DNA of 64,000 nt from Azolla caroliniana (Eukaryota > Plantae > Polypodiophyta). Each line of letters starts with the position of its first letter. The first letter of the stretch is position 1. A program made the translations under genes and the position numbers. Of the stretch, positions 1 through 64,000 are shown one piece after another. Location of the stretch: contig JBHGNT010000011.1 in the NCBI GenBank assembly GCA_043228905.1, positions 5,208,001 to 5,272,000 of the forward strand. Direction: 5' to 3'. The notes beneath the pieces were generated by a model. That model saw only the letters and a program-made list of their open reading frames with translations, did not search any database and had not been told where the DNA came from.

Positions 1-1156
1 AGAAGTGAAATGTACACCAGAGGGGAATGCGAACTTATGCACAGGAGGAACTATATTCATCAACTAAGAATCATCAACCAGAACACAATGGGCCAAGTGG
101 GCTTTTTATAGAAGTCCTCAAGGGACGAGCACATTAAATGCTGTTGGTGGAGTCTAGTATTAGACATCCACTAAAGTATGATGCTATCATAAGAATATCT
201 AATATTCTTTGACCACATTTACAGTTGACAACTTGATATCACAATCTAGGTCTTCGTGTAACTAGATCGTTTACACAGATTACAATGAAGTGTGTTCATA
301 TACTTTTTCACATATCGTGCTTTTCTCCGTTAACACTGGTTCACACAAGTTGAGCTTGATTCTCTACACTCCATTTGCTTCGGCATGGAGGGTGGGAAGA
401 GATGAATCTAGAGCTAAAGCCCTTATTATCCACTTCATGGATATGGACAAGAAATAAGCTTTCCTATCTAAAAGAAGGGCACTCAAGGGTGAGAAAATAT
501 ACTTGGATGACAATCTAACTCCAGCTCAAGTGGCACACCACAAAGAAAACATGCCACGAGTGCTCAATGCAAGGAAGGAAAATGGGTTGTATATAGAGAT
601 GGTAGGGTCATTATTACAAAGAAGAGAAACGTAAGACGACGTATGGCCTCTAAGACCCTATGCATGACTATATGGAATTGCAACAGCTCTCTATGGACAG
701 ATGTCGGTTATTTTGAAGATACCTTCAAAAACATTGCTACGTATACAGAGACCCACCAATGCATGGCTAGCAAACTCCCCAATGCACAAGGATATAGATG
801 GGAGTCAATATGTCATCCTCAACCTTGGACACCAAGAAGCACTAGAGGTTCGAGAGGAGTGGCTGTGTTATACAAAAAGGAGCTCCTATGATGATAGAGT
901 GCATGTTGTGCATAAGGACGTAGATGCACGTTACATGTGGATACAAATCAACAGAGGGGATCTTAGGGAACTATATATTGCAATTTGCTACTTTCCACTG
1001 CATACTCAAGGTTTGCACCTCTCCGTGAATCACCATATCTATCATCATAAGATTGCTACTATGGGGGAGATAATACTATTAGGGAACTTCAATGCATGAA
1101 CTAAGGATGAACAAACAACTATGTTTGACACCAATGAGGCTGTTTATGGAGAAGTT

Positions 1157-2413
1157 ATGGCAGAAGACTTACTCTAAAGCGACAAGCTCAAGATATAGGT
1201 GCTATAACTGAATATGGCAAACACTTTCTAGCCTTCAGAAGTGCGCATGGATTTGTGATATATAATGGACTGCCATGATGGCCTGGATCGGATGCTTTGA
1301 CATGTTGGAACCCAAAAGGAGGTGCAAGCACAGTCAATTACAGAATGGGATATCCATCTCTTACACCTGAAATAAGAGAGTTCATGCATATCTACGCTTT
1401 GAGGTGAAAGATGGATGCACAAAGGATGTATATGCTAAGGAGAGTGGGTTGGCTAAGTATCAATTCACTTGAGAGACAATTGATGTGAATAGTTGTGGAG
1501 TATACAATGGCATGCTACATTTGAACCCTTTCACACCCTAGATGAAGTTACCCAACAATTGATGTGAATAGTTGTGGAGTATACAATGGCAGAAGACTTA
1601 CTCTAAAGCGACAAGCTCAAGATATAGGTGCTATAACTGAATATGGCAAACACTTTCTAGCCTTCAGAAGTGCGCATGGATTTGTGATATATAATGGACT
1701 GCCATGATGGCCTGGATCGGATGCTTTGACATGTTGGAACCCAAAAGGAGGTGCAAGCACAGTCAATTACAGAATGGGATATCCATCTCTTACACCTGAA
1801 ATAAGAGAGTTCATGCATATCTACGCTTTGAGGTGAAAGATGGATGCACAAAGGATGTATATGCTAAGGAGAGTGGGTTGGCTAAGTATCAATTCACTTG
1901 AGAGACAATTGATGTGAATAGTTGTGGAGTATACAATGGCATGCTACATTTGAACCCTTTCACACCCTAGATGAAGTTACCCAACAATTGATGTGAATAG
2001 TTGTGGAGTATACAATGGCAGAAGACTTACTCTAAAGCGACAAGCTCAAGATATAGGTGCTATAACTGAATATGGCAAACACTTTCTAGCCTTCAGAAGT
2101 GCGCATGGATTTGTGATATATAATGGACTGCCATGATGGCCTGGATCGGATGCTTTGACATGTTGGAACCCAAAAGGAGGTGCAAGCACAGTCAATTACA
2201 GAATGGGATATCCATCTCTTACACCTGAAATAAGAGAGTTCATGCATATCTACGCTTTGAGGTGAAAGATGGATGCACAAAGGATGTATATGCTAAGGAG
2301 AGTGGGTTGGCTAAGTATCAATTCACTTGAGAGACAATTGATGTGAATAGTTGTGGAGTATACAATGGCATGCTACATTTGAACCCTTTCACACCCTAGA
2401 TGAAGTTACCCAA
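1157..2413. repeat. Tandem triplication, 429-bp period, inside the LINE
   Basis: Unit starts ATGGCAGAAGACTT at 1157, 1586 and 2015. The same 64-aa minus-strand ORF appears three times in the ORF track. Confidence 0.97.
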
Positions 2414-4127
2414 GGATTGTCAAAATTATTGCATAAAACTGCCACAAATGCCTGTCCTAACACAATGGCCAATCTCCCCAAACTTGGTAGAATCATTTTT
2501 TTATACAAACAACCTACCAACGCCTCGTAAGGAAGAAGAGATTGTATTTAGCTAAATTTGAAGATCATTTGTATCACTTGTTTCTAGGACAAGAAATTAA
2601 AAGAGCATGGAGAATGTTCAATGAGAGGCAACCTACCACACATGTGACCTCACCTCAAGTGTAGCATGAATATGCAAAGGTCCTGTATGATATCCCGAGG
2701 CAACCTCCTCTTCCACAACCACATGAATCCACTTTTTTTACTCCACAAAATATAAGAAATGCCATTGATCGGTTACAATTTGGGAAGTCACAGGATTATG
2801 ATGGATTGGTTGGTGAGCCGTTTATCTATGCCCATTACATCTTGCTTCCATTGCTAGCACACATCTTTAATAGAGCCATGTGTTAAGGTTTCTCTACTAG
2901 ATGGACTCACCATACCATTGTGCCAATCCTCAAGGGTGGAGACCCCATGTTGCCAAACAACTATAGAACAATCATGATTGGCCATTACTTGGCTAGTTAA
3001 ACTATATGGCTCGATTCTAGAGTCAAATTTGAGTATATGGGCAGAGTGGAATGGCTGCCACTCAGCTGGACAGGGCCTTCGGAAGGGGTTCACAACTTTG
3101 GATCACAAATTGACCATCCAAGCCCTTATCGAGGAGGGCAGAGCCCATAATAAGAGGAATTATCCCTGCAATGTGGATTTCAGAAAAGCCTTTGAACCCA
3201 ATCTATTCAAATGAGCTGGGACCCAACCTAGCGATCACCGAAATGGCCATTGTACCATGTGCTTGGCTTATTCAACGGCTACATCCCTTGGTGTTCCTAC
3301 AGATAAAGGGGGAATCTATGCACTCTTTGAATCCATGTCAGGAAAAGTGTGGTCTTCCAAGGGTTTTTCAGAGGCAGTGGCTAGCACAATCGGAGTGAAG
3401 CAAGGATGCCCAGTGCCCACTATCAACTACTCTCCTCAGTCTCTATATACATGAGGTATCAAAGTACATAGAGGGATTCTAGGGTTCAGGAGCATGCCTA
3501 GCTGCGATAGCTACACAAATATTATTATATGCTGATGATATTGTGCTGATTTCTGACTCTTCAGAGGGACTACAAAGACATCTAAATGAGTTAAAACTAT
3601 TTTGTACGGGCAAAGGTTTATTGATAAACATGGATAAAACTGAAGTGATGGTGTCTAACACCACTCAAGCATGGGTAACAAGATCAGAACCAGAATTCTT
3701 CTTGGGAGAGGATAAGGTGGAATACACACGCTCCTACACATACCTAGGAGTAACATTTACAGGGCCTAGGTTCTCTTTATGGGAGGTTTCTTGTGCTAGA
3801 CTTTCTCGTGGATATGCAGCCTTTGGTGCTCTCGAAAGACAATGTGCACATTTGCAGTTCCAAGAGCCACAAACTAAGCTGCGGTTATTGGATACACTTG
3901 TCACACCAACTCTTCTCTATAGAGTAGAAATGTGGGAACTGAGTCTTAACAAGGAAAACCATTGGAAAGATTTAGAGAGACCTGTAGTGTAAATGATTGC
4001 CTGCATGATAAGTGCCCCATGATATAACCCAACCAGAGATGAGAGCAGCCCCTATCCTATAATCACTGAGGCATTGTTCCAATTAGTGACCTATATCCAA
4101 CATGTTTGGGAGCTCCCTAAATGGAGG

Positions 4128-4148
4128 TTTAGGGTTTAGGGTTTAGGG
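4128..4148 (+). repeat. Interstitial plant telomeric repeat (TTTAGGG)3
   Basis: Three perfect TTTAGGG units embedded in LINE ORF2 sequence. Confidence 0.9.
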
Positions 4149-5874
4149 TTGGCACTTATGTCACCAAGACAACTGGGTGAAAATGGAGACATTCATTGTT
4201 GGTATGCTGAGATGTAGCAATGGTTTGAGTCACATGGCATAAGCATAAATGCACTACCTCCATTCCAATATAGCTTGAACTGTCCCCATCTAAACATGAC
4301 CAAAGTGGAATAGAATAGAGTGATCCGAACTGAAATTATTAACTTGGAAAACAGGATAACATGGATCGGCCCCAAAGTATTCACTTGGTACGAAGATGGT
4401 ACGAAGATGGCCTGCTACGTTAGAGGATGGATTCATCATTAGGCCACCTTATATGGACATACATCTATCGTATGCGCTGCGTAGTGTGATAGGGCAGCTG
4501 CGAACTTCATCACATTAGTTAGAGATTGAGGTAGGCACATATACACGAATACCTCTAGAAGAAATAATTTGCCGATTGTGTCATCAAGGAGTGGAATCTG
4601 AAGAACACTATGCTACCGTAGAGTCTTTTATGAAATAAGAGGGAGATGCCATCGCCTCTTTAAACAAGGTTTTGGCCCACTACGCAAGCTAATGGAATAT
4701 GAGGACCAACGGCGCCTTGGACTTTTCTTGCTAGAACTCAAGAGCCATAGGGAAAAGTTATTGAAGGACAATGGTACAACCACACAAGCTCGTCCACAAA
4801 GAACAATCACAACTTTCTTTTGCCCCATCACTCCAACTAATGCTACAAGTCAATCAAGAGCTACACAATTGGGCTCCCGACCAGGATATAGCAAAGGGGT
4901 TACAATAGATCTAGCAATAGCAATTTGTCGTGCACGTAGGCCTTGGCCCTAGGGACCACGACCTTATCACCCTTGTCATCAACAGATAAAGGTCATTATC
5001 TCCCACCATTGTAGGTGCTTCCCTCGCGTCGGAGACCTATCCATTCTAGATCGACCTATGCCAAACATCTGTTGAAGTCAAAAGTTACAATATATCTAAC
5101 TTGAGAACCTTAATGTGCCGAAACCCAGATTCTTTCTGGTCTCTTTTTATCTTATTTACTTTTATATTTCCTTAGTAATATTTATTTTGATTTGATTTGT
5201 TGTTCTCAAAGAAAAGACAACACTCAAAATGTAATCTCTTGTTTGGTCTTATAGGCCATTTTGGCCTCTTAAAAGACATTAATATTTCTTTCTTTCTTTT
5301 TCTGTTCATGAGATCGCCGAAAACAGAACAGTTTACAAAGATGGAGTGGTTTGCATTCACTGTATTGGGGGCAGAGATGCACAGGTTCTGTATTGTGAAT
5401 ACAGAGCATCACAAAGACAAATACCTGAGAGAAAATATACTTATAATCAGGTTTAGCATTACACCTGAAAAATCGGATTAGTATATTCTTGCAGGATCCA
5501 TTGGAGATTTCTAAATGGAAGCTATCTGATGTAAAGTATTAATGGAGTGCCTTTGAAAGACAAGGTTACTAGCCTACCATCTCAATGTTGCATGACTTAA
5601 ATTTCATTCCGATCAATGGAGAATTTGAGGACAACTTGATTATAAAATCTGGATTCTAGAAGCCTGTAACATTTTTCCTATGTAGGTATTGGGTTTTCTG
5701 CAGAATAAAATGGATAACAGAGAAAGGAGAGCAGTTAGATTTCTAAATGAAAATCCAAGATAAGACTAAAAAAGAATGAGTTTCTGAAAGAGTGAAAATT
5801 TTTGTTCCGCTGAAGAGACAACCAAAATTTGTAAATTTGTTAATCTGAAAGAAGTCCAGTCATGAGAAATTTAC

Positions 5875-8768
5875 CATGGCTAGAAATAGTGCTGCTGCCA
5901 ATGCTAAGATCTTCATTTAATGCTAACCTTATTTCTGGATTTCCAGTTAGGTAGCTCTTCATTTGTATCGTTCCATCAACTTCTGATGTTAATATATAAC
6001 CCTGGAAAATAGTACCCATTGGTCAAGGTTGAAATTACAGTTCAGCAAGCTAAGCATTTGTGCATGTATCCTTCAATAATATGAAATGAGAAATCGGAGA
6101 CAAGATACATACACTTGAACTGAATGTCACACTTATTTTCTCAATAATATCCACAAATATTTCTTCTCGCTTTTTGCCACCAGGTTCATTCGCCACAACT
6201 GACTTAGTAACTGCAGTTCCGGGCATCCGTTTCGAACCTTGCTATGATAAAAAAAAATACATCATTGTAAGAGAAAAAGTGTGGCAGGAACACAAAAACA
6301 CATATTATATTAATGTCTAAAACTAATATATATATATATATTGTATATACACACATATATATTAATGGGAAAGAACTGTATATATACACACAAACGAGAG
6401 TTGCAATGCATCTCCAAGTAGTGGACTCCCTAAAAAGTGGAATGAACATGAATTCATAGCTGAAGATAAAAAAGATAAACATTTCTCAAGCATATGATGA
6501 AGAAGCTTAATAATTATTCATCCCACTGTCTGGCAACCCAATTTAATCATAAGAAAGGAAAAAATGCCATTATTGATGGTTGTACAATAAGGATAAGATC
6601 GAAGTTCTGTGACAAGCCAAGTTCATACAAGGTAGCAAGCTTTGGAAAACTAATTAACTAGCTCCACAGCTAGCAAGCTTAGTTACTTCAAGATACCAAT
6701 GTTTAGACCTAGCTCCACAACTAATTAAGACAGACATGAAAACTGTTATGTCAATGTCTTCAAATGGTAAAAGAGTCTTGGAAACACTCTTTCATTGTCA
6801 CATGGTATAATGCTCATGAAGGCTTTCGATTTTTTGGAAGTTAACAGCCCAGAATGTTTTTATTTTAGGCAGCAAAAGGCATGCATCTTGTAATTTTCTC
6901 TCTAGAAACTAGAAAGGAGGAGTGGAGGTATACCAAAACAAGCATTTTGAGTATTTAGTGTTCCATAAAATTAACATATGGAGTATCTTCTCAACGATTG
7001 AAGCTAAAAGAAGAATAAAACCCATAGAGGGCGAAGCCAGTAAACTTATGGTCGAAAAATGTAAAACCAAAGGAAGAATGCTTCACAAATTGAAACAAAT
7101 TGATCATATGTATGGACTAAGGTTTTACCATAAATATGGCAGCAGCCCCAAGATTTGGGATCCTTGCAGCATCAATAACAATGGGTTCATTGAAGACATA
7201 TGATTTCAAAATTTCAGTGGATGTTGTCTGTGGGTAACCAAAATCCTACCACAAACAAATGAAACAATAGCTTTATCTCTGTGTCAAAAGAAAGTGCAAT
7301 TCCATAAAGAAACACAAGAAAGCAATACAGACGTTAAAAGGAGAATACTCACTATCATTTCATCAAGAAGTTCATAGACTAATACAAAATTTCTCCTCAA
7401 AGATTCTTCATTGAGAACACCTAGATAATCTTTGGCTACTCTGATGATACGTTGCAATAACTCCAGCACAAGAGAAGGTGACACATTTACTCTTAACGTT
7501 GCCACAAATAGCAACCCTGCAACCTTCACATGCAAATAGTTCACACCATCCACATTCTGCAGAGACAAATCAAAACATAGAAGTTTATTCAGAGTAGAAG
7601 AAACTTCTTGACCATTAGTCTTTCAAACATCAACACACTGAATATTGGCGCTAAAACCAATCATGTGAAAGATTGTAGGGCTGAATAGCTAAATTTAGAG
7701 TTCGGGTATCCTAGAGCCGAGAACATAACATATATCATAAGCTCAAAGTTTTCTAATTGCTTTGACTGAAAGGCTCAATACAATCCGAGTATTGAGAGTG
7801 TCCACGGTACTGAACTGTTCAGCACCAGGAACATGTCAAAATCTGCATTTCTGAATGACTATCTGAATGACAAGGAATTTGTGGAACAAACACTGGTTTT
7901 GAGCTACCTGATTCAGAAAACAAGGTCTTGAGGCTACAAGAGTTCTATCCGGGTTGAAGCAGGAACCCAGGGCCTAACATGACTGGATTGACAGATACCT
8001 CATGACAAGTGTACTTAAGAGATATCCAGCGGATGTTGCACTCTATGTCAAAACAGAAGAAGAGCAGATAGTAAATGATGATGATTCAACTTTGGATGGC
8101 GACTCAAATAAAGATGACAATCATATGGAGGATTGAGACTCAAATAGGGAGAGAGGTACTTAAGATGATTACTGAATCTTGATCCACCATATCATTTTTA
8201 GGATTATGGATATTTCATCTGTTCTGTTTTTGATGATTACTCTTGTCTGGGCAAACCAAACTATAGATTGACATCTGTTTTGTGATTTTTCTTCCTCATT
8301 TCCCACTCAGAAACTTAGACCAGTAAGCTTCATATGTTTCTAATATCCTTATATGTAAATCCTGATCTATATATAGTGTATAGTTAATGAATGCATTATG
8401 GCATATATATCTTTGATGCATCGAATGGTTATGAGAATCTCCTCCTCTTTAGCTACTATTCACCAATGTAGCTTAAATCATTACTCAATCAAGTAATTCA
8501 GAAACCATTTGTAAATTGGATTTATTCCCACTCACAAATACAGGTGGGGCCTCCTCTCCTTCCTCTCCTTTCCAAAACTTCACATTCCGAAAAAATATTT
8601 CTGCACTGCTTTTCGGCACGTCTGCTCGATCTGTGCAGTTGATCAAGCATTATAAAAACAACTAGAAATGATTTAGAAATAACATGAAAAATTGAAATGC
8701 TATTGCTTACAATCTCTAAAGATGATACTATCCCCTCGAAGTGAGAGCACAAAAAACTGAGAGATCAT
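5875..8768 (-). CDS. AP4M: AP-4 complex subunit mu (adaptor medium chain), first six coding exons; 3' exons lie outside the window
   Basis: Coding exons 8768-8711 (MISQFFVLSLRGDSIIFRD), 8630-8536 (YRADVPKSSAEIFFRNVKFWKGEEGEEAPPVF), 7556-7353 (NVDGVNYLHVKV...YELLDEMI), 7245-7129 (DFGYPQTTSTEILKSYVFNEPI...), 6241-6113 (QGSKRMPGTAVTKSVVANEPGG...SVTFSSS), 6001-5875 (GYILTSEVDGTIQMKSYLTGNPEIRLALNEDL...). All introns GT-AG with consistent phase. The protein matches plant AP4M as recalled. Confidence 0.95.
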
Positions 8769-9688
8769 TTTATTCCTTTCAATGGAATCCCATTCATAAA
8801 ATGTGGATTTAAGTTGTGGTCGCTGTCCTCTTAGAAATTGTAAGGTCTCCCCCTTTCTACTCTAGAACATGTTAAGATCCTTCACAGAGAGCATTTAAAG
8901 ACACATATTTGGATTATCATGTGGAAGGTATCTGTGAAAAACAATAGGTTTTAAATGAACTTAAACATGGCATTCATCAAAGATCAGGATGTTTAAGCTC
9001 AAATGTATGATCAGAGGAGAATTATAATATTTTTCTGCTAAATGTTTATAAATTTGTAGCATTTTGTCATAATTTACCTATTGTTTCATGCATAAAAAGA
9101 ATACATTCTAATTAGTAAAGACATTTTTCAAGAATACTGGTTCAAAGTTGTAAAAATATGAAAATTGGTGCATAAGTATACAATTTTCCTGCTAAATTAG
9201 TATCGAATTTTGGCCTTTTCTTTTTTATTCCATACATATATGACATATTAATGAAGCAACGTTGCCAAAAGTCTACAAATGTAATATCTGTAGTGAAATT
9301 CTTTGTCAATGAGGTCACGAATGCAGCCTTTAAGATCAAATATTTGCTAGTACGGCTACAAATGCAGCATTTTAAGTAAATTCTTTGATAAAAAGGGCTA
9401 CAAATGCAACATCCGAGGGTGAAATCTTTTCTCAATGCGAGATCTCATGGTGAATTCTTTACTAAAATTCAAAATTGTTTATGAAAGACTTTGCAAATCA
9501 GCTGCCATATCTGAAAAATGGGATGGCTTTATATATGAAACCTTATGATCCATCTCTATGAGAACAGAAAACGACCTACTTTCCATCAAAACGTCCGTAT
9601 CTTGCAAACAGAACCGGTCTATGCTCAATTTTCAAAGAAATCAAAACAGGAAATAGAGATCTAGATGGTAATCAAACATGTGGTCACC

Positions 9689-9800
9689 TGTGCACCTTAG
9701 TTTGATCCTGAGTCTGATTTCTGACACTGCGAAGAAACAAAATTGGAGAGGAGGAGGAACAAGGTGAGGGGAGAAGGATTAGAAGGAAAGAGAAACTAAA
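9689..9800 (-). promoter_or_regulatory. Putative first non-coding exon / TSS region of AP4M
   Basis: CT-rich minus-strand leader ending in a CAG|GTGAC donor-like site near 9688. A matching acceptor-like TTTTTCACAG lies at ~8931 upstream of the ATG. Inference only. Confidence 0.4.
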
Positions 9801-9928
9801 TGTACATATGCCATGTGTGTAATGTTGTATGTATATATGCATGCATGTGTGTAATGTTGTATCGCTCTATGTATGTATATATGTATGACATGTTATGTAT
9901 GCTCATGTTATGTAATGTATGTACATAA
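9800..9928. repeat. Degenerate TA/TG (TATG)n low-complexity tract
   Basis: Repeated TGTA/TATG and CATGTGTGTAATGTTGTAT motifs. Confidence 0.75.
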
Positions 9929-10642
9929 AGAGGGCTGGCGAGGGAATCGCGGCCACAGACGGTGCAGGTCACTCAGAGGACGGCGCGTGATCGGCACCGT
10001 CAGATTTCGATAAGGAAGAACACGCGGAAAAACAAAGCTGTCAGAGGTCACCCAACTCTGAGTCGTTGGTCGCCCATCCCTGACCTTTGCAGGTCGCCCA
10101 ACCGTTGCAGGTTGCCCAACCAAATGTATCATTTCGGCCAAAATCTTTAAATAAGCTTGATCATTACCCTTAAAACTTACAATAACATATCAAACAATCA
10201 CAAAATCCAACCTTCAATTATTCAAAATCGACTATCTTCACCATACTTAACATAAAACAAATAATCATCTTAAAACATAAATGTTAAAAGTTTAAAAACA
10301 TAAAACTTAAAACAAAGATCAACTTATAACATACTTGAAACATGAATCAAAATATGACATCCTTTAAACATAAATCTACATACGACATATTTGAAACATA
10401 AAACTTTAAACATAAATCAGAATATGCCATACTTGAAAAATAAATCAACATATGACATCCTTTGAACGTAAATCCACTTTGAACATCGTAAACCCAAATC
10501 AACATGTGTCATACTTGAAACAAGAAACTTAAAACATAAATCAACATATGACATACTCCCAAATGCACTCATAAATCAACATAAATCCCTCGAAACATTG
10601 TAAACCCAAATGCACCGGTCCGCAAAACCACTCAAGCTATGT

Positions 10643-11404
10643 TTATGGCTCATCTGGAGATGATGGCAAGATGTGACCACAATTCTTGCAACAATCAACA
10701 TTTGAGCCCCTTGATCTAAAGGTCAAGGCATCGCAATGCAAGCATCGCATCTTCTCTATCGCATATATTGGCAACCGCTTCCTAGTTCGACTTGCGCCTC
10801 TTTGCATTTTTCCTATGTGTGCCTTGGAAGTGTTTGGGGAGATGCCAATAAGATCTTGTGAAATGTTGATTGATGCTCCCCTTTTTGCACCAATTGCTTG
10901 CTTACACCCTATGGATCCACGATCTTCTTCATTGATTGGTTTCGGTGCACCTAGGTGATACACCAGCATCTGACCTATTTCTTCAATGGACTCCATACAT
11001 GCCAAAATTGTTGCACGGTCGAGGGATCGTAACCCTTGCCTAAGACATTGAATAGCCCCCTCAACCGTTTGTATTTTCAACTCCCATTCCTCCATTTGTG
11101 ATGTTATAGGGTTTGTCTCCTCGACTGGTTCTACCTCTGTCTCCACTTCCGTCTCTATGAAATGGTCATTGCACATATGGGTTGCATGATCTATAAAAGG
11201 CAATGACCCACATAGATGTGGCATGTGCCTGTCAATAATCATCCTAATGCCGAGTATATGCTTACATTTACTCGTAGGGTCTTGGCAATCACAATATGAG
11301 TATTGGAGCGATACATTATACCATACATTCGGTTTTGTCAAGCTCAATATTTTAAACCAATATTGGGGCTCATCCACAATATGCATTGTCACATCATTAG
11401 TTTT
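10643..11404 (-). pseudogene. MULE transposase C-terminal part with SWIM zinc finger
   Basis: CDCQDPTSKCKH (SWIM CxCx(n)CxH) and a terminal CLHC...CKNC. Joins in frame with the 15365+ part (RYET|NDVTMH) when the Copia and one TSD are removed. Confidence 0.85.
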
Positions 11405-11502
11405 TGTAAAGAATTAGGTAAGTAATTAAGGGTTAATTAGTACCTAATTATGTGATTAAGTTAAGCAAAGATTATGTGATATGTGTGTGTATGTGTGTGA
11501 GA

Positions 11503-11543
<41 letters not shown>

Positions 11544-11845
11544 ATGAACAACACAAGATGGGGGATGAGTAACTATGTTAAATTAGCATTATCATCATCA
11601 AATACAAAAATACCATCAATGAGGTATATATAGATCTCATGTGCGTGCACATGTGTGAGGAGAATGTGGGTACAACTATGTAAGTCCTATATTAAATGAC
11701 CTTGGGAGTGGAGGATCTAGAATATCCTACTTAAGTACAAGGTCCTATTTAAGTCGTTATAGTCAACACTTCTCACTAGATTCTATCTAGGTAACTACGA
11801 AGTTACATTAACTAACTAAACTAAGTTGAGCTTGATCTCTCAACA
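11405..11845 (-). repeat. 3' LTR of the Copia element, with (GA)n microsatellite
   Basis: Direct repeat of 14922-15364. Confidence 0.95.
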
Positions 11846-12035
11846 CGCCCCCTCAAGCTCAAGTGTGAGGCGTCTGACATCCGGTGTTGTTTTCGGTGTT
11901 GTTCGACTTTCGATGTTGGCTTCTGTGCGGCTTCCGTCCGGCCTTCGGCTTTGTTCGTCGTGGCAATCTCGGGTCCTCCCCCTCACGCCAGTGATGAAGG
12001 CTTGTAGTGTGTGGGCGAAGGCCAACTACTTCCAC

Positions 12036-14752
12036 CTATCGTGGGTTACGAGCCACTTCGGTGGAACTCTTGGGCTCTTGTTCGATCGCTACCTTCATCG
12101 CGAAGGCATAGTGATGGGCCATGTACTCGTTGTAGCCATGCCAAGTGACAGGGTTCTTCACTCTAGATGAGTGTCGAAGTTTTTTGCTCGTCGATGTGAG
12201 CGCCTTCTTTACTCCGGGTGTCCGCATGATGGGTACACCAAACTCACTGTCTAGTGAGGCAGCCGACACATCCGAATCACTATCGTTAGGGTGGTCGACT
12301 TCGTATTCGGGCATCTTACCTTTGCATTTGTCCAAGTTCGTACTTGGCCGCGACGTGCTTGGGTCGCGTGGGGGCTCTTGTGTGGCTCACTAGGCTTTGT
12401 CGTAATCGGACTTTCTTCGAACATGTGTTCGAAGCGATCTCCATCTTCTACCTCTTGTTCAGCAGATTCCGGGTCGAGCGGAGTCGGAGTCGAAGTTGTC
12501 TCTAGTGCGTACCAGGATGCGGACTTGTCGAAGACTACGTCTCGACTTACCTGAACCGCTCAGGTAGAAGGGTTGTAGCACTTGTATGCCTTCTTCTCAG
12601 ACGAGTATCCTATGAGGATACATTCCTCTGACTTCGCGTCGGTCTTCTGTCAGCTTTCGTTCAGGATGCATACATTCGCAATGCTTCCGAACACCTTGAG
12701 GTGCGACAGGATCGGCTTCCTTCCGACGAGGAGCTCATATGGAGTTAGCTCACGGACTCCATTAATGGTGCACCGGTTCATGTGATAGACGGCCGTGGAT
12801 GCCGCATCGGCCCAATAGAAATTCGCCATGTGCTTCTCATGCATCATGGTGCATGCTACCTCGAGTATTTGCCGATTTTTCCTTTCGGCAACTCCATTTT
12901 GTTGGGGTGTGTGTCGGCATGAGAATTCTCTACGAATGCTTTCACTTTGGAGATAGGAGGTGAATTCATCGGAGAAGTACTCCTTGCCTCTATCCGATTG
13001 TAAGCATCGAATGTGCCGACCGGTTCCTTTTTCGACTTTCCCCTTGAGCTTTTGGAAGTGGGAGAACACTTCGGTCTTCTTCTTCATCGAGTAGATCCAC
13101 GCGTAGCGCGAGTAGTCGTTGATGAAGGTTACGTAGTATCGGCATCCGCCAATCGTCGGCGTTTGAGCCAGTCCCCATACATCCGAGTGTACGGCGTCGA
13201 GGAGGCCTTTGCTGGCGGAGCTCTCCTTCGGGAATGGGAGTCGATGTTGTTTGCCGAGTTGACACGCTTCGCATACTCGGTTGACTCGTTTCGACTCGAA
13301 TGTCGGAAGTCCGATGACGACTCCCTTGGTTTGCATCGCTCGTAGCCGTTGGAGGTTTATGTGGCCGATTCTCTTGTGCCACAACTCAATGCTTGTCTCG
13401 GTTTTGAGACCTTTGGCATACATTGTTGATTTCACCTCGTTCGAATCAAGGATGAACATTCGACCGTCTCTCTGCCCCTTAGCTATGAGTCGGCCATCTT
13501 TCTCAATGAAACAACCTTCGTTGTTGAAGCGGACTTGCATGCCTTGCTCCACAATTTGGCCGATTGAGACCAAATTCCTCGTTATTGTGGGCACGTGCAA
13601 GACATTCTTGCTACAAGTTTGCTCTCCTTCTTTCCCGAATGGGACATTGCCGATGTGCCGAATGGGGTGCGTGGTGTCGTCTCCCGTCTCTATGAAGCCA
13701 GGTCGATCCAGCGTTCGTAAATCACGAAACCACTCTTCGCAAGATGTCATGTGATGTGAGGCGCCGGAGTCGATGAACCACACATCTTCCGAGTTGGAGG
13801 TGCTTGCGGAGTTGGAGGCCGACATAGAGTTCGTTCTATGCCTCATTACGAATAGTCCGCCGTAATCATTGTATTTGGAGTTGAAGGTGTAATTCGTGTG
13901 TTGTCGACTTGTGGAAGCCGACTTGCTTCTTCTTTTTCGGCATTCCTCCTCGCGGTGGCCGATTTTGCCGCAATAGTTGCAAGTTGCGGGCCTCGTTTGC
14001 CAACCATGTTCGGCGTGGAAGCTCCCCCTTCTTCTGAAGGTTCCTTGATGGCTTTCGTGAAGGTTTGAGTTCCCTTCGTGTGATGGGTCGAATTGACCTC
14101 TTCTACCGTCGTGACCTCCTCCTCGGCCACTGTCCGAATTTGAGAAGAACATTTGTCCTTCCGACGTCTTGCTTTTGGTTCGGACGTGGTTCTCTTCGAC
14201 CAATAGCATTGATTGGAGGTCGAAGAATGAAGGAGGGTTTTCTCTCGCCAAGATTGCCGTCCGTAATGGATCGAATCGTTGTGCGAGGCCGCCCAAGCAT
14301 ACTTGAACCATCTCGTCTTCATCGATGTTTATTTTGATGGAGCCAAGCGAGTCGCAAATGCTCTTGATCTTGGCGGTGTAGTCCGACACGGACATGTCTT
14401 TTTGCTGAATGTTGTTCAACTCTTGTCAGAGTTGAAGCTTTCGGGCGGTCGTGTTGACGGCGAACATTTTCTTTAAGTTTGCCCATGCTTCTTTAGGCGT
14501 CTTGGCATCTCGAATGTGGCTAAGCATGTCGTCATGGACACATGTTGCCAAGCAATACATGACTCGACTAGCTGCTTTCTCCCATGTTGCGTAGTCGGCG
14601 TTCTTTGAGTCGGGTCGATTTTCTTGAGCGTCGTTGATGCAACTCCAATACCCTTGGCCGACGAGGTATTGGGTCATCTTGTACTCCCAAGATGAATAAT
14701 TGCTCCGGTCTAGCTTTTCGCTAGGGAGCGAGCTACCCATTTGTGTGTTCAT
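12036..14752 (-). pseudogene. Copia gag-protease-integrase polyprotein (interrupted)
   Basis: Zn knuckle CNYCGKIGHREEEC, protease WFIDSGASHH, GAG-pre-integrase LWHKRIGH, HHCC and rve core QQNGVAERKNR. Internal stop near 14426 and frameshifts. Confidence 0.92.
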
Positions 14753-14921
14753 GTTGATTGTGTCTTCTCTTCTTTTGCTTTTCTTCCTTCGATCACGTGT
14801 ACGTGCTACGTAGCGGCACTACGATAGCGATAGCTGGAATTTGTCATCGGCGTTTCGAACACACAATTACGAAGAGTCGGGTGGGCTTAGTGGATTTTCT
14901 AAACCACACGCTTTGATACCA

Positions 14922-15010
14922 TGTTAAGAATTAGATAAGTAATTAAGGGTTAATTAGTACCTAATTATGTGATTAAGTTAAGTGGAAGATTATGTGATAT
15001 GTGTGTGAGA

Positions 15011-15051
<41 letters not shown>

Positions 15052-15364
15052 ATGAACAACACAAGATGGGGGATGAGTAACTATGTTAAATTAGCATTAT
15101 CATCATCAAATACAAAAATACCATCAATGAGGTATATATAGATCTCATGTGCAAGGGTGCACATGTGTGAGGAGAATATAGGTACAACCGTGTAAGTCCT
15201 ATATTAAATGACCTTGGGAGTGGAGGATCTAGAATATCCTACTTAAGTACAAGGTCCTATTTAAGTCGTTATAGTCAACACTCCTAACTAGATTCTATCT
15301 AGGTAACTACGAAGTTACATGGCTGACTAACTGACTAAACTAAGTTGAGCTTGATCTCTCAACA
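14922..15364 (-). repeat. 5' LTR of the Copia element
   Basis: Direct repeat of 11405-11845 with adjacent PBS. Confidence 0.95.
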
Positions 15365-16500
15365 GTTTCATACCTCTCTAGTAGCCTTTTGGCCTCTTTA
15401 AGTCTTGTTGTTTGATCCCTACAATTTGCACGTGGTGCAAATCTACCACTCTCACATATTTCTTGTCGTTGCTTGTAACATTCAATAACAGTATCCCCGA
15501 TGCAAGTGCCAGTTTGATTGTCCCCGATTAAAACATGCACAAGATCGGTAAATGATCGGTTTATCCTCCCTCTTAAGGCAGTATATTTGATAAACTACCA
15601 ATGTCTCTCCACAAGATTGGTAGTGTCAACATGTTCGTAGTTGAACATTCTACCAAATTTGGGCCACAATTTCCTCCACACACATGTCAAGCCACACCAT
15701 CCTCCTTCTATATATTGCCAAACACCTGGCTTGTTTGCATATTCTACCTCACATTGGGCATTGAATGTGGATTTCGTAATGCATTGCATGAGTTGGCACA
15801 TCCGATTATAAAGATGGTTTCTCTCAGTTGCACATACCTTTGGCAACAAGTTGTCCAACCATGCCTTTTTTGCGTGGAAGTGACACAACAAAAGTCGACA
15901 ATGTGTTTGCGACCTTTGCCCATTTGTAACTATCCAAAATAATCGGTCTATTGCAACCACATTACTTATGTCCAACTTTTATCGATGACTATGACATTTG
16001 GCCTCACATTGGGCATCCGTGCGAATATGACTCTCAAGCAAGTTTCTAAAGCTACTTGCTCATGGTTAGACCCCTTATCAGAACTACATATCATGTACCA
16101 TAATGGGATACCAACTCCCATGGCATTTGGGGCCACAACTGCATATAATGGCAAACCAAATTGGTTTGTTTTAAACGTGGAGTCGATTGCCCAAGAGTTG
16201 TTTATTGACAATTGCTCACACATCTCTAACATCCATTCATCTTGGAGCACCAAGATGAACGGTTGCCTTGCGGGAGATCCATATTCACCAGGCAAGTAGG
16301 GTTGGACATGAGCCACCTTCCCAAGATCTCGGAGGGCATAGGCATCTTGCATCATCAAAGATCAATCAACCCCTGGCATGGCACTCCCAATTTTTAACTT
16401 GTTGACCACGTTATTGACCTCCTTTGGTATCATAAAGAACCTATAACTCACAAGGTATAATGGACTAGCCTTGGACTTATGATATGCTTCCTTACGCATG
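15365..16500 (-). pseudogene. MULE transposase catalytic (DDE) domain, frameshifted
   Basis: WAIDSTFKTNQFGLPLY, VIVIDK, LCHFHAKKAW and TTNLVERHW motifs. Confidence 0.88.
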
Positions 16501-16550
16501 CTCATACGTGCCACATGTCGTGCGCAACCAACATAAAAAAGGTCATCTCT

Positions 16551-16782
16551 ACAACAACTTAGATTGGTTTACATTTGAGATTGGTTTAAAACAACAAACC
16601 AACTTGAGATAAACAACTTGAGATTGGTTAAAACATCAAATCTATTGGAGATCACAACTTGAGAAACTTTTAAAACAACAAATCAAATTTAGATCACAAC
16701 TTAGATTGGTTTAAAACAACAAATCAACTTTAGATCACAACTTGGGATTGGTTTAAAACAACAAATCAACTTGAGATAAACA
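16551..16782. repeat. Degenerate tandem repeats (AAACAACAAATCAACTT(G)AGAT / AGATTGGTTT)
   Basis: Several imperfect copies visible. Confidence 0.75.
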
Positions 16783-16914
16783 CTTGTTGTAAACAACATT
16801 TCCATTAATAAGTAATCGCGATATACAATGATTCAATTCTCGCTATACAAAATTTGTGTGGATTCCCCGATGGTCCCATTCAAGTGTCACACACACGCGA
16901 AATTTTCGCGACAC

Positions 16915-17790
16915 CGGCCAAGCAGATTCTAGGGATGCACATAGTTCAAGATAGAACTAAGAAAGTGTTGTGGTTGTCACAAGAGAAGTTTGTGACAAAG
17001 ATCCTAGAGAGGCTCAACATGTTGGAGGCAAAGCCAGTCAGCTCTGTGTTGCCGACCGACTACAAGCTAAATGCTAAGCAATGCTTGAGAGGGGAGAAAG
17101 AAAAGGTTGAGATGAGGAAAGTACCCTATGCCTCAACCATCGACAGTTTGATGTATGCTATGGTCTGCACGAGACTAGACATAACATTTGTTGTGGGGGC
17201 AGTAAGATGATATATGAGTAATCCAGGAAGAGAACACTAGGCAGCTGATAAATGGATACTGAGGTACTTGAAAGACACCTCGAGGTATGGTGTTAGAAAA
17301 CCTATCGTCGAAGGTTGTACAGATTCACACATGTCAGGGGACATAGACTCAAGTCGATCCATGTCGGGGTACGTGATGACCTATGTGGGGGGAGCAGTGT
17401 TGTGGCAGTCAAGATTGTAGAGGTTTGTGGCCTTGTTGACCACAGAGGCAGAGTACATGGCAACAATAGAGGCCGGCAGAGAGCTGATTTAGATGAGAAA
17501 TTTTCTCAGTGATTTGGGAATGAAGCAAAAGGATATCTTGCTTCATTGCGAAAACCAAAGTGCCATACATGTAGCCAATAATGTTGTGTATCACTCCTGA
17601 TCCAAGCACATACAAATGAGGTATCAATGGTTGGGGGAGAAGGTGAAGGAAGAAGAGTTTACCTTTGTGAAGATTCATATTGACATAAATGGATCCGACA
17701 TGCTGATAAAGAACCTATGGATGGACGCACTCAGAGTTTGTCGATAGAGGACAGGACTAACTGACTCTCCCCATAGGAGTGAAGGGGGAG
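16915..17790 (+). pseudogene. Copia (Tork/Tnt1-like) RT C-terminus and RNase H fragment ending in a PPT
   Basis: AKQILGMHIVQDR, VPYASTIDSLMYAMVCTR, VALLTTEAEYM, SKHIQMRY. PPT GAAGGGGGAG at 17781-17790. Confidence 0.9.
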
Positions 17791-18075
17791 TTGGTTAGGA
17801 ATATGTCCCACCTATGGGAGGAGCCGACTGGTTGGACCAAGAGTTGACAATCGATGACAAGGAGTAGCCGAAAGTCGAGGTCATGGTGAGTTGATTGAGG
17901 GAGAGTCGACAATATACAAGTGATCCAAGTCAAGGACACGACCAACTACTTGGGCCAACCGGATGGTCGACAACAAGGTCAATTAGTTGGGCTGACTAGA
18001 CAATCGACATAAGAGTCGGCTAGTTGAATTGACTAGTCGACTGATTGACTGACTGTCTCGACGTTGAAGATGCAA

Positions 18076-18261
18076 ATACCGAATCTGAAAACGAATCAAG
18101 GTATTTCCTTTAGGTTCAATACCCAACTCATAAATTGAAAATTTTTCTGGTCCCTCGCATGGAGGGGCAAGAAATCTGGGAATCGAAAGACCTAGATAGG
18201 GAATAGACAGAGATACTAGTAGGAAGATCCAGAAAGAATCGTATTTATGGAGTAGAAACAT
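18076..18261 (-). pseudogene. ndhC: Nuclear plastid DNA (NUPT): 5' 62 codons of chloroplast ndhC
   Basis: MFLLHKYDSFWIFLLVSLSIPYLGLSIPRFLAPPCEGPEKFSIYELGIEPKGNTLIRFQIRY matches the recalled NdhC N-terminus (MFLLHEYD.FW.FL...GPEK..SYESGIEP.G.AW.QF.IRY). Confidence 0.9.
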
Positions 18262-18680
18262 TACTATTATCAGTATAATAATAGTAACGATAGCAGTAGG
18301 GACTACATTTGTAAATAGCTCATATAGTGTATAAATATAAATACACTTAGGGCAAAAAATAGTTAGATGAAGCAATGTGTGCAAAACATATAGAGTTGCT
18401 GTGAGCCTCTGTTGTATACAGAGTGTGTGACAGAGAAGAGAGAGTGCGTAAGTGAGAGGGAACAATGCCATAGTTGAGTGAAGCTTAGACATCAAGAGCC
18501 TTCCATGGTTGTTACACTCTATGTTGAATGAGAGTGTTACTGTCATGATATGGCAAGATTCGAACTCATGACCCTATGTTACATGGGTAGAGCTCTTGAC
18601 CATTAGACTTTACATTGTGAAGGATATTATTTTCATTTAAATTTTACTATAGAAAATTGATGTATATTCCATATTTCTCT

Positions 18681-18726
18681 GGAACATTCTAGAAACATCA
18701 GGAGTACTCCGAAGAACACTATAAAA
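18681..18726 (+). promoter_or_regulatory. Heat-shock element (GAAnnTTCnnGAA) and TATA box in the LTR
   Basis: gGAAcaTTCtaGAAa at 18681-18695; TATAAAA at 18720-18726. Confidence 0.6.
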
Positions 18727-21700
18727 GGAGGCACAAGGCATTATTTCGAACCAAATCGGTTCAACGCCAGTCTTAAGCCTCCTAGCTACTAATGTATATT
18801 CTCTTCACATAATATATATCTTTTGTTATCATCATTCTCTCTCTCTCTCTCTCTCTCTCTCACTCACTCTTTCGTTCTCTCGAGAGTTCTACACCTCTCT
18901 TAGTACTAATCCTCATCTTTTAGTACTAATTCCTTCTATGTCTTAGTACTATTCCTGACAATACTTCTTTGTCTTAGTACTGTTCCTGACAGTTTGAACC
19001 TATTTCGGTCTCCTTCCTCCTCTTCCTTTTATCTTCTTTCTTCTCCACCCCTTCATACTAATCTCTTATTCCTCTTTTCCCTCATATTATGGCCACTGTT
19101 AGTGCTCAAGAATATCAATCCGTTTTCTCAGAGTTGCAATGCTTGAAAGATAAGTTTCTTGCATTGGAACAAGAAAATCAATGACTATTGGGGGAGCTTC
19201 AACAAATCTCCTTAGAGAAACAACAAACACAACAACAACATGGGGAACTAGCGTTACGCGTGCAACAACTCGAAGCGACCATTGTAGCGTTACAACAACA
19301 AGGACCAAGTACGCAAGGGATTCCTAAAGAGCCCAAGATCAGCCTTCCTATGAAATTCGATGGAACACGATCATAGTTTAGAGGATTCCTTAATAAGGTA
19401 CGATTAGTCATTCAAATGCATCCTTCCCGATATCCCACCAATGCATCATGAGTGGGTCTAGTAGGCACGTTGTTAAGTGGCTCAACTTTGGCATGGAATC
19501 TCCATTACTAAACAATTTTGAAGAGTTTATAAGTGAGTTTAAAGCATGTTTTGGAGATACTGATAGCATAAGGACAACAATCAACAAAATTCGACGATTA
19601 TGTCAAGGTGATTGTCCAACCTCCACATATGCTGCAAATTTCTGTCTACTTGCCTTTGATATCCCCTGGGATGACCAAGAATTAATGGAGCAATTTCGTT
19701 ATGGCCTATGTAACGATGTCAAGGATTTACTCTTGACCTTCCCCGAAGAACCAAAGTCATTGATAGAAGCAACCAGTCGCGCAGTACGATGAGATAACCG
19801 CCTCTTTGAACAACGTTCGGAACGTCAGTTTCAAATGCCAAGGGCAAGATCGGAGCCCACCTACGCTTCAGTTGTAGCAAAGCCTTTCCCAAGGGAATCA
19901 TTTAATAAATCTCTAACAAATACTCAGACTCCAATGGAAATCGACACCACACATCATCACGGACCACTATCAGAAGAAGAAAAGCAGCGACATCGGGCAA
20001 ATCGATTATGTCTTTATTGCGGTGAACCAGGGTATATTGCAGTGAACTGTCCCCATCGGCCAAGAAGGCAGGTAAATCAAATAACCACTAGTACTAATAG
20101 TACTAAAACCGAGTGTATTTCTCTAGGTGTGTCCGATAATCCTAATAGCCCAAGCCTTTCAAACAAATTTGAAATCCTTAGTCAACTAGAATAAGAGTTA
20201 AATGATTAAGTCCAGCCAAAATAGGAGCCATTTAGTTGGACAACCCTAGATCTGTGCAACCCATTAGTGGTTCCATTTCCTCTAAGTAGGTTAGCAATGT
20301 GTTCTTAGCTCAAGTAATGGTTAGTACTAAAAGTACTCCTCTAGTACATGTCTTAGCTCTCTTAAATTCCAAAGCCAACTCTTGCTTCATGGATAGGAAT
20401 TTTGCCCAAGCTCATCAGATATCCCTAAGAAAACTTTCTTGCTCAGCATCTGTAGTAGTTATTGATGGTCGTCCCATTACTTCTGGAAAAATTGTAGAGG
20501 AGTCAGAGCTGATTCAAGTTGTCCTAGATAACACGGTGTGTGTAGTATCATTTAATATAATTAGTAGTCCAGATCATCGAATTGTCTTGGGGTTACCGTG
20601 GTTCAAATTACATAACCCAGACATAGATCGGAAAACAAGAGAAATCCAGTATCGACAAATCTGAGGTTTTACTCATAAGATTGCAACCATTTCGCTACAT
20701 CAATTGCGTGAGGAAGGATGCAACGAAGCAATGTTTGTCTTCGCGGTATCAGTAAAACCTTCCAACACTAGCAAAGAGGAATCCACAGTTCAACTTCCAG
20801 AGAAGTATCGTCAGTATGTCGATGTGTTCGATAAGGTACAAGCCAATATGCTTCCTCACCACCGACCGTATGATTGCCCCATCGATTTACAACCGGGAAA
20901 AGAGCCACCATGGGGACTGATCTACAATTTTTCACCAATCGAGCTAGAAGTCCTTCGAGCTTATATAGAGGAGAATTTGGCAAACGGTTTCATTCGACAT
21001 TCGAAATCTCCAGCCGGCGCACCCATTTTCTTCGTCAAGAAAAAGGATGGATCACTTCGTCTCGTCGTAGACTATCACGGCTTGAATAAGGTCACCATCA
21101 GGAATAGGTATGCACTTCCCCTTATCTCAAGTCTTTTAGAACGGATCAATGGTGCAAGGTTCTTCACAAAGATTGACTTACGAGGAGCATATAACCTTGT
21201 ACGGATCTGACTAGGAGATGAATGGAAGACCGTGTTCCGCACCAGATATGGGCACTTCGAGTATACGGTCATGCCATTCGGTCTCACTAATGCACTAGCA
21301 GTCTTCCATCACATGGCAAATGATATATTCCGAGATCTCTTGGATGTTTGTTTGATCATGTATTTGGATGATCTACTGGTTTATTCGAAGACCCAAGAAG
21401 AGCATGATTCTCATGTACTATTATACGACAACAACTTCGAGAACATGGTCTTTATGCAAAACTAGAAAAATGTAGCTTCGAGTGCAACCAGGTGGAATTT
21501 CTAGGCTATGTCATCTCCCCGGAAGGCATCTCCATGGAGCTAGCTAAGGTCAAAATGGTGGTAGAATGGCAGACTCCACGCTCGTTGCAAGATGTGCAAT
21601 GCTTTTTAGGCTTTGCCAATTTCTACCATAAGTTTATACAGGATTACTCAAAGCTTGTTTTGCCTCTCACATAGCTTTAGCAGGAAGGGATAATCGTTCG

Positions 21701-21788
21701 TTTGGTCTGAAGAAACGGACATGGCTTTTGAGAGTCTTAAGAAGGCATTTACATCAGCTCCTATTCTAGCTCATGTTGATCCAGAAAA

Positions 21789-21820
21789 TGTCAAGATTCG
21801 AACTTTGTTTGTCCGTGACA
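21789..21820. mobile_element. 32-bp LTR-derived insertion with 5-bp TSD
   Basis: GAAAA|TGTCAAGATTCGAACTTTGTTTGTCCGTGACA|GAAAA interrupts the reading HVDPE-KPFIIEADAS. Confidence 0.85.
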
Positions 21821-22233
21821 GAAAAACCATTCATCATTGAGGCAGACGCGTCAGATTTTGCCTTGGGTAGCCAACTCCTTCCAAATTGTATCCGTCCAAG
21901 TGTGAACTCGTTAATAAGTTAGGGCTTAGTATATAAGCAAATACCTAACATTATAATGAGTGATGACGAGCAAAGTATTGTATCTCTGAGAAAGAACGAA
22001 GTAATAAGAAGCTTTCCATTGAAGCTCCATATGTGTAAGTCTCCATGCCTATTCTATTTTCTGTATGTGTTGTTTGCTGTCCAGTATCGACTACAGATCC
22101 ATACACGTTTTGCACATAGCACTCGTACCCACAACTAGTATCAGAGCCGAATCTTTGTTGTTCAGCGGTAACAGACAACAGAAGAATCTGAAAGAAAAGA
22201 CCAGTTCAAAAATCTCAAGTTCACAAACAGAAT

Positions 22234-22729
22234 ATGGCTTCAACATTCAGAATAGGAGTTGAAATCAGAAAATTCGACGACAAAAACTTTGCCTTGTGGA
22301 AGGAGATGATGCAGGATGTGCTGATCATTCGAAGACAGGTCGATGCCATTTGGCACAACAAAAAACCTGCTTAAATGACAGCTGAGGAGTGGAGATCAAC
22401 AGACGAAATCACACACTCCACCATCCGAATGCATCTAGCCGAAAATGTCTATTTCAGCATGGCGAAAGAGTCGACGACGTTGTCATTGTGGGAGAAGCTA
22501 CATGCCGTGTATGAGAAGAAGTCCTCATCTTCAAAACTAATCTTGATCAAACAATTGTTCAACACGAAGATGAAAGAGATTGATCCGGCAACCTCCCACA
22601 TCAACACCTTCAGCTGGGTGTTGTCAGAGCTCTCGTCACAAGGGATCAACTTCGAAGAAGAGGTGAAAGCCCTTGCCCTCCTATTGAGCTTGCCGGCGAG
22701 TTGGGAGAGGTATTCTGTATGACTTACGT
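22234..22729 (+). pseudogene. Copia gag N-terminal fragment (Tork/Tnt1-like)
   Basis: EIRKFDDKNFALWK...LWEKLHAVYEKKSSSSKLILIKQLF...LLLSLPASW, downstream of the tRNA-Met PBS. Cut by a Gypsy insertion. Confidence 0.85.
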
Positions 22730-25700
22730 TGTCGTGCCTTTTGGCTCCAGATCGTTGCGTGAGTCGGGTGGGAACCACTCAGGTTTTGGACTAGGAGAAA
22801 GAAGATGTGCACGAGTATTTTTTTTATTGGTTTATATTTTTCTTGTAAATAAAGTATTCACGCACTCTAAAAATGCATGATTTACCTTTTAATAAAGGCA
22901 GCACAAATAAAAGTCTTATACCTATTAAATCTATAGTTATAACACTTATGATAAGTTAATACAATGGTAAAGTTTTGGTTTATTTGTACATGGAGGTACA
23001 GGGTTCAAATCTTGCCCTATGCATGTAATAAATATTTTAATATTTTCTTTTATTTATAAATATGTACTTAAATCGGATATATTATTTTTACATTTTTCAT
23101 GTAGTGTGCGGACTACACTATGACACTCGCCCCCTCCGAACCCGCACATCCTCCGGTATGTGCCGAAGTTCACGATGTATGTTATTCGTCTTCATCCGTA
23201 GCACTCTCTGATTTTCCCCTTATGTCGACTACGAGTTGTACTACACTTTCTCCGCTTTCCGTATCACCGCGATCTTTGTCTGGTTTCTCCTTGATGTTGG
23301 TCTTGTCTAGGGTTACATAGGGTTCTTCGTCAGTCTGCTTCTTGAAAATCTTCACTCGTTTCCCTGCTATAGGCACCCGTAGTATTGTTCCATCCAACTC
23401 GCATAGTCGGTAAGTTTCGTTGTCGAAAACTTTCCGAACCTCGTATGACCCGAACCACCTTTTCGCGAACTTCCGTTGTCAAATCGGCTTTTGTTCCGGA
23501 ACCGCGCTTCATGTTGTCGGCGTGTTGCTTCTGCTATGTCTTCTGGTCTTCCCTCCAGTTGTCGTATCCGGACCGCTAGTAGTTCTTCTCGGCTCATCTC
23601 TTCCTTCCACGGCAACACTGTCCATGTCTCAATTGCGGTTTCCGTCGGCATTACCGGTGCTTGTCTGGTCATGAGTTCGGTCGGCATAAAACCGGTCACG
23701 GAACTATGTGTTGTACGATCTGCCCATAGTGCATACGGGAGCATTTGCGGCCAATCCTTCACCCTTCCATCGCATGCTTTGGCAAGTGCTTTGACGATCG
23801 GACTATGTCCTCGTTCGATTTTCCCGTTGGCCTCCGGATTGTATGCAGTTGTTAGTGTTAACCGAACTCCATGTTTGGTGAAGAATTCCCTAGCTTTATC
23901 AGAGTAGAGTTCTCCTCGATCTGCAATCACTTGTCCTACGCACCCGTACATGCAAAACACTTCTTCCAAAAGAAATTGGCTTACCGCAGAACACGTTTTC
24001 CTCCATAGTGCTCGACCTTCTACTTGGTTTGTGAGATCTTCCCGAGCTAACACCAAGTACTTCTTTTGTCTAATCCCGGTTGGCATGGCTACAATGTCGA
24101 CTATCCATTTGAAGTTGATTGTCAGTGAGAATGTCGGATGTAACTCATCTCGGTGTCGAACCCCAGAGTAGACTTGGCATTTCTCACAGCTTTCCGTGAA
24201 CTCCGTGACATCTTTGTACATATTCTTCCACCAATATCTTTGCTTGATCTTCACAAATGTTGCCCATGTTCCCCGATGTCCAGCCCAATCAGATTTGTGA
24301 AATTCGGACATTATCTGGTTTCGTTGCTCTTTTGTCCCGACTACTCGAAGTGGTATGCCATCCGGTCTTTTCGGCTCCCTCCATATTAATCCATTTTTCA
24401 AGAAGAACTTTCGAACTTGCCGCTTCTTACTTCGGATCTCGGCTCTCTTCTCTTTATTGTCCGATGATTCCTTGATTTCTTGTAGCACTTTCCCGATCAG
24501 CAAGCTTTCTCCCTCGTATTCTTCTTCCCAGAATTCTCGGATTACGTTCACCCGACATATGTGCTCTGAAGCAAAGTAGTCCTCGAAAACTTCTTCATTA
24601 TCGGATTCGGTTATGTCGTCTTTGAACCGCGCCCTTGATAGCATATCCGCTACCGCGTTGTCTTTTCCGAGATGTGTCGTACCTCCGGATTAAGTGGCTT
24701 AACATATACAATCCACCTTAGCATAGCCACATCCGGTATAGTACAACACCGCATCATCCCGAGTATCGGAAGACAATCCGTTTCGATCACTACTTCGGCT
24801 CCGATCAAATAATCTCGATCCGATTTGATTGCCGACACAACTCCCCATAATTCTCTTTTGACTTGTGCATACCCACGTTGCCTTTCGTTGAGAACCTTTG
24901 CTCCGAATCGGATCGGATATCGCGAACCATCTAAGTCGGCTTGATTGATGACCCATCCGATTCCGGTTGGACTTGTGTCAACCGTTACTATGATCGGTCG
25001 GTCATAGCTCGGCTTCTTAAGTGATTCCGACCTCCGTAGTGTTTTCTTAAGTTTCTTCATGGCTTTGGTATGTTCCGGTCTCCATTCAAACTTCTTACCC
25101 TTCCGCAACAAGTGATAGAGTGGGTCTGCAATATGTGCATAGTGCGGAATCCATATGTGATAGAATGCACATGCTCCAAGAAACCTTCGGACTTCGGATG
25201 GTGACTCGCATACTTCTTTCATAACTTGAATCACATCGATCTTGGTTGGTGACGGTCTTCGGCCGTAGGGCCCACATAGATGTTCGACTACCAATATTTC
25301 TTCTTGTCCGAATGCCGATTTCTCTTTGGAAAGTGTTAGGTGCACATCTTCTAACTTTCGTAGCACTTTCTCGAAATCGCGAATATGGTCGACTACGAAC
25401 TGTCGGCATCCCTGATCATCCATAGTCTCATCTTTTTCTTCCACCGCGCATCCTTTCATTGGAATGTCATCTAGGAATGGCATCGTTATCTTCGGAATGC
25501 AGTCTCGAAGCACCATGTTCATTGCATTCATCATATGTGCAACCGAGTTCGTTGCGCCTTGTGGCAGTGTGCAGATATGGACTAATCCTATCGGCGTTCG
25601 CATGGTAGTGATGTCTCGGCTCTCCACGACTAGTTGGAATTGGTCATACCCGGAGTATAGGTCTCCGATGGAGTATATTGCACGTCTGGCAAATGCTTCC

Positions 25701-25781
25701 ACAAATTTGTCCACTATCGGACCGACTCCGGAGTTCCGGATCGTGACCTTGTTCACTGGTTGCAAGTCTTGAATAAACCGG

Positions 25782-26786
25782 TGTCGTGAAGATCCTTCAC
25801 TACGTGCGGATCGCGAGGCGGAACCGTCGGGGTTCTGGATCAGAAGGATTCAAAGTTGCAATAGCTTTAGCAAGAAAGAAATTTAGATAGATTGGAAGAG
25901 AGAGAGATTGAGATAAGATAGAACGCTGGATTTTAGATTAAGAGAGAGCTTAAGATTGGACCCTTGACTTTAGGTTTAAGAAACAAGATACACCATCAAT
26001 TGGAGAACGTATTTTTCTTCTTCTTAAATTCTTGAATAATACATAACATCCCCTTTTACATTCTATTTTTTTACCTTTCAATTTTTACATTTGTTTCCTA
26101 CCATCTGTCTCTTGGGTCCCACGTTGGTTCTCAACGCAACTGCCCAAGTCTCTAGATGGAGTGTCCTACATGGGTATCACCACCGTCCATCTCTTGGTTC
26201 TCCCCTTGGCTTTCTGCAACTGCCCAAGTCTCCGGAACATGTACGCTCCTCACATAGACACTCCTTTTACATTCTAATTTTTTTTACCTTTCAATTTTTA
26301 CATTCGTTTCCTACCATCTGTCTCTTGGGTCCCACGTTGGTTCTCAACGCAACTGCCCAAATCTCTAGATGGAGTGTTCTACATGGGTATCACCACCGTC
26401 AATCTCTTGGGTCTCACGTTGGCTTTCTGCAACTGCCCAAGTCTCCGAAACATGTGTGCTCCTCACATAGACACAAAGATAATAGCTTTTGCTCTGCCTT
26501 ATATATGGTGGGATCCTTATTTGTCCCGTCTATGTGGGATATCACATATTTTTCTCTTCTTCTTTGCAAACTTCATACCCACATAACTTGACACTTAAAT
26601 GTCTGTTTCCCACGTAATAAAGTACATTCAGAAGCTCTTCAAGACCTCCATCTTTTTGTACCAAGATATTAAACTTATTTTAAATAGTATCTTTACTATT
26701 ATTGTTTTATATTTCGTGAGAAGAACCACACTCGATTTCGTATGTTCCTTACAAGTTTCACACTATGGCCGAAAATCTTCACGACA
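25782..26786 (-). mobile_element. Solo LTR inserted in the RT of element B
   Basis: 12-bp terminal inverted repeat TGTCGTGAAGAT...ATCTTCACGACA. 4-bp TSD CCGG. The host RT resumes on both sides. Confidence 0.93.
26052..26473. repeat. 211-bp tandem duplication inside the solo LTR
   Basis: Units start at 26052 and 26263; duplicated peptide in ORF 26091..26591. Confidence 0.92.
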
Positions 26787-28539
26787 CCGGAGTGACCCAT
26801 TGTTCTTCGGAACCGTAAACCATCGATTTGAGTACGGAGCATTTGATGGCTCTAGAATACCCATTGCCACCTTCTCCTTGAGCAAGTTGATGACTTTTGG
26901 AATATGCGCTCGTGGCACCGGAATCGGCCTCAGGCTCCATGACACATGATCAATCGTGAAGATCAGCATCGACTCCACTATCTTCGTATCAATGCACCCT
27001 ATATCCTTCGATGTGAACACAAATGCTTTTCCATGTTGTTCCAATATCTCATGAAACCGTTTTTCTTCTTTTTGTAAGATGAAACCACCTCCATCGATCC
27101 GAAGTTTTTCCCGGGTCTCATCCGTGAAGGCATGTCCGATATCCACGGACTTTTGAAGTGTCGGATCTCCTGAGACTTCTTTCCTCTTTTGTTCGCTATC
27201 AGCGGGTAGTGGTCCCGCGACTGGTTTCACTTTCTTTTCCACAGTCTTGTTTTCGTACTTACCATTTCTTCTTCTTTGTGAAGCGCATCCGACCCCATTT
27301 TCGCAATGATCTCGTACATCTCGATCGATTCCACCGGAACTACCCGGTCTCCCTGGCTATTTTCTTTTGCAAGCTCTTCAAGCCGTTGTAGCGTGCTCCC
27401 ATAGAACACTTCTTCGACTACTCCCATGATTTCTTCGTTTTCTTTTATTATTGATGCTGACCGTAAGTTATCCTCTACTTTTCGGTATTCTTTCTTCATT
27501 CCTCCGGTTACGACCGTGTACGTAGATGCCCCATCCGGACCGATTCGTACTTGTTTTTCTCTGAGAGTTTTCTTCCTATGTGGGGTATTAGGGCTTCTTG
27601 GACTATCACTTCCCCACTCTGCAACAATCCGCTCTAAAAATCTATCTTTGTTTGGGACAAGAGCTCCCTCTTGTTCCTTTCATGATTCGCGGGCACAGTT
27701 AGGAATTGGACGGATTTCCCTCCGCTTTGACTCCGAATTCGTGCAAAAGCTGCACTGCTATCGAGCACCTTCGTCTCCATCCATGATGTCGTGATAAAGG
27801 GTTGCCTAAGGATCATAGAGTGTGAGACCTCATCTTGCACAAAGAAATTTTGGTCTATCTCCACATCTCCGATTTTCACCATCACATTCGGACAAGCTGC
27901 AAATAAGTCTTCTGTTGCTTTAGTGGCTGCCCGGATCTTCCATCCATGATTAGTATTAATAGGCCACTTCCCCTTCCGGCAGAACTCCTTGGACATCAAG
28001 TTGATCTCCAATCCATGATCAATCAATGCTAGCACGGGCTCTTTGATGTTGCCGATTCGAACCAGAGTCTCCGTAGTTGCACATGCCCAATGTGGCCTTG
28101 TGTAGTGGGAGTTTGGAATTTCATCCTCCAATTCGGTGTCATTCATTAAAATGGTATTTGCATTCACCCTTGGAGCATTTTCCTCCGTACTTTGTGTCTT
28201 CCTCTTCACGAGATCCACAAGAAGATTGTGGAACTCCTTCGCTATTCCGAGTAATTCCCGAAGTGAAAATTCTACCCGGCTATCGAGGATTCTCTCCTCG
28301 AACACCTTTTTCAAGTCCGTTTGTTGTTCGATGTCTGAGGCAAGCTTGAATGCCGGAATCGTCTTTTCTTTTCCCTTCCCTCCGGAGTTCCAACTTTCCG
28401 GTGTCTTCGATGGTCCGGCCGCATCATCCGTGCACTGTCGTTTCTCGTCTATATACACTTCATGCAATTGACATAAGGCGTACACGCTATTCTTATCAAC
28501 GAGGCACTCCCATCCCGTAGCTTTACGGATGCCAAATGA

Positions 28540-31368
28540 TGTCGCGAAGATGCGCGCGTGCGTGTGCTACTCGAGCGACCACCGGGGTCTTGGACTGGGG
28601 AGGACGTTCGCGGAATTATCGAAGAGGTGACTATCAATGTAAGATTGGATGAAATTTGTTCACTTGAGAAGAAGAAAGATTGTACACTTGAGAAGTAGAA
28701 AAATATGAAGAAGATAAAGACGAATATAATTATATTGATGATAGTGGTGTTGGTGATATCACATATTGAGCCCCCCTTACACAAGCCCAACTAGAGGCTT
28801 TCTCCATGCTTGTGACATGCACAAAACCATGAGCTAAAACCATGGTTTTGTGCACACGGTTTTGCTTATGTCATGCACAAAACCATGGGCTTAAAACCAT
28901 GGTTTTGTGCACACGGTTTTGTATATTTGTTTCCTATGGAATACTGAATATGACAAGGAAATATACAAAATCTAAAGCACTTAGTAGTAGCTTTAGTGGT
29001 AAGCTAATCTTACTTGCACCTCTCTATACGCACTTAATGCAATTAGGCCCTAGGATTATTTATTACTTATTTATTTTCATTTTTAGAAGTATTTGTATAA
29101 TGTGCATGTATCCTCAATTTTTTACTTTTTCTCGCATTAAACACGCCACATCACGACATCCACCCCCACCAAACCGCACATCCTCCGGCATGTGCCAAGA
29201 AGGAAAAGAGTGATTTGGTGGGGCCAAAGGTTGTCAACCTTTGATTTGCTCCTTTCTTGGGCCTTGCCCGCACTGTCTTTCTCCCTCCATTTTGAGCTCG
29301 TCCATTCCTTCTAGCCGAACCATCGTCGCCATCAGATCCACCATATTGTTCACTTGCACTTCACAATGTTATGACCAGTTGTCATGGCCCCCTTCGCCCT
29401 TCTTGAGCATAACCTTTCACAATTTGTGTATGTGCCACCTTCATCCCGTCTGTCTCCTTGGTCAAGAAACTTCAATCCTTCATTCTTTCTCGTCCCCTGC
29501 TTGCCTTCACAAGACCTCATTCGAATGTCGATGCTGATTATTCGTTGTAGTTCCTTCACGCGCATGCTCATCTCTGGGTCTCTAAGAGACCATATTGCAT
29601 GCCTCTCTTTCTTCCATTTGTTGTGGTAAACTCCCACATTTGAGTTGACCATCGTACCTTTGATCTTCATGCTATTGTCATCCCTCATGTTGGATGACAT
29701 GCTAGAAGACATGATCACTTTCTGAGGTACACCTTTCAAATCCTCTTGGCTTGCTTGGCCATCCTTTTCCATTGTCACACTTTCTTCGGCCTCTTTGTTG
29801 TGCACATCTGCTTTTGTCGTTGTGTTTCGTTTGGTCTCTTCATCGCACAAACCGGCTTCATCCTTCACTTCCTCGCAGCCACCTTCCATCTCTTCGGTCT
29901 CATGTTGGCTCTCGGACGCAACTGGCGAATTCTTTGGAACAAGTGTGGAGGAATCCTCTCCATGGTCCTTGCTCGCTCTTGCCATCTGCGGGCCAACGTC
30001 ATTGTCTGTGGCTATGCTCCCATCATGTGCATCAGCTCCAACCTTCGCTTCCTCACCGCCACTTTCTGTCTCTTGGGTCTCCCTTTGATTCTCGGATGCA
30101 ACTACCCAAGTCTCTAGAACAAGTGTGGAGGATTCCATACGCCTTTGGTCAATCATCTTTGCCACGTTTTCCATAGCCACCTCCTTGATGTCGTTTTTCG
30201 TGGTTACCTCCTTAATCATGTGGGACTCGCACTCTTTATCCTCCTTGCTCCTTCACCACCCGACGTTTCAAACATGACGCATGTTTTGAAACATTCTTCC
30301 TCCCTTGGACTGGCGTTTGCCGTCCTCGATTCATTGGTTTCATCCTTCTCTGTTGTTTCTTTCCAAGATGAGAAGATGATTTGTTATGCATTTTCTCCTG
30401 TGGTACCGCCGTACCAAACTTGAGCCTTCGAATCCACCACTTCCTTAATCTGCATTTGTGGAGAGGTCTCTTCTTCCTCAACCATCGTTCGCCTCAGCTT
30501 TTGTCCCTTTTGAAGTTTCTCTTCAACCTCAACTTGCGCCTTTAAGTTCTCGAATGCCTCTCTCATAAACACTTCTATGTAGAGCATTGTCGAACCTTCC
30601 CTCTTCGAGCTTGCTTCCTTCGGTGGTGGCATGTTGCTGCATCTTGTCCTCCTATTGTCCCTCATCGGCCGTGACATTGTCGACAAGATTCCTATCCTCC
30701 TCTTGTCATGTCGTTGGCATACCCTTTTCACTTCGGCCCAATTTTCAGTGAGGCCGTTCACACCATCGTCCTCCTCGAGTCGGACTCCAATGTCCGTCCT
30801 TTTCTTCCGATCAATCAACTTGACGAAAATTAAGACTTTATTCGCACCCACCAATCCTTGTTCCCGCTCCGAGAGTTGAGCGAACTGACACTCAAACTCA
30901 ATGAATTCATGCATAACACTCTGGTGGGTCTTCTTCGATGACACCCATTGGTCAAACTTATATAGACCTCGTCCCTTCGGCTCTTCATGATCATATGCCT
31001 CTCGTAAAGCTTCTTCAAAGGACACCCACGAATCGTGAGATTTTTGAAGCTCTTTCATATCTTTGTAGATTGGTTCGGCCACCACTCGACAAACGTACTC
31101 CAACCTCATAGCTTCGTCCACACCTCTTGAATCCATCTCCGCATTGTAGACTTTTAGAAAACTTTGGACTTCGGCGCCGTTGAAATAGCTCACTTGCTCG
31201 ACTACCCTCTCGACGGCTTGTTGGGCTTCATTTCGTCTTTACCCTTCTCTCAGAAACTCCATCATCCTTTTTGACATTGCCTCCATGAGATATTCGCCAT
31301 CCATCTTCATCCTCCCCTGCTGCTCTTCACGTCGGGTTCACCAAATGATGTCGTGAAGATGCGCGTGT
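28540..31368 (-). mobile_element. Non-autonomous gag-only Gypsy derivative (D): LTR 28540-29158, PPT, gag-like region, tRNA-Trp PBS, stub of 5' LTR
   Basis: Gag FNGAEVQSFLKVYNAEM...GLTENWAEVKR is homologous to the gag at 53107-55221. It is followed by acidic repetitive coding sequence and no pol. PBS at 31326-31343; LTR stub 31349-31368. Confidence 0.82.
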
Positions 31369-34300
31369 CAACTTCACCGCTTAGGACCCGCTCACGGACA
31401 AAGTGATAATGCACTTCTATGTGCTTTGTTCGAGCATGGAATACGGGGTTCTTAGGGAGTTGTATGCTGCTTATGTTGTCACAATAGATCAGGATCGGGG
31501 TCAACACCTCGATCTGGAGGTCTTGTAGCAGTCACCGAAGCCAGATGGCTTGATAGGTGGCAATGGTAATGCCCCGGTATTCAGCCTCAGTGCTCGACAG
31601 AGCCACTATTGGCTGCTTTTTGTTGTTCCACGTAACAGCAGCGCTACCATGAGAGAACATATAACCGGAGGTGGATCGACGGTCCGATGCATCATCGGCG
31701 TAGTCGGGATCCGTATATCCAACTAGCGGTGCAACTATACCATTCCGATATAAAAGACCCTTATCCTTAGTGCCACTTACGTACCGAAGTATCCGGTGAG
31801 TGCACCGAAGGTGCTCCTCGATTGGCTTTTGCATGAATTGGCTAATCATTCCGATCGGGTAACTGATGTCGGGTTGAGTGATTGTCAAGTAAATAAGGCT
31901 TCCGACAATTTGTAGGAACTGTTTCTCATTGTAGGCTGGTCCGGAGTCAGGACGTAGCTTTAGGGTCTGGTCCAGGGGGCTGGAGATTGGTCGGCATTCA
32001 ATCAAGAGAAACTTGTACAACATATTCAACACATAGTGTCTTTGTGAGAGCAATATGTTGTCAGGGGTCCAGATCACCTCGATCCCAAAAATATAATGAA
32101 GGTCCCCCAGGTCCTTCGTTTCAAATGCGTGTGACAACTGGGACTTTACGCGGTTGATTTCATCGAGTCCGGGTCTGGTGATCACTAGATCATCTACATA
32201 TAGTAGGATACAAATTGGACTGTTCGGACCTTTCCGAATGACCAGTGAAGAGTCAGACTTTGAGGCCGCAAACCCCATCTTATGCAACCAATGCGTGATT
32301 TTCGCATTCCAAGCTCAGGGGGCTTGCTTTAGGCCATAAAGCGACTTTTTCAGTTGGCACATTGTCGACTTGTTCATCTCCAATTGAGAACTGGGGGGTT
32401 GAATCATATAGACTTGTTCTTCAAGATCACCTTGAAGAAACACATTCTTCACATCCATCTGATGAAGATGGCACCCCCTTGCTACAACAACCACCAACAC
32501 AACATGAACTGTCATCATCTTCGCTACCAGAGCGAAGGTCTTGTCGTAGTCGATTCTATGGGTTTTTGCATATCCCTTCGCCACTAACCAGGCCTTGTAC
32601 CGGTTTACGGAACCGTCGACATTGTAATTCACCTTATATACCTAGTTACAACCGATTGGTCGACATTGTCGGGGAGGGTCAACCAGGTCCCAAGTGTCAT
32701 TGGCATCGAGTGCCTACATTTCTTCTTCCATTGCGGCATGCCAATTCACGTCCTTTGCCGTTTCTGCGTAGCTCTCCGGCTCACGCACTTCCGCCACTTT
32801 GGTCATGTACGCATAGTGATGTGCCATGTACTCATTGTATCTGTACCTCTTTACGGGGTTCTTTTGGCGGGTTGATCAATGTAACTTCTCGTTAGCCAGT
32901 TTGAGGCCCTTCTTGGCCGTTTCGGACTCTGTTTCTGAAGATTCGACTTCGTTCTGTCCGGAGTCAGAATCACTCCGATCCGACTCTTCGCTGCTGGTGT
33001 CATATTGAGGCATCTTTTTCTTGCCCTTCTATATGCGTGTGAACCGTCTCCTCGGTTCCTTGCATGGGGAGAGCATGACAGAGTTTCCAATACTTGCTGG
33101 TTCTTCATCTGACTGGTCGTTCCGACTCAGACGCTCATTCAGCCCACTTAGCCGGAATGAGATCAAACTCTCATCTAGTGTACTGAATCCTTCTTCACCT
33201 ACCTGGGTCTCCTCGGGCTCACTGGCCTCATGCTCCAGAATCGGGTCGGAGTCAGACATCGGAGCCGGTAGAGAGCCACTTATCAAATTCGACATCTCGG
33301 TTCACTCGAACTTGTTTTGTTCAGGAGTTATAACAATTATACCCCTTTTGCTCATGTGAGTAGCTGACTAGTATGCACTTCTCTGACTTCGGATCCAACT
33401 TCCTCCGTTTCTCATCCGGTACATGCACATAGGCTATGCTACTGAATACCCGGTGCCTTAAATTCGGCTTCCGCCCGAAATACAACTCATGTGTTGACAC
33501 CTCGTCTCCGATCTGGTTTTGGATGTAGACAGCCGTCCAGACCATCTCAGCCCAGTAGAATTTGGGCATACTTTTCTCCTCAAGCATTGCCCTCGCGGCG
33601 TCGACAATCGACCGGTTCTTTCTCTTGGCCACACTGTTTTGTTCCAGTGTGTACCTGCAACTGAATTCTCTCTGAATTCCTTTCTGCTGTAGATAATTGT
33701 TGAATTGGCCGGAAAAATATTCCTTTCCGCCATCCGACTGCATGCACTTGATCTTTCTTCCGGTTTCGCATTCAACTAAGCTTTGAAGGTTCCGGAAACA
33801 TTCAAAAACTTCACTTTTCCTCTCGATGAGATAGATCCAAGTGTGCCAATTGTAGTCGTCAATGAAGGAGACGAAATATTGACTCCCGCCAAAACTAATG
33901 GTCTGTGTCAGTCCCCATACATCTGAATGGATTAAGTCGAGTTTGTTACGGATCTGGCTTCGTTCGATGGGGAATGGAAACTGGTGTTGCTTCCGGAGTT
34001 GGCAGGCTTCACAAATTTGGGCCTTCCGGCCACTAAACTTTGGCAATCCGAACACAACTTGTTTCGATTGCAGACCCTAAAGCCTCCGGTAGTTAACGTG
34101 GCCGATCTGCTTGTGCCAGAGATCGATGTCTGATTCAATCTTCTGTCCTTTGGCAAACAAGGTGGTGCCGACGTCGTTGGTGTTGAGGATAAACATCCTC
34201 CCGTCTTTGCGCCCTTGTGCGATTATCTAGCCTTCTTCCTCGATGTAGCACCCGAGGTGCGTAAACCGCACATGCATTACCTGGTCGACAATTTGTCCAA

Positions 34301-36228
34301 CCAACACCAGGTTCTATGTGATTATCGGGACTTGTAGCATGTTCATAAGCTTCCCTTTCAGTCCAACATGGCTCAAGGGAAGTTCTCCGACATGCACGAT
34401 CGCGTGAGGAGTGTCGTCTCCGGTTTCGACAACTCCCGATTGTTCTTGTTTCTCTAAGAACGAGAATCACTCTTCGTGGCTTGTCATGTGGTTAGATGCT
34501 CTAGAGACAACGTACCACATTTCCTCTGATCAAGAAGTGGTCTTCTTCATCGAGTTTGCCTCGTGTTTCATCACGAAGACTAGCCCTTTTTCGGTCTTCT
34601 CGATTCTGGATCCTTCCAATCCTCCTGCATAGTGCAAGCTTTGTCGGTTCCCTTGTCCGAGCTTACTGGATCCAGATTTATCTGAATCAGCATGCTTCTT
34701 CCAGCACTCACTCTCTCTATGGCCTTTCTTGCCACAATACCAGCATTCTGTGTCGGCCTTTGGTTGCTGGTTTCCTGCGCTGCTTTGACTCCCCCTGCTT
34801 GTGGAGTGTCCAGAGCTGTTGTCGACATTGTCTCTGTGCCTCTGATTTTGCTCTTGTTGGCTGCCTGCATTGCGTGCCGACCCACCTCATCCTCCATGCC
34901 CACGGGGCCGATCCACCTCTATTTACAGCATCCGGTTGTCCGGTTGACTAGTCCTAGACCCACTCGCGTGGTTTTCTTCGACCATCAACATAGATTGTAG
35001 GTCCAAAAAGGACGATGGCTTCTCCTAAGTGCAAATTTCCGTCCGGATTGGCCCGTACCGTTCTGCTAGACCACCGAGGCAGATTTGGACCATTTTGTCT
35101 TCCTCCACTGTCACATTGATGGATCTGAGCGCGTGACAAATCTCCTTTATTTTAGGTGGTGTACTTCGTAACCGACATATTTCTCTGCCCCATGTTGTTG
35201 AGCTCTTGCCGGAGCTGCAACTTACGGGTTGTGGTACTTGCAATGAAAACCTTGATCGACGATCTGCCCGACCGACACCAGGTTCTTTGTGATTGTCGAA
35301 ACGTCCAACACGTTCATGAGCTTCTGTCTTTTTCCGACATGGCTGAGGGGACTTCTTCGACATACACGATCGGATGAGGTGTGTCGTATCCGGTTTTGAC
35401 AACTCCCGATTTCTCCGGCTTTTCCAGATATGAGAACCACTCTTCGTGGCTCCTCATGTGATTAGATCCTCTGGAGTCAACGTACCACACTTCCTCCAAT
35501 CTGGAAGTGGTCTTCTTCATTGAGTTTTCCTTGTGCTTTATCACAAAGGCTAGCCCATTTTCCGTCTTACCGGTTCCGGATCCTTCTGATCTTGCGGTGT
35601 AGTGTGAGCTTTGCCGGTTCCCTTGTCCGGCCTTACCAGATTCGGATTTATCCGAATCGGCGCACTTCTTCCAACACTCACTTTCCTAATGGACCTTCTT
35701 GCCACAATACCAACATTCCATGTCGCTCTTTCCTTGCCGGTTTCCGGCATCGATTTAACTCCCCCTGCTCGTGGACGATCCAGAATTGTTGTCGCCACTA
35801 TCTTCGTGCCTCCGATTCTGCTCTTGTCGGTTGCCTCCATTACGTGCCGACCCACATTGTACTCCATGCCCACAGGGCCGATCGGCCTCCATGTACAACA
35901 TTCAAATGTCCGATTGAGTGGTCCTCGACCCACTCGCGTGGTTTTCTTCAACCATCAACATCGATTGCAAGTCGAGGAAGGACGGTGGCTTCTCACAGGT
36001 GCAAATCGCTGTCCAGATTGGCCCGTACCATTGTGCTAGACCACCGCAACATATCTTGACCATCTCGTCTTCGTCTACCATCACGTTGATGGAACTGAGC
36101 TCATAAAAGATCTCCTTTATCTTGGTGGTGTAGTCGGTAACCGACATGTCTCTTTGTCAAATGTCGTTGAACCCTTGTCGGAGCTGCAACTTCCGGGCCT
36201 TTGTGCTTGCCGCAAAAATCTTTTTGAA
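31369..36228 (-). mobile_element. Degenerate Ty1/Copia internal region (gag-PR duplicated, INT, RT, RNase H); LTRs lost
   Basis: RT LHQMDVKNVFLQG, LYGLKQAP, LYVDDL. RNase H ALSSTEAEY, HARTKHIEVHYH. INT HSDVWG. The gag-PR segment occurs twice (~34282-35245 and ~35250-36228). Confidence 0.9.
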
Positions 36229-36680
36229 ATTCCACCTTGGTCGCTCATAAGCTCTATCAGACATCCATATTGGCACCATATGTGCTCATACAGAAACTTA
36301 GATGTGGATGCCACGGTATTGTCCCGGAGCGCCTTTGCCACCACCCACTTCGTGCAATAGTCTGTTGGTATGATAGTATATCGGTTTCACGTATGCATCG
36401 CCACCGGTTTGAAGGGTCCGACGAAATCTAGCCCCCATTTATGGAATGGTTCTAACGGAAGTACTGGTTGATGTGGCATTCACACTTGTTCCATTGGTTG
36501 CCCTATTCGTTGGTATAAATCACACTCCTTACAATACCGTACCGAGTCCTTGAGGGTGGTCGACCACCACAATCCACTTCAGCATATTTTCCGAGCAGTT
36601 GCGGCTTCGGCGTAGTGCCCTCTGGCTACTCCACAGTGTGCGTCGTGTAGGACCACCTCCTTTTCGTCGCACCAGACCTT
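36229..36680 (-). pseudogene. Gypsy integrase fragment related to element F
   Basis: LHDAHCGVARGH, TDYCTKWVVAKALRDNT, GCLIELMSDQGG. Confidence 0.85.
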
Positions 36681-37561
36681 AAGGTTTAGGGAGGACTGAT
36701 GAACAAAAATGAACGACAAAAGCAGCCAAGCCAGAACAACGGTGGCCAGAATGGCTAGAGTGGTAGAACAGCCCGAGCAACCAAACAACGACGTAGGAAA
36801 GTCGAACAAAATGGCCGAACAATGAACCGGAACGACCGGAATGGCCGGCGATGGCCAGACAGCCGACCCAAGAAATAGTCGGAAGGGCCGAAAAGAGATA
36901 GCAATGGTGGTGGTTGGACGACAACCAAACAACGATAGACAAAGACAAATATAGCATTAGGAAGAAGGAAGATGAAGAAAGGAGCGGCATTAGGAAGAAG
37001 AAAGAGAAAGAAGAGGAAAAAGAAGAAGAATGAGAAGGGGAAGGAAGAACGAGAGGAAAAAGAGAAAGAACGTGGAAGCCACCAAAAAATATAAAGAAGA
37101 AAAAGAAATTTAAAATAATAATAATGATATAAATAAATAAATAAATAAATAAAAAGAGAACGAAAAAAGAGAAAGATAGGGCATGAAACAAATTTCAAAA
37201 ACTTGAGGGCACAAATGAAAATTTAAAAATTTGAGGGTATAATACATAAATTTAAAAACTCATCAACCTGAAAGAAATGGACGTGTTTGACTACATCAAC
37301 TCACACAAATTTAAAGAATGAACACACATACACACAACATTTTTTTTAAAGACCCAAAGGAAGTTACCAAAGTTTGTGTGTCGATAGAACGAGAATGTTT
37401 GTGTCGAGGAAGATTTGCTGACCGAAGAAGACGTTCGAGTCAAGCATTCTGATCGAGGGAGTTGATCGATGAAAGTTCTGATCTGATAGAGATGATGATC
37501 AAGGTATGTGAGATCGACGTGCAAGGCACTGTCCCACGGTCTTGCCATAATGTGTTACTGT

Positions 37562-38324
37562 TGTCGTGCCTTTCGGCGCTGGATCGTTGCGTGAATGGAG
37601 TGGAAATTACCGAGGTTTTGGACTAGGAGGAGGATAAATCAAAGGCAGATAAGAATATGAGATTGGAAGAGAAAGAATTAGACACCTCCTGAATCCCTCG
37701 AGTTTATTATATTAGATTAATCAATCCTTAGAATCCTAATAGTATAATGGAATAAATAGAAGAAAAATTGTGAAATACACATGTGTAATGTAATAGATCA
37801 ATATTTAGAAACCCAACAAATCATCAATCCCTACATTTTGCTTCCCCCATCCTTATATAGTGATGGGAGAGATGAAATATATCTTGCTACATGCAAGCAT
37901 GATGCTTTTTCTTTAACTCAAGTGTTCATGCACACTAGATGTGCATGATTAGTTTATTTTTATTTTTATCATACTTTTCTTTTAACTCAAGTGTTCATGC
38001 AGATAAGATATACATGAATAACTTTCTCTATCATGCCTTTTCTTTTACTCGAGTGTGAATGCATGAATAACCCTTTCTATCATGCTTAACTAGAATATTT
38101 ACGTGAGATAACTTTTGTCTAGTAGCTAGAATCTATAAGTAACTTTAAAACTCATAATGTGTTAGTACAATCATAAGGCTTGAAATTGTTAACATGGAGG
38201 TATATGGTTCAAATCTTGCCCTATGCATGTCACATAATTATTAGTATTTTCTCATATTTCTTTATTCTTAGTTAATCAGGTACTCCGTATATATTTCACG
38301 TAGTATACGAAGTATACTATGACA
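37562..38324 (-). repeat. 3' LTR of element C
   Basis: Direct repeat of 62121-62868; PPT adjacent at 38325-38336. Confidence 0.93.
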
Positions 38325-41300
38325 CTCACCCCCTCCAAACCTGCACATCCTCCGGTATGTGCCGAAATTGCAAGTACTTGTTATCCTTCTTCATCCGTTG
38401 CACTCCCCAATTCTCCCACTATGTTGACTATTAATTTCAGTCCACTTTCTTCACTTTCTATTTCTTCATGATCCATGTCTGCTTGCTCCTCCATGTTGGT
38501 GTCGCGTAAAGTTACGTAGGGCTCTGCATCACTTCACTTCTTGAAAATCTTTACATGTTTCCCTACTATAGGCACCTGTAGTACCGTTCCGTCCAGCTCA
38601 CATTGTCGGTAAGTTCCATTGTCGAATACCTTTCGAACTAGGTATGGTCTGAACCACCTTTTAGCGAATTTCCGTATCGAGCTGTGTTGATGATCCAAAC
38701 TACTATCGTAGACTATCACCCAATCCCCTTATTCAATCTTCCGTAGTCGAAGTTCGTGCTTTTTGTCGAATAGACGTTTGTTCCGAAATCACACTTCTTG
38801 TTTTCGGCGTATCGCTTCCGTTATGTCTTCTAGACTTCCTTCTAGTTATCGCATCAGAACCGCTAGTAGTTCTTCTCGATTCATCTCTTCCTTCCATGGT
38901 AGCACTGTCCATGTCGCAATTGTGGTTTCCATAGGCATTATCAGAGTTTGTCCAGTCATAAGTTACACTAACATATAACCGGTCACGAAACTATGCGTTG
39001 TGCGATCCGCCCATAGTGCATACGGTAGCACTTATGGCCAAATCTTTACCCTTCCATCACATGCTTTTGCAAGTACCTTTACGATTGGACTATGTCCTCG
39101 CTCAATCTTCCCATTTGCTTTTGGATTGTATGCTGTGGTTAGTGTCAACCGTACTCCATGTTTGGCGAAGAATTCCCTAGCTTTATCGTAGTCAAGTTCT
39201 CCCCAATCCGCAATCACTTGTCCTACGCACCCGTACCTATAGTGTTGTCTGTGGGACAGATCGGTAATTTGGGTATGAAACGAATCTGGATGTAGGTGAA
39301 GTAAGCAACCATAACAGGGAAGGTCGCGAAGATAATGCAACCGTTAAACATGGCACCAAAACAAGTAAAGACTGAAGCACACCAAGTGGGAAAAACAAAC
39401 TATAAAACGTGAAGCAGAAATGTAACAAAGTAGAGGACAGAAGAGAGAAGGGTAGGCCCTAGTTAGAATAGAGTACTCAGGAATGTAGAATATCTGCTCA
39501 TACTTTCTGTTGTAATTTTCGGTTGTGCGCCGTGTAATCACTATTCCATGTTACATAATAAACATCTAGTTTTGGGTCAAATTTGGTATGTGTCTTAAGT
39601 GCATTTCTAAATAATAACTTCCCGGATTACAATCGGGTTTTTACGGCTAACCAATCATTTTTGGGTACGAATTGGATTGTCGAGCAATCCCTCCCTCACC
39701 CTGACCTCCACCACATACCATAGTCCCTTGATCCAATTACCATAGGAGTAATCAAAGGGGTTGCTTCCAAGAAGGAGACAACACAATTTGGCACGCCCAG
39801 TTCATGTTGTGCACCACAACGAACAAACGTCGGTGGAAACCCCTAGCTACCATTACGGCGCCCAACCGTCTTACCCAGGCTCGACTCCCATCCCGCCGCG
39901 ATCACTCACCACTCATCACCAGAAACCCTGGAATCTCACCCCTCACCTGTCATCCCCGATACACAATCACATACCGGCCCCGAACTTGCCACTCCTCCGA
40001 GTCTGCTGGCAGTCTCTCAACAATCCGAGTTCAACCCCTTTCCGGCCCTACCAGACAACCTAGATCTCGACGCAATGGCGTACTACTCCTATACCTGCTA
40101 TAGGATGGTCCTGACGCGGAATCTCACATCCGCTCTTTTCTCTCCACGTGGCAAGCCAACCATTCTACGCAGTGCCTCACCGCTGAGGAGGTGGACGCCT
40201 CCAAAATCACGGAATTTACCCTTTTGTTAGACGACCCCGCTGCATTATGTTATTCTCGCCACGATCCGGGGGAGTTTATCACATTCCAAGATGTCCGCAC
40301 CAAATTTCTAGAGTTATTCCACTGGGAGATACCTAAGCGCGAACTGCTCCACCAATTTTATACCATTGCCTAGGAACCCAATGAAACGGTTTCCTAGTTT
40401 ACCATCCGATTTGAAGACCTTTACTGGCAACTCACACATGATGTGTCAGCCAATCATTTAAAAGATACGTTCCTTGACAGACTCCGAGAGCCGTTGAGCA
40501 CGACGTTGGCCCTTACGGATTTTTCACAACACATTATCGAGCAAGTGGTCGCGTTCTCACTTTAGATAGGGCTCATCATAACAAATCTTTCTCCATGGGC
40601 ACACCCCAAACCGCCTTGACAATAACTGAGGAGACCTAGTTTTGGCAAGCACTACAATGCACGACTTGTGCCAAGTCTGGTCACTCAGCTATCGATTGCC
40701 CTCTACGACCACACTGTCCCATCTGCCATTCTAGAGTACATACGGTTGAACAATGTGAGTACAACATGCTCAACCGTACTAACTTGGTTCCGGTACAACA
40801 AATCGAGCCACGCCACGATCGTTCGCAACAAGATGAGCGACCACCACCATGGAATAGAGACATTGAACGACCTTGGGAGGATGATCGGCTTCACTGAAAC
40901 GATGGCTACCACCCTGACCCGGATCGCTATCAGTGGGATACCCACTACCGACTGGAGCCACCATACTATCACAATCGGCCACACTATTATTGTGACGAGG
41001 GCTATTATTCGGAGGACCCCTATTACTGTGATGACTACGATCGAGGAGACTATTACGAACCTTGGTATCCACGACATGATCGACGACCCCCACATCATAA
41101 TCGTGTCTTTTGACCTTCGGGGAATAATCAACAAACCTTCGACAACCGTCGCCGAGACCCTCTACGCACCGATAATTGGCGGCCTCCCCAATCCGAGCCT
41201 TGTGAAAACCTTCTACAGTCCTATTCCTAGCCGGTCCGAGACGATCAACCACGATACACAACACAACCTCAATTCGAGTAGGGAGAGCCCAATAATTCGG

Positions 41301-43215
41301 CCAGCCATAGTAACATGCTTCAATTGTAATAAAACCAGGCCCTACGCCACTCAATGCCCAACCAACAATCAAGGTAAAGCATTGGTCATGAACATGATTA
41401 TAGCCGATGTCCTACAGGTTACCACCTGAAGTCAGGCCCAACAGTCGCAATGGGAGATTCAGGATGAGGTCTGCCAAACCGCTAAGAAATGGATTGAAGT
41501 GGCAAATCAAGCGAACATTGATCGGATGCACACCAAAATGCAAGAGATCTGTCTGAGTCCATCACAACCCCCTCCTATTAAACAAACCAACAATGACTCG
41601 GTCTAGCAAGATCTCACCAGATGCCAAATCTCCATGCCCCTGCATAAACTGATGCAGCTACTTCCACGCTTCAAGGACACAGTCCAATCTCTCACCACCA
41701 GTGACGCGCCCACTACCTTGCCCGTACAGCTCATGACGCTGGAACCCAGACCTTCACTAATGGTTTCCTAGAATCCAACAGTCAAACTTGTCATAAAAGG
41801 CTGCGATGTCCATGGGTGCATTATCGACGGTGGATCAAGCGTTATTGTTATAATTGAGGCAACATGCCATGACCTGGGCATCACTCAATGGGAGCCATGT
41901 CTGTTTTGGCTTCAAATGGAGGATACACGATCGGTTCGACGGATAGGGCTAATCCGCAATCTTGATTTTATCCTCGGAGGGCATACCTTCACTATGTCCG
42001 CGGTGGTATTACGATTCGACGCTCTGGGTGCTTATCCGCGGTTACTTGGACGTCCGTGGCTGCAAACAACTAATATTAAGCAACATTGGGAATGCAACAT
42101 GATCTCTTTCCGTAGGGGGAAAACCAAAGTTCGGGTCATCATGGAAGAACGAATCACGATGCCTCCTAACACCAACCTGTTGTATGCAGAAGGAGTCCAT
42201 ATGCTCAATGGTCTCGCGGACGACGAGATGGAATCCTTTTTGGACGAGCACCCCACGATCGTTCCCCTCTTCGAAATCGACGTTCTCATGGCTGTAGAAC
42301 CATACTTAGCTAAACCCAGCACGACCGGGCAAGAAGCTCCATGCAAACTAGAACCAGAATCTATCAAGGAGCTACAACACGCCCGTGACGTGCTCGATCG
42401 TGAATTAGCAATCTTACAGTGGGTGAAGGCCTCGACACTAGAGGAAGTTAATCTTTGTTCTTCTACTGAGCCTCAAACACTTAAAATTGCAAAGGATCTT
42501 GCGCCCGAAGAATGATAAGCTCTAATAGGGTTGTTGACCGAATATCAGGATGTGTTCACATGGTCATACAGTGACATGAAGGGGTTAGACCCCCAATACT
42601 AGCAACACCAGGTCAACCTCCAAAAGAATGCACGACTGGTATAACAACGTTGCTACCAGATGAACCCGAATTACGCGGCAAAAGTAAACGAGGAAATCAA
42701 CAAAGTCCTATGGGTGGGGTTCATTCGGCCAGTCAAGAGGAAAATTTGGTTAAGCCCTATTGTGGTCGTACCGAAAAAGAACGGGCAAATCAGAGTGTGC
42801 ATCGACACTGTAAACTAAACGCGGCCACTATCACGGATGCATTTCCGCTTCCATTCACAGACGACGTCCTCGACACGGTCGTAGGCCATGATTGTTATAG
42901 CTTTTTAGATGGATTCAGTGGCTACAATCAGATCCGAATGCACCTTGACGACCAAGAGAAGATGATTTTTGTGATCGAATGGGGTGTGTTTGTCACGGTC
43001 GTAATGATGTTCGGCTTGAAAACGGAACCGACCACTTTCCGATGCATCATTACCGAAATTTTCGAGGAATATATTACAACGTTGATGCAAGTCTTCCTCG
43101 AAGATTTTACCCTGTACGGACAACAAATCGAGCACCTCAGACATCTCCGCTTGTGCCCTCAACAATGTCGACACACATGACTCAGCTTAAACCCGACCAA
43201 ATATGCTTTCTACGT

Positions 43216-44047
43216 TGTTGTAGTGTATTTCTTAGACTACGTGAAAACCGTATATTGTACTAGATTAAATAAATATGAAGAAATAGAAGAAAATATAAAA
43301 GTATATATTGCATGCATAAGGCAAGATTCAAACCTTGTAACTCCATGTAAACAATCCCCAAACCTTACCATTCTACTAACGTATCATAAGTGATATAAAT
43401 ATAGATTTAATAAGTATAAGACCTATATTTACGCCTATTTTTATTAAAAAACCAACCCATGCACAATTAGAGTGCGTAAAAACTTTATTTAGAAGAAAAA
43501 CGCAAACAAAGAAAAAGTTACTCATGCACGTCTAGAGTGCATGAGCACTATATTTAGAAATTAAAAGCGTGGTAGAAAAAGCCATTCAGGGACATCTAGT
43601 GTGCATGAACACTTTAGAAAAGCATTAGGCCATGTTTAGTCTCTTCCATCACTATATAAGAAAGAGAGAAAGATGTATATGGTTGTTGATTTTTCTTAGG
43701 GTTGATTAATATATTATATTCGTGGGATTCACGAATTTGCCATCTATTTCTCTCTTGCAATCTAAATTCATATTCTTTCCTAAATATTGATTAATATAAT
43801 ACTCGTGGGATTCACGAGGTTTTCGATTTCTCTTTTCCAATCTATTTCTATCGATTCTAATCTATTCCAAAGTATAATAAATAATAATAAAACTAAAAAA
43901 CTATATTCGTGGCATTCATGAATTTCTATCTCTCTTTCTTATAATCTACTCATAACTAGATTGCCTCAAATTCTTCCTCCTCCTAGTCCAAAACCCCAAT
44001 GGTTCCCATCTGACTCATGCAACGATCCGGCGCCGAAAGGCACTATA
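43216..44047 (+). mobile_element. Solo LTR of the B/C family inserted in the RT of element F
   Basis: Reverse-complement similarity to the LTRs at 22730 and 37562. 4-bp TSD ACGT (43212-43215, 44048-44051). The host frame AFY|VTSGALLGHIVS is restored on removal. Confidence 0.9.
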
Positions 44048-46502
44048 ACGTAACTAGCGGCGCCTTGCTCGGTCACATTGTCAGTCGCGATGGTATAACC
44101 ATGGATCCTGACAAGGTGCACGCTATACTAAATGCCTTGGCTCCAACCACAGCGAAACCTCTTAGTCGATTCTTGGGACAGATTTAGTGGCATAGTCGCA
44201 TGCTACGCTACCTAGCCGACTTCGCAACACCTCTGCATGCCACAGTACAATTCCATTCTGATGGATGGACCGGGAGGAAAAAGCTTATTGTTCCCTCAAA
44301 GTCATGCTCTATCACGCCCCAGTTGTGCAACCGCCGGATTGGTCGATGCCTTTCCACATGTTTGTGGATGCTTCCAACATAGCGATCAGAAGCACACTAA
44401 TGCAGAAAACACCACTGAATTGGTATCGTCTTGTCTATTACGCTAGTGGACGACTCTCCACGGCCGAAAAGAACTACTCCACGGAACGAGAAGCACTTGG
44501 CATGATTTATAACATGACTCAATTTTGCCATTACCTACTTGCTTGAAAATTCACTTTTTATGTCGATCATTCGACGCTTCTGTACCTCGTCAACAAGCAG
44601 GCATTAACCGATTGGCTAGCAGAGTGGATGCTCCTTCTACAAGAATTTGACTTCGATATCCAACATCGACCAGGAGTATAGCATGTGGTCGTAGACTACC
44701 TCAATCATCTCGAATCAGGGGAATCAACCGAAACGGAGTATGATGAATTACCTGACTCCAGCTTGTTCAGCCTCGACGCCACAACCCTTTTCGCTGATCA
44801 CGAGGACGAATGGATTATGGAGATGACACAATTCCTCAACACCAACTTTCCACCTGAACACTTAACACTAGACACCAAGAAACAATTGGTGGTCCAGACC
44901 TGAAATTTCTGTCTGTTCACCAACACTCTATATCATAAAGGCTTGGACGGCATTTGGCGATGCACACTACGACGATTCGAGAAAGATGTGGTTTGACGTG
45001 ACACCCATCACGGTATAGCTGGCGGCCACGATGCGGGTGATGCCACAACTCGAAAGATTTGGCAAAGCAGATTATGGTGGCCAACCACAAAAAAAGATGC
45101 TCACAAATTTTGTAAACGTTGCAATCTTTGTCAGCACATGGGCCAACCGAGCACAGAAGACCGGATGGCTCCCCAACCAATCCTTCCTTTAGAAACCTTT
45201 CAGAAATGGGGATTGGATTTCGTATGGCCATTGAAACCACCCCCAACCCAAACAGGCAACAAATATATAATCGTGGCTACTGACTACTGCACGAAATGGG
45301 TTGAAGCGAAAGCATTATGTGACAACACGGCCATGTCAACAACCAAATTCGTGGATGAATACTTGTGGTGTCGATTTGGCTGCCCAATCGAGCTCATGAG
45401 CAACCAAGGGGGCCACTTTCTCAACTGTTTTATCCATGAGTTAACCTCTCATTACGATGTGGTGCATAAGAAGAGCACACCCTACTACCCCCAAACCAAC
45501 GGACTGGCTGAGTCTACGAATAAGACCCTGCAGACGATTCTCAAGAAAATCGTGAACGAGCATCACATGGATTGGGATGATAAATTACACAGTGCACTAT
45601 GGGCCTACGACACCACATTCAAGACAAGCATCGGCTCCACGCCCTTTTGGATGTCTTTCGGCGTGGAAGTCGTGATGCCGATCGAATTTTAGGTTCCGAG
45701 CCTTCGAGTGCAAGTAATAGAATGATGGTCCGAACACAAACGACTAGAACAATTACTCGAACTTGGGGAAGAATGAATAGCCAGTTTGAACCAATTGGAA
45801 CAAGGCCAATGAAAAAGGAAAGCCTTTGTAGATTGCCATCACCGAGAAACCGAAAATCGAGATAAGCACACCGGTCATGGTGTTCCAAACACGGCTTGGG
45901 TCAATGCTAGGGAAACATTGATTTTGGTGAAGGGGACCATTCTGGATTGTCGACGATTTCAATAGAACGTTCCAGCTCGGCACATTGGCCGGGGAAATCT
46001 TAAAGAAGTGGGTCAACGGATTTCGATTGAAGCCATACCGTGGCCCGACACCTTCAAACCCCTTCGCCGAACAATAGCACGACTACGATCATGGTAGGTA
46101 GAACAGAGGATTTCGAGGGCAACACACCCCAATCACGGTAAACTCCCCTACCTACTTCCACAGTGTGTACCATAATTATGAAAAAAAGAAAAAAACTATT
46201 CAAAGTCCATGTATGCCATACGAGAAAAGCAAGTACTAACGGTTAACACGATGCGTGGTCTTAACTCCCAGTATGACCAGGAAGATTCTGAATCTAGGGC
46301 ATAAGGCCACATCTCGAGAACCGAGGCATATACAAAAAGAAAGACACCACAAACATAGCTCTCATTTCTCTATAAACGCTGAAACTCTCTCATTCTCGTT
46401 CAATCTCTCTCTTGCTCCTAGACTTGTTGCAACGAAGCGCTCTCTCGCTCTTTGACTACTCACTTCCATCCCTACTCGCCTTCTTGCTCTTCTGAGACAG
46501 CC

Positions 46503-48671
46503 ATGACGATCGAAGTATACAAAGAACTCCGCACTACTCTAAGCAGGCATAGTCTGGGAGGATACCTCTGCATCCTCAACAATGCTCCACACCCCAAAGC
46601 ATAGGCAATAGCCAAGAAGGTGCCTCTTGACACCATCACCAACAATAAGATCCGCTCAACGCTTAGTTTGTAGTGTGGGGGCGAACATGACATCGATGCT
46701 CCGCCACAACACATTGTGGAGCAATATTTTGGAGAATACTCCGCATTAGTAAAGGCCCATCGCACACACGGAGACCCCAAGCAATTCTTCGGAAATCTGG
46801 CCCATTTTTGTTTGGAGTATGGATGTATCACCGCCAATGCATATAGCATACCCAAGAAAAGGGCCAACTTAATCATAACGACATATCGAGGCGGAGTTGT
46901 CGATTGGGGTATGCTCACTGGGGAAGGAATTTGTGCCACGTTGGCCTCCTTCCAATCAGGTAAGTGTTTCCTCCCAGTATTGGCACAATATCTGGCTATA
47001 CTTTACCCTCCCCAAACCATGACCCAACAGAAGCGGGATCGCAACGAACCTACAGCCCCAAAACTCAACCCCGCCAAGAAACGCCGCCTACAACTGCGGA
47101 CTCCTTAGACAAGGACCGGCAACTAGTCAGTGTACCAAAGAAGATAGTTGTAGTGGTGACAGCTAAACCCCTCACTCTGACCGGTCAGATCGAACAAGGG
47201 CCACAATCATGGTGCCATTTTACAACACAACATGACTTACGAACTCATTGATTTCCTTGCCCACCTCCAAGTAGCTGCCGCGGCCCGCATGGCCCAAGAA
47301 CACGCCAAACATCAGATGGTGGAAAGGGTGTTGGCCAACGAAATGGAATCTGACGACGAGGCTAAGTTACAAAAAGTAGGACGGAAGAGAGCCACGAAGA
47401 AACATCGCACACTCATCGTGTTACCCAACCTCAATATGACGCTTGAAGAGGTTTACCGTGAGCTAGCAAGGACTACACGCATGGCTAAAGATATGGTCGT
47501 TAGTAGCAAAGAAGCACCGAAGCAAGCCAAGACCGCCACCGAATTGTGGCAAGCATCGGAACACCGCTTGGCCGCAGTAGAGGCACGACTCCAAACAAAA
47601 ACCGAATCCTCTTTGCTTTGCTTGCCCCCTCCCACCTCCCACCCACACAAAGCATCGTCCTAAACGAAACTATGAAGTTGTGTCAAGTTGGTCGATATAT
47701 CTACCCAAACAGAACCACCCAGCCCCTGCGCGATGCACGATGAAACAACCGAAACCGAGGGCGATCATAACACGGCTCTGTTCAAAGATGCTCTCCACCA
47801 ATATAAGGAAGAACTTATCATTCAAACAATCATCGCGGACAAAGCTAAGGAACGTTACGACACAACCAAAGCCGAGTTAGCCAAAATAAAGGAGCAAACA
47901 ACGAAAAGGGAAGCTGAGCTACAAAACCTGCTCCACAATCAGATGACCAAGCTCCATGAAACAAAAAACAACGCCACATCCGCCCTCAGGACTACACAAG
48001 ATATAGCGGCCGCACAAATAACATCTCTACACAAGGAGTTCGTGGAATTACAGGAGCACACGTCAGTTCCTACAAAAATTGGACCAAACCGAGCAGGAGC
48101 GATGCCAACTGGCGGACTCCTTGCACGAACATCAAATGAACTCAACGTTGGAACTCGAAAGCCAACGCGAGAAGTATTTGAAAGAATCAGCCGACAACAT
48201 GGATCGGCTCCTCCGCCGGTTTGACCAATTAATGGATGAGACAGAGGCAAGGATCTCCACCCTCAACACGTCGTGCGAGATCATCAAAGTCAAACTATAG
48301 CGGGAGGCGGAAGAAGCTAAATGAGAAACGATCACCCTCCAAGCCAAATATGACTTGCGAGAGGAACGAATCCACATCTTGGTGGTCAAACAATTGCAGA
48401 AGCTCAATCGGAAGGTCCAAGAAACTGTCACCAGTGGCTGGAAGGAATGGTTAGCTCAAGCAGTCGAACTCCAAGTTTTACGAGCTGACGCCGAAAACAG
48501 GAAGAAAGAAGGTCGCGGGTTCTATAAAATGGACGAAAATAGCATACAAATGGTACGAGAAGACCTCTCGAGGATTTCTAATCCTTGGCAAAAACGCACA
48601 CCACGACAATCGAAAGCCTCCTTGAGGAATTCAACGACGACCAGTTGATGTTGATGCTTGAAACCGAACGG
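46503..48671 (+). pseudogene. Additional ORF of element F downstream of pol (coiled-coil rich); continues at 56241-~56460
   Basis: A run of frameshifted E/K/Q/A-rich ORFs starting MTIEVYKELR. Preceded by TATAAA (46371) and a CT-rich leader. Confidence 0.7.
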
Positions 48672-48808
48672 TGTCGGGGTAGTTGTGGTTCGTGCGGCGA
48701 AGTCGCGGGGACTAAGGTTAAGGGGAGTTGAAGAAACTTAAGTTTAATAAGGCTTGTATGGTGATGATAGAATGTTTAAGGATAGTAAGATGAAGAGTTA
48801 CAAGTAAT

Positions 48809-48887
<79 letters not shown>

Positions 48888-49659
48888 GAGCATAGATAAA
48901 AGATAGAGACAATGTGTGATTCAAGAAAGAAGATTGAGACAAAGTATGATTCTAGAAAGAAGATTGAGACAAAGTATGATTCAAAGAACAAGAGTATATG
49001 ATATAAGCATGATGTATATTAAAAATATAATATTTTACCAACTTTACAATCCTTGATCGCAAGATGAATCTTCTCAATACCGACCCTTGATTTGAACCCT
49101 CGACCTCCACTTTGAAACGAGAGGTTCTCCACCCAACGAGCTAATCTTCTTTACTTGCTTCTATTATTTTCTCACTCTCTCTTCTTTGATTCCTTGATTC
49201 CCTTTTGTTTTCCTTTCCTCTCTTTTTATAAGTATTTCCATGCATATGGTAATGTCATGCATGTAATGCATGAGTTTCATCTTATGCATGATCGCCATTT
49301 GGCGCACATGCATTGCATGTGATGCATGATAGCCATCATGCTCATTTGAGCTCCCATGTATTGGGATAAGTATAATGATGGATATAACCCTAAAACAAAT
49401 AACCTAGCTTAGTGGTGTATGGTTTGTGCTTGATATACAAGGTTGAGGGTTCAAGTTCCTCAATTTTACTTAATACAATATATAGCTTCATTCTTATATC
49501 ATGAAGCACATTTATTACACACTTTTACAAATAAATAGCCTAGCCTAGTGGTATGTACATTGTACATCGTATATAAGGATGTGGGTTCAAGTCTCTCAAA
49601 TATTATTAAATACAACATTTAAGCTCATTTTTATATCGTGAAGCACATTCTTCACGACA
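48672..49659 (-). repeat. 3' LTR of element G, with (TG)n(AG)n microsatellite and a 136-bp tandem duplication
   Basis: TGTCG...CGACA; direct repeat of 55261-56236. Confidence 0.97.
49405..49597 (+). promoter_or_regulatory. Two tandem tRNA-like Pol III modules (A-box/B-box) in U3 of the element G LTR; same modules at 55982-56174
   Basis: TAGCTTAGTGG(49405)...GGTTCAAGTTC(49448) and TAGCCTAGTGG(49541)...GGTTCAAGTCT(49584). T-arm GAGGG-TTCAAGT-TCCTC. Confidence 0.7.
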
Positions 49660-52600
49660 CCCACCCCCTCTGAACTTGCACATTGGTTGTGCAGAGTTCA
49701 TCCAACACTTCTTCCGATTCTTTTAGTTCTTCTACTTCTTCATAAAATTCAGGCTCTAATGACTCCCTCCTTTTAAATATTTTAATCCTTTTTCCTGCAA
49801 TTGGGATACGAATTTCTGTCCCATCTAATTCATTGAGGAAATATGTGGCTTTATCTGTTATTTTCCTAACTTCATAAGGTCCAAACCATCTTTTTGCAAA
49901 CTTCCGAATAGTACTGTATTGATTATCTAGGCTATTATCATATACTAATACCCAATCTCCCTCTTGCATCTTTCTTGGTCGTATTCTTTTCATCTTGTCA
50001 AATCTGTCCTTATTCTTGATTCTTGCCTCTTTCAATCTAGTAGCTGCTTTTTCTATGTCTTCTATCCTTGATTGAAGTTGTCGTATTCGAACCGCAAGTA
50101 AATCTTCCCTACTCATTTCTGATTCCCAAGGCAACACAGCCCATGTAGTTATCTTTTCTTCAATTGGCATTATTGGCTTCTGTCCTGTGATTAATTCTGC
50201 AGGCATATATCCAGTAACAGTGCTGTGAGTTGTCCTATCAGCCCATAGTGCATAGGGTAAGGTTTTTGGCCAATCACTAACCCGTCCTCTACATGCCTTT
50301 GCCAAAGCTTTGACTATTGGCCCATGTCCCCTTTCTACCTTTCCATTAGCTTCTGGATTGTACGCCGTTGTCAAAGAAAGCCGAATTCCTATTTTGTCGA
50401 AAAAATCTTGAGCTTCCGCAGAATTGAGTTCTCCCCTATCTGCCACTATCTTCCCGATACATCCATATCTACAAACAATGTCCTCCAAGATGAATTGACA
50501 TACTCCTAATGTCCCTTTTGTTCTCAATGAACGACCTTCCACTTGATTTGTTAGATCTTCTCTAGCAAGAACCAAGTATCTCTTTTGTCCTACTCCAAGT
50601 GGCATTGTTACCAAATCTATCATCCACTTGTAATGCACCCCCGGTGAGTATGTTGGGTGTAATTCATCACAAAATTTTACATTTGAATAATATTGACAAG
50701 TGGGACAAGTTTCCACATACTTTTTTATTTGCTCATAGTATCGAGGCCACCAAAATCGTTCTTTAATCTTACTGAAAGTGGCCCACACTCCTCGATGACC
50801 AGCCCATTCTTTGTCATGCAGCTCTTTGATTATCTCCTTTCTTTGCCCTTCAGAACCTATTACTCTTTGCGGGTTTCCAGTCTTGGTTTTCGGATGTCGC
50901 CATAGATATCCTTCATACAGGAAGAACTTATGGGCTTTCTTGCGAAACTGTGCGAACTCTTTTCTAGATCGACCTTTGTACTTGTCAGGGGTTTGTAGGT
51001 ATTTTCCTATTTCCTTGAATTCATCTTCATACTCCTCTTCTAGAAACTGCATTCCTCCTTCCCGAGTAATGCTTGTGGTAAGTACTGTTTGTTCTTTGTC
51101 CTCATCGTCCGAGTCTGGAATCTCCTCTTCCTCATACCTTGCTCTTGATAACATATCTGCTACTGCATTTCTATTCCCAGAGATATGTCGAACTTCAGGG
51201 TTGATTGATCTAATATAGATACACCATCTTAACATGGCTTGATCTGGAATATCACAATTAGCTATGATACCCAGAATAGGCAAACAATCTGTTTCTATTA
51301 TTACTTCAGCACCAATTAAGTAATCTCTGTCTGTCTTTACAGCTGTTACTATCCCCCATAGCTCTCTTTTCACCTGTGCATATTTTCTTTGTCGACCACT
51401 AAGAACCTTTGCCCCGAATCGGACTGGATACCTTTCTTCCCTATCTTGTTGGCTTATCACCCATCCAATTCCAATGGGACTAGAGTCTACTGTGAGATAT
51501 ATGGGCCGGGTGTAGTCTGGTTGCTTCAATGGTGGAGCTTGTGCCAAGTAGTACTTCAATTTCTTCATTGCCTCTGAATGCTCTTCACTCCATTCAAATG
51601 TCTCTCCTTTTCTTAGGAGTCTATATAAAGGTTCAGATAAATGGGCATAATGCGGAATCCATTTACAGTAAAAAACACATACCCCCAGAAATCTTCGTAC
51701 TTCTGAGATGGATGTACATTCCTCTTGCATATTTTGAATTGCATTGACTTTGGTTGGGGATGGCTTTCTCCCATACGGGCCACACATATGACCAACTATT
51801 AATATCTCTTTTGCCCCAAATATTGACTTCGCCCCTGATAAGGTCAAATGCACTTCTTCCATCCTTGATAGCACCTTCTCACAATCCTTGATATGATCAG
51901 CAACGAATTGACGGCAACCACTTTCGTCCAATTCCTCATTCTTCTCTTCCTCCTTGCATCCCTTAATTGGAACATCATCTAGAAAAGGCATTGTAATATG
52001 AGGAATAAAATCACGAAGTACCTTGTTCATTCCATTCATCATATGCGCCACTGAGTTGGTCGCTCCTTGCGGCAAGGTGCACATCCGTACTAACCCTATA
52101 GGTGTCTTGATAGAAGTTATATCTCGACTTTTGATAGCAAGTTGAAATTGATCATACCCGGAATAAAGGTCTCCCATTGAATATATAGCTTTTCCTGCAA
52201 ACATCTCAGCAAACTCATCCACAATTGGCCCTACTCCCGAGTTTCGGATTGTTACCTTATTCACGGGTTGCATATCTTGGATAAATCGGAGTCGCCCATC
52301 TTTCTTTAACACAGTGAACCATCGACTCGAGTAAGGAGCGTTCGATGGTTCCAAGATACCCATCCTTATCTTTTCTTTCAAAAGTTCTAATAGTTGAGGG
52401 ATTCTAGCCCTAGGCATGGGTATTGGCTTAAAGTTCCATGGAATATGAGGGATAGTGAATATAACCATGGGCTCCACAATTTCTGGATCCACACACCCTA
52501 TTTCTTCCGGTTGGAATGCGAACGCCTTTCCATGCCTTTTTAACATCTCCCTGAACTGCTTTTCTTCAGCGGGTAATAGGAAGTCACCCCCTCCTATTTT

Positions 52601-52903
52601 CATCCCTTGTATTGTTTCCGGAGTAAACACATGTCCTACCTTTCGTGGGTCTCTGATCATTGGCTCTGTGGCTGCTTCTTTGATTGCCTTTTCACTATCC
52701 CCTGGAAGTGGAGCAGCAATAGGACGAACCTTCTTCTCCACTGTCTTGTATTTTGTTAGTACATATGCTTCATGATCCTTTCGAGCAACTTCTTCAATGA
52801 CCTCATACATCTTGATTGAATGGACAGGAACTTGGATTTCGTTGTCTTCTTCCATTGCTTCCAAATGAGTTATTGTATCTTCAAAACTTAATTCTTCAAA
52901 CAT
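49652..52903 (-). CDS. Gypsy pol (RT, RNase H, integrase); frame is open back to 53110, probably reached by -1 frameshift
   Basis: 1083-aa ORF: DLYSGYDQF, LPQG, FLDD, VDSS, GHRG...CPTC, YNPEANGKVERGH, WFGPY. No chromodomain seen. Confidence 0.95.
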   Translation of the reverse strand: MFEELSFEDTITHLEAMEEDNEIQVPVHSIKMYEVIEEVARKDHEAYVLTKYKTVEKKVRPIAAPLPGDSEKAIKEAATEPMIRDPRKVGHVFTPETIQGMKIGGGDFLLPAEEKQFREMLKRHGKAFAFQPEEIGCVDPEIVEPMVIFTIPHIPWNFKPIPMPRARIPQLLELLKEKIRMGILEPSNAPYSSRWFTVLKKDGRLRFIQDMQPVNKVTIRNSGVGPIVDEFAEMFAGKAIYSMGDLYSGYDQFQLAIKSRDITSIKTPIGLVRMCTLPQGATNSVAHMMNGMNKVLRDFIPHITMPFLDDVPIKGCKEEEKNEELDESGCRQFVADHIKDCEKVLSRMEEVHLTLSGAKSIFGAKEILIVGHMCGPYGRKPSPTKVNAIQNMQEECTSISEVRRFLGVCVFYCKWIPHYAHLSEPLYRLLRKGETFEWSEEHSEAMKKLKYYLAQAPPLKQPDYTRPIYLTVDSSPIGIGWVISQQDREERYPVRFGAKVLSGRQRKYAQVKRELWGIVTAVKTDRDYLIGAEVIIETDCLPILGIIANCDIPDQAMLRWCIYIRSINPEVRHISGNRNAVADMLSRARYEEEEIPDSDDEDKEQTVLTTSITREGGMQFLEEEYEDEFKEIGKYLQTPDKYKGRSRKEFAQFRKKAHKFFLYEGYLWRHPKTKTGNPQRVIGSEGQRKEIIKELHDKEWAGHRGVWATFSKIKERFWWPRYYEQIKKYVETCPTCQYYSNVKFCDELHPTYSPGVHYKWMIDLVTMPLGVGQKRYLVLAREDLTNQVEGRSLRTKGTLGVCQFILEDIVCRYGCIGKIVADRGELNSAEAQDFFDKIGIRLSLTTAYNPEANGKVERGHGPIVKALAKACRGRVSDWPKTLPYALWADRTTHSTVTGYMPAELITGQKPIMPIEEKITTWAVLPWESEMSREDLLAVRIRQLQSRIEDIEKAATRLKEARIKNKDRFDKMKRIRPRKMQEGDWVLVYDNSLDNQYSTIRKFAKRWFGPYEVRKITDKATYFLNELDGTEIRIPIAGKRIKIFKRRESLEPEFYEEVEELKESEEVLDELCTTNVQVQRGWVS

Positions 52904-53106
52904 ATCCTGAATTTCTTCATCATCATCTATTAATCCAGAACACTTAAAGTACTCGAAAGCATTTTGTATTTTATTATTATTTACTTTTAGTATAAAAGTA
53001 GCACCATTAGATGAGATTGTACAAGGAATATCTTTATTTACATTATTATTTATGGGGTTTTCTTTTATGCTCGGGCTATCACAGCCCCTACCTGTAAAAG
53101 CCCTAT

Positions 53107-55221
53107 CTAAAAATCCTGGGAAAACTCTTCATCCATCTCTTGAATTGGATGTTCCCTCAAGCATTCTTTGTTTCTTTCATGGTTGGGCCTCACGGTTAAG
53201 AATTGGACAGTCTTTCTTCCATCTTGACTCTTGATTCTCGCGAAAGCCGAACCATCATCAATAACCTTTGTTTCCATCCTCACTGCGGTGATGTAGGGCT
53301 GGCCAAGGATGACGGGGTAGGTTGATCGATCCTGTACAAAGAAATTTTGATTCACCGAGACATCACCAATTGTTACCTTCACACTAGGACATGCTCCGAA
53401 TAGATCCTCCGTAGTTTCTGTGGCAGCTCTTATTTTCCACCCATGATTCTTGTCGATCGGCCATCGTCCTCGAGCGTAAAATTCCGATGACATCATGTTA
53501 ATCTCTGATCCATGATCGATCAAAGCAATACATGGAATTTGCTGCTCCCCAATTTTTGCAGGTGCCTCCGTTGTTGCTCGAGCCCAATGGTCCCTTGTAT
53601 AGTGACTCCTATCCCCTTCATGGACGCCAACATCATTCTGGTTTTTTACACTTGCAGCATTGATGGTGCCACCATACAAATCTTGGAGTGTTGCTGCACA
53701 CCCTCCCGTAATTTCCTCCGTCACCTGTCTCTTCCTTCTAATAATATCTATGATAACTTCATGAAATTCTTTCTTTGCTATACCCAACACTTCTCTTAAA
53801 GTAAATTCTACCTTACTATTTAATATTCTTGTTTCTAGTACCTTTTTTATATCCGTCGTTGTTTCTATGTCTGAGGCAAGCTTGAAAGATGGGCCTGTCT
53901 TTCCTTTTACTTTATCAGCTTCCTTCGGCTCAATAGCACCCTTTTCCATCTCCCTTCTCTTTTGTTCTCGTGTCTCATGTCTCTTTGTCGGATCAGCTTC
54001 CTCAGCTCTCTTCCGCTTCTCTTCCACTAGCACATCTTGTGCATTCACTTGGGCGAATGCTGATAGCGCGTCTACTGGATCATTCCATCCAGTGAAGTTT
54101 CGTATTTCATCTCCCGCTCTTTTTAATTCATCCACTCGAACCTTCCCTTTTCTTGCATAGTCCATCACATCTTGCCAAAAGCCAGATCCACCATATGAGT
54201 CTTCTACGCGCAATCCTAAGGTTGCCACGGATTGTATCGCTTGAGTCGTTTCTCTCTCGGCATCTTCCATTAGCCTTTTCATTCCTCCTCGCCCGAAGTT
54301 GAGTTGAAGTGGTTGTCGAGTCTCAGTTGAGTGAATCTTGCCATCTTGATAGTAGATTTTATTATGATTAAGAGCATCCCTATGCTCTTGACAATCTTTC
54401 TTCTGGTGGTCGATACTATCACACCACATACACCTTCGGACCATTCCACCTCCCTGCCTTGATGAAGTCGAGCTTTGTCCCGATTCTAGCTTCGTCACTT
54501 TGATCGACAAGTCTTTCATGCCTTTCACTAATTCGTGTAAGAGTGATTCTTCTACTTTCTTTTCTCCCGACTCGTTCCCCGTTTCTTCATCATTTCTGTC
54601 GGGCAACTCCATAAACCATAACTTTCTTTTGCAGAAATGGGCGCACGCCCTTTTCACCTCCTCCCAATCTTCGGTAAGTCCACTTGGACTATTCTGATCT
54701 TCTAAAAGCATTCCCAAGTCCTTCCTGTCTTTAATATTAGTAGCTTGTAGAAACAATATTACTTTATCTGGCATTATTATATTTCTATCTCTAACACTTA
54801 GTTGCTCAAATCTTTCAGAAAACTCTTTTAATACTTCCAAAACACTTAAATGTTTATTAGACTCTACCCAATCCATGAAAGCTCGCCTTGTCATCCTTGA
54901 CATATCGTTGAGGTTGTATTCATTGAGTAATGCCCTTTCGAATGTTGTCCATGTCTGATTCTCCCTTTGGAGCTCTTGGATCCTCTCTTGTAGCCCAATC
55001 GCAGCGACTCGACTAAAGCTATTAATTTTTGTAGCTTCGTCGACACCGCGTTTAAGCATTTCTTCATTATAAATCTTCAGAAATCTTGTTAAATTTATAC
55101 CTTCGAAGATTCCTACTCGTGCGAGAATATTGTCGACGGCTTTGTCGATGCTTGCCATCATCCCTTGTTCCCGCATCACTCGTTCCATCATCGTACACAT
55201 AAGCCTCATTTGCTCCTCCAT
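53107..55221 (-). CDS. Gypsy gag-protease polyprotein
   Basis: 704-aa ORF with Zn knuckle CMWCDSIDHQKKDC and aspartic protease LIDHGSEIN...VILGQPY. Confidence 0.93.
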   Translation of the reverse strand: MEEQMRLMCTMMERVMREQGMMASIDKAVDNILARVGIFEGINLTRFLKIYNEEMLKRGVDEATKINSFSRVAAIGLQERIQELQRENQTWTTFERALLNEYNLNDMSRMTRRAFMDWVESNKHLSVLEVLKEFSERFEQLSVRDRNIIMPDKVILFLQATNIKDRKDLGMLLEDQNSPSGLTEDWEEVKRACAHFCKRKLWFMELPDRNDEETGNESGEKKVEESLLHELVKGMKDLSIKVTKLESGQSSTSSRQGGGMVRRCMWCDSIDHQKKDCQEHRDALNHNKIYYQDGKIHSTETRQPLQLNFGRGGMKRLMEDAERETTQAIQSVATLGLRVEDSYGGSGFWQDVMDYARKGKVRVDELKRAGDEIRNFTGWNDPVDALSAFAQVNAQDVLVEEKRKRAEEADPTKRHETREQKRREMEKGAIEPKEADKVKGKTGPSFKLASDIETTTDIKKVLETRILNSKVEFTLREVLGIAKKEFHEVIIDIIRRKRQVTEEITGGCAATLQDLYGGTINAASVKNQNDVGVHEGDRSHYTRDHWARATTEAPAKIGEQQIPCIALIDHGSEINMMSSEFYARGRWPIDKNHGWKIRAATETTEDLFGACPSVKVTIGDVSVNQNFFVQDRSTYPVILGQPYITAVRMETKVIDDGSAFARIKSQDGRKTVQFLTVRPNHERNKECLREHPIQEMDEEFSQDF

Positions 55222-55238
55222 TTCTCCTCGTCGCCGCT

Positions 55239-55256
55239 TTCACGTCGGGTTCACCA
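55239..55256 (-). other. Primer-binding site complementary to the tRNA-Trp 3' end
   Basis: TGGTGAACCCGACGTGAA, 4 nt from the 5' LTR; same sequence at 31326-31343. tRNA identity is from recall of plant tRNA-Trp (...TTCACGTCGGGTTCACCA). Confidence 0.85.
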
Positions 55257-55260
55257 AATG

Positions 55261-55399
55261 TGTCGGGGTAGTTGTGGTTCGTGCGGCGAAGTCGCGGGGA
55301 CTAAGGTTAAGGGGAGTTGAAGAAACTTAAGTTTAATAAGGCTTGTATGGTGATGATAGAATGTTTAAGGATAGTAAGATGAAGAGTTACAAGTAATGT

Positions 55400-55464
<65 letters not shown>

Positions 55465-56236
55465 GAGCATAGATAAAAGATAGAGACAATGTGTGATTCA
55501 AGAAAGAAGATTGAGACAAAGTATGATTCTAGAAAGAAGATTGAGACAAAGTATGATTCAAAGAACAAGAGTATATGATATAAGCATGATGTATATTAAA
55601 AATATAATATTTTACCAACTTTACAATCCTTGATCGCAAGATGAATCTTCTCAATACCGACCCTTGATTTGAACCCTCGACCTCCACTTTGAAACGAGAG
55701 GTTCTCCACCCAACGAGCTAATCTTCTTTACTTGCTTCTATTATTTTCTCACTCTCTCTTCTTTGATTCCTTGATTCCCTTTTGTTTTCCTTTCCTCTCT
55801 TTTTATAAGTATTTCCATGCATATGGTAATGTCATGCATGTAATGCATGAGTTTCATCTTATGCATGATCGCCATTTGGCGCACATGCATTGCATGTGAT
55901 GCATGATAGCCATCATGCTCATTTGAGCTCCCATGTATTGGGATAAGTATAATGATGGATATAACCCTAAAACAAATAACCTAGCTTAGTGGTGTATGGT
56001 TTGTGCTTGATATACAAGGTTGAGGGTTCAAGTTCCTCAATTTTACTTAATACAATATATAGCTTCATTCTTATATCATGAAGCACATTTATTACACACT
56101 TTTACAAATAAATAGCCTAGCCTAGTGGTATGTACATTGTACATCGTATATAAGGATGTGGGTTCAAGTCTCTCAAATATTATTAAATACAACATTTAAG
56201 CTCATTTTTATATCGTGAAGCACATTCTTCACGACA
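55261..56236 (-). repeat. 5' LTR of element G
   Basis: Direct repeat of 48672-49659. Confidence 0.97.
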
Positions 56237-56742
56237 ACGGGCCTTCACAAGAAACGACATGGCAACTAGACCAAGAAGAGGAAGCCCCCACCCCACCAGC
56301 AACGAGGATAGATATCGACCACGAGCTTGATTTCTCGGCCAAGCAGACACCACAGAACGAGCCGCAACCTACTATCTCGGCAGCTACGATATAGGAAACA
56401 ACCGTACACCCAACCTCCGAAGGCATCCTCGACATCTTGACCGAGGGATGAGTCTACCATAAAAATTTTGCGGATCTCTTTTTTCAATTATGGTGGGTTC
56501 GACGTGCGCATGCATTGTCGCACGGGCGTGCCAAGTGTTGTCTGTGGGACAGATCGGTAATTTGGGTATGAAACGAATTTGGATGTAAGTGAAGTAAGCA
56601 ACCGTAATAGGGAAGGTCGTGAAGATAATGCAACCATGAAACATGGAACCAAAATGAGTAAAGACTGAAGCACGCCAAGCGGGGAAAGCAAACTATAAAA
56701 CGTGAAGTAGAAACGTAACAAAGTAGAGGACAGAAGAGAGAA

Positions 56743-57394
56743 TGTTAGGAAATAGGTCCCTCCGGATGGGAAGTAAGAAGAATAGTGTTGATGAACAACT
56801 TGGCCGAGGCCGAATCCGGATGTGGAGTACCCGGCAATGGAAGACCCGGTGAGAACCGGATGACGAGTACCCGGCATGGAAGACCCTGTGAGAACCGGAT
56901 GTTGCAGGCCCAGTGAGACCTCTCATCGGATGGAAGGGACATATATGTAAATATGTTCCAGAGAGCCCACTGGGGCTATATTTGTAAATAGCCCGAAAGT
57001 CATATTAGTATAAATATGACCTAGGGCAAACTTAATAATCACGATGATAGAGTTATTGGTGTAACCTCTGTACAGTGCGTAAGAGAGAGAGAGAGAGAGA
57101 GAGCAACATACAGAGATTGTGTCTCTGTTGTAACCGCCGCAAGGCGAAGATTGTGAGCAAGATGTCGTTGCCTCTATGGTCCCTGTTGTATTACTTTACA
57201 GAGTGATAGTTTGGAGTCTGTGGACTCCCGTGGTTTTTCCCTCTCAGGGTTTTCCACGTTAATATCCTGTGTATTCTCTTTCTGTTTTTTGTCGACTTAC
57301 CTCCATTCCCATTTAGTCTGTGGTTTTTTTTTACTGTCATCAAGTGATCTACGCTTCGGTTGTTGCCGGAGATTAATCTGCGTATTCCACGATA
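56743..57394 (+). mobile_element. Solo LTR (probably Copia) inserted in the 3' LTR of element F
   Basis: Absent from the F 5' LTR. 5-bp TSD GAGAA (56738-56742, 57395-57399). Starts TGTTAGG. Contains a ~40-bp tandem repeat at 56825-56901 and a Tnt1-like GTGGTTTTTCC...GGGTTTTCCACGTT motif. Confidence 0.88.
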
Positions 57395-60300
57395 GAGAAG
57401 AGTAGGCCCTAGTTAGAATAGAGTACTCAAGAATGTAGAATATCTGCTCATATTTTCTATTGTAATTTTTGGGCCTGCACCATGTAATCACTATTCCGTA
57501 TTACGTAAAAAACATCTAGTTTTGGGTCAAATCTGGTTTGTGTCTTAAGTGCATTTCTAAATAATAACTTCTCGGATTACAATCGGGTTTTTATGGCTAA
57601 CCAATCGTTTCTGGCTACAAATCGGATTGCCGAGCAATCCCTTCCTCACCTTGACCTCCACCACGTACCACAGTCCCTTGATCTGATTACCATAGGAGTA
57701 ATCAAGGGTGTTGCTTCCAAGAAGGTGACAAATCCGCAATCACTTGTCCTACACACACCTACCTGCAGAACACTTCTTCCAAGAGAAATTGGCATACTGC
57801 ATAACATGTGTTGCTTTGTATCGCCTGACCTTCTACTTGGTTAGTCAGATCCTCCCGAGATAACACCAAGTACTTCTTTTGTCCGATCCCGGTTGGCATG
57901 GCCACGTTGTCGACCATCCATTTAAAGTTGACTGTCGGTGAGAATGTCGTATGTAATTTGTCCCAATGTTCAATTCCGAAGTAGATTTGACATTTCCTGC
58001 AACTTCCTGTGAACTCTGCCACATCCTTATACATATTCTTCCACCAATATTTTTGTTTGATTTTTGCAAAATGTTGCCAATGTTCCCCAATGTCCAGCCC
58101 AATCAGATTCATGGAATTTGGATATTACCTGTTTCTTTTGTTCCTTTGTGCCAACTACCCGAAGTGGTATGTCATACGGTCTTTTCGGCTCCCTCCAGAT
58201 TAATCCATTGTTCAAGAAGAACATCCGGACTTGCTGTTTCTTCTTTCGGATATCGACTATCTTTTCTTTATTGTCCGATGATTCCATGATTTCTTGTAGC
58301 ACTTTCCCAATCAGCAAGCTTTCTCCCTCATATTCATTGTCCCAAAACTTCCGAATTACCTTTACCCAACATATTTGCTCCAAAGTAAAGTAATCTTCGG
58401 AAACTTCTTCATTATCCGATTCGACTATGTCATCTTCGAACTGGGCCCTTGATAACATATCCACTACTTTGTTGCCTTTTCCTGAGATGTGTCGAGCCTC
58501 CGGATTAAGTGACTTAACATATGCAATCCATCTTAGCATAGCCACATCCGGTACCGTGCAACATCGCATCATCCTGAGTATTGGAAGACAATCCGTTTCG
58601 ATCACTACGCCGGCTCCGATTAAATAATCTCAATCCGATTTTATTGCCGACACGACTCCCCTTAATTCTCTTTTTACTTGTGCATATCCGCATTTCCTTT
58701 CGTTGAGAACCTTTGCTCCGAATTGAATCAGATATCATGAACCATCTGAGTCTTGGTTGATGACCCATCCGATCCCGGTTGGACGTGTATCAACCGTTAC
58801 TATGATTGGTCGGTCATAGTTCAGCTTCTTAAGTGCTTCTGCCCTCCGTAATGTTTTCTTGAGCTTTTTCACGACTTTGATATGTTCCGCTCTCCATTCA
58901 AACTTCTTACCCTTCCACAACAAGTGATAGAGTGGGTCTGCAATGTGTGCATAGTGCGGAATCCATATGTGATAAAATGCACATGCACCAAGAAACTGAC
59001 GGACTTCGGCCGTAGGTCCAACATAGATATCCAACTACCAGTATCTCTTCTTGTCCAAATGCCGATTTCTCTCTGGAGAGTGTTAACTGCACATCTTCTA
59101 ACTTCGGTGGCACTTTCTCACAGTCATGAATATTCTCATCCCCGATCATCCATATTCTCATCCTTTTCTTCCACCACACATCCTTTCATCGGAATGTCAT
59201 CTAGGAACGACAATGTTATCTCCGGAATGTTGTCTCGAAGCACCTTGTTCATTGCATTCATCATATGTGCGATCGAATTCGTCACTCTGTGTGGAGTGTA
59301 CACATCCGGACTAATCCTATCTATGTTCGCATTGTAGTCATATCTCGGCTATCCATGGCTAGTTAAAATTGGTCATATCTAGAGTATAGGTCTCCGATAG
59401 AGTATATCGCACGTTCGGCAAACGCATCCGCAAATTCATCCACTATCGGACCGACTCCGGAGTTCCGGATTGTGACGTTGTTCGCCGGTTGCAAATCTTG
59501 AATGAACCGGAGTGACCCATTTTTCCTCGGAATCGTAAACCATCAATTTGAGTATGGAGCATTTGATGGCTCTAGAATCCCCATCGCCACGTTCTCCTTG
59601 AGCAAGTCAATGATTTTCGGAATATGCATCTGTCGCACTGGAATCTGCTTTAGGTTCCACAACACATGTTCAATCGTGAAGATCACCATCAACTCCACTA
59701 TCTTTGGATCAATGCACCCTATCTCTCTTGATGTAAATGCGAATTCTTTTCCACCGATCCAGAGTTCCTTCCAGGTCTCATTTGTGAAGGTATGTCTGAT
59801 ATCCACGGACTTTTGACGTGCGGGATCTGCCGAGACTTCTTTCCTCTTTTGTTCACTATTGGCAGGTAACGGTCCCGTAGATGGTTTTACCTTCTTTTCT
59901 ACAATCATCTATTTCGTACATACCGTTGCTTCTTCTTTGCGGAGCACATCCGGCCCCATTTTCACAATGATCTTGTACATTTCGACTGATTCCACCGGAA
60001 CTACCGGATCTCCCTGGCTAATCTCTTCCACAAGCTCTTCAAGTCATTGTAGCAAGCTTCCATAGAACACTTCTTCGACTACTCCCATGATTTCTTCGTC
60101 TTCTTTTATGATTGATGCAGGCCGTTGCTCATCTTGCATCTTCCGGAATTCTTTCTTTATTTCGCTGGTCACGACCATGTACGTAGACTCCCCATCCGGA
60201 CTGATTCGCACTTGTTTCGCTCCAAGAATTTTCTTCCTATGTGGGGTATCAGGGCTTCTTGGACTATCACTTCCCCACTCCGCAGTAGTTTGCTTTAAAA

Positions 60301-62120
60301 ATCCATTTTTGTTTGGGACAAGAGCTCTCTCTTGCTCCTTTCGTGATTCAATAGCACAATCAGGAATTGAATAGTTTTGTCTCCGCTTTGGCTCTGAATC
60401 CGTGCAAAAGCTGCTCCGCTATCGAGCACCTTTGTTTCCATCTACAAATCCGTGATAAAGGGTTGCCCAACTATTATGGAATGTGAGATCGCATCTTGCA
60501 TGAAGAAATATTGATCAATCTCCACATCTCTTATCTTCATCATCATATCCAGACAAGCAACAAATAAATCGTTTGTTGCTTTAGTGGCGGCCTGAATCTT
60601 CCATCCGTGATTGGTGTTTATAGGCCACTTCTGCTTCTGGTAGAACTCCATGGACATCAGATTGATCTCCGATCCATGATCAATCAACACAACTACGGGC
60701 TCTTTGATGTTTCCAATTCGGACCGGAGTCTCCGTAGTTGCTCGTGCACAGTGTGGCTTTGTGTAGTGAGAGTTCGGAATCTCATCCTCCACTTCCGTGT
60801 CATTCATTAGAACGGTATTCGCATTCACCCTTGGAGCATTTGATTCCTCTATAGCTTTCCTCTTTCCTTTCACAAGATCCACGAGGAGATCATGGAACTC
60901 TTTCTTTGCTATTCCGAGCAATTCCCGGAGGGAAAATTCCACCCGACTATGAAGGATTCTTTCTTCGAACACTTTCTTTAGGTGTGTCTGTTGTTCCATG
61001 TCCAAGGTGAGTTTGAATGCTGGAGTCGTTTTCCCTTTTCCTCTCCCTTTGGAATTCCAACTCTCTGGCATCTTAGATGGTCCAGCCGCATAATTTGTGC
61101 GCCGTCATTTCACATCTACATACACCTCATGTAATTGACATAAGGTGTATATGCTATTTTTATCTACAGGGCACACCCATCCCATAGCTTCTTGGATGCC
61201 TTCCATCCCATAGCTCCGAATTTCATCAGAATTGGTTTTCTCCTTGATTTCTAGCACCTCTGGCCAGAAAGTCGACTTCGCTTTAGATGTCTCACCCACA
61301 CATATTTCCGCGGTTGTCACATAATTACTTTTTGCCGCTATCTCCTCCTCTAGGACCTTCTTCATGCCGCCTTTTCAGAAGTTCAGTCTCTATGGCTTCC
61401 GAGAATCCATCGAATGGATCCGATTTCCCTCATAGAGCCTCCTTGTGCTCATCGCAATCTTTCTGATCATGTTCGGTGCTATCGCACCATATGCATCAAC
61501 GGTCCTTATACTTGGAACTTGTGGGACGGTCTTCTGACTTCTTCACCATTGTGATTTTGAGATTCTCCAACTCCTTTAGCAACTGCTCCACCGTGGTTGT
61601 ATCGATTCCCTTCTCGGTCGTAGTCTCTTGAGCCCATGGTTGATGGTCTTCCAATCCGGTTCTTGGTCTCGGAATTGGTTCCAAAACTCTCTTTTCTTCA
61701 TTAACTTCAGCCCCTTGTCTTGTGTTTCAACCCAATCTTTGAATCCCCTCCACATTGCATTGGAGGAGTTCTCGATAGCGAATGTAGTCTTCAACGCTTC
61801 TTCAAACACCACCCACGTCAGATTTTGTTGTTGTATCTCATGGATACTCTCTTTAAGCCCATCTGTAGCCACCCAATTGAAGGATGTCACTTGCAATCCT
61901 TCCGATATCCCACATCGCAACATCTCTGCTTTGTATTTCCGTAGATAACGTGACACATCCTTCCCGTTGAATTGCTCATTCTGTTGCACGAGCCGCTCTA
62001 CTGCCGTCGCAATCTCCAACATTGCGCGTTGTTCTTGTAGCATACGCTCGAACATCTTCATCATGTTGTAAACCTCTTGTTGATTTTCCATCTCCTTGCC
62101 ACCTATGTTCACGTTCGGTT

Positions 62121-62868
62121 CTTGTCGGCATTGGATCATTGCGTGAGTCAGGCGGGAACTACCAAGGTTTTGGACTAAGAGGAGGAGAATTCAAAGGCAG
62201 ATAAGAATATGAGATTGGAAGAGAAAGAATTAGACACCTCATGAATCCCTCAAGTGTGTTATATTAGATTAATCAATCCTTAGAATCCTAATAGTATAAT
62301 GGAATAGATAGAAGAAAAACCATGAAATACATGTGTGTAATGTAATAGATTAATATTTAGAAACCCAAAAAATCATCAATCCCTACATTTTGCTTCCCCC
62401 ATCCTTATATAGTGATGGGAGAGATAAAATATATATTGCTACATGCAAGCATGATGCTTTTCTCTAACTCGAGTGTTCATGCACACTAGATGTGCATGAT
62501 TAGTTTTTTTTATTTTTATCATACTTTTCTTTTAACTCAAGTGTTCATGCACATTAGATGTACATGAATAACTTTCTCTATCACGCCTTTTCTTTTACTC
62601 GAGTGTGTATGCATGAATAACCCTTTCTATCATGCTTAACTAGAATATTTACGTGGAATAACTTTTGTCTAACTAGAATCTATAACTTTAATACTCATAA
62701 TGTGTTAGTACAATGGTGAGGCATGAAATTGTTAACATGGAGGTACAGGGTTCAAATCCTGCCCTATGCATGTAAACATAATTATTAGTATTTTCTCATA
62801 TTTCTTTATACTTAGTTAATCGGGTACTCCTTATATATTTCATGTAGTATACGAAGTATACTATGACA
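62121..62868 (-). repeat. 5' LTR of element C (U5 tip and part of the PBS deleted)
   Basis: Direct repeat of 37562-38324. Confidence 0.92.
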
Positions 62869-62930
62869 CCGTACGAGATGTACAGAGAGTTGAGTGTAAC
62901 GAGGGTGAAAGAGTAAAAGGTTGATGGGTA

Positions 62931-64000
62931 TGAATGAACATGAACATAGTGGCCCCTATACATAAAGGAGGGGACCCAATGGACCCAAATACATATAGCA
63001 CCATTATGATAGGTCATACACTCGTTAAACTATATGGTGCAGTAATGGAAGAAGTGCTCAGCGATTATATGGAAACATCAAGTCTTCGAGCACCTGAGCA
63101 GCCTGGATTTAGACGAGCCATCTCCACTATTGACCATATCCTCACACCTAGGTGCTTAATTGATTAGACAAAGGATCGTAAGAAGAAATTGTATTGTTGC
63201 TTTGTGGACTTCCGCAAAGTCTTTGACACAGTTCTGAGGGAGAGGTTGTTTGATAGACTTAAAAGCTTGGAGATACCAAATGACATTATCTGGGCCATTT
63301 ACGCTTTGTATGAGCAAGTATCTAGGTGCGTAAGATGCACATGTAGCCTATCCGATTGCTTCATCAATACCATTGGTGTAAAACAGGGTTTCCCCCTATT
63401 ATCGACTCTTTTTGGGATCTACATTGATGAGATCACTGATTTTATTGCTTGTAAGGGAGGCAATGGAGTAGCTATTGGGGGTACGCAAGTTGGACTCTTA
63501 CTCTACGCAGACGACATCGTCTTGCTATCAAAGTCTGAACACGACCTACAAAAGCATCTTAATGCCCTAGATGACTTTTGCACACAATGAGGATTGGTAG
63601 TGAATCTAGCAAAAACTAAAGTCCTAACCTTTCATACATCATCATGAGCTAGGAGTAAATGTCACCTACTCCTCTCTCATAAACTAGTTGAGGTAGTCGG
63701 ATCATATATATATTTGGGAGTCACTTTTAGTGCTTGTTCAGGTAAATTCTCGATGACCCAAGCAGCCAAAGATAGGCTAACAAGAGGGTATGCATCCCTC
63801 TCACTTTTAGAGAGACAATGCCACCATGCATACTTTCAAGAGCCACGAACTAAGGGATGGCGCTTTGATTCATTAGTGACCCCTTCCCTCATTTATGCAT
63901 CAGTAGTATGGGCTCCAGGTTTACCATCTTTCATGTGGATGCAATTAGAGAGACCTTTGGTGATGATGCTATCACGTCAACTCCGAAGCAAATCGACAGT
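62931..64000 (+). mobile_element. 5'-truncated LINE RT fragment, same clade as the LINE at 380-5075; runs off the window
   Basis: PIHKGGDP, CFVDFRKVFDTV, GVKQGFPL, LLYADDIVL, YIYLGV. Confidence 0.92.

Follow-up and report, generated by a model that had tools for sequence, protein, structure and literature searches.

tRNA-type A/B-box modules in the LTRs of Azolla Gypsy retrotransposons as putative TFIIIC docking sites

The window, the whole stretch of 64,000 nucleotides of Azolla caroliniana DNA analysed here, is a nest of LTR retrotransposons. An earlier note on its sequence described short tRNA-like units with A- and B-boxes, which are RNA polymerase III (Pol III) promoter boxes, in the LTRs of a Gypsy element, here called G. 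We found that G also carries a TATA-like box of the RNA polymerase II (Pol II) type. The locus raises the question of whether these units are of use to the elements that carry them and, if so, whether they would act as DNA or through an RNA product.

Element G and the modules of the window

Element G is a young, intact Gypsy element of the Phygy type on the minus strand. Its 3' LTR (48672..49659, 988 bp) and 5' LTR (55261..56236, 976 bp) differ by a single substitution, within a microsatellite, and 12 gap columns, and this near identity indicated that the insertion of G is very young. G is bounded by a 4-bp target-site duplication (TSD) of the NCGN type, ACGG on the plus strand (left copy 48668..48671, right copy 56237..56240). 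A polypurine tract (49660..49671, minus strand) adjoins the 3' LTR, and the primer-binding site (55240..55257, minus strand), which is common to many related loci, is presumably of the tRNA-Trp type. The element is 7.6 kb long and lacks a chromodomain, and its coding frames span 5.6 kb and fill the interior. They comprise an open gag-protease frame of 710 aa with DUF4100 (53107..55239, minus strand) and an open pol frame of 1158 aa with reverse transcriptase (RT), RNase H and integrase (49652..53128, minus strand), the latter shifted into the -1 frame with respect to gag. The overlap of the two frames (53107-53128, minus strand) contains G GAT TTT directly before the gag stop, which is likely a ribosomal frameshift site with a heptamer of a type known from plant viruses. 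The closest named proteins were those of the liverwort Riccia sorocarpa, with a best identity of about 70%. G lies within a plus-strand Gypsy element (39242-57731; LTRs ~39242-39783 and 56535-57731), which itself lies within element C.

Three tRNA-like modules were found at the same places in both LTRs of G, as had been described, and all three are identical between the two LTRs. Module A (49405..49467, plus strand, in the 3' LTR; 55982..56038, plus strand, in the 5' LTR) has an A-box at 49405-49415, a B-box at 49448-49458, a 5-bp T-arm and TTTT at 49464-49467. It is antisense to G and lies upstream of the TATA-like box. Module B (49541..49597 and 56118..56174, plus strand), with an A-box at 49541-49551 and a B-box at 49584-49594, is the outer copy of a 136-bp duplication. 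The proposed tandem of two antisense copies with a period of 136 bp (49405-49457 and 49541-49593, plus strand; 55982-56034 and 56118-56170 in the 5' LTR) was confirmed, and the pair proved to be a duplication of the first 136 bases of the LTR, in which a degenerate version of the terminus is also present. Module 3 (minus strand, 49143-49089 in the 3' LTR and 55666..55720 in the 5' LTR) is the divergent sense unit that had been described; it has an A/B spacing of 45, lies downstream of the TATA-like box and has an unpaired T-stem. A run of five T follows about 70 nt downstream of it. Contig joints that step back 266-268 bases suggest that some copies carry further units.

The TATA-like box of the 3' LTR (49224..49232, minus strand) lies between the divergent modules and is likely to serve as the Pol II core promoter of G. 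Two outward modules and one sense module thus bracket this box and point away from it. Upstream of it, eight CATGCA/TGCATG motifs form one block (49239..49328), which we take to be RY-like; RY motifs are presumably sites for B3 factors, and the block could link the LTR to ABA or desiccation signals. The same motifs are also dense in the LTRs of three related loci (L036, L018 and L021; L numbers denote the loci sampled in the next section).

Outward modules were also present in other LTRs of the window, namely in the 3' LTR of the related element B (22957..23011, plus strand), in the 3' LTR of the related element C (38163..38215, plus strand, with a damaged A-box), in the 5' LTR of C (62706..62758, plus strand) and in a solo B/C-type LTR (43325..43378, minus strand). 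A further one (18557..18610, minus strand) lies near the start of a putative LTR (from ~18525) of an unrelated Gypsy element, presumably chromovirus/Tcn1-like, whose RT is 32% identical to that of G. The modules that had been reported from the B/C-type and Tcn1-like LTRs are therefore real, and they were recovered by a profile. This profile was trained on 14 modules taken only from loci outside the window, two of the training families being the same as G and B/C. It gave 11 matches in the window, all 11 within LTRs, which make up about 13% of it, compared to 0-1 matches in shuffled sequence. A strict scan for A- and B-boxes at a spacing of 35-60, with 40 shuffles as the control, found 10 pairs at 8 distinct B-boxes (shuffle mean 0.175, maximum 1); seven of the eight sites have the tRNA-type spacing of 43-45 and lie within LTRs.

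Several other features of the window were recorded. An element at 28540-31350 (minus strand) shares its primer site with G and is flanked by LTR-like ends; its two frames, of 300 and 284 aa, gave no Pfam match, and its LTR also adjoins the internal region of element B. A decayed module was suspected in this LTR (28540-29150), which was alignable to L012 and L017 over the first 33 bases only. Three tandem 429-bp copies at 1157-2419, 99.5-99.8% identical, each hold a B-box-like word without an A-box partner. The idea that modules serve as integration targets found no support: by inspection of this small sample, no nested insertion in the window sits at a module.

Recurrence of the modules among related elements

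From an integrase alignment, the 80 best among 149 metagenome loci were retrieved; one more locus brought the sample to 81. The LTR start was found in 63 of these, and the 49 with at least 300 bases of LTR were used. Together with G, B and C of the window they formed a sample of 52 LTRs in 24 clusters, some of them truncated; for loci without a detected primer site, up to 1100 bases were scanned as LTR. With leave-family-out training and a threshold of at least 18 bits, modules were detected in 21 of the 52 LTRs, compared to none of 260 shuffles and none of the 52 adjacent coding stretches. Since the match in L064 sat within an inverted stretch of another LTR nested there, it was excluded, so that 20 of 52 LTRs and 10 of 24 clusters carried a module of their own and 14 clusters lacked one. 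The proposal that tRNA-type modules occur across autonomous Gypsy families was borne out by these counts. Additional modules were present in three 5' LTRs, those of L011, L017 and L025, as well as in an LTR-like insert that L041 contains. A chance origin of the A/B pairs was ruled out by the shuffle and coding controls.

In a tree of integrases (52 rows and two Riccia proteins), carriers fell into about ten separate groups among non-carriers. Sister lineages differed (L023 versus L036, L060 versus L033), the module being absent from one and present in the other, and L071 has the core promoter of L033 in common and no detected module. These observations indicated that the modules are dispensable. 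Blocks of U3 were common to distant integrase clades (L036/L001, 72% over 152 bases; L027/L035, 73% over 274 bases), which suggests that the cassettes likely move by recombination. It follows that there were fewer than ten independent captures and that the module groups are not fully independent of one another. Among L001/L036, L027/L035, L033/L071 and L002/L003, two patterns were seen: LTR interiors common to, or exchanged between, lineages whose integrases are distant, and identical integrases with LTRs that diverge after 312 bases.

The earlier note had described the modules as outward-facing units at U3. This held as a trend only. Merging likely homologues left 16 groups, of which 12 were directed away from the TATA-like box and 4 were directed toward it (p = 0.08), and without one of the merges the count was 12 of 17 (p = 0.14); inward-facing and downstream modules also occur, so that modules lie on one side of the box or on both. 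Sense-orientation units were present in L007, L014, L003 and L011 as well as in G. The same bracket, in which the TATA-like box has outward modules upstream and a single sense unit downstream, was found in G/L001 and in L007/L014, whose LTRs belong to different clusters, and module-bearing units are duplicated in both G and L003. Compared to non-carriers, the LTRs of carriers were more AT-rich (p = 0.02) and held more CATGCA motifs (p = 0.01).

Two scans of viral contigs found no relative, and contigs of prokaryote genomes gave one locus. This locus, L081, encodes a Phygy-type integrase that is 57% identical to that of G; its contig is recorded as part of a genome assembly of an uncultured cyanobacterium, and it is likely plant contamination.

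Selection on the boxes and loss of the tRNA fold

The positions tested for constraint were the invariant box bases T8, G10, G53, T54, T55, C56, A58 and C61. In 11 orthologous module pairs, both partners of which had to pass the same box-favouring profile and for which no homologous sampled family member was missed, differences were found at 6 of 88 invariant positions, compared to 25 of 77 degenerate box positions and 65 of 231 spacer positions (p ~2e-5). The base-matched expectation at the invariant sites was 24.9 differences (Poisson p = 6e-6). The invariant bases therefore change about four times less than expected, and degenerate positions within these boxes change as often as the spacer does. 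When the whole aligned boxes of the 11 pairs were counted, 32 of 213 positions differed versus 75 of the 301 spacer positions (p = 0.008). Common ancestry among module groups bears on all of these counts. For the G family itself, three DNA runs supplied contigs that were placed on 49370-49610. Of 40 box sites, one was variable, versus 35 of the 164 sites outside the boxes (p = 0.004); among G/C sites the counts were 0 of 18 and 17 of 49. These are contigs rather than reads, and their placing may favour conserved anchors. The sole variable box site is the one at which the copy in the window departs from the canonical C. Damaged B-boxes were seen in some high-coverage or young elements (copy A of G at C61, copy B of L001, L053 and L030). 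Taken together, these comparisons provide good evidence that the promoter box bases have been retained by selection.

The constraint did not extend to the tRNA fold. ARAGORN found no tRNA gene in the window or in the 44 of the 81 loci that were submitted, and the Rfam tRNA model scored copy A at 15.4 bits (cut-off 29), matching model positions 8-63 with the acceptor stem outside the match. Rfam returned no tRNA or other credible family for the whole window and nine module-bearing loci. The modules are thus not tRNA genes, in agreement with the earlier note. Across 21 module groups, the number of Watson-Crick pairs stood at the level of shuffled arms for the T-stem (14 vs 16.8), the anticodon stem (29 vs 26.8), the acceptor stem (43 vs 37.7) and the D-stem (26 vs 25.8), and a conserved cloverleaf was rejected on this basis. 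Folding z-scores of five modules ranged from -1.6 to +0.9, no better than shuffles, and neither a conserved hairpin nor conserved downstream sequence was found across the 21 groups. Structure therefore lends no support to the suggestion that the modules yield decoy small RNAs. T4 followed the B-box in 11 of 21 groups versus 7.6 expected from local shuffles (p = 0.07), A4 did so in 2 of 21, and CAA preceded the module in 6 of 21.

Two features ascribed to copy A of G were revised. Its T-arm, described as perfect, contains a G-T pair at G53-C61 in this copy, and nearly all other family copies have C there. The anticodon-like arm of this copy is not conserved in L001, a close relative. At 49433 most other family copies have G, which would give TGG at the anticodon-like position; this and the shape of the A-box suggest, on our assumption, a tRNA-Pro source. 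Variants at 49448 (G-to-A) and 49458 (C-to-T) occurred at matching frequencies in the three runs (4/6%, 10/8% and 38/36%) and could represent a compensatory T-stem pair, a hint of RNA structure.

tRNA ancestry appears to be still visible outside the profile, where 19 of 21 groups had A at the register of position 38 and 15 of 21 had T at that of position 33. In the orthologous pairs, these A38/T33-type positions differed in 4 of 21 cases and were no better kept than the spacer. The A38 register and an AGGT variable-loop motif are retained with all stems lost, and they are possibly an extended B-box. When modules A and 3 were compared by BLAST with phage records, the matches were weak throughout (E 2-7). 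Many of them fell on the T-arm of annotated tRNAs of several types, and they single out no source tRNA. Sporadic SINE insertions with their own TSDs, the case named earlier as contrary to a common role, were not seen. As in tRNA-derived SINEs, there is a head with A- and B-boxes; no SINE A-tail was found at the modules, and flanking repeats (within 40 nt upstream and 60 nt downstream) were present in 6 of 21 groups, a number at chance level for a TSD (4.1 +/- 1.7 expected). Sister LTRs were unalignable, being too diverged to reveal an empty insertion site.

Possible roles of the modules and known systems

The earlier note had presented the modules as a new system without a known equivalent. 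This claim was not upheld, as tRNA-like sequence in LTRs is known from Helenus elements (PMC10886601) and A/B-box cassettes are known from the U3 of foamy viruses (PMC3993851), as far as the available text of these papers goes. Helenus TRIMs (TRIMp3) have tRNA-like A/B sequences in their LTRs, kept mainly at the boxes and unlikely to give a working tRNA, as in G; in the available text, 'not a few' Repbase LTRs are said to contain part of a tRNA, only TRIMs are followed up, a SINE-insertion origin is proposed, and the one plant case is from Selaginella (Kojima 2024, PMC10886601). In contrast to G, which is 7.6 kb long, codes for proteins and has a Pol II-type TATA-like box, the Helenus elements described there are non-coding TRIMs of 311-1263 bp that are thought to be transcribed by Pol III, and the three examples have a single sense copy per LTR rather than three modules, two of them antisense. 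G therefore shares the A/B boxes of Helenus; it is not a short non-coding TRIM, and its boxes are not placed to transcribe the element, two of the three modules being antisense and the sense module being soon followed by a T-run. Cassandra TRIMs likewise carry a Pol III promoter in plant LTRs, which drives their own RNA; as described in the same source, that promoter is 5S-derived and of type 1 and the elements are non-autonomous, whereas the modules of G are of the tRNA type in an autonomous element (PMC10886601). Foamy viruses resemble G in having A/B-box units in the U3 of an autonomous retroelement with a Pol II promoter, and their Pol III miRNA cassettes are reported as deletable in culture (Kincaid et al. 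2014, PMC3993851). These viruses are reported to make structured pri-miRNA hairpins with terminators; the G-type modules, known from DNA sequence, have no conserved hairpin.

Other systems resemble the modules in the way the boxes are used. At tDNA and TFIIIC barriers and ETC sites, the available texts attribute function to recognition of the boxes by TFIIIC rather than to an RNA product (PMC13578239, PMC11346459, PMC9540200). The modules have the conserved B-box, and the A-box, that mark such sites; the described sites are host loci of yeast and animals, whereas the modules lie inside an autonomous LTR. The U2 snRNA gene of Leishmania is controlled by an upstream tRNA-like element reduced to boxes A and B, which also yields a short RNA; there, as far as the source text goes, the controlled gene is a host gene transcribed by Pol III, unlike the Pol II-type promoter of G (PMC4950102). 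By its NCGN TSD and its compact, chromodomain-less build with frames that fill the interior, G agrees with the Phygy clade of non-chromovirus Ty3/gypsy elements, a class set by description, and the available part of that description makes no mention of A/B-box modules in LTRs (Neumann et al. 2019, PMC6317226). The open-access literature gave no report of conserved tRNA-type boxes in the LTRs of autonomous plant Gypsy elements, nor of a TFIIIC barrier as a cis-element inside an autonomous LTR. What is new are the autonomous hosts, the multi-copy and mostly antisense layout and the evidence of selection; tRNA-like LTR sequence was already known from Helenus.

It is probable that the boxes are bound and selected, a step common to two readings, one in which the modules dock TFIIIC and one in which they make short Pol III transcripts. 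The modules could instead be passengers, old insertions of tRNAs or SINE heads in AT-rich LTRs that are copied along and no longer function. Their patchy presence (10 of 24 clusters), mixed orientation, damaged boxes in some active lineages and unconserved terminators are consistent with this, yet passengers would not be expected to show the roughly fourfold deficit of changes at invariant bases next to degenerate positions at the spacer rate, or the invariant G/C box sites of the G family, and the chance-level TSDs and missing tail point away from SINE insertion; we therefore regard this explanation as unlikely. Equally improbable, in our judgement, is that short Pol III transcripts (~70-130 nt, mostly antisense to U3) benefit the element as decoys, regulators or small-RNA precursors. 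The two boxes have been retained together with their spacing, which a transcribing type 2 promoter requires; in copy A, a CAA directly precedes the module, the T-arm has 5 bp and TTTT follows at once, features that are kept in L001; the matching variants at 49448 and 49458 perhaps form a compensatory pair; and foamy-virus LTRs, in the text available, offer a precedent (PMC3993851). Against this, stems, hairpins and downstream sequence are not conserved across the 21 groups, the enrichment of terminators is not significant, and CAA precedes only 6 of the 21.

A further possibility is a promoter like that of Helenus or Cassandra, with Pol III starting within the LTR to produce either the genomic RNA or the transcript of a small parasite that has the same LTR. 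The sense units, Module 3 and those of four other loci, have the orientation of the Helenus examples. Most modules are antisense, however, G has a TATA-like box as well as 5.6 kb covered by two open frames, the five-T run lies soon after Module 3, and autonomous partners must use Pol II according to the available text of Kojima (PMC10886601), so that this is the least credible of the explanations considered. Finally, another plant factor that acts on Pol II may bind the motifs, their likeness to tRNA reflecting origin only. The reach of conservation to AGGT and A38, beyond the classic boxes, and the tendency of carriers toward AT-rich, CATGCA-rich U3 types would fit such a factor, but two boxes at a fixed 43-45 bp with exact tRNA invariants are the signature of TFIIIC, and we consider this very unlikely.

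The explanation that we prefer, tentatively and with somewhat less than even confidence, is that the modules are putative TFIIIC docking sites that would keep the Pol II promoter of the LTR open or block its silencing. The invariant bases are kept and no stem is kept, which argues for a role at the level of DNA rather than RNA, and the T-runs and the direction of most modules, away from the element, indicate that Pol III is not the maker of the 6-7 kb genomic RNA; both points favour TFIIIC docking. TFIIIC reads two boxes at tRNA spacing, and yeast offers documented cases of TFIIIC and tDNA barriers, as set out in the available text of a 2026 review (PMC13578239). In the proposed mechanism, A/B units would have been captured from tRNA or SINE heads, and TFIIIC, perhaps with TFIIIB, would bind the kept boxes. 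Sites flanking the LTR promoter could then keep it accessible inside heterochromatin, to the benefit of the element, and the units would have spread between families by LTR recombination, with short Pol III transcripts as a possible by-product. A stronger form of this proposal holds that at least two unrelated Gypsy lineages repeatedly captured tRNA promoters and keep them around the Pol II promoter as insulators bound by TFIIIC. These would pass between families as exchangeable U3 cassettes and form an anti-silencing device and the first tDNA-type barrier of plants; this form is doubtful on the present sequence comparisons.

The modules could inflate the annotation of SINEs and tRNA pseudogenes in genomes that carry such elements. 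Sister families with and without modules, present in high copy numbers, are natural controls. If the preferred explanation is true, these families would allow a direct test of tRNA-type barriers in plants, where tDNA barriers are stated to be undescribed in the available text of the 2026 review (PMC13578239), and would widen the picture drawn from Helenus and Cassandra, in which, in the available text, autonomous partners are not expected to share such promoters (PMC10886601). If TFIIIC binds the modules, these retrotransposons would use the Pol III machinery of the host purely as a chromatin tool for a Pol II promoter.
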